A model generated the notes under the pieces. It was not told the DNA's origin. It searched no databases and was given only the letters and a program-made list of their open reading frames with translations. 32,000 bases of DNA from Candidatus Saganbacteria bacterium (GTDB lineage Bacteria > Margulisbacteria > WOR-1 > JAKLHX01), in the NCBI GenBank assembly GCA_026387835.1, contig JAPLKZ010000007.1:5284-37283 (forward strand), in the 5' to 3' direction. Positions 1 to 32,000 of this stretch are shown here, one piece after another. Position numbers and translations under genes: made by a program. The stretch's first letter is position 1. The number at the start of each line of letters is the position of its first letter.

Positions 1-60
1 GCGAACCAACAAAAAATAATGAATATTTAGAGCTAAATCCGCATTAATCAATGAATATTG

Positions 61-747
61 TTAAATACCAAAATACCAATCCCTATGATGGAAATTATAT
101 AAGTCTGCCCAAAGCGAATGTATCGGGCTCTGCCAGGTCTCTATTGCATTCCTGCCATCACAACCTCCAAAACTTGCATACCCCTGTTTAAAACCCAAAA
201 ACACTTTCGCGCCATCATGAATGCCATTGGGTCTATCAGCGCCTGCCAAAAACTTAGATTCAATATTTATAAAGCTATCAAGACCGCAAATATCTGGTTG
301 AAATATGCTTGCAATCGGCGGAATGTTAAAATCATCTTGATGCTGTAATATATGCACAAATCCCGGCATTAAAATCTTTCGAGCCTCGTCAATTGCATCT
401 TTTCCTTTCTCTCTCGATACTACAAAGGCGGTCATAAATCTGGCAAAGGTTTCAGCATCTTCCGCTGTTACATAAACTCGGGGTAGCCCAACTTTGAAAG
501 GTCCGGCTACTTTATCTCCTCGGACAAAGAATTCATCCAGTCTGCAAATCAACACACCTTTTTCCACATAAGCCCCCCTAACTCCCTGCACGGCTATTTG
601 GGTTGATGTTAAAAGTGGTCTTGCATTGGGTAGATCACCTCTTCTGAATTGAGTGTTGAGCATCATTGCCCTTGCGATCCTTTCATTGGCGACATCATAC
701 GGAATGACATTTTGCGTTACTGGTCGCGTTCCTGTTGCCTTAAGCAT
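61..747 (-). CDS. hypothetical protein, 228 aa, no family recognised
   Basis: Complete ORF. AGGAGG (complement of 754-759) lies 6 nt upstream of the ATG at 747. The region is visibly more AT-rich than the core of the window. I could not place the sequence in a family by eye. Confidence 0.6.
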   Translation of the reverse strand: MLKATGTRPVTQNVIPYDVANERIARAMMLNTQFRRGDLPNARPLLTSTQIAVQGVRGAYVEKGVLICRLDEFFVRGDKVAGPFKVGLPRVYVTAEDAETFARFMTAFVVSREKGKDAIDEARKILMPGFVHILQHQDDFNIPPIASIFQPDICGLDSFINIESKFLAGADRPNGIHDGAKVFLGFKQGYASFGGCDGRNAIETWQSPIHSLWADLYNFHHRDWYFGI

Positions 748-918
748 TTCACACCTCCTTTTGCTGAATTATTTTCTACATAGAACATAGGCTCGTTCTT
801 CGGCTTTGCTCGAAACCTGCGCTTTCAAGGAAATCCTCCCAAAATCCCCTCTGTATATCTATCGTAAGAAAAAACAGTGAATTTCACTTTTTTTAGTTTC
901 CCCCTTGCGTACTTTTTC

Positions 919-947
919 TTGCAGCCACTGTTAGAATTAGGTATAAT
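919..947 (+). promoter_or_regulatory. sigma70-like promoter TTGCAG-17 nt-TATAAT
   Basis: TTGCAG at 919-924, a 17-nt spacer, and TATAAT at 942-947. The ATG of the kinase gene is only 11 nt downstream, with no SD in between. Confidence 0.5.
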
Positions 948-958
948 CAATTAAAATC

Positions 959-2149
959 ATGAAAAATAAAAAAGCAGTCGGCAAACAAACAATGTCAGAA
1001 GATAAAAAACCCTCTCAAGATATGTCGGATGCTGTCCGACAGAGCGAAAGAAAATATCAGGAACTTGTAGAGTATGCCAACAGCAACATCCTGAGGATGG
1101 ACCCTGAAGGTAAGGTCACCTTTTTCAACGAATTCGCGCAGAGGTTCTTCGGATTTTCAGAGAGCGAGATGCTGGGGCGGAGCGTCATAGGCACGATAGT
1201 TCCCGTCACGGATGACGCAGGACACGACCTGAAAAAAATGATCGAAGATATCATGGTAAACCCGCAGAATTATATCAACAATGAAAACGAGAACATGCTG
1301 CGTGACGGCAGGCGCGTATGGATAGCATGGACCAACAGGCCCGTTTATGATGAAGGACATCGTCTGAAAGAGATACTCTGCGTCGGCAACGATATCAGCG
1401 AGATAAAAAAAGCGCAGGAGCAGCTCAAAGCGATCGATAAACGGAAGTCGGATTTTGTGGCCAATGTCTCTCATGAGGTCAAAAGCCCGCTGGCGGTGAT
1501 ATGGCAGACACTGGACGTGCTTTCCAAGGGCATCACCGGTGATGTGAACGAGAAGCAAAAAGAGATACTGGAAACGGCAAAGAAGAACGTAATGCGGCTT
1601 GTAAGGCTCGTGACCGATCTTCTGGACATCTCAAAGATAGAAGCCGGGAAAATGGAGTTAAAAATAGAAGAGTTTGACATGTCCTCGCTGACGGAAGAAG
1701 TGCTCACAAACGATGAAAGTGAATTTTCAAGAAAAAAGATAGATCTTAAAAAAGACATCCCTCCGACTGCCGGGCAAGTAATGGCGGACAAAGATAAAAT
1801 TACCGAAGTGATACTCAACCTTTTAAGCAACGCGATCAAATATACCCCTCAGGGCGGAGTTATATCCGTAAAACTGTCGCAGGCCGATAAGGAAGTGCGA
1901 TTTGAGATATCTGATACAGGACCGGAGATCTCCAAAGAAAATATTGATAAGATATTCGATAAATTCGAACGCGTAATCGTCGAAAGGGAGGAAGGCACCG
2001 GGCTGGGGCTTGCCATAGCAAAAGATATCGTGCAGCTTCACGGCGGAAAACTTTGGGTCGAAAGCCCCTCGACTATGCTCGGGACAGGCGAGATCGGGAA
2101 AGGCAGCAGATTTATTTTTACTCTGCCCCGTAATACAGGCAAACAATAG
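959..2149 (+). CDS. soluble PAS-domain sensor histidine kinase
   Basis: N-terminal PAS-like region (YANSNILRMDPEGKVTFFNEFAQRFFGF). H-box SDFVANVSHEVKSPL, N-box LLSNAIKYTPQGG, G-boxes DTGPEI and GTGLGLAIAKDIVQLHGG. No hydrophobic transmembrane segment is visible. Confidence 0.9.
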   Translation: MKNKKAVGKQTMSEDKKPSQDMSDAVRQSERKYQELVEYANSNILRMDPEGKVTFFNEFAQRFFGFSESEMLGRSVIGTIVPVTDDAGHDLKKMIEDIMVNPQNYINNENENMLRDGRRVWIAWTNRPVYDEGHRLKEILCVGNDISEIKKAQEQLKAIDKRKSDFVANVSHEVKSPLAVIWQTLDVLSKGITGDVNEKQKEILETAKKNVMRLVRLVTDLLDISKIEAGKMELKIEEFDMSSLTEEVLTNDESEFSRKKIDLKKDIPPTAGQVMADKDKITEVILNLLSNAIKYTPQGGVISVKLSQADKEVRFEISDTGPEISKENIDKIFDKFERVIVEREEGTGLGLAIAKDIVQLHGGKLWVESPSTMLGTGEIGKGSRFIFTLPRNTGKQ

Positions 2150-2237
2150 CGCGGCATCTCGACTCGCGTCTCGAAATTGTAAATCCACTGAAATTTCTAA
2201 AATATCCATCCGATAATCGTATCGGGAACAAAAATAT

Positions 2238-3788
2238 ATGATCATAGACCGTCCGTTAAAAATACTTGCGATTTCCCCCGAGGGCAGGCTCATGCGCTCC
2301 GGAGGTTTGGGGCAGGCCGCCGGCAGCCTTGCAGTAACGATGTTCAAAATGGGACATGATGTGCGCCTGGCAGTACCAAAATATGTAAGACATGCGGAAA
2401 AGCTGAAACCGAGAGAAAGGCCGGACTTTGACGTTGACGTTTTGGTAAGAGGAATTCATACGCCGGCTTCCATTTTCCGTAAACCTTCGGATGTTGACGG
2501 GATGCCGGAGTATCTTGTTGACAATCCGAAATATTTTAACAGGTTCGGCATGTATGAAGATAAGCACAAGCATCCTTTCGATGATAACGGTGAGCGCTTC
2601 GCATATTTTTCCCTGGCAGCCCTTAGCATACCTGACAAACTCCGTGACGAAGAAGGCGGCCCGTGGAAGCCGGATATCATCCACTGCCATGACTGGCAGA
2701 CGGGAATGGTGCCGGTATTCTTTGACCAGTTCTTTAAGGGAAGGAAGGGAAAATATGCCGGCGCCAAAACAGTTCAGACCGTGCACAACGCCAGTTTTTT
2801 GGGCCCGGATAATGAGGCTATGGGGCCGGCATTCCTTGATATTTTCGGTCTGAACAGGGAACTCTTTAATAGCAGGTCACTGGAATATTTTAACAAAGTG
2901 AGAATGCTTATTGCCGGCCTGAGATGGGCGAATGCGGCAACAACAGTAAGCCAGAATTATGCGGCCGAGGTGATGAATGATTTTCCGGATCCGTCCACTC
3001 CGAACAGGCAGGATCTTCAGTGTGTCTTTAAAGACGTTGCCGCAAGAAAGCCGTTTTTGGGGATATTGAACGGCTATGATTACGAAGGAAATACATTGCT
3101 TTTGGACAAGCGGCTAAGACCAATTATCGGCAGGACCGGAAATATATTTGAGGCAAAAAGAGCGATCAAAAGGGCTGCCCAGGAGCGGTTTGGTTTGGAT
3201 ATTGAACCGGAAACACCGCTTATCGGCGTCCTGACAAGGCTGGATCCCGTGCAAAAAGGGTGTGATATTATGCTTGATGCAATACCGGGATTGCTCGGCA
3301 AGGCGCAATTCGTTGTTTGCGGCACGGGAGACAGTGCGCTCGAAACGCGGTTCTGGCGGCTGCACGCGGACCATCCGAAAAGGATCCGGATGACAGATCG
3401 CGGTAATACTTTTAATCATGAAGTCACTGAACTGATAACGTCCGGCTGTGATCTTTTTTGGATCCCGTCCAGGTTTGAACCGTGCGGATTGGTCCAGTTC
3501 GAGGCAATGGCTTACGCAACACTGGTGATCGCCAGATCGACCGGGGGGCTTAAGGACACGGTCTTTGATATCGGTGAAAATTTAAGCCGGGGTAACGGCT
3601 TCACTTTCAGGGATTATTCAAGCGGCGCCGTGTCCTTGGCGACACTGAGAGCCATAGATGTTTATCACAATGCCAAAGATCTCTGGCATCTGATGATGGA
3701 AAGAGCTTACAGGGCAAGGTATACCTGGCAGGAATCAGCCGAGCAGTATCTGAAAATGTTTTATTCGCAGCTTGGCATGATGAACTGA
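2238..3788 (+). CDS. glgA: glycogen/starch synthase, GT5 family
   Basis: N-terminal KILAISPE..RSGGLGQAAGSL (a KxGGL-type motif), HCHDWQTGMVP, and C-terminal PSRFEPCGLVQFEAMAYATLVIARSTGGLKDTV. Confidence 0.88.
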   Translation: MIIDRPLKILAISPEGRLMRSGGLGQAAGSLAVTMFKMGHDVRLAVPKYVRHAEKLKPRERPDFDVDVLVRGIHTPASIFRKPSDVDGMPEYLVDNPKYFNRFGMYEDKHKHPFDDNGERFAYFSLAALSIPDKLRDEEGGPWKPDIIHCHDWQTGMVPVFFDQFFKGRKGKYAGAKTVQTVHNASFLGPDNEAMGPAFLDIFGLNRELFNSRSLEYFNKVRMLIAGLRWANAATTVSQNYAAEVMNDFPDPSTPNRQDLQCVFKDVAARKPFLGILNGYDYEGNTLLLDKRLRPIIGRTGNIFEAKRAIKRAAQERFGLDIEPETPLIGVLTRLDPVQKGCDIMLDAIPGLLGKAQFVVCGTGDSALETRFWRLHADHPKRIRMTDRGNTFNHEVTELITSGCDLFWIPSRFEPCGLVQFEAMAYATLVIARSTGGLKDTVFDIGENLSRGNGFTFRDYSSGAVSLATLRAIDVYHNAKDLWHLMMERAYRARYTWQESAEQYLKMFYSQLGMMN

Positions 3789-3809
3789 CGCTGTCCAATA
3801 TTCAAATAT

Positions 3810-3838
3810 TTGACCATCCGGTTATTTCTTTGTAGAAT
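3810..3838 (+). promoter_or_regulatory. sigma70-like promoter TTGACC-17 nt-TAGAAT upstream of the tRNA-Leu locus
   Basis: TTGACC at 3810-3815, a 17-nt spacer, and TAGAAT at 3833-3838. The predicted start near 3845 would put the tRNA-like fragment and the tRNA on one transcript. Confidence 0.5.
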
Positions 3839-3853
3839 TGATTACAATATAAT

Positions 3854-3927
3854 GCCGTTGTGGCGGAATTGGCCCGCCCGCAACGCTTCGCTAACGCTTG
3901 CGTAGCGATGCGGGCGGGCATACGCGC
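3854..3927 (+). pseudogene. tRNA-Leu 5'-end copy (28 nt) interrupted by a 46-nt GC-rich hairpin
   Basis: 3854-3873 GCCGTTGTGGCGGAATTGGC matches tRNA positions 3955-3974 at 18/20. 3920-3927 ATACGCGC equals 3975-3982. Between them is an insert whose 11-bp perfect stem pairs 3872-3882 with 3909-3919. No anticodon or T arm follows. Confidence 0.55.
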
Positions 3928-3954
3928 TATAATAATATGAATAAGTGTTTGTCT

Positions 3955-4037
3955 GCCGGAGTGGCGGAATTGGCATACGCGCATGACTTAGGATCATGTG
4001 CCCAAAAGGCTTGGAGGTTCAAATCCTCTCTCCGGCA
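3955..4037 (+). tRNA. tRNA-Leu, anticodon TAG, class II with long variable arm
   Basis: Hand-folded. Acceptor GCCGGAG/CTCCGGC, anticodon stem CATGA/TCATG with loop CTTAGGA, variable arm TGCCCAAAAGGCTT, T arm GGAGG-TTCAAAT-CCTCT, discriminator A. CCA is not encoded. Confidence 0.9.
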
Positions 4038-4051
4038 ATAAAGGAGGATCG

Positions 4052-4822
4052 ATGATGAAAAATAAGGTTTTGTTGATCTTTACCCTGATGATAATGTTTG
4101 CCGCGAGCGCCCTTGCCGATCATTTTAGTATCAGCTATGTTCCCGACGGGATAACAGTAAAAACTTCCGCAAAAGACAAGTCGTCGGGTAAAGCACTTTG
4201 GCAGAACACCATACAATATCAAAAAGTAAATTATAAGGGAAAGAACATGTTCTACACGCAGGAGCAGGGAAGCGGGATATACGGTCCGGACAAGACCTAC
4301 AAGAGCTGGGTGACGAGATCTTATTCGTTCCTCCAGGGGAACAGGCTTATCCCTTCCGAAGTCCAGATATTGATGAAGGACAAGAACGGGAAAGCGGTCA
4401 GGAAGATCGAAAAATATTATAACGCACAAACTGAAAGGGTCATATGTGTCGTCAACAGTAATACAAAGACATTTAATTTTAAGGACGGGATGCTGGACAA
4501 AGAAATGATGTCCGCCTGCCTTATGAATTTCCCGTTCGGCCAAAAAGACAGCATGCAGTATTATCTGCTGACGCCGGAACCCGCTGTTTATAATATGACA
4601 GTCTATTATCGAGGCAAAGAAACCCTGTCAAAAGACGGGGGTCAGATAGAATGCTATAAATTAGAAATAGTGCCGGACCTCGGCGCAATAAATATCTTTG
4701 GAGCATTCATCCCCAAGATGTATTTCTGGTATGAAACAAATGCCCCTCATGATTTTGTAAGATACGAAGGGCTTGAAAGCGGACTGGGCACCCCTTATAT
4801 CGTCATCGACAGAGAAAAATAA
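4052..4822 (+). CDS. secreted hypothetical protein (possibly DUF3108-like, uncertain)
   Basis: I moved the start to the ATG at 4052, because the longer ORF from 3998 overlaps the tRNA. AAGGAGG at 4041-4047. Signal peptide MMKNKVLLIFTLMIMFAASALA. The beta-rich Tyr/Lys-rich sequence is only weakly reminiscent of DUF3108. Confidence 0.7.
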   Translation: MMKNKVLLIFTLMIMFAASALADHFSISYVPDGITVKTSAKDKSSGKALWQNTIQYQKVNYKGKNMFYTQEQGSGIYGPDKTYKSWVTRSYSFLQGNRLIPSEVQILMKDKNGKAVRKIEKYYNAQTERVICVVNSNTKTFNFKDGMLDKEMMSACLMNFPFGQKDSMQYYLLTPEPAVYNMTVYYRGKETLSKDGGQIECYKLEIVPDLGAINIFGAFIPKMYFWYETNAPHDFVRYEGLESGLGTPYIVIDREK

Positions 4823-4840
4823 TAATATTTGTTTGAATAA

Positions 4841-4875
4841 AAAAAGCCCCGCTCCGAGCGGGGCTTTAATATTTT
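4841..4875. terminator. bidirectional rho-independent terminator
   Basis: Stem GCCCCGC (4846-4852) / GCGGGGC (4858-4864) with loop TCCGA. It is flanked by an A-run on the left and TTTAATATTTT on the right, and lies between convergent genes. Confidence 0.8.
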
Positions 4876-4889
4876 AAGGACCTGAAAGT

Positions 4890-5762
4890 CTATATACCCT
4901 CGCCGTACCTTGTCATCCAGCAGGCTCCGACAGCTATTATTGCGACTATCGCGCTGACGATCTGCCCGAGCACCGGAACGAGCCCGATAAGAGCAAGCAG
5001 GACGATGCCCCAGATAATCTCGGTGACCATGGGCTGGTTGTAGCGTTTAAAGCTGCTGAGGAGTTTTTTCCCGATGATCTGCGACGCCGCGATATAGCCG
5101 AGCACGAGGGCCAGGCCGTAAGCGACGATCTCGACTATGATCAGCGGGATCCCCATGATGCTGACGACAAGCAGAGCGCAGATAGGTATGATCAGGATTA
5201 TCCATAGAAGGCCCCAGAGGAAAGATTTAATAGGATGTCTTTCCACGGCGACCGAGACCCATCCGACCCTTCTCGGGAACAGAAGGCCTGCCGCGATGCC
5301 GAGAGCGAGCACGCCCAGGAACGAAAGGAGCGCCGCGAACACCGTGGCCATATAGACTACCGAAGGCGCGTATTGCGTACCCAGGGCTGAGACACATGTA
5401 AATGATTGTGGCATTGTTACCTCCGTAATTTCTCCGGCGACTTTAGCGCCGGGAGCTTTTTTGACTACCCCTCCTACAGCGGCCACTTTTCCGTTGACCC
5501 TTGCGGACGGCCTTAATATTACACTTCCTCCGACCGCTACCACGTCGCCTGTCACTTCTCCCGCGACAGCGACCGATCCCCCGACCGCGACCACCGATTT
5601 GACCGTCATACCGGCCGGGACAGCGGCATTTGAACCGATCTTTATAATATCAGCGAGCACAGGTCTGTCGGAGGCAAGACTTTTACTGGATGCGGCAAAG
5701 GCGGGTAGAGCAGAGACGATCACCAAAATAAGCGAAAATGCTAAAACTCTTCTGAGATTCAT
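4890..5762 (-). CDS. membrane protein with signal peptide, bactofilin-like beta-helix repeat domain and C-terminal polytopic TM domain
   Basis: AGGAGG (complement of 5768-5773) lies 5 nt upstream of the start. Signal peptide MNLRRVLAFSLILVIVSALPAFA. Val/Gly repeats (VVAVGGSVAVAGEVTGDVVAVGGSVIL..NGKVAAVGGVV). At least four hydrophobic helices in the C-terminal half. Confidence 0.75.
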   Translation of the reverse strand: MNLRRVLAFSLILVIVSALPAFAASSKSLASDRPVLADIIKIGSNAAVPAGMTVKSVVAVGGSVAVAGEVTGDVVAVGGSVILRPSARVNGKVAAVGGVVKKAPGAKVAGEITEVTMPQSFTCVSALGTQYAPSVVYMATVFAALLSFLGVLALGIAAGLLFPRRVGWVSVAVERHPIKSFLWGLLWIILIIPICALLVVSIMGIPLIIVEIVAYGLALVLGYIAASQIIGKKLLSSFKRYNQPMVTEIIWGIVLLALIGLVPVLGQIVSAIVAIIAVGACWMTRYGEGI

Positions 5763-5797
5763 GCGATCCTCCTTTCCGAGTTATGTTTGCGGAAATA

Positions 5798-5849
5798 ATT
5801 GTACAATACGGCAGCGTTATTTGCAAGGTCGGTTTTGTTGTGGTAAAAT
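5798..5849. promoter_or_regulatory. back-to-back divergent promoters sharing one palindromic -35 hexamer
   Basis: TTGCAA at 5821-5826 is its own reverse complement. On the + strand, a 17-nt spacer leads to TGgTAAAAT (5841-5849). On the - strand, a 17-nt spacer leads to TACAAT (complement of 5798-5803). Confidence 0.5.
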
Positions 5850-5898
5850 TTCTCAAAATATCGCTGAAACACGGAAAAGGCATCCACAGGAGAAAAAA

Positions 5899-7980
5899 AT
5901 GAAGCAATACACCGCAGAAAAGATCAAGAACATCGTCATGCTCGGCCACGCGGGCAGCGGGAAGACTTCGACGGCGGAAGCGATGCTTTTTGATTCGGGG
6001 GCGACACAAAGGATGGGAAGCGTGGTGGAAGGGAACACTGTCACGGACTTTGACGCCGAAGAAATAAAAAGAAAGAACAGTGTCAGGCTGAGCCTCGCGC
6101 CGTTTGAATATAAGGATTATAAGGTCAATCTCATAGACGTTCCCGGATTTGCGGATTTTGTCGGAGAAGCGATATCGGGGATATCCGCCGCCGACTCCGC
6201 GATATTTGTCGCCTGCGCCGTCACGGGCCTTGGAGTCGGCGCTCACGAATTCTGGAGGCTCGCGGACGAAAAAAATCTGCCGAGGATCATTTTCATCAAC
6301 AAGATGGATAAGGAAAGGGCGGACTATTATACGACGCTTGATGTATTGCGGGAATCTTTCGGCAAAGACGTGGTCCCTGTCTATATACCTATAGGAAAAG
6401 AAGCTTCGTTTTCAGGGGTCGTCGATGTCCTGAACAAAAAAGCGTATAAGTTCGAGAACGGAAAATCCTCGGAGATACCCATCCCTGAAGACATGAACGG
6501 CCCGGTCGAAAAATACCGCGACATGCTCATCGAAGAGGTAGTGGAGATCGACGAGGCCCTGCTTGAAAAATTCATGAACAACGAGGAGATAAGCGACGCG
6601 CAGATAGCCGAGGCTTTTCAGAAAAGCGTGGACCACAAGCAGATCTATCCCGTTCTTTGCGGGAGCGCCGCGAAGAACATCGGAATAAACCTGCTTGCCG
6701 AAGCCGCGGAGCACTGGCTGCCGGGAGCGGACGAAATAAAGCTGCAGGGACTTGACGGCAGCGAAAGAAAACCGGCAAAGGACGAAGCTTTTTCGGGATA
6801 TATCTTTTCCACGATGATCGAGCCCCATGTCGGAGAGTTGTCTTTTGTCCGGGTGTTGTCCGGGGCGCTCAATCACTCAAGCTCGGTATACAATTCCTCG
6901 AAGAACACGTCCGAGAGGGTGGGGCAGCTGTTTTTTTTAAGAGGGAAGAACAGGGAAGAGACCCAGTCCGCGACGGCCGGGGACATCGTGGCGCTGCCGA
7001 AATTAAAAAGCACCGCCACGGGCGATACGCTTTGCGACCAGAACAGGCAGATCGTCTACAGGCCGGCCGCGTATCCAGAACCGATATTATCGATCGCGGT
7101 CAAACCAAAGTCCAAGGCCGACCAGGAAAAAATGGGCACGGCCCTGAATTCGCTGACGCATGAGGACCCTACTTTCAAAGTTTCGCATAACATCGAGACC
7201 AAAGAGACGATAATTTCCGGAATGGGCGATGTCCATCTTGAGGTGATGCTTGAACGTGTCAAAAAGAGGTTCGGCGTGGAGATCGAAGCAGGCGCACCGA
7301 GGATCCCTTACAGAGAAACGATCAGGGGAAAGGCGAAAGGCCAGGGAAAATACAAGAAACAATCGGGCGGCCGCGGGCAGTACGGCGACTGCTGGCTCGA
7401 TATAGAGCCTCTGCCGAGAGGGAGGGGTTTTGTTTTTGTCGACAAGATCGTGGGGGGAGCCATCCCGAAAAACTATATCCCGTCCATCGAAAAAGGAATA
7501 AAGGAAACGATGATAACCGGAGTGATCGCCGGCTATCAGGTGATGGACGTCAAAATAACGCTGTGCGACGGTTCTTATCACGAGGTGGATTCATCGGACA
7601 TGGCCTTCAAGATAGCGGGTTCCATGGGATTCAAAAAGACCTTCAACGACGCGATACCGATAATACTTGAGCCGATAATGAACCTGGAGATAAACGTGCC
7701 TGACGACTGCGTCGGCGATATTGTCTCCGACATAAATAAAAGAAGAGGAAAGATACTCGGAATGGACCAGGCGGCGTCAAAGCACACGATAGTAAAGACC
7801 ACCGTGCCGTTCGCGGAGGCCTCAAAATACGCGTCAGACCTGCGGTCGATAAGCCGCGGGAGGGGATATTTTTCATCAAAATTCTCCCACTACGAAGAGG
7901 CGCCCGCAAAGACCCAGCAGGAACTCAGGACAAAATACGAGCAGCTGAAAGCGGCGGGGGAACTGAGAGAGATGGCGTAA
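5899..7980 (+). CDS. elongation factor G paralog (EF-G-2-like translational GTPase)
   Basis: I moved the start to the ATG at 5899, which has AGGAG 7 nt upstream. The upstream part of the 839-aa ORF is antisense to the neighbouring gene. G1 GHAGSGKT, G3 DVPGFADF, G4 NKMD, domain IV DGSYHEVDSSDMAFKIAG. It is not in an rpsL-rpsG-fusA-tuf context. Confidence 0.88.
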   Translation: MKQYTAEKIKNIVMLGHAGSGKTSTAEAMLFDSGATQRMGSVVEGNTVTDFDAEEIKRKNSVRLSLAPFEYKDYKVNLIDVPGFADFVGEAISGISAADSAIFVACAVTGLGVGAHEFWRLADEKNLPRIIFINKMDKERADYYTTLDVLRESFGKDVVPVYIPIGKEASFSGVVDVLNKKAYKFENGKSSEIPIPEDMNGPVEKYRDMLIEEVVEIDEALLEKFMNNEEISDAQIAEAFQKSVDHKQIYPVLCGSAAKNIGINLLAEAAEHWLPGADEIKLQGLDGSERKPAKDEAFSGYIFSTMIEPHVGELSFVRVLSGALNHSSSVYNSSKNTSERVGQLFFLRGKNREETQSATAGDIVALPKLKSTATGDTLCDQNRQIVYRPAAYPEPILSIAVKPKSKADQEKMGTALNSLTHEDPTFKVSHNIETKETIISGMGDVHLEVMLERVKKRFGVEIEAGAPRIPYRETIRGKAKGQGKYKKQSGGRGQYGDCWLDIEPLPRGRGFVFVDKIVGGAIPKNYIPSIEKGIKETMITGVIAGYQVMDVKITLCDGSYHEVDSSDMAFKIAGSMGFKKTFNDAIPIILEPIMNLEINVPDDCVGDIVSDINKRRGKILGMDQAASKHTIVKTTVPFAEASKYASDLRSISRGRGYFSSKFSHYEEAPAKTQQELRTKYEQLKAAGELREMA

Positions 7981-7986
7981 GAAAAG

Positions 7987-10161
7987 ATGTCAACAAGACA
8001 ACCTTTGAGCGTTGCGTTCGTCTGGCATATGCACCAGCCCTTTTACAAAGACCTGGTGACGCACGAATATTTCCTTCCCTGGGTCAGGCTCCACGCGATA
8101 AAAGATTATTACGACATGGTCGCGTACTTGGATAGATATCCCAAAATAAGATCTGTGTTCAATATTGTCCCTTCTCTCTTCACGCAGATAGAGGATTATG
8201 TGAACGGCACGGCGAAAGACAAGTTCATGATCATGTCCCTGAAGCATCCCGAAGAACTCAGTCACGAAGAAAAGATCTTCATCCTCAAGAATTTTTTCAT
8301 GGCCAACTGGGACACGATGATAAAACCGTACCCGAGATATAATGACCTTCTGCTTAAAAGGGGCCGCTTCGTGACGCTGCACGATATAAGCCAGGTGGCG
8401 GCGCGTTTTTCAAGCCAGGAGCTTCTTGACCTCCAGGTCTGGTTCAACCTGGCCTGGTTCGGCGCGGTCTACAAGCAGAACAATCCCGCGATAAAGGGAC
8501 TTCTTGAAAAAGGGAAGAACTATAACGAGGATGACAAGAAAATACTTTTTGAAAAACAGATCGAGATAATGAGACTGATCCTCCCGAAATACAAACAGCT
8601 GCAGGAGTCGGGGCAGATAGAAGTGACCGTGACCCCTTTCTGCCACCCGATACTGCCTTTGCTCTGCAACGGCTCGGTCGCCAGGGTATCGGACCCGGGG
8701 ATCACACTCCCTAAATACAATTTTTCTTATCCCGAGGACGCAAAAAGGCAGGTGAAGGACGCGGTCGCGTATTATAAAAAGAATTTCGGGGCGGACCCCG
8801 AAGGGATGTGGCCTTCCGAAGGCTCGGTGTCGGAAGACATAATCCCGATAATCGCGGGCGAGGGGATAAAATGGATCGCGACCGACGAGGAAATATTGAG
8901 CAGCACTTTAAAAAAGAAATTATCCGCGGCGGAACTTTTCACTCCTTATATCGTCGAAAAGGACGGCTCTCAACTGACGATAATATTCCGCGACCACAGG
9001 ATATCCGACGACCTCGGATTTGTCTATGCCAAATGGGCCCCGAGGGACGCGGCCGCGGATATCGTCGGAAAATTACACAAGATAGCGGATGTTCTGCCCG
9101 ATGACGGCAGGAATTACCTCGTGAGCATCATCCTGGACGGTGAGAACGCCTGGGAATACTACCAGAACAACGGCAAGGATTTCTTTGACAACTTGTATTC
9201 CATGCTTTCAAACGATCATAGATTGCAGACGGTAAGGGTGAAGGACTTCTTAAAAGAAAATCCGCCGTCAAGCAGGCTCCAAAATCTTTTCCCCGGGTCA
9301 TGGATCAATCATAACTTCAATATATGGATAGGCCACAGCGAGGACAATCTGGCCTGGGACCACCTGTACAAAGCAAGAGAAGCTCTTTGCAAAGCGGAGA
9401 ACGCTCCTCATATCGCGTGGGATGAGCTGGCAGTGGCGGAAGGATCCGACTGGAACTGGTGGTACGGCAACGATCACAGCAGCGATAATGATGAAGACTT
9501 CGATATTCTTTTCAGAAAACATCTGATCAATATTTACCGTCTGATCGGGCAGGAGCATCCAAAACAGCTTGAGTCGCCGATAAAACAGATGAAGGTCGTA
9601 AAACCGACGAGAGAGCCGGTCTACCTGATCGAGCCGATAATCGACGGAGAGGTGTCGAATTATTATGAATGGCTGTCTGCCGGGCTGTACAGCGTGGACC
9701 AGTTCAGGGGCGCGATGCACCAGATCGAAACAGTAATAAGAAATATATATTATGGTTTCAGTACAGACACTCTGTATATCAGGATCGACACGGCGATAGA
9801 GTTGAATTGCACAGAAAATCCTGAACTGAAGTCAGTGTCGTTTGAAGTGAACATATCAAAGCCTAAACAATATAAAATAGAACTGTCATGCGACGAAAAA
9901 TGCGAAAAAAGAGTCGCGGTCTTCAAGCTGGGCCAATCAGGACAGTTCGAAAAGAAGAGCGGAATAAGCACGTTTGCCGTGAAAAAGATCATCGAGATCG
10001 GCGTGCCGTTCTCCGTTCTGGAGATCAGGCAGGGGGACGAGGTCCAGCTGAACGTTTCAGTGAAAAAAGACTGCAGGGAGCTTGAAAGCTGGCCAAAGGG
10101 CGGGATAATAAACTTCAAGGCGCCTGACGAGGATTATTTAGCATCGAGCTGGTTCGTATAG
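7987..10161 (+). CDS. GH57 family glycoside hydrolase, amylopullulanase/alpha-amylase-like subtype
   Basis: GH57 conserved regions are present: WHMHQPFY, GQIEVTVTPFCHP, WPSEGS (nucleophile Glu), LDGENAWEY (acid/base Asp), GSDWNWWYG. Confidence 0.85.
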   Translation: MSTRQPLSVAFVWHMHQPFYKDLVTHEYFLPWVRLHAIKDYYDMVAYLDRYPKIRSVFNIVPSLFTQIEDYVNGTAKDKFMIMSLKHPEELSHEEKIFILKNFFMANWDTMIKPYPRYNDLLLKRGRFVTLHDISQVAARFSSQELLDLQVWFNLAWFGAVYKQNNPAIKGLLEKGKNYNEDDKKILFEKQIEIMRLILPKYKQLQESGQIEVTVTPFCHPILPLLCNGSVARVSDPGITLPKYNFSYPEDAKRQVKDAVAYYKKNFGADPEGMWPSEGSVSEDIIPIIAGEGIKWIATDEEILSSTLKKKLSAAELFTPYIVEKDGSQLTIIFRDHRISDDLGFVYAKWAPRDAAADIVGKLHKIADVLPDDGRNYLVSIILDGENAWEYYQNNGKDFFDNLYSMLSNDHRLQTVRVKDFLKENPPSSRLQNLFPGSWINHNFNIWIGHSEDNLAWDHLYKAREALCKAENAPHIAWDELAVAEGSDWNWWYGNDHSSDNDEDFDILFRKHLINIYRLIGQEHPKQLESPIKQMKVVKPTREPVYLIEPIIDGEVSNYYEWLSAGLYSVDQFRGAMHQIETVIRNIYYGFSTDTLYIRIDTAIELNCTENPELKSVSFEVNISKPKQYKIELSCDEKCEKRVAVFKLGQSGQFEKKSGISTFAVKKIIEIGVPFSVLEIRQGDEVQLNVSVKKDCRELESWPKGGIINFKAPDEDYLASSWFV

Positions 10162-10171
10162 AGGAAAATAA

Positions 10172-12328
10172 ATGAAAAAAATAAACTTTCTGTTCGCGGT
10201 CCACTGCCACCAGCCCGTGGGGAATTTCGAGGGCGTGATAGAGGACGCTTATCAAAAGTCATATCTGCCGTTTATCAATGTCCTTGAGAAATTCCCGTCC
10301 ATCAGGATAACGGTCCACTACACGGGCGTGCTGCTTTCCTGGTTCAGAAAAAAACACCCGGAGTTCCTGAAAAGATTGAACGCGCTGGCAAAAAAAGGGC
10401 GTATAGAGATATTGACGGGCGGATATTACGAGCCGATCCTTTCGGTCATTCCCGAACGGGACAGGACGAGCCAGATCCGGAAACAGACGGCGTTCACGAA
10501 AGAACATCTGGGATATGATCCGAAGGGAGCCTGGCTTGCCGAGCGTATCTGGGAGCCCGGTCTCGTAAAAAGCCTGAGCGACGCGGGGGTAAAGTTCACG
10601 GCGCTCGATGATTACCATTTTATAAGCGCGGGGCTCGAAGAGAACGAGCTGAAAGGTTATTTTGTCACCGAAGACCAGGGATGCACTTTGGACGTGTTCC
10701 CTATAAGTAAAAAACTCCGGTACCTGATGCCGTTCAAGCTGCCGCATGAGACCATCGATCATTTAAGGGAGATCGCGACGGAAAGCGGCGACCTTGCCGC
10801 GGTGATCGCGGATGACGGCGAGAAATTCGGGGTATGGCCCGGGACGCATAAATGGGTCTATGAAGAGCGCTGGCTCGAATTGTTCTTCGGTCTTCTGGAG
10901 CAGGAGAGCGGCTGGATAAAAACGATGACGTTCTCCGAGTACAGGGAAAAATATCCCGCGAAAGGGCGTATCTATATTCCCACGGCTTCGTATTTCGAGA
11001 TGATGGGATGGTCCCTTTTTCTGAACGCGGGGAAGAAGTTCGACAAGATAGAGAACGAGATAAAAGCTTCCGGCAATTACGACAGGTACCAGCAGTTCTT
11101 TAAAGGCGGTTTCTGGAGGAATTTCTTCGTGAAATACCCGGAAAGCAACAACATGCACAAGAAAATGCTGCTGGTGTCAAGAAAGACCGAGAATGCAGCG
11201 AAGAATTTATCGATCGATACGGAAAAGATCCGCGATGAACTGATGCAGGGGCAATGCAACTGCGCCTACTGGCACGGAGTTTTCGGCGGTCTCTACTTAA
11301 ATTACCTGAGGCACGCGGTGTATGAACATCTGATAAAAGCGGAGAACCTGGCGGACGATATCATCCACCAGGGCGGAAAATGGCTGGAAGCGGAGATCGA
11401 GGATTTTGACAAGGACGGGGAAGACGAGATACTGGTCAGCACGCAGCTGATGAATTTATATTTTGACCCCGACAAGGGCGGCACCCTCATTGAACTTGAT
11501 TACAGGCCCAAATGTTTCAACCTGCTCAACACTTTTTCAAGAAGGGAAGAAGTCTACCATAAAGAGATCTTAAAACCGGAACTTCACCAGCTGACCCTCA
11601 CCGGCACGGCCGGCGGCGCGGCGAGCATTCATGACGCGGTCAGAGTAAAAGAGATCGGCCTTCAGGACCACCTGAACTATGACTGGTACAGGAGAGCCTG
11701 TTTTATCGAGCATTTTCTTGCGGAAGACACGACGCTTGAAAACTTTTCAAAAAGCAGGTACAGGGAGCTCGGAGATTTTGTCGACCAGCCTTATGTCGGA
11801 GAGGTCTCTTACGGCAGGAACGAGGTCTCGGTCATCCTGACAAGGGACGGACACGTCAAAAAGAACGGTGACAGGATACCCGTCAGGGTGTCAAAGACAT
11901 TCCTTATAACTTCCGAAAATACGGATATGGAAGTGAAATGGGAGATAAAGAACCTGAGCGACAAGCCCGTCGACCTGTGGTTCGGCGTGGAATATAACTT
12001 CTCGCTTTTAGCGGGCAACGCGCCGGACAGATACTACCTGATAGACGGCAAAAAACCGGACGATCCAAAGCTCGCGAGTTATGGACAGACTTCTGATATA
12101 TACGAAGTCAATTTGATTGACAAATGGAGCGGAATAAGTATAATTATAGATGCGGGAAAACGGTCTGACCTCTGGAGATTTCCTATCGAGACGGTCTCTC
12201 AATCCGAAGGAGGATTCGAGAGGACGTATCAGGGGTCTTGTCTATTGTCCCATTTGAAGATGAACTTGCCCGCTAACAGCTCTCAGGAATATTCGGTCAA
12301 ATTTAAGATAAAGGAAGGAGCTCGGTAA
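10172..12328 (+). CDS. GH57 family 4-alpha-glucanotransferase/alpha-amylase type with C-terminal extension
   Basis: AGAGGA RBS. GH57 conserved regions are present: HCHQP, GRIEILTGGYYEP, WLAERIWEP, ADDGEKFGVWPGT, GQCNCAYWHGVFGG. Confidence 0.85.
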   Translation: MKKINFLFAVHCHQPVGNFEGVIEDAYQKSYLPFINVLEKFPSIRITVHYTGVLLSWFRKKHPEFLKRLNALAKKGRIEILTGGYYEPILSVIPERDRTSQIRKQTAFTKEHLGYDPKGAWLAERIWEPGLVKSLSDAGVKFTALDDYHFISAGLEENELKGYFVTEDQGCTLDVFPISKKLRYLMPFKLPHETIDHLREIATESGDLAAVIADDGEKFGVWPGTHKWVYEERWLELFFGLLEQESGWIKTMTFSEYREKYPAKGRIYIPTASYFEMMGWSLFLNAGKKFDKIENEIKASGNYDRYQQFFKGGFWRNFFVKYPESNNMHKKMLLVSRKTENAAKNLSIDTEKIRDELMQGQCNCAYWHGVFGGLYLNYLRHAVYEHLIKAENLADDIIHQGGKWLEAEIEDFDKDGEDEILVSTQLMNLYFDPDKGGTLIELDYRPKCFNLLNTFSRREEVYHKEILKPELHQLTLTGTAGGAASIHDAVRVKEIGLQDHLNYDWYRRACFIEHFLAEDTTLENFSKSRYRELGDFVDQPYVGEVSYGRNEVSVILTRDGHVKKNGDRIPVRVSKTFLITSENTDMEVKWEIKNLSDKPVDLWFGVEYNFSLLAGNAPDRYYLIDGKKPDDPKLASYGQTSDIYEVNLIDKWSGISIIIDAGKRSDLWRFPIETVSQSEGGFERTYQGSCLLSHLKMNLPANSSQEYSVKFKIKEGAR

Positions 12329-13362
12329 TGCCTGAACTCAGGAAAGACCCTATTTCGGACAGATGGGTGGTGATATCGACGGAAAGAGGCAGAAGACCGT
12401 CGGATTTCAAGGCCGGCGAGGAGAAAAGCGGCAAGGAAGAGGCCAAGACCTGCCCGTTCTGCGAGGGGAACGAAACCAAGACCCCGAAAGAAATAATCGC
12501 TTACAGAAAACCGGGGACCGCGGCCGACACTCCGGGCTGGCTTGTGCGCGTGATGCCGAATAAATTCCCGGCGCTCGTGATAGAGGGAGAGGTCAACAGG
12601 ACCGGCATAGGGATATTTGACATGATGAGCGGCATCGGCGCGCACGAAGTCATAGTTGAAACACCCAGGCATAATGAGTCCATCCCTGACATGGATGATC
12701 CGCAGGTGGAAAAGGTCCTTTGGGCTTATAAAGAGAGGATAAGGGACCTTGAAAGGGATAAAAGGTTCAGGTATGTGCTCGTGTTCAAGAATTACGGGGA
12801 GGCGGCGGGCGCGTCGCTTTCACACTCGCACTCCCAGCTGATCGCCACTCCGATAACCCCAAGGTACATAAAAATGGAGCTTACCAACTCGCGGCAGTAT
12901 TTTGTGGAGAAAGAGCGCTGCATCTTCTGCGACCTGATAAGACAGGAGCTTTCTTACGGGGAGAGGATAGTCGCTGAGAACGAGAATTTTGTGGTCTTCA
13001 CGCCGTTCGCCTCGAGGTTCCCTTTCGAGGTCTGGCTGCTCCCGAGGAAGCATTATTACGGGTTCACGGAGATGAACGAGGAAGAGACAAAGCAGTGCGC
13101 CAGGATGCTGAAGGATATCCTCACACGGCTGAAAAAATGCCTTTATGACCCGCCGTATAACTATGTCGTCCACACCGCCCCGAATGTCCTTACAAGACCG
13201 GGAAGGCCCGATTACTGGGGTACGATACAATATGATTTTCACTGGCATATAGAGATAATCCCGAGGCTTACAAAAGTCGCGGGATTCGAATGGGGATCAG
13301 GGCTGTACATAAATCCGACGCCGCCGGAAGAAGCGGCAAAATATCTCAGGGAGATCATGTAA
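12328..13362 (+). CDS. GalT-type HIT-superfamily nucleotidyltransferase/phosphorylase (galactose-1-phosphate uridylyltransferase family)
   Basis: The start overlaps the upstream stop (TAATG at 12326-12330). N-terminal ELRKDPISDRWVVIS, Cys motif CPFCEGNE, active-site SHSHSQLIA (the HxHxQ motif), and a second CIFCD motif. Confidence 0.85.
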   Translation: MPELRKDPISDRWVVISTERGRRPSDFKAGEEKSGKEEAKTCPFCEGNETKTPKEIIAYRKPGTAADTPGWLVRVMPNKFPALVIEGEVNRTGIGIFDMMSGIGAHEVIVETPRHNESIPDMDDPQVEKVLWAYKERIRDLERDKRFRYVLVFKNYGEAAGASLSHSHSQLIATPITPRYIKMELTNSRQYFVEKERCIFCDLIRQELSYGERIVAENENFVVFTPFASRFPFEVWLLPRKHYYGFTEMNEEETKQCARMLKDILTRLKKCLYDPPYNYVVHTAPNVLTRPGRPDYWGTIQYDFHWHIEIIPRLTKVAGFEWGSGLYINPTPPEEAAKYLREIM

Positions 13363-13377
13363 AAGGAGGCGGTCAAA

Positions 13378-14397
13378 ATGGCAGAGAGTTCTAAACCGAA
13401 AAGAACCAGAGCAAAATCAGCCGCGCCGAAAAAAATGGCAGCCCCGAAAGCGGAAGGCATAAAAAAACCGCGGCAGAGGAAGACACAAAAAAAAGTCTCC
13501 CCGGTTGTTCAACAGACCGAAAAATCAGTCCAGAATATCCCGCAGGAAAAATCAAGGGTAGAAGAAAGCAAGTATTACGCGGGTCCGGTCATACAAAAAT
13601 TTTTCGAGGATAAAGGATATGAACTCCCGGCGGGCTACGGAGACGCGCGCATAACGCTGATGGTCCGCGATCCTTACTGGATCCACGCTTACTGGGAGCT
13701 GGCAGACTGGAAACTTGAGGAGTTGAAGTCCATGATGGGACATGATAATTTCTCAAGGTCAAAAAAGATGCTGCGCGTATATGATGTCACAGATATTAAG
13801 TTTACAGGGGTCAACGCGAACAAATCATATGATATAGATGTTTCTCACGACGCGAGGAACTGGTACATAAATCCCGGCGACCCCAACAGAAGCTACTGTG
13901 TAGATATCGGCTTCCTCGACCCGCACGGAAAGTTCTTTGTAGCCGCGCGCTCGAATGTCGTCTCGACCCCCAGGGACAGCATGTCCGATGTCATAGACGA
14001 GGAATGGCTGACAATAGACTGGGAAAGGATGTACGCGCTTTCGGGAGGGTTCGGCATAGGAAAATCATCAGGCGAGATAAAAGAGCTCCTGAAAAAAAGA
14101 TTAAGGGAAGAGATGTCCTCGGGTTTTATGGGATGGAGCGGTTCGATCACGGCAAGGCCGGAGAAGGCAAAAGATTTCTGGCTGGTCGCAAATACCGAGC
14201 TGATCGTTTACGGCGCGACAGAACCTGACGCAAAGGTCTCCATTCAGGGTCTGCCCGTAAAACTGCGGCATGACGGGACGTTCTCCATGAGGTTCGCACT
14301 TCCCGACGGCAGGCAGGAGATACCGATAGAGGCCATCAGCAGGGACGGAAACCTGAAGAGGTCAATACACAAGACAGTGGAAAAACGGACCAAGTGA
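13378..14397 (+). CDS. DUF4912-like protein with Lys/Pro/Ala-rich basic N-terminal tail
   Basis: AAGGAGG at 13364-13370. The first ~60 aa are strongly basic and low complexity. The signature ELPAGYGDARITLMVRDPYWIHAYWEL matches what I recall of the DUF4912 family. Confidence 0.75.
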   Translation: MAESSKPKRTRAKSAAPKKMAAPKAEGIKKPRQRKTQKKVSPVVQQTEKSVQNIPQEKSRVEESKYYAGPVIQKFFEDKGYELPAGYGDARITLMVRDPYWIHAYWELADWKLEELKSMMGHDNFSRSKKMLRVYDVTDIKFTGVNANKSYDIDVSHDARNWYINPGDPNRSYCVDIGFLDPHGKFFVAARSNVVSTPRDSMSDVIDEEWLTIDWERMYALSGGFGIGKSSGEIKELLKKRLREEMSSGFMGWSGSITARPEKAKDFWLVANTELIVYGATEPDAKVSIQGLPVKLRHDGTFSMRFALPDGRQEIPIEAISRDGNLKRSIHKTVEKRTK

Positions 14398-15980
14398 TGG
14401 AAAAGGGCTATCTTTCACTTGTCCTTCATGCCCACCTTCCGTATGTCAGGCATCCGGAGTTCCATGATTTTATGGAAGAGGACTGGTTTTACGAGGCTAT
14501 CACCGAGACTTACATCCCGCTTATAAACGTATTTGAGGGCCTGATAAAGGACAATGTCCCGTTCAAGATCACTGTTTCTTTTTCTCCCACTCTTCTTGCC
14601 ATGTTCCGCGATCCTCTTCTGCAGGAACGCTACATCGAGCATATCAACAAGCTGATAGAGCTTTCATATAAAGAAATAGAGCGGACGAGGTTCGAGCCGC
14701 AGTTCAACAATCTCGCGCACATGTACAAGGATAAATTCGAAAATGCCAGACACGTGTTCTGCGACAAATACCGGAGGGACCTGACGAAGGCGTTTAAATG
14801 GTTCAACGAAACGGGCAGCGTCGAAGTGATCACCTGCGGTGCGACGCACGGTTTCCTCCCCCTGATGGAAACAGCCCCGGAAGCGGCAAGAGCGCAGGTA
14901 AAGATCGCGGCCTCTTATTTCAGGGAAGTTTTCGGCAGAAGCCCTCTCGGCATATGGTTCCCGGAATGCGGATATAATCCGGGGCACGACAAGTTTTTGA
15001 ACGAAGAGAACATCAGATACTTTTTTGTGGACACACACGGAGTGCTCCACGCCTCTCCCAGGCCCAAGTACGGAGTATTCGCGCCAATATATACAAAAAA
15101 CGGCGTCGCGGCTTTCGGGCGTGATGTCGAATCATCCAAGGCTGTCTGGAGCGCTAAAGAAGGGTACCCGGGAGACTGTAATTACCGTGATTTCTACCGC
15201 GACGTGGGATTTGACCTGGACTTCGATTATATAAAACCGTATATTCATTCTGACGGGTTAAGGATAAACACCGGGATCAAATATTATAAAATAACCGGCC
15301 CCACGGACCACAAGGAACCTTACAACAGGCACTGGGCTCTTGAAAAGGCAGCCGACCACGCGGGCAACTTTTTGTTCAACAGGCAGAAACAGGCAGAGTT
15401 CCTCTGCGATTACATGGAGAAAAAACCGATCATAATATCGCCTTATGACGCGGAACTGTACGGCCACTGGTGGTTCGAAGGGCCTGATTGGCTCAACTTT
15501 TTGATAAGGAAGATAGCGTATGATCAGGACATCATAAGGCTGACGACCCCTGCTCAGTATCTTGAGGAGAATCCGAGGAACCAGGTCTCAACTCCTTCCA
15601 TGAGCAGCTGGGGGTGGAAAGGGTATTCGGAATACTGGCTTGAAGGGAGCAACGACTGGATTTACAGGTACCTGCACAAAGCCGCGGAGAGGATGACGGA
15701 GATCGCAAATCAAAATAAAGGCGCTTACGGTCAGATGGAACGGGCACTAAAACAAGCGGCAAGAGAATTGATCCTTGCGCAGGCAAGCGACTGGGCATTC
15801 ATCATGAAGGCCGGGACCGTTGTTGAGTACGCAGTTAAAAGGACAAAAGACCATATCGAACGGTTCACAAAGCTTTACGAGATGATCAAAGCAAATAATA
15901 TCGATGAAGGTTATCTTTCAGATATAGAATCAAAGGATAATCTATTTCCGAATATTGATTTTAGGGTTTACTGCTCTTAA
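14394..15980 (+). CDS. GH57 1,4-alpha-glucan branching enzyme
   Basis: The start is GTG 14394 or ATG 14397, and either overlaps the upstream TGA (14395-14397). Motifs: LVLHAHLPYV, GSVEVITCGATHGFLP, WFPECGY (nucleophile Glu), YDAELYGHWWFEG (Asp), AQASDWAF. Confidence 0.88.
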   Translation: MMEKGYLSLVLHAHLPYVRHPEFHDFMEEDWFYEAITETYIPLINVFEGLIKDNVPFKITVSFSPTLLAMFRDPLLQERYIEHINKLIELSYKEIERTRFEPQFNNLAHMYKDKFENARHVFCDKYRRDLTKAFKWFNETGSVEVITCGATHGFLPLMETAPEAARAQVKIAASYFREVFGRSPLGIWFPECGYNPGHDKFLNEENIRYFFVDTHGVLHASPRPKYGVFAPIYTKNGVAAFGRDVESSKAVWSAKEGYPGDCNYRDFYRDVGFDLDFDYIKPYIHSDGLRINTGIKYYKITGPTDHKEPYNRHWALEKAADHAGNFLFNRQKQAEFLCDYMEKKPIIISPYDAELYGHWWFEGPDWLNFLIRKIAYDQDIIRLTTPAQYLEENPRNQVSTPSMSSWGWKGYSEYWLEGSNDWIYRYLHKAAERMTEIANQNKGAYGQMERALKQAARELILAQASDWAFIMKAGTVVEYAVKRTKDHIERFTKLYEMIKANNIDEGYLSDIESKDNLFPNIDFRVYCS

Positions 15981-16000
15981 TTAATCTCCGATTCTATTTT

Positions 16001-16534
16001 CTATAAGAAGCCAATCTTCCCCTTAGGTTTAATTTCTTCCTTCATCAACTGCCTTATCGCGTTGAATATGGCTATGATATCCTCGTCGTGCTTCTCGATC
16101 TTGCGCTCGAGTTCGTTCAGCTTGTGAACAAGTTCTTTATTATTTGATACCATCTGCCGGAGCTTTACAAAGGCGCGCATTATGGCGATGTTGACGAGGA
16201 TGGCGCGGTCGCTCCTTAATACAGATGACAACATCAATATCCCGTGTTCAGTAAAAGCTCTCGGAAGCTTTCTGATCCCTCCCCAACTTGATATTCCAAA
16301 ATGGAATATCAAGTTATCATATTCCTCTTTATTCAGCCTGAACATAAAGTCTCCCGGGAAACGATCTAAATTTCTTGAGACCGCTTTGTTTAGGTTAAAT
16401 GTTGTTATGTCATATAAGATAGCCAAGTCCTTATCGAACATGACTTTTTGTCCTCTGACCAAAAAGATCTTATTTTCTATGATCTCAATCGGGATCAATG
16501 CCTTACTGTCGGATTTTTCGACATTCTTTTCCAT
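16001..16534 (-). CDS. ORF6N/ORF6C-domain protein (KilA-N-related DNA-binding family)
   Basis: I moved the start to the ATG at 16534, which has AAAGGA 9 nt upstream. ORF6N-like core IENKIFLVRGQKVMFDKDLAILYDITTFNLNKAVSRNLDRFPGDFMFRLNKEE..LPRAFTEHGILMLSSVL. C-terminal coiled coil. Noticeably AT-rich. Confidence 0.8.
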   Translation of the reverse strand: MEKNVEKSDSKALIPIEIIENKIFLVRGQKVMFDKDLAILYDITTFNLNKAVSRNLDRFPGDFMFRLNKEEYDNLIFHFGISSWGGIRKLPRAFTEHGILMLSSVLRSDRAILVNIAIMRAFVKLRQMVSNNKELVHKLNELERKIEKHDEDIIAIFNAIRQLMKEEIKPKGKIGFL

Positions 16535-16641
16535 AAAACAACATCCTTTGTTCGTTATTTCAGTTTTATATGCACAAATGAGCAATTTGGATGCCACCTC
16601 CCCCTTGACCCCTAACTCCTAACCCTATACCCTATATATAT

Positions 16642-19125
16642 ATGAAAGCAATGTTAATGGCCGGAGGGTTCGGGAAACGGCTCCACCCGCTAACTACTAA
16701 TATCCCGAAGCCGCTTATTCCTGTTTGCGGTAAGCCGATAATGTTATACGTGATACAGGAATTAAAAAAACATTCTATAGACGATATCGTTGTCCTTCTT
16801 TTTCACCAGCCGAATCTTATCAAGGACTATTTCAAGGACGGCAAAGAATTCGGCGTCGAGCTTACTTATGTGACAGCCGATCAGGATTTCGGCACGGCCG
16901 GAGCAGTGAAATACGCGCAGAAATTTATTAATGAACCGTTCATAGTGATCAGCGCGGACATAATAACGGATTTTGATCTGACATCAATAATAAAATTCCA
17001 CAAGTCTAAAAAAGCTGCAGCGACAATAACTTTGACAAGGGTAGAAAATCCTCTAGAATATGGGATTGTAATCACCGGACCGGACGGCAGGATAAACCAT
17101 TTCCTTGAAAAGCCGTCATGGGGAGAAGTGTTCAGCGATACTGTTAATACGGGCATATACATATTAGAACCGGAAGTCCTTGACGATATCCCCGAAGGCC
17201 GGTTGTATGATTTCAGCATGGACCTTTTCCCGAAGATGCTCGAAGACAAAAAGAAACTGTTCGGCTGCGTGAGTGAAGGTTATTGGAAAGACATAGGGAA
17301 TTTGTTAGAATATGCTCACGTTCATAAGGATATTCTTGACGGAAAGATCGCCATTTCCGATGCCGCAGTAAGTAGCACGGCAAAAGTCTCTCATCTTGCA
17401 AAGATCGAAGGCAGGGTGATCATCGGCAGCAGAACGTCCATAGCTGACGGCGCTTACATATCGAGTTCGGTAATAGGGGAACGGTGCGCTATCGGAAGGG
17501 ACGCAAAGATCGTCAATTCCGTGATATGGGACGATGTCGAGATCGGGAAAGAGTGCAGCCTTTCAAGATGCGTCGTTGCCGACGGGGCGGTGATCCAGGA
17601 AAGGTCCGAGCTTGAAGAGGGGAGCATCGTCAGCGAGAAATGCGTTGTCGGGGCTGACTCAAAGATCCAGCCCTATATCAGGATCTGGCCGGGGAAAAAT
17701 ATCGAAGAGGGAAGCATAGTGAATTCAAGCGTTATATGGCGGCAGAGATGGTCCAAGAATATTTTCGGGCCGTACGGCATCACGGGGATATGCAATATCG
17801 AGATAACGCCGGAGTTCGCCGCGAAGCTCGGAAGCGCTTTCGGGGCGATGCTCGGCAAGGGATCGAGCGTGACAAGCTCGATGGACGGGCACAAGGCATC
17901 ACGCATGATATCGCGCGGGCTTATTTCAGGGCTGTTGTCCTCGGGAGTCAACGTTTCCAACCTTGAGATGGTCCCGAGCCCGATAAACAGGTATGAACTT
18001 AAAGCGCTTAAATCGAAAGGCGGGATCCACGTAAGAAAATCACCGTTCGACCATAATCTTATTGATATTAAATTCTTTGACGGAGACGGAATGGACCTTT
18101 CTCCGAGCAAGGAAAAATCGATAGAGAAGTTTTTCTGGGGTGAGGACTACGAGCGCCCCACGATAGACGAGACAGGAGAGCTGACATTCCCGTTCTACAG
18201 GGTGGCCGAGGGATATAAAGAAGGGCTTATCACTTTTGTACAGGCAAAAGATATCAAGGACAGAAAATATAAGGTGATAATCGATTACTCGTACGGCAGC
18301 GCTTCTTCCATCTTCCCGTCGATACTCGGACAGATGGGGTGCGATACAGTCGCGATAAACGCTTATATAGACGATTCAAAGTTCACAAGGTCAAAAGCGG
18401 AATTCGACAGGTCGCTGAAGCAGCTTTCCCAGATAGTCGTTTCGTTAAAAGCCGACCTCGGCATCCTGTTCGATACCGGAGCGGAAAAAATCTTTCTTAT
18501 AGACGAAAAGGGGAGTGTCTTAAGCGGTGACCTGGCGCTGTCCCTTATGGTCAAGCTGATGGTGATCTCGGGAGCAAAGACTATCGCGGTCCCCGTGAAC
18601 GCATCGTCCGCGGTTGACGAGATAGCCTCCGAAAAGAAAGTGAAAGTATTCCGGACAAAGACAAGCCACCGCTCCATGATGGAGACGGCGGTCGAAAGTA
18701 AAGTGGACATGTTCGGCGAGAACACGGGCGGTTATATCTTCCCGGGTTTCCAGCCGTCGTTCGATTCGATGCTTTCGACCGCGAAACTTTTTGAGCTGCT
18801 TTTAAAGCCGGAAGTCCCGATGTCGGAGATAGTTGAGTCGCTGCCGAAAAAATATCTTCTCAAAGACCAGGTCCCCTGTCCGAACGCGTTAAAAGGCATG
18901 GTGATCAGGTATATAGTAGATGAAGCGCGCGACGAAAGACCCGAGCTGATAGACGGGGTCAAGCTGCGCTTTGGAAGCGACTGGGTGCTTGTCAACGGCC
19001 ACGCGCACAAGCAGGAGATCTATATCATCAGCGAATCGGACAAAGAAGATACGGCGAGAAAGCTCATGTCGAAATATAAAGACACGATCAAAAAACTCAT
19101 TTCCGATAATCTCGGGAAGAAATAG
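16642..19125 (+). CDS. sugar-1-phosphate nucleotidyltransferase (with left-handed beta-helix) fused to a phosphohexomutase-like domain
   Basis: N-terminal GGFGKRLHPLTTNIPKPLIPVCGKPIM, followed by hexapeptide-repeat-like I/V-G-x segments. The C-terminal ~450 aa align by eye to the PGM/PMM fold (GGIHVRKSPFDHN, GILFDTGAEKIFLIDEKG, GENTGGYIFPGF). Confidence 0.8.
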   Translation: MKAMLMAGGFGKRLHPLTTNIPKPLIPVCGKPIMLYVIQELKKHSIDDIVVLLFHQPNLIKDYFKDGKEFGVELTYVTADQDFGTAGAVKYAQKFINEPFIVISADIITDFDLTSIIKFHKSKKAAATITLTRVENPLEYGIVITGPDGRINHFLEKPSWGEVFSDTVNTGIYILEPEVLDDIPEGRLYDFSMDLFPKMLEDKKKLFGCVSEGYWKDIGNLLEYAHVHKDILDGKIAISDAAVSSTAKVSHLAKIEGRVIIGSRTSIADGAYISSSVIGERCAIGRDAKIVNSVIWDDVEIGKECSLSRCVVADGAVIQERSELEEGSIVSEKCVVGADSKIQPYIRIWPGKNIEEGSIVNSSVIWRQRWSKNIFGPYGITGICNIEITPEFAAKLGSAFGAMLGKGSSVTSSMDGHKASRMISRGLISGLLSSGVNVSNLEMVPSPINRYELKALKSKGGIHVRKSPFDHNLIDIKFFDGDGMDLSPSKEKSIEKFFWGEDYERPTIDETGELTFPFYRVAEGYKEGLITFVQAKDIKDRKYKVIIDYSYGSASSIFPSILGQMGCDTVAINAYIDDSKFTRSKAEFDRSLKQLSQIVVSLKADLGILFDTGAEKIFLIDEKGSVLSGDLALSLMVKLMVISGAKTIAVPVNASSAVDEIASEKKVKVFRTKTSHRSMMETAVESKVDMFGENTGGYIFPGFQPSFDSMLSTAKLFELLLKPEVPMSEIVESLPKKYLLKDQVPCPNALKGMVIRYIVDEARDERPELIDGVKLRFGSDWVLVNGHAHKQEIYIISESDKEDTARKLMSKYKDTIKKLISDNLGKK

Positions 19126-19260
19126 CCCTCATCATAGCAGAAATGACTAATGACTAATGTCTAATGACTAATTAATGAAAAATATATATAAAAGATTCTC
19201 ATTCCTTCATTAGTCATTAAGAATTAGTCATTAGTAATTAGCTGTTAAGAATGATGAGGG
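19126..19260. repeat. 135-bp imperfect inverted repeat built from heptamer tandem repeats
   Basis: The termini CCCTCATCAT (19126-19135) and ATGATGAGGG (19251-19260) are perfect complements. The left arm carries ATGACTA, ATGACTA, ATGTCTA, ATGACTA (19143-19170). The right arm carries the complementary TAGTCAT-type heptamers (19211-19245). The centre is AT-rich. Confidence 0.85.
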
Positions 19261-19269
19261 TGCTATAAT
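19261..19269 (+). promoter_or_regulatory. extended -10 box TGcTATAAT 6 nt upstream of the uvrB ATG
   Basis: TGC at 19261-19263 and TATAAT at 19264-19269, then TTCGTT, then ATG at 19276. There is no SD at a functional distance. Confidence 0.5.
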
Positions 19270-19275
19270 TTCGTT

Positions 19276-21246
19276 ATGAGCGATTTTAAACTCAAGTCCG
19301 GCTTTTCCCCTTCAGGCGACCAGCCGCAGGCGATCGAAAAGATAGTAAAAGAAATAGAAAAAGGCGAAAAGTATACTACGCTCCTCGGCGTCACCGGGTC
19401 AGGAAAAACTTTCACGATGGCAAGTGCCATCGCTCAGGTAAATAGACCCACTTTGATACTTTCACCCAACAAGACCCTCGCCGCGCAATTATGCCAGGAG
19501 TTCAGGTCGTTCTTCCCTTCGAGTTCAGTGGAATATTTCGTCAGTTTCTATGATTATTACCAGCCGGAGGCATATATCCCGACCACCGACACTTATATCG
19601 AAAAAGATTCCGCCATCAATGATGAGATCGACAGGCTCCGCCACAGGGCTACGATGTCGCTTTTTGAGAGAAGGGATGTGATCGTCGTCGCTTCCGTGTC
19701 CTGTATATACGGTCTCGGCACGCCGGCCAATTATCTTGAAGGCTCGATAAATATCGATGTCGGCCAAAATCTAAACAGAGATAATCTTTTATACCAGTTT
19801 GTCGGAGTAAAATATGAAAGGAACGATACAGTTCTTTCACGGGGGAAGTTCCGCGCTAGAGGCGATGTGGTCGAAGTGATGCCGATATATGAAACGAATA
19901 TATTCAGGATCGAACTGGACGAGGACAAAATATCAAAAATTTCAGAAATAAATCCTACTACCGGCGAGGTTATCGGAAAGAAAGATTCTCTTCATATATT
20001 CCCCGCGACCCATTATGTCACTTTCAAAGACAGGCTTGAAGGATCTTTAAAGAACATCGAGGACGAACTTTCGGTACGGCTGAAAGAGCTCAAAGATAAG
20101 AACAAGCTTGTCGAAGCTCAGCGGCTTGAGCAGAGGACGAACTATGACATCGAGATGATAAGGGAAATGGGGTACTGCCACGGGATAGAAAATTACAGCA
20201 GGCACCTTGACGGCAGAAGGCCGGGCCAGCCGCCGTCGACTTTGATCGATTATTTCCCTAAAGATTTCCTTATGTTTATCGACGAGAGCCATGTCGCTGT
20301 CCCGCAGATAAGGGGGATGTATGCCGGGGACCAGGCAAGGAAGAAGACCCTTGTCGAGTATGGTTTCCGCCTCCCGTCGGCCCTGGACAACAGGCCGCTC
20401 AATTTCAGCGAGTTCACACAGCGGCTCAACCAGTGCCTGTTCGTTTCGGCGACCCCGGGAGAATACGAGACAAGCCAGAGCAAAAAGATCGTCGAGCAGA
20501 TAATCAGGCCTACCGGGCTTATCGACCCGGAAGTGGTACTGAAACCGACAAAGGGGCAGATAAAAGACCTTATCAAGGAAATAAAAATACGCGTTGAAAA
20601 AAAAGAGCGGGTGCTCGTCACGACGCTCACGAAAAGAATGGCGGAAGACCTTTCCGAGTACCTGCAGGAAGCAAAAATAAAGAGCAAATACCTGCATTCC
20701 GATATCGATACTCTGGACAGGATAGATATCCTCAGAGGGCTGCGGCTGGGGGAATTCGATGTCCTGGTCGGGATAAATCTTTTGCGGGAGGGGCTTGACC
20801 TGCCCGAAGTCTCTCTCGTGGCTATCATGGATGCCGATAAAGAAGGGTTTTTAAGGGGAGAAACATCGCTTATACAGACGATAGGCCGCGCGGCGAGAAA
20901 TATAAACGGGAAAGTATTCCTCTATGCCGACAGGATGACCAGGTCGATGAAGAAAGCCGTCAGCGAGACCAACAGGCGTAGGGCCCTCCAAATAAGGTAT
21001 AATAAAAAGAACAATATCACGCCAAAAACGATAATAAAAGAAGTAAAAGATATCAGCGAGCAGATAAGTAAAGTTAAGGGCGAGGATATTAAGAGGCTCA
21101 AAGGGATAATCAAAGAAGAAGAGGTCCCGATATTGATAAAGAGGCTTGATGAAGAAATGAAGACAGCGGCGATAGAGCTCGAGTTCGAGAAAGCCGCTGT
21201 CATAAGGGACCAGATAAAGGAGTTAAAAGGCTTATGGAAAAAATAG
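19276..21246 (+). CDS. uvrB: excinuclease ABC subunit B
   Basis: [17 protein letters not shown], Walker [10 protein letters not shown], helicase motifs, and the C-terminal UVR motif [17 protein letters not shown]. Confidence 0.97.
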
Positions 21247-22136
21247 GAAGAATAATAACCGCGATGGTGACACCCTTCAAGGAGAACGGCGAAGTGGATT
21301 ATAAAAAAGCGGAAGAAATGGCCGTGTTCCTCACGGAGAACGGTTCCGACGGAGTCGTCGTGCATGGTACGACAGGGGAATCGCCGACGCTCACGCATGA
21401 CGAGGAATACGAGCTTTACAAAGTGGTAAAAAACGCCCTCCAGGGCAAAGCTTCGCTGATAGCCGGGACCGGGTCAAATTCAACGGACACGACTATAAGA
21501 TCGACAAAAAAAGCGGAGCAGATAGGCGCGGACGCCGCGCTTCTTGTAGTGCCGTATTACAACAAGCCTTCACAGGAGGGCCTGTACCAGCATTACAGGG
21601 CTGTTGCTCGTAGCACGGGGCTGCCTTTGATAATCTATAACATCCCGGGGCGTACCGGTATCAACATGCTGCCGGAGACAGTAGCGAGAACAGCTGAGTT
21701 TAAGAATATAATCGGATTAAAAGACGCTGCGGGAGATCTGAATTATACATCCGCGGCAAGAACACTGCTTCCGAAAGACTTTCTGATCTGGAGCGGGGAT
21801 GATTCGCTGACGCTGCCTATGATGTCGGTTGGCGCGTACGGAGTGATAAGCGTCGCGTCGCATCTTGCCGGCAGGGAGATCAAAAAAATGGTGGACCTGT
21901 ACGTGAGCGGAGACGTAAATAAAGCGGAGGAGATCCACAGGAAGCTGATGCCTTTATTTAAAGTGCTTTTTATCGCGCCCAACCCGTCCCCGCTGAAATT
22001 CGCCCTTAAAGCGATCGGGCACGACTGCGGCAAAACGCGTCTTCCTCTCGTGGAACCGTCAGCCGCGGAGAAAAAAGAAATAATAAAAGTGATGAAAGGC
22101 CTTTCTCTCATCGAAGACGGCGCGTATGATGTTTAA
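21234..22136 (+). CDS. dapA: 4-hydroxy-tetrahydrodipicolinate synthase
   Basis: [51 protein letters not shown]. Overlaps uvrB by 13 nt, with AAGGAG upstream. Confidence 0.93.
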
Positions 22137-23802
22137 GAATTTCGGAAAAAAACATCTCGAGATAATACATCTTGGCGGTCTGGCAGAGATAGGCAAGAAC
22201 ATGACCGCTTTCAAGTTCGGGAACAATATCATCCTTGTCGATTGCGGCATAAAATTCCCTGATGATGACATGCACGGGATAGATTTTATCCTGCCGGACT
22301 TTGATTTTGTAAAAAATAACAAGAACCTCATCAGAGCGCTGTTCCTGACACACGGGCACGAAGACCACATCGGCGCTATCCCGCATCTTCTGCGGGAAAT
22401 AAATGTGCCGATATACGGGACAAGACTGACATTAGGGCTGCTTGAAGATAAACTTAAGGAAAGCAAACAGCTGAAGACCGCAAAATTGAACGTGGTAAAA
22501 CCGCGTGATGTCATAAACATGGGGCCTTTCAAAGTTGAATTTCTCAGGGTATGCCACAGCATACCTGATTCAACTGCCCTGGCGATAAAGACGCCTGTCG
22601 GCACGGTCTTACATACCGGAGATTTTAAGATCGACCATACCCCCATTGATGGCCAGCAGCTTGATCTTGTAAGGTTCGGCGAGCTCGGCAAGGAAGGCGT
22701 GCTTCTTCTGATGAGCGATTCCACGAACGCGGATACCGCGGGATCAACTCCTTCCGAAAAAACCGTCGGAAAGACATTTGAAAAAGTCTTTAACGAAGCT
22801 CCGGGAAGGATAATAGTCGCTACTTTTGCATCGAGCATTCACCGGGTCCAGCAGGTGATCGATGCCGCGGCCAGGCACGGCAGGAAGGTGGCGATATCCG
22901 GTTTTTCTATGCAGAGAGTGGCAAATAAAGCCAAAGAACTGGGTTATTTGAAAGTACCCAAAGATATGCTTGTTAAACTTGATGATATACACAAGGCAAA
23001 TCACAAGAATTTAGTCATTCTTACTACAGGCAGCCAGGGAGAGCCGATGGCCGCTCTTTCACGCATGGCAAAAGGGGAGCACAAGCAGGTTAAGATCCAG
23101 AAAGGCGACACTGTCGTGATCTCAGCCATACCTATCCCGGGCAATGAAAAGTCAGTCTATAATACGATAAATAAACTTTTCAGGTTCGGCGCGGAAGTCA
23201 TCTATGAAGAGCGGCACGGGATCCACGTCTCCGGCCACGGCTGCCAGGAAGAGATGAAACTCATAATCAATCTTGTAAGGCCGCAGTTCTTCATCCCGGT
23301 GCACGGCGAGTACAGGCACATGGTCGCACACGCGAAGATCGCCAGGGAAAGCGGCATCGCGCCGGAAAATATCTTTATCAACGAGAACGGCGATATCCTC
23401 CGGCTTTCACGGAACAAGGCGAGCAGGGCGGGCAGGATCGAGATAAAAGAGATGCTCGTGGATAGCACCGGCGCGGGAGGCGAAGGGTCACAGGTCCTGT
23501 CAGACCGCAGGCAGCTCGCGGAGAACGGCGTCGTGATAGTCAACTTAATAGCATCAAAAACGGATTTCAGGAAGATCACGGATATAAGGATAGAGACAAA
23601 AGGATTTGTCTTTTCAAAGACACATGATGAGGTCATCAAGAGGTCGAAAGAAATGATCGACGCGGCCATGCGCAGACATTACAAGAGCAGGTTCCGGAAT
23701 ATCGGCTCAATCAGGCAGGAGATCCAGAAAGAACTGCAGAAATACTACCGCAAAAAAATAAACCGCCTGCCGGTCGTCATCGTAATGGCGGAGCAGGTCT
23801 GA
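22126..23802 (+). CDS. rnj: ribonuclease J
   Basis: LGGLAEIGKNMTAFKF, metallo-beta-lactamase motif THGHEDHIGAIP, and a beta-CASP region. Overlaps dapA by 11 nt. Confidence 0.93.
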   Translation: MMFKNFGKKHLEIIHLGGLAEIGKNMTAFKFGNNIILVDCGIKFPDDDMHGIDFILPDFDFVKNNKNLIRALFLTHGHEDHIGAIPHLLREINVPIYGTRLTLGLLEDKLKESKQLKTAKLNVVKPRDVINMGPFKVEFLRVCHSIPDSTALAIKTPVGTVLHTGDFKIDHTPIDGQQLDLVRFGELGKEGVLLLMSDSTNADTAGSTPSEKTVGKTFEKVFNEAPGRIIVATFASSIHRVQQVIDAAARHGRKVAISGFSMQRVANKAKELGYLKVPKDMLVKLDDIHKANHKNLVILTTGSQGEPMAALSRMAKGEHKQVKIQKGDTVVISAIPIPGNEKSVYNTINKLFRFGAEVIYEERHGIHVSGHGCQEEMKLIINLVRPQFFIPVHGEYRHMVAHAKIARESGIAPENIFINENGDILRLSRNKASRAGRIEIKEMLVDSTGAGGEGSQVLSDRRQLAENGVVIVNLIASKTDFRKITDIRIETKGFVFSKTHDEVIKRSKEMIDAAMRRHYKSRFRNIGSIRQEIQKELQKYYRKKINRLPVVIVMAEQV

Positions 23803-23816
23803 TAAAGCCGTCCGTA

Positions 23817-23825
23817 TGATATAAT
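23817..23825 (+). promoter_or_regulatory. extended -10 box TGaTATAAT 13 nt upstream of the hydantoinase-family ATG
   Basis: TGA at 23817-23819 and TATAAT at 23820-23825, then TTTCCCATAGTAA, then ATG at 23839. No SD. Confidence 0.45.
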
Positions 23826-23838
23826 TTTCCCATAGTAA

Positions 23839-25974
23839 ATGCCAAAATACCGTATCGGAATAGATGTCGGAGGAACGTTCACCCACGCTGTCGCGATAGA
23901 CAATTCAAATTATGAACTCGCGGGACAGGCCAAGCTCCCTACAACTCATAATGCGGAGAGAGGCGTCGCCCAGGGCATAATTGATTCGCTGAATAAACTT
24001 CTTTGCGATTCAAATATCAGTCCCGCCGATATAGTCTTTATCGCCCACAGCACTACACAGGCCACGAACGCATTACTGGAAGGTGATGTCGCGGCCGTCG
24101 GGATAATCGCTGTCGGGAAAGGCGTGGAGGGAAAAAGAGTCAGGGCTGAAACAAATATCGGTGATATCGATCTGGATAACGGAAAGAGATTAAAGGTTTT
24201 AAGCAGATATATTGAATTAAAAGGTGAAAAGATAGAAGCGGAGACGGTAGACGGTATCATAAAAGATCTTGTCAAGGATGGGGTCCAGGTGATCGTAGCT
24301 GCCGAAGCTTTTTCCGTCGATGATCCGGTGAATGAAGACTTCATAGTGCGGTGCGCGATCGAAAAAGGACTGCCCGCGGCCGCGACGCACCAGATATCCG
24401 GGCTCTACGGTCTGCGCATGAGGACAAGGACCGCGGCGGTCAACGCGAGCATAATGCCCAAGATGATCGAAGCGGCTGTCGCCACGCAGGATTGCGTCAG
24501 GCAGTCCGGGATAACCGCTCCGCTCATGATAATGCGTTCCGACGGCGGGGTGATGAGCATCGATGAGATGAAAAAGCGGCCGATACTCACGATACTTTCC
24601 GGCCCGGCGGCGGGAGTCGCTTCCGCGCTTTTATACGTGAAAATATCGGACGGTATTTTTCTCGAGGTCGGAGGCACAAGCACGGATATCTCCGTGATAA
24701 GGAACGGCAGGGCCCTTGTAAAGTCCGCAGAAATTGGCGGCCACAGGCTTTATCTGAGGACGATAGATTCCCGCACTGTCGGAGCCGCGGGCGGATCGAT
24801 GCCGAGGATCTGCAACGGAAAAATCGTCGATGTCGGACCAAGAAGCGCGCATATCGCAGGGCTGAAATACGCATCATTTTCAAATGTTGATGAAATCGTA
24901 GGGGCGCACAGCCGTGCGCCCCTACAGGATGGATATTTTTCTATCGGAGGGAAATACGCGGTAACGACGACCTGCGCCGCGAATGTCCTGGGTCTCGTAA
25001 GAAAAGAGGACTGGGCTTACGGGAACAGGGATGCTGCGGAAGAAGGAATACGGATCCTGAGTAAAAAGATCAGCAGTTCGCAGGCTGTTTCGCCGCAGCA
25101 ATTATCAAAGTCGATATTAAAGACCGCATCGGCAAAGATCATCAAGACGATAGATTCCCTGATCAAAGACTATAAACTTGAAAAAGAGAACGTCACTCTG
25201 ATAGGAGGAGGCGGAGGCGCCGCGGCGATAGTCCCGTTCACCGCATCGGAGCTGAAGATGGAATACAAGATCGCGGATAATCATGCCGTCCTTTCGGCGA
25301 TCGGCGCCGCCCTGGCTTTTGTAACGGATACGATCGAAAAAAGCGCGGTGGACCCTTCGCGGGAGGATATTTTGAAAATAAGGCAGGAAGCGGAGGAATC
25401 GGTCAGAAGGATGGGGGCCGATCCCAATTCGATCGAGGTCTCCGTGGAAGTTGACCTTCAAAAGAACGTGATCAGAGCTGTGGCATCGGGCGCTACCGAG
25501 CTCAGGAAAAAGGACCTTCAACTTAAAAAGATCAACGAAGAAGAGAAGGCCGGCATTCTCTGCAGTTCATTCAAAGCGGCCAAAAACGACATAAAGCTTT
25601 TAGGCTCCACAGACTGGTTTGAAGTGTGGGGGGCAAAAAAAGAAAGACGGTCATTCTTCGGTTTGATAAAGAATACGGACAATTCAGTGAGAGTGATCGA
25701 CAAGCAGGGGATAATAAGGATCCAAAGACGTAATGCGATCGTTATTGAGGTAGCGGCGGGTTTTAAACCCGCCGCTGCCATTGAACAATTATTGGAAAAA
25801 CACACTGTTTACGGAGATGCCGGAGAAAAAACACCTCCGCTGACTGTTCTAAAGGGCAGCAGGATCATCGACCTGTCCGGGCTGGTGAGCAAAGAGCAGG
25901 TGACCGGATTGTTCGGCCTCGAGATGAAAAACGCTTCACATGACGAGAAAATTGTTATAATATTAGATCATTAG
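23839..25974 (+). CDS. hydantoinase/oxoprolinase (HyuA-like, ASKHA) family protein
   Basis: N-terminal YRIGIDVGGTFTHAV and a later LEVGGTSTDISV motif, typical of the Hydant_A_N/Hydantoinase_A families. No HyuB-like partner is present in the window. Confidence 0.75.
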   Translation: MPKYRIGIDVGGTFTHAVAIDNSNYELAGQAKLPTTHNAERGVAQGIIDSLNKLLCDSNISPADIVFIAHSTTQATNALLEGDVAAVGIIAVGKGVEGKRVRAETNIGDIDLDNGKRLKVLSRYIELKGEKIEAETVDGIIKDLVKDGVQVIVAAEAFSVDDPVNEDFIVRCAIEKGLPAAATHQISGLYGLRMRTRTAAVNASIMPKMIEAAVATQDCVRQSGITAPLMIMRSDGGVMSIDEMKKRPILTILSGPAAGVASALLYVKISDGIFLEVGGTSTDISVIRNGRALVKSAEIGGHRLYLRTIDSRTVGAAGGSMPRICNGKIVDVGPRSAHIAGLKYASFSNVDEIVGAHSRAPLQDGYFSIGGKYAVTTTCAANVLGLVRKEDWAYGNRDAAEEGIRILSKKISSSQAVSPQQLSKSILKTASAKIIKTIDSLIKDYKLEKENVTLIGGGGGAAAIVPFTASELKMEYKIADNHAVLSAIGAALAFVTDTIEKSAVDPSREDILKIRQEAEESVRRMGADPNSIEVSVEVDLQKNVIRAVASGATELRKKDLQLKKINEEEKAGILCSSFKAAKNDIKLLGSTDWFEVWGAKKERRSFFGLIKNTDNSVRVIDKQGIIRIQRRNAIVIEVAAGFKPAAAIEQLLEKHTVYGDAGEKTPPLTVLKGSRIIDLSGLVSKEQVTGLFGLEMKNASHDEKIVIILDH
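24898..24925. repeat. perfect 12-bp-stem GC-rich palindrome inside the CDS
   Basis: GTAGGGGCGCAC (24898-24909), loop AGCC, GTGCGCCCCTAC (24914-24925). It lies in frame and encodes VGAHSRAPL. Confidence 0.9.
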
Positions 25975-25986
25975 GAGAAAATATTA

Positions 25987-26472
25987 ATGGCCAAAGAGAT
26001 AAAACCCGGGAAAAAATTCAAATACGGCCTTGAGACCGTACTCAAGGTCAAAGAGATAAGGGAGAAGAAAGAACAGGAAAAATTCGCGACCAGGCAGAAA
26101 GAATATTACGTCGAAAAAACGAAAGAGCAGGAGATCCACGACACAAAAGACCAGCAGGCCAAGGAGTTCAAGAAGATCGTCGGGAAAGGCAGGATATCCG
26201 ATTTTTCGAAGGTGCTCCAGAGACGCCAGCACCTGGGCGTCCTCAAAGAGGAGCTCGATAACCAGATAGAAAAGGTGATAGACGCGAGCCAGAAACTCGA
26301 ACGGCAGAGGGAAAAACTGCTCGATTCCATGAAGGACAGGAAGATCATCGAAAAAGACAAAGAACATAAGCTCGACCAGTATAACGAAGTGATGAAGCTA
26401 TACGACATAAAATTCATGGATGAAATAGCCACATTAAGATTTAAAAGAGATAAGTTTGAAAAGGAGTCCTAG
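25987..26472 (+). CDS. coiled-coil protein, FliJ-like
   Basis: AGGAG RBS. The sequence is highly charged and helical. The N-terminal [24 protein letters not shown] and the C-terminal [27 protein letters not shown] resemble the FliJ family pattern. The call is by eye only. Confidence 0.55.
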
Positions 26473-26660
26473 ACCGCTTTTTTGATCTTCCCCGATTTCA
26501 TGCATTTGGTGCAGACATTTTCCCTGCGGACCTTGCCGTTGACGACGATCCTGATCTTTTGAAGATTAGGAAGCCACCGCCTAAGGGACTTCATGTTCGA
26601 ATGGCTCACGGTGTTACCCGAGAGCGGGCCTTTTTTGCAGATAAAACAGCGACGCGACAT
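26469..26660 (-). CDS. rpmB: 50S ribosomal protein L28
   Basis: I moved the start to the ATG at 26660, which has AGGAG 10 nt upstream. [34 protein letters not shown] is a typical L28 sequence. Confidence 0.92.
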
Positions 26661-26681
26661 TGATTGATTGCTCCTATTAAA

Positions 26682-26710
26682 AATATACCATAAACATAAC
26701 GCGGTCGCAA
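26682..26710 (-). promoter_or_regulatory. rpmB promoter TTGCGA-17 nt-TGgTATATT
   Basis: On the - strand: TTGCGA (complement of 26705-26710), a 17-nt spacer, and TATATT (complement of 26682-26687) preceded by TGg. Confidence 0.5.
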
Positions 26711-26745
26711 CCCGCATTGAGAAGCATATCGCTTATCGCTCTCCG

Positions 26746-26754
26746 TGATAAAAT
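26746..26754 (+). promoter_or_regulatory. extended -10 box TGaTAAAAT 6 nt upstream of the recG ATG
   Basis: TGA at 26746-26748 and TAAAAT at 26749-26754, then ACTCTT, then ATG at 26761. No SD. Confidence 0.5.
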
Positions 26755-26760
26755 ACTCTT

Positions 26761-28836
26761 ATGCAGCAAAAATTGGATACTCCGGTCCAGTACCTCAAAG
26801 GCGTAGGGCCGCATATCGCAAAGCTTCTTTCAAAGGTAGGGGTCAAGACGGTCAACGACCTGATATTTTATTTTCCCCGTGACTGGGAAGACAGGCGCAA
26901 TATTATGCCGGTCTCAAATATTAAGGTCGGAGAGGATTGCCTGATAAAAGGAAGGCTCGGGGGAGCAGTCTTACAGAGGACAAAGAACAGGTTCGCGATA
27001 GTCAAAGCCATTATCAGCGATGACACGGGTTCAGTATGCGCGGCATGGTTCAACCAGCAGTTCCTTAAAAAGACTTTCGATAAAAATAAAGGCAAAAAGA
27101 TATTCATCGCGGGGAAGGCGGAGATGAACGGTTATTCAGGCGGGATGGAGATCGCGGTCAGGGATTTCGAGGTGCTTGAAGAGAACGAAAAAGAAGATGA
27201 CAGAATAGTCCCGGTATATCCTCTGACAGCAGGGCTTTACCAGAAAAGGCTCAGAAGGATCACAAAAACGATGTTGCCGGAATATGTTCCCGGAATTGAA
27301 GACCCTCTGCCGGATGAAATACAAAGACAATGCCGTCTTATCCCGATAAAAGCGGCGATCTCAGGGCTCCATTTTCCACTTAGCTTTGATGATGTTCATT
27401 CAGCAAGAAGAAGACTGGCGTTTGACGATCTTTTTATGATGCAGCTGGTCCTGGCGCTGCGCAGAAAACAGGTAAGGGTCGAAGGTAAAGGGATCGAATT
27501 CAAAATAGACCCTGTCTGGCTGGCAGCATTTGAGAAGACGCTGCCTTTCGAGCTTACAGGAGCCCAGAAAAAGGTCATCGAAGCGATAAAACTTGATATG
27601 TCCTCTCAAAAAGCGATGAACCGCCTGCTCCAGGGTGATGTAGGTTCCGGGAAAACGATCGTTGCCGTCGAAGCCGCGATAATAGCCGTAAAGAACGGAT
27701 ATCAGGCCGCGATAATGGCTCCGACGGAGATCCTCGCGCAGCAGCATTTTCAAAAGATCAGCAAATATGTCGAGCCGCTCGGTATCCCGGTGCTGCTTCT
27801 TACCGGAGGAGATAAAGCTTTAAATAAGAAAAAAATAAGGCAGTCATTCATGACGACAGAGGCGTGCATAGCGGTCGGGACACATGCCCTGATCTCGGAA
27901 GGAGTGGAGTTCTCAAATCTCGGCCTTGCGGTCATCGATGAACAGCACAGGTTCGGCGTCATCGAAAGATCAAAACTGAAGCAGAAAGGCCTGACGCCTG
28001 ATCTTCTTGTGATGACGGCTACTCCGATCCCGAGGACCCTTGCTCTGACCCTTTACGGTGATCTGGACAGGTCAAATATCGACGAGATGCCGCCGGGGCG
28101 CACACCGGCCATAACAAAATTCGTCGGCGGAAAGAACAGGCAGCAGATGCAGGAATTCATGAGGCAGAAAATAAACGAGGGGCAGCAGGTCTTTGTGGTG
28201 TGCCCTTTGATCGAAGAATCAGAGAAGTCAGACCTTGCTGCCGCTAAAGAGACTTCAAAAGGGCTGCAGACAATATTTCCGGAGTTTTGTGTCGGGCTTC
28301 TTCACGGGAAAATGAAGACCGCGGAAAAAGACGCTGTAATGCAGGATTTCAAGAATAACAAGATCCGTATCCTGGTCTCGACTACTGTCATCGAAGTAGG
28401 CATCGATATCCCGAACGCGTCGGTAATGGCCATAGAGCACGTCGAGCGCTTCGGCCTTTCACAGCTCCATCAGCTTCGCGGACGCATTGGAAGGGGGGCC
28501 GCGCAGTCATATTGTTTCCTTTTGGGAAATCCGGGCACGTATGAAGGCAAAGAAAGAGTGAGGACCATGGTCGAGACAACGGACGGTTTCAAAATTGCGG
28601 AAGCGGACCTCCGCCTCCGCGGGCCGGGGGAATTTCTCGGCATCAGGCAATCGGGCCTGCCCGAGTTCCGAGTTGCTGATATCATCAGGGATGAAGAGAT
28701 ACTAAAGGAAGCAAGAAAGATCGCTTTTGACCTCGTGTTGAAGGACCCGAAACTGGAGATGGAAGAACATATTCCTTTAAGGAAAGAACTGGACAGGAGA
28801 TTTTCGGAATTTATCGATAAGGATGTATTCAATTGA
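26761..28836 (+). CDS. recG: ATP-dependent DNA helicase RecG
   Basis: N-terminal [19 protein letters not shown], a wedge/OB region, Walker [16 protein letters not shown], and C-terminal helicase motifs. Confidence 0.95.
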
Positions 28837-29390
28837 GAGTAATATCAGGCTCCGCAAAAGGAAAAAAATTAAAGTTCCCCAAAAAAGCGTCGAAAGTGCG
28901 TCCGCTTTCGGACTTCGCGAAAGAAGCGCTTTTTAATATTCTCGCGGGCAGGGTCGAAGGCGCATATTTTCTTGATCTTTTCGCGGGCACCGGCCAGGTG
29001 GGGATCGAGGCCCTGAGCAGGGGCGCAAAGCTTGCTATCTTTGTCGAAACGGACAGGAATGCCGTTTCAGTTATCAGGGAAAACCTTGAACTTACCGGAT
29101 TTTCCGGTTGTGCTGAAATATTTTCAATAGACGCGGTCAAAGGGGTTTCCGTCTTAGACAAAAATAAGGCAAAATTCGACATTATATTTATCGGAGCCCC
29201 GTACGGCTTTGATATTCTTGAAAAAACATTGGAAAAGATCGCAAAAAGTGATATATTAAAGGAAAATACCGTGGTGATCGCCGAACACAGTAAAAGGCAT
29301 GTCCTGCCGGACAGCTATGAAGGGCTTATAAGGAACAGGCAGGAAAAGTACGGCGATACGGTGTTCTCGTTTTACGGAGGCGGCAAATGA
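28833..29390 (+). CDS. rsmD: 16S rRNA (guanine966-N2)-methyltransferase RsmD family
   Basis: The TTG start overlaps the recG stop (TTGA). [31 protein letters not shown], and SAM motif [19 protein letters not shown]. Motif IV reads GAPY instead of DPPY/F. Confidence 0.85.
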
Positions 29391-29872
29391 AGATCGCGGT
29401 CTATCCGGGCAGTTTTGATCCGATAACTAACGGACATCTTGATATTATCGAACGCGCCATGAAGATATTTGACAAAATATTTATCGCGGTGCTGCGGAAC
29501 CCGGAAAAGAAACAGCATTTCAACCTTGAAGACAGGCTTGAGATGACAAAGGAAGCGGTCAAGAGCATCGCCGGCGTCGAGGTGGAAAGTTTTGAAGGCC
29601 TTCTGGTGGATTACGCGGTGCAGAAAAAAGCCTGCGCGATAATAAGGGGACTGAGAGCGGTCTCGGACTTCGAATATGAGTTCCAGCTGGCGCTGACCAA
29701 CGCGCATTTAAAACCGGAGATCGAAACGGTGTTCCTGATGACCGGGTCCAGATATTCATACTTAAGCTCAAGCCTCGTTCTCCAGATATCTTCTCTCGGG
29801 GGCGACATAAGCGATTTTGTCCCCGATACTGTGAACAAAAAAATCAAAGGGGGAATAAAATGGAAATATTAG
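29387..29872 (+). CDS. coaD: phosphopantetheine adenylyltransferase
   Basis: [28 protein letters not shown] overlap with rsmD. Confidence 0.95.
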   Translation: MKIAVYPGSFDPITNGHLDIIERAMKIFDKIFIAVLRNPEKKQHFNLEDRLEMTKEAVKSIAGVEVESFEGLLVDYAVQKKACAIIRGLRAVSDFEYEFQLALTNAHLKPEIETVFLMTGSRYSYLSSSLVLQISSLGGDISDFVPDTVNKKIKGGIKWKY

Positions 29873-30360
29873 GCCTGATCGACACTCTGGAATCGGTGAT
29901 CTGCGACAGTATAAAGATCCCTTTTACGGGGAAGACGATAGTGAACGAATCGGACATCCTGTCGATAATAGATAAGATGAGGCTGGTGCTGCAGAGCGGG
30001 GAAGGTTTTAGCAGGACAAAGATCGCCACAAAAGCCGGCGAGATGATGCTGCACGCGAAGCCGCATGAGGGTGCCGACGGCGCAAAAGCCGCACCGGCGG
30101 ACAATCCCGACGGAAAAGCGGCCGAAATAATCCAGCAGGCGTACCAGGTCTCAAAAGAGATCAGGGCGGGCGCGGACAGATACGCGGATGATGTCCTGGC
30201 GACGCTTGAAGCCACAACCGGCAGGATAATAAGGACGGTAAAGAACGGCAGGGTAAGGCTGAACAAAACAAACCCTTCGGACTCGCAGTATCAGGGCGCT
30301 TCCAGAGAACCGGTCCCGGAAATATTCACGCAGATCGACGCGCTGGAGACAAAGACTTGA
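29860..30360 (+). CDS. conserved hypothetical helical protein
   Basis: Overlaps coaD by 13 nt. The N-terminal LIDTLESVICDSIKIPFTGKTIVNESDILSIIDKMRL and the C-terminal IRAGADRYADDVLATLE resemble a family I recall being annotated loosely as ATPase subunit H-like. The central segment is Ala/Gly/Pro-rich. Confidence 0.6.
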   Translation: MEILGLIDTLESVICDSIKIPFTGKTIVNESDILSIIDKMRLVLQSGEGFSRTKIATKAGEMMLHAKPHEGADGAKAAPADNPDGKAAEIIQQAYQVSKEIRAGADRYADDVLATLEATTGRIIRTVKNGRVRLNKTNPSDSQYQGASREPVPEIFTQIDALETKT

Positions 30361-30379
30361 CACAAAAGGAAACTCTCTC

Positions 30380-31444
30380 TTGAAAGCCTTGATATTATCC
30401 GGCGGCGCGGGCACAAGGCTGCGTCCGCTAACGCACACGAACGCGAAACAACTGATCCCCATCGCGAATAAACCCATAATATTTTACGGTATCGAAGCGA
30501 TAGCCCGCGCCGGGATAAAAAATCTTGCGATAATCGTCGGAGATACGGCCGAAGATGTGATGAGAGAGGTCGGGGACGGCAGCCGCTGGGGCATAAGGAT
30601 CACCTATATAAGACAGGAAGCTCCTCTCGGCCTGGCGCACGCGGTGAAGATATCCCGGGATTTCATGAAGGACGATCCTTTCATAATGTACCTCGGGGAC
30701 AATATCCTGAAAGAAGACCTGAACGAGTTCGTGAACAAGTTCAATAATAACAAGCCGAATTCGCTGATCCTTCTGACAAAAGTGCCCAACCCCGAGCATT
30801 TCGGGGTCGCGGAGATCGATAAGGACGGCAACGTATTAAAACTTGTTGAAAAACCGAAACAGCCAAAAAGCGACCTTGCTCTTGTCGGGGTATACCTGTT
30901 CGATAAAAATATTTTCAAGGCCGTAAATTCCATAAGACCGTCGGCGAGGGGAGAGCTCGAGATAACCGACGCGATCCAATGGCTGATGGATAACGGGTTT
31001 AAAGTCGAGCATCACCGCGTCACGGGATGGTGGAAGGACACAGGAAAACCTTCGGACATCATCGAAGCGAACCGTCTTATTCTTGAGATGGCGGAAAGCA
31101 AAATATCCGGAAGCATCGATGAAAAAACCAAGGTAAACGGTGTAATAATTTTGGGTGCCGGCGCCAGCATAACCGGCAGCAGGATAAACGGACCGGTCGT
31201 GATCGGTGAAAATGTCAGGATCATTAACTCTTCGATAGGCCCGAACGTTTCGATAGCGTCCAATACGGTAGTAGAAAACAGTTCGGTCGAGAACAGTATA
31301 ATACTTGAAGAATGCAAAATAATAAATATAAAAAACCCGATATCGCAGAGCATACTCGGGAGAGGCGTTTCTATCGTTTGCCGGGAAGGCAAAAAAAATG
31401 TTGCTATTTTGGGCGATAGAAGTGATATAATATTGGCGAATTGA
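30380..31444 (+). CDS. glucose-1-phosphate thymidylyltransferase-like nucleotidyltransferase, long form with C-terminal beta-helix
   Basis: TTG start with AAAGGA 9 nt upstream. MKALILSGGAGTRLRPLTHTNAKQLIPIANKPII, EKPKQPKSDLALVGVY, and a C-terminal hexapeptide-like region. Confidence 0.8.
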   Translation: MKALILSGGAGTRLRPLTHTNAKQLIPIANKPIIFYGIEAIARAGIKNLAIIVGDTAEDVMREVGDGSRWGIRITYIRQEAPLGLAHAVKISRDFMKDDPFIMYLGDNILKEDLNEFVNKFNNNKPNSLILLTKVPNPEHFGVAEIDKDGNVLKLVEKPKQPKSDLALVGVYLFDKNIFKAVNSIRPSARGELEITDAIQWLMDNGFKVEHHRVTGWWKDTGKPSDIIEANRLILEMAESKISGSIDEKTKVNGVIILGAGASITGSRINGPVVIGENVRIINSSIGPNVSIASNTVVENSSVENSIILEECKIINIKNPISQSILGRGVSIVCREGKKNVAILGDRSDIILAN

Positions 31445-31453
31445 TATATATAA

Positions 31454-31492
31454 TTTATAACGGAGCGGGTTCGGGACCCTGTACGTTATAAA
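31454..31492. promoter_or_regulatory. intergenic hairpin (9-bp perfect inverted repeat enclosing a small GC hairpin)
   Basis: TTTATAACG (31454-31462) pairs with CGTTATAAA (31484-31492). The inner sequence contains GGGT..ACCC. TATAAT at 31495-31500 and AGGAG at 31506-31510 follow. Confidence 0.35.
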
Positions 31493-31516
31493 AATATAAT
31501 TATTTAGGAGATAAAT

Positions 31517-31972
31517 ATGATCGAGGGCGTCGAAACCAAAAAACTGAAAGTGATCCCCGATGAAAGAGGCCGATTGATGGAGATGCTGAGGAGCGATGAG
31601 CCGATATTTCAAAAATTCGGGCAGGTCTATATGACCACGGCATATCCCGGCGTTGTAAAAGGGTGGCATTACCATAAAAAACAATCCGACAATATGGTCG
31701 TAGTATCCGGGACGATGAAAATAGTCCTTTTTGACTCGAGGAGCGATTCAAAGACAAAAGGCGAGGTCAACGAGTTCTTTTTGGGGGATCACAACCCCTG
31801 TCTTCTCCGTATCCCGCCGTACGTCTATCACGGGTTCAAATGCGTAAGCGAAAAAGAGGCCATGGTGATAAACATTCCCACGGAAATGTATGATCACAAA
31901 GATCCTGACGAGTTCAGGGTTGACCCGCACAAGAATGATATCCCGTATAAATGGGACAGGAAGGACGGATAA
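31517..31972 (+). CDS. dTDP-4-dehydrorhamnose 3,5-epimerase-like cupin protein (short form)
   Basis: AGGAG RBS. KVIPDERGRLMEMLRSDEPIFQKFGQVYMTTAYPGVVKGWHYHKKQSD is typical of RmlC-related cupins. Confidence 0.65.
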   Translation: MIEGVETKKLKVIPDERGRLMEMLRSDEPIFQKFGQVYMTTAYPGVVKGWHYHKKQSDNMVVVSGTMKIVLFDSRSDSKTKGEVNEFFLGDHNPCLLRIPPYVYHGFKCVSEKEAMVINIPTEMYDHKDPDEFRVDPHKNDIPYKWDRKDG

Positions 31973-32000
31973 ATGAAACGGGTATTGGTCACCGGCGGGG
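31973..32000 (+). CDS. 5' end of an NAD-dependent sugar epimerase/dehydratase (partial, runs off the window)
   Basis: The ATG abuts the upstream TAA. MKRVLVTGG is the start of a Rossmann GxxGxxG motif. The context suggests a dTDP-glucose 4,6-dehydratase type. Confidence 0.45.

Follow-up and report, generated by a model that had tools for sequence, protein, structure and literature searches.

Does the tightly packed run of six genes in this stretch of a Candidatus Saganbacteria genome form a single glucan system, and which of its genes belong to that system? An earlier note on the window (the whole stretch of DNA analysed, 32,000 nucleotides) had described positions 5821-15980 as a self-contained module for glucan synthesis and remodelling, with an EF-G gene among its members and nucleotide-sugar supplied by a HIT-family enzyme. 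The features concerned are the following.

2238..3788, plus strand: GlgA, GT5 glycogen synthase (ADP-glucose type), a separate transcription unit (Pfam Glyco_transf_5; TIGR02095)
5821..5849, plus strand: promoter-like element upstream of EF-G, TTGCAA-17-TAAAAT with a TG extension (9/12 positions)
5899..7980, plus strand: EF-G (NF009381, 909 bits; TIGR00484, 705 bits, cut-off 659)
7987..10161, plus strand: GH57 protein of the amylopullulanase type, 724 aa (Pfam GH57; best solved relative AaApu)
10172..12328, plus strand: GH57 4-alpha-glucanotransferase, 718 aa (GH57 + AmyA-A_glucT_m + AmyA-gluTrfs_C)
12117..12144, plus strand: TTGACA-16-TATAAT, perfect sigma-70 consensus, possible internal promoter (simulation)
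12328..13362, plus strand: class I GalT-family HIT enzyme of the At5g18200 (ADP-glucose phosphorylase) type, hereafter GalT-like (1z84/2h39 match)
13378..14397, plus strand: DUF4912 protein (domain match and structure model)
14394..15980, plus strand: GH57 branching-type enzyme of the loop-less (Thermotoga maritima) class (GH57 + BE_C; 2b5d)
16001..16597, minus strand: ORF6N-domain gene (Pfam ORF6N; PADLOC PDC-S05, E 7e-57)
16642..19125, plus strand: sugar-1-phosphate nucleotidyltransferase (LbH domain) / phosphoglucomutase-phosphomannomutase fusion, hereafter NTase/PGM fusion (domain matches)
30380..31444: rmlA_long, dTDP-glucose enzyme (profile match)

The six genes at 5899-15980 lie on one strand with successive gaps of 6, 10, -1, 15 and -4 nt, and the gene order and every junction given in the earlier note were reproduced. 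The EF-G stop (7980) is followed after 6 nt by the first GH57 start (7987), and 10 nt separate the amylopullulanase-type gene from the glucanotransferase gene (10161/10172). The glucanotransferase and GalT-like genes overlap by TAATG (12326-12330), AAGGAGG is found within the 15-nt gap between the GalT-like and DUF4912 genes (13362/13378), and at GTGATG (14394-14399) the TGA stop of the DUF4912 gene runs into the start codon, GTG or ATG, of the branching-type gene. A TTG at 5461 was discarded as the start of EF-G, the real start being the ATG at 5899. Profile matches showed that the earlier domain calls were correct. The proposal of a single promoter with no internal terminator held in part: the element at 5821-5849 is present and no convincing plus-strand terminator was found inside 5899-15980 (stems of 5-6 bp only), but the perfect consensus at 12117-12144 had been overlooked. 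As the note had stated, GlgC, GlgP and GH13 proteins are absent from the 20 large ORFs scanned in the window; the fusion's NTase domain reaches 126 bits with TIGR02091, below the GlgC cut-off of 425. The GT5 glgA gene placed about 2 kb upstream was found at 2238-3788, 2.1 kb from the cluster. Between the two lie a tRNA-Leu (the sole Rfam match in the window), a further gene, a strong bidirectional terminator and a gene on the minus strand.

Comparison with related loci indicated where the unit begins and ends. The conserved order in Margulisiibacteriota comprises seven genes, GH57a-GH57gt-GalT-like-DUF4912-BE-NTase/PGM-GlgA (GH57a, amylopullulanase type; GH57gt, 4-alpha-glucanotransferase; BE, branching-type enzyme); it is complete in L001, L004, L009 and L090/L091, and runs as far as the contig end in L005, L007 and L088/L089. 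The fusion gene is the next one after the branching-type gene, at a distance of up to about 70 nt, in L001, L003, L004, L005, L009 and L088-L091. The module is thus not self-contained at 5821-15980, since in relatives it goes on with the NTase/PGM fusion and the gene of a GT5 synthase. The unit in this window is interrupted by the ORF6N gene and lacks the cluster-type GlgA; the window GlgA shares 29-32% identity with the cluster-type GlgA of L001, L004, L009, L088 and L090, and its TIGR02095 score of 361 bits is above the cut-off of 328.

We consider the region, with a probability of about 0.68, to be the Margulisiibacteriota/Saganbacteria version of an intracellular glycogen-type cluster in which the glucan-active enzymes are all GH57 and DUF4912 serves as a non-catalytic partner. 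Its overall logic would be that of the classical glgBXCAP operon (synthesis by GlgC-GlgA-GlgB, degradation by GlgP-GlgX), with clustered functions for glucose-1-phosphate activation, GT5 polymerisation, branching, debranching and disproportionation. Unlike that operon, the window has no GH13 enzyme, no GlgC and no GT35 phosphorylase, its glucan-active enzymes all belong to GH57, activation would be performed by a PGM-nucleotidyltransferase fusion, and DUF4912 and the ADP-glucose phosphorylase homologue come as two additional conserved members.

The alpha-glucan character of the module, as proposed earlier, is upheld by three GH57 enzymes of the debranching/amylase, disproportionating and branching types. 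Pfam PF03065 is found in all three (E 1e-36 to 1e-63), and in each the nucleophile Glu and acid/base Asp, which the earlier note had reported as kept, align with those of the solved homologues 2b5d, 1k1w and AaApu. The amylopullulanase-type protein matches Aquifex aeolicus AaApu (9jlq/8zyi) with E 7e-90 over residues 7-514 and contains the equivalents (MWPSE, ILDGEN) of its catalytic dyad Glu256/Asp352 (PMC12106739), followed by an extra C-terminal region of ~210 aa with no Pfam match. The 4-alpha-glucanotransferase has the Thermococcus litoralis-type domain set (PF03065, PF09094 and PF09095) and matches 1k1w from that organism with E 7e-157, its WLAERIW and ADDGEKFG motifs carrying the catalytic Glu123/Asp214 positions. 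The branching-type enzyme matches 2b5d with E 1e-155 and has the motifs PECGY and DAELYGHWW.

The third enzyme belongs to a class whose function is disputed. Xiang et al. (2021, PMC9291813) found that 92% of the GH57 glycogen branching enzyme (GBE) family lack a flexible active-site loop and the β5-β6 strands tied to activity, and that the loop-less members tested displayed very low or no in vitro branching, those of T. maritima, Petrotoga and Kosmotoga introducing about 6% branches; they proposed that loop-less enzymes are something other than glycogen branching enzymes and left their role unknown. By their definition of a 'true' GH57 GBE, the window enzyme falls outside: it has no loop/β5-β6 insertion relative to the loop-containing paralogue L015:7793-9496, and its ECGY-to-GYPGD spacing of 62 residues is the same as in the T. 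maritima-like set. It shares with the T. maritima GH57 'GBE' (TM1438/AmyC, 2B5D) the catalytic Glu/Asp, the BE_C domain and the absence of both the flexible loop and the β5-β6 strands. No Pfam-recognisable CBM was found in it.

A DUF4912 gene is the regular upstream neighbour of this class. As the earlier note had predicted, the two families co-occur far beyond chance: in 72 of 86 DUF4912 loci the gene immediately downstream on that strand is a GH57 branching-type gene, with a gap of at most 30 nt in 40 of those 72, and the reverse test, run on loci whose enzyme resembles that of T. maritima, returned a directly upstream DUF4912 gene in 58/65 Thermotoga-type branching-enzyme loci. The paired enzymes are all of the loop-less class. 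The pairing spans at least ten phylum-level groups, named from record titles (Margulisiibacteriota, Omnitrophota, Bacillota, Elusimicrobia, Planctomycetia, Nitrospirota, Thermodesulfobacteriota, Goldiibacteriota, Ozemobacteraceae and FCPU426), and is also found in the cultured Fervidobacterium islandicum and Thermosipho sp. 1063, where the two genes are 2 nt apart. Glycogen genes near the pair in the reverse-test loci were GlgA (11), the NTase/PGM fusion (7), GH57a (6) and GH57gt (4). In 14 Planctomycetota loci, DUF4912 had no adjoining GH57 gene. Literature searches on DUF4912 (PF16258/IPR032585) found no report of the pairing, nor did those on GH57 with GalT, GH57 with Rho factor, or Saganbacteria glycogen; the literature found on the loop-less class does not mention the partner. 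The pairing gives DUF4912, a family of more than 4,000 sequence clusters noted elsewhere only as a "Rho-like" protein of cyanobacteria, a first functional context, and a conserved upstream partner (about 85-90% of loci) bears directly on a GH57 class with an unexplained role. GH57 branching-type enzymes are of interest both for modifying starch and in the study of glycogen in prokaryotes, and the presence of the pair in the cultured thermophiles Fervidobacterium and Thermosipho makes co-expression for binding and branching assays feasible.

From its N-terminus, which is basic and disordered, the window DUF4912 protein runs through the DUF4912 β-sandwich and a linker to a Glucodextran_B-like β-sandwich; both sandwich domains are confidently modelled. 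Foldseek searches with this model returned generic FN3-, Ig- and RbmA-like folds; the fold does not specifically indicate glucan binding. A PDB sequence search gave no match, even at E <= 1, and a PADLOC scan of the protein gave none. Glucodextran_B was matched in 55/55 DUF4912 homologues tested, and Rho_N in 12/55. No enzyme domain was found in the 10 longest of the 150 best-scoring DUF4912 representatives; the long representatives contain only tandem repeats, Rho_N and Glucodextran_B, one having 10 tandem DUF4912 copies. In L001, a small CBM48 gene is inserted beside the DUF4912 gene. On the basis of the structure model and the lack of enzyme fusions, we read DUF4912 as a probable non-catalytic partner of the loop-less enzyme, and we infer that it is a glucan-binding or adaptor subunit. 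Like the glucan-binding CBM48 of GH13 branching enzymes and plant PTST-type scaffolds, it is a β-sandwich with no catalytic signature, aromatic-rich invariant positions, a tendency to form tandem arrays and a gene beside that of a carbohydrate enzyme lacking a Pfam-recognisable CBM; unlike them, its sequence matches no CBM family, nor does its fold match one specifically. The β-sandwich model, FN3/Ig matches and tandem arrays are compatible with α-glucan binding but not diagnostic of it. Neither the basic tail nor the Rho_N domain of some homologues is accounted for by a glucan-binding role.

One possible, still doubtful, extension of this reading is that DUF4912 supplies a subunit so far overlooked in the loop-less GH57 enzymes; their near inactivity in vitro would then reflect assays that have always left out a partner encoded directly upstream and often translationally coupled. 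If so, DUF4912 would turn them into efficient branching enzymes or expose their true substrate. Following the suggestion of another role by Xiang et al. (PMC9291813), the pair might instead act on a different product derived from alpha-glucan (an oligosaccharide, a polymethylated glucan of the glycolipid type or a compatible solute, for example) and not in glycogen branching. The prevalence of the loop-less form and the weak activity of its tested members agree with this, as do the Thermotogota, where the pair adjoins a POR operon apart from other glycogen genes, and the Bacillota, whose loci encode a loop-containing enzyme beside the pair that would be redundant if both branched glycogen. We nevertheless judge it unlikely, since the Margulisiibacteriota pair is embedded among the glucanotransferase, the NDP-sugar-forming fusion and the GT5 synthase in a cluster that encodes no second branching enzyme, unrelated metagenomic loci repeatedly have GlgA or other cluster homologues near the pair, and the T. 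maritima, Petrotoga and Kosmotoga enzymes cited above do introduce some branches.

The GalT-like protein was expected by the earlier note to co-occur with the branching enzyme, and was instead found to track the 4-alpha-glucanotransferase: its gene directly follows that of the GH57 glucanotransferase in 10 of 11 distinct other contexts (the exception being L085), a pairing that persists at only 30% transferase identity and is also seen in L158. Its closest solved relative is At5g18200 of Arabidopsis thaliana (1z84/2h39; the identity of 1Z84 is given in bioRxiv 10.64898/2026.09.13.751320), matched over the full length with E 5e-76. The zinc Cys-x-x-Cys motif (CPFC) and the HxHxQ active site with its nucleophilic His (SHSHSQ) are conserved in both; unlike the plant protein, the window protein is bacterial, and its gene belongs to a glucan cluster and has a GH57 4-alpha-glucanotransferase gene as its partner. 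That it might be an ordinary Leloir galactose-1-phosphate uridylyltransferase present by chance, as its name in public records and its TIGR00209 galT score (134 bits, cut-off 102) would have it, is very improbable given a score of 259 bits with At5g18200 against 94 bits (E 6e-26) with E. coli GalT, the absence of galK and galE from the window and the related loci listed, and the recurrent glucanotransferase neighbour. The plant enzyme reportedly has no GalT activity, and its equilibrium is said to favour ADP-glucose phosphorolysis (Keq 5-40). The physiological direction assigned to the GalT-like reaction leans on these kinetics of the plant enzyme.

Judged from its sequence relatives, the GalT-like protein is most likely an NDP-glucose phosphorylase (ADP-glucose + Pi <-> ADP + glucose-1-phosphate) that would stand at the junction of synthesis and turnover and convert nucleotide-sugar to glucose-1-phosphate. 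We know of no role for the plant ADP-glucose phosphorylase, and its bacterial relatives likewise gain here a first functional context. The arrangement resembles malPQ-type pairing (amylomaltase with maltodextrin phosphorylase) and the Thermococcus litoralis GH57 glucanotransferase-MalP pathway, where a disproportionating enzyme also stands beside a phosphorolytic producer of glucose-1-phosphate. Here the partner would differ in being a HIT-family nucleotide-sugar phosphorylase, unable to attack glucan directly, and we take the likeness as a lead and claim no equivalence. More speculatively, the GalT-like enzyme and a GT5 synthase running in reverse might provide a phosphorylase-independent route from glucan to glucose-1-phosphate, which, if real, would explain the malPQ-like pairing with the 4-alpha-glucanotransferase.

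These results bear on the source of nucleotide-sugar, which the earlier note had assigned to the HIT enzyme and possibly to the fusion. The first part is not supported, because a homologue of At5g18200, whose equilibrium reportedly favours ADP-glucose breakdown, is an unlikely supplier; the fusion is the better candidate and probably supplies NDP-glucose. Among solved structures the fusion is matched best by a UTP-glucose-1-phosphate uridylyltransferase and next by mannose-1-phosphate guanylyltransferases, and these matches leave the nucleotide specificity ambiguous. In the proposed pathway, the PGM half of the fusion would convert glucose-6-phosphate to glucose-1-phosphate and its nucleotidyltransferase half would form NDP-glucose; alpha-1,4 chains would be lengthened by the GT5 synthase and alpha-1,6 branches introduced by the loop-less GH57 branching-type enzyme acting with DUF4912, which would be the β-sandwich partner of an enzyme that has no Pfam-recognisable CBM, loop or β5-β6 element. 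For turnover, the amylopullulanase-type GH57 would cut or debranch the glucan and the 4-alpha-glucanotransferase would disproportionate the resulting oligosaccharides. What the sequences establish is which genes are present, their catalytic residues and the conservation of their order and pairing; the activities, the directions of the reactions and the part played by DUF4912 are inferred.

EF-G was ruled out as a member of the cluster by the neighbourhood data: it was found in 0/91 related loci, including a relative with an 84% identical GalT-like protein, and in 1/80 further loci, where it is incidental and 2.6 kb away. It is an unrelated gene that came to adjoin the cluster, 6 nt upstream, in this lineage, an accidental neighbour that may be co-transcribed with it and has no functional link. 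That EF-G and the other five genes work together as one system with the HIT enzyme supplying nucleotide-sugar in place of GlgC, as their tight same-strand packing behind one promoter-like site, the absence of a clear internal terminator and the lack of a GlgC-type protein in the window might suggest, is very improbable, given the unconserved EF-G adjacency, the ADP-glucose phosphorylase homology of the HIT enzyme and the dedicated NTase/PGM fusion conserved in the cluster.

The ORF6N gene, which sits between the branching-type and fusion genes, has a GC content of 41%, no homologue in the 91 related loci and no convincing flanking repeats, and is not part of the glucan system. The TTGACA-16-TATAAT site at 12117-12144 stands 211 nt 5' of the GalT-like start, and a match as good occurred in 0.7% of simulated windows. 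It recurs in relatives (12/12 positions in L004, 11/12 in L001 and L005); the hexamers fall on conserved codons (I/V-D-K-W plus a hydrophobic strand), so that conservation of the promoter is inseparable from coding constraint, and the site was dropped as an independently conserved promoter. As a sequence match, it could yield a second transcript within the cluster.

The gene order in the window was established from an ORF listing combined with Pfam and NCBIfam scans, which gave the following features:

959-2149, + strand, histidine kinase
2238-3788, + strand, GT5 glgA
3954-4038, + strand, tRNA-Leu, between glgA and the DUF3108 gene
3998-4822 (ORF as listed), + strand, DUF3108 gene
4843-4867, strong bidirectional terminator
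4890-5762, - strand, gene
5899-7980, + strand, EF-G, start at ATG 5899
7987-10161, + strand, GH57, 724 aa
10172-12328, + strand, GH57 of the 4-alpha-glucanotransferase type, 718 aa
12328-13362, + strand, GalT-like
13378-14397, + strand, DUF4912
14394-15980, + strand, GH57 with a BE_C domain, 528 aa
16001-16597, - strand, ORF6N gene
16642-19125, + strand, NTP_transferase-LbH-PGM/PMM fusion

The listed start of the DUF3108 ORF (3998) overlaps tRNA-Leu, so the true start lies further downstream. The fusion gene is followed by the housekeeping genes uvrB, dapA, RNase J and recG. The earlier note had described the six genes from EF-G to the BE_C-containing GH57 as one operon (5821-15980) forming a candidate alpha-glucan system. 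All the junctions it quoted were correct (gaps of 6, 10 and 15 nt, and overlaps at TAATG and GTGATG), and AAGGAGG was found 5' of the DUF4912 start. Its promoter-like site (5821-5849) was present, with 9 of 12 positions matched and a TG extension, and no convincing plus-strand terminator was found inside the six-gene block.

Neighbourhoods were collected from 80 species-level genome loci recovered via a DUF4912 profile and from more loci by exact-protein look-up; all window proteins were then mapped onto the fetched loci with tblastn. The order in Margulisiibacteriota was amylopullulanase-type GH57, GH57 4-alpha-glucanotransferase, GalT-like, DUF4912, branching-type GH57, nucleotidyltransferase/PGM fusion and GlgA. 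This seven-gene order was complete and contiguous in the loci L001, L004, L009 and L090/L091, and was kept up to the contig end in L005, L007 and L088/L089. The boundaries initially drawn were thus wrong, since the order in relatives extends to the fusion and GlgA genes. EF-G had no tblastn match in any of 91 related loci and, among 80 additional loci, a single incidental one at a distance of 2.6 kb, indicating that it is an accidental neighbour rather than a member of the system. In L090/L091, where the GalT-like protein is 84% identical to that of the window, the gene preceding the cluster is a divergent prolyl isomerase gene and not EF-G. The broader proposal, an alpha-glucan system built on GH57 enzymes and including conserved members of unexplained role, was borne out. 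The EF-G gene lies outside any ribosomal-protein (str) context and may be a second copy; the protein's scores against canonical EF-G were only moderate (598 bits for Thermus thermophilus EF-G and 502 for its EF-G-2), and its best NCBIfam model was a PRK12740 subfamily.

The most valuable content of the cluster is the pairing of DUF4912 with a GH57 enzyme of the loop-less class, which was not found described in the literature searched. Of 86 loci, 72 had a GH57 branching-type gene next to DUF4912, downstream and in the same orientation; the gap was 30 nt or less in 40 of these 72, and several pairs overlapped. The 14 unpaired loci (including L040 and L064) were all from Planctomycetota and had no adjacent GH57 gene; DUF4912 lay instead beside the gene for an ATP synthase a subunit or beside ABC/MacB-type genes. 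The partner may have been relocated in this phylum, or DUF4912 may have a different role there. For the reverse test, the Thermotoga maritima enzyme sequence was rebuilt from its alignment (2b5d) and used to scan metagenome contigs; 65 loci extended 1 kb or more upstream and were counted. A DUF4912 ORF was located directly upstream in 52 of these loci with the first HMM, and in 58 (89%) with a domain HMM based on 302 diverse family members. The co-occurrence of DUF4912 with GH57 branching-type genes, which the earlier note had made a condition of its claim, thus held in both directions (72/86 forward, 58/65 reverse). Gaps were 2-12 nt in the three loci nearest the Thermotoga enzyme. In the metagenomic sample, homologues of GlgA lay near the pair in 11 loci, those of the fusion in 7, of the amylopullulanase-type GH57 in 6 and of the GH57 4-alpha-glucanotransferase in 4. 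DUF4912 proteins were also identified in cultured Fervidobacterium and Thermosipho species, and in F. islandicum (L172) and Thermosipho sp. 1063 (L173) only 2 nt separate the DUF4912 gene from the GH57 gene downstream. The DUF4912 protein of these two loci is devoid of the C-terminal Glucodextran_B-like domain, and a four-gene pyruvate:ferredoxin oxidoreductase operon directly follows the pair.

All DUF4912-associated enzymes examined, that of the window included, belonged to the loop-less class. Xiang et al. (2021) analysed 2,497 GH57 "GBE" sequences and reported that 92% of them, including the T. maritima enzyme, have neither the flexible loop nor the β5-β6 strands; the loop-less members assayed displayed very low or no branching activity, and these authors proposed that they are not glycogen branching enzymes (PMC9291813). 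Five Bacillota-type loci (L015, L023, L026, L050 and L057) have a second GH57 gene, in divergent orientation, beside the pair, with approximately 33% identity to the window enzyme and a convergent nucleotidyltransferase/PGM fusion downstream. In L015, the one locus aligned, both insertions mark the second GH57 as loop-containing, which places the two classes of GH57 branching enzyme side by side in that locus. No paper linking DUF4912 to GH57 was found in the literature search, and the pairing is open to direct experimental test. The one functional remark on DUF4912 that the search yielded concerns a conserved cyanobacterial protein described as "Rho-like" (PMC13613805).

In the AlphaFold model of the window DUF4912 protein, a disordered basic N-terminus leads into a β-sandwich (residues 88-200, pLDDT above 93), which a helical linker joins to another β-sandwich (272-338, pLDDT about 90). 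Foldseek returned FN3/Ig-like folds and the polysaccharide-associated scaffold RbmA (E about 1e-5). The C-terminal domain matched Glucodextran_B in all 55 aligned homologues, and Rho_N was present at the N-terminus in 12 of the 55. The family comprises 4,223 clusters at 50% identity, and Trp and Tyr are frequent at its invariant positions, among them W101, Y105, W106, W162, Y163 and W210 (numbering of the window protein). Long members contained tandem arrays of up to ten DUF4912 copies or extended N-termini, and no enzyme domain was found in the 10 longest of the 150 best-scoring representatives. We infer that DUF4912 serves the loop-less enzyme as a non-catalytic binding or adaptor partner, a reading that does not account for the basic tail or the Rho_N domain. 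Two family members, P0241 (1471 aa) and P0316 (824 aa), have 10 and 3 tandem DUF4912 domains, respectively, and no other recognisable domain. In the Margulisiibacteriota locus L001, the GalT-like and DUF4912 genes are separated by a small gene (9724-9993) whose 89-aa product is a CBM48/AMPK1_CBM protein.

The 528-aa GH57 partner matched T. maritima TM1438 (2b5d; E 1e-155), keeping the PECGY and DAELYGHWW motifs. The 718-aa GH57 retains both catalytic motifs of the 4-alpha-glucanotransferase from Thermococcus litoralis, which it matched at E 7e-157 (1k1w). The 724-aa GH57 matched the GH57 amylopullulanase of Aquifex aeolicus (E 7e-90), whose structure was solved recently, and has equivalents of its Glu256/Asp352 catalytic dyad (PMC12106739). 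Pfam recognises nothing in the C-terminal extension of about 210 aa (residues ~515-724) of the window protein, which Margulisiibacteriota relatives share but the Aquifex enzyme and the Omnitrophota homologues lack; the alignment of the latter stops at residue 532. The fusion protein combines an archaeal-type PGM/PMM with a nucleotidyltransferase nearest to UTP-glucose-1-phosphate uridylyltransferase and mannose-1-phosphate guanylyltransferases. Its assignment as GlgC was ruled out (126 bits against a cut-off of 425).

The GalT-like protein aligned over its full length with Arabidopsis At5g18200 (1z84/2h39; E 5e-76, versus 6e-26 for E. coli GalT), which is an ADP-glucose phosphorylase (bioRxiv 10.64898/2026.09.13.751320). 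The window protein retains the zinc motif (CPFC) and the active site (SHSHSQ). McCoy et al. (2006) reportedly determined the kinetics of At5g18200, with a Keq of 5-40 towards glucose-1-phosphate. With this nearest relative and a Keq reported in that direction, the role of nucleotide-sugar supplier first attributed to this HIT enzyme is probably wrong. Outside the full cluster (L083/L084 and L086/L087), the GalT-like gene lies 15 nt after a GH57 4-alpha-glucanotransferase gene; the transferase is only 30% identical to that of the window and the GalT-like protein 64-66%. The order in L158 is GH57 4-alpha-glucanotransferase, GalT-like and GlgA, and L085 is the sole context where the transferase partner is missing. 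The GalT-like enzyme is therefore coupled to the disproportionating enzyme, not to the branching enzyme. The most economical reading is that it would be an NDP-glucose phosphorylase joining the nucleotide-sugar and glucose-1-phosphate pools. By analogy with malPQ, it might, with low probability, act with the synthase in reverse and replace a glucan phosphorylase.

The window departs from its relatives at two positions. The ORF6N gene is inserted between the branching-type GH57 and fusion genes, which adjoin in relatives. Its product matched PDC-S05, a candidate defence family of PADLOC (E 7e-57), and the stretch has a low GC content (41%); flanking target-site repeats were looked for around the gene and none was found. 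The gene holds a perfect 14-nt inverted repeat (16285-16315). After the fusion gene, the cluster-type GlgA is absent and uvrB comes next. The window glgA (2238-3788) shows 29-32% identity to the GT5 synthase closing the cluster in relatives; the other cluster proteins show 45-86%.

On the + strand, the earlier note overlooked a perfect (12/12) TTGACA-16-TATAAT match at 12117-12144; the GalT-like gene starts 211 nt downstream of it. Equally good matches arose in 0.7% of simulated 32-kb windows, and the consensus was 12/12 in L004 and 11/12 in L001 and L005. As the hexamers sit on conserved codons, the site is at most a candidate internal promoter. A near-perfect (11/12) sigma-70 consensus is found within the fusion gene (17032-17059, + strand).
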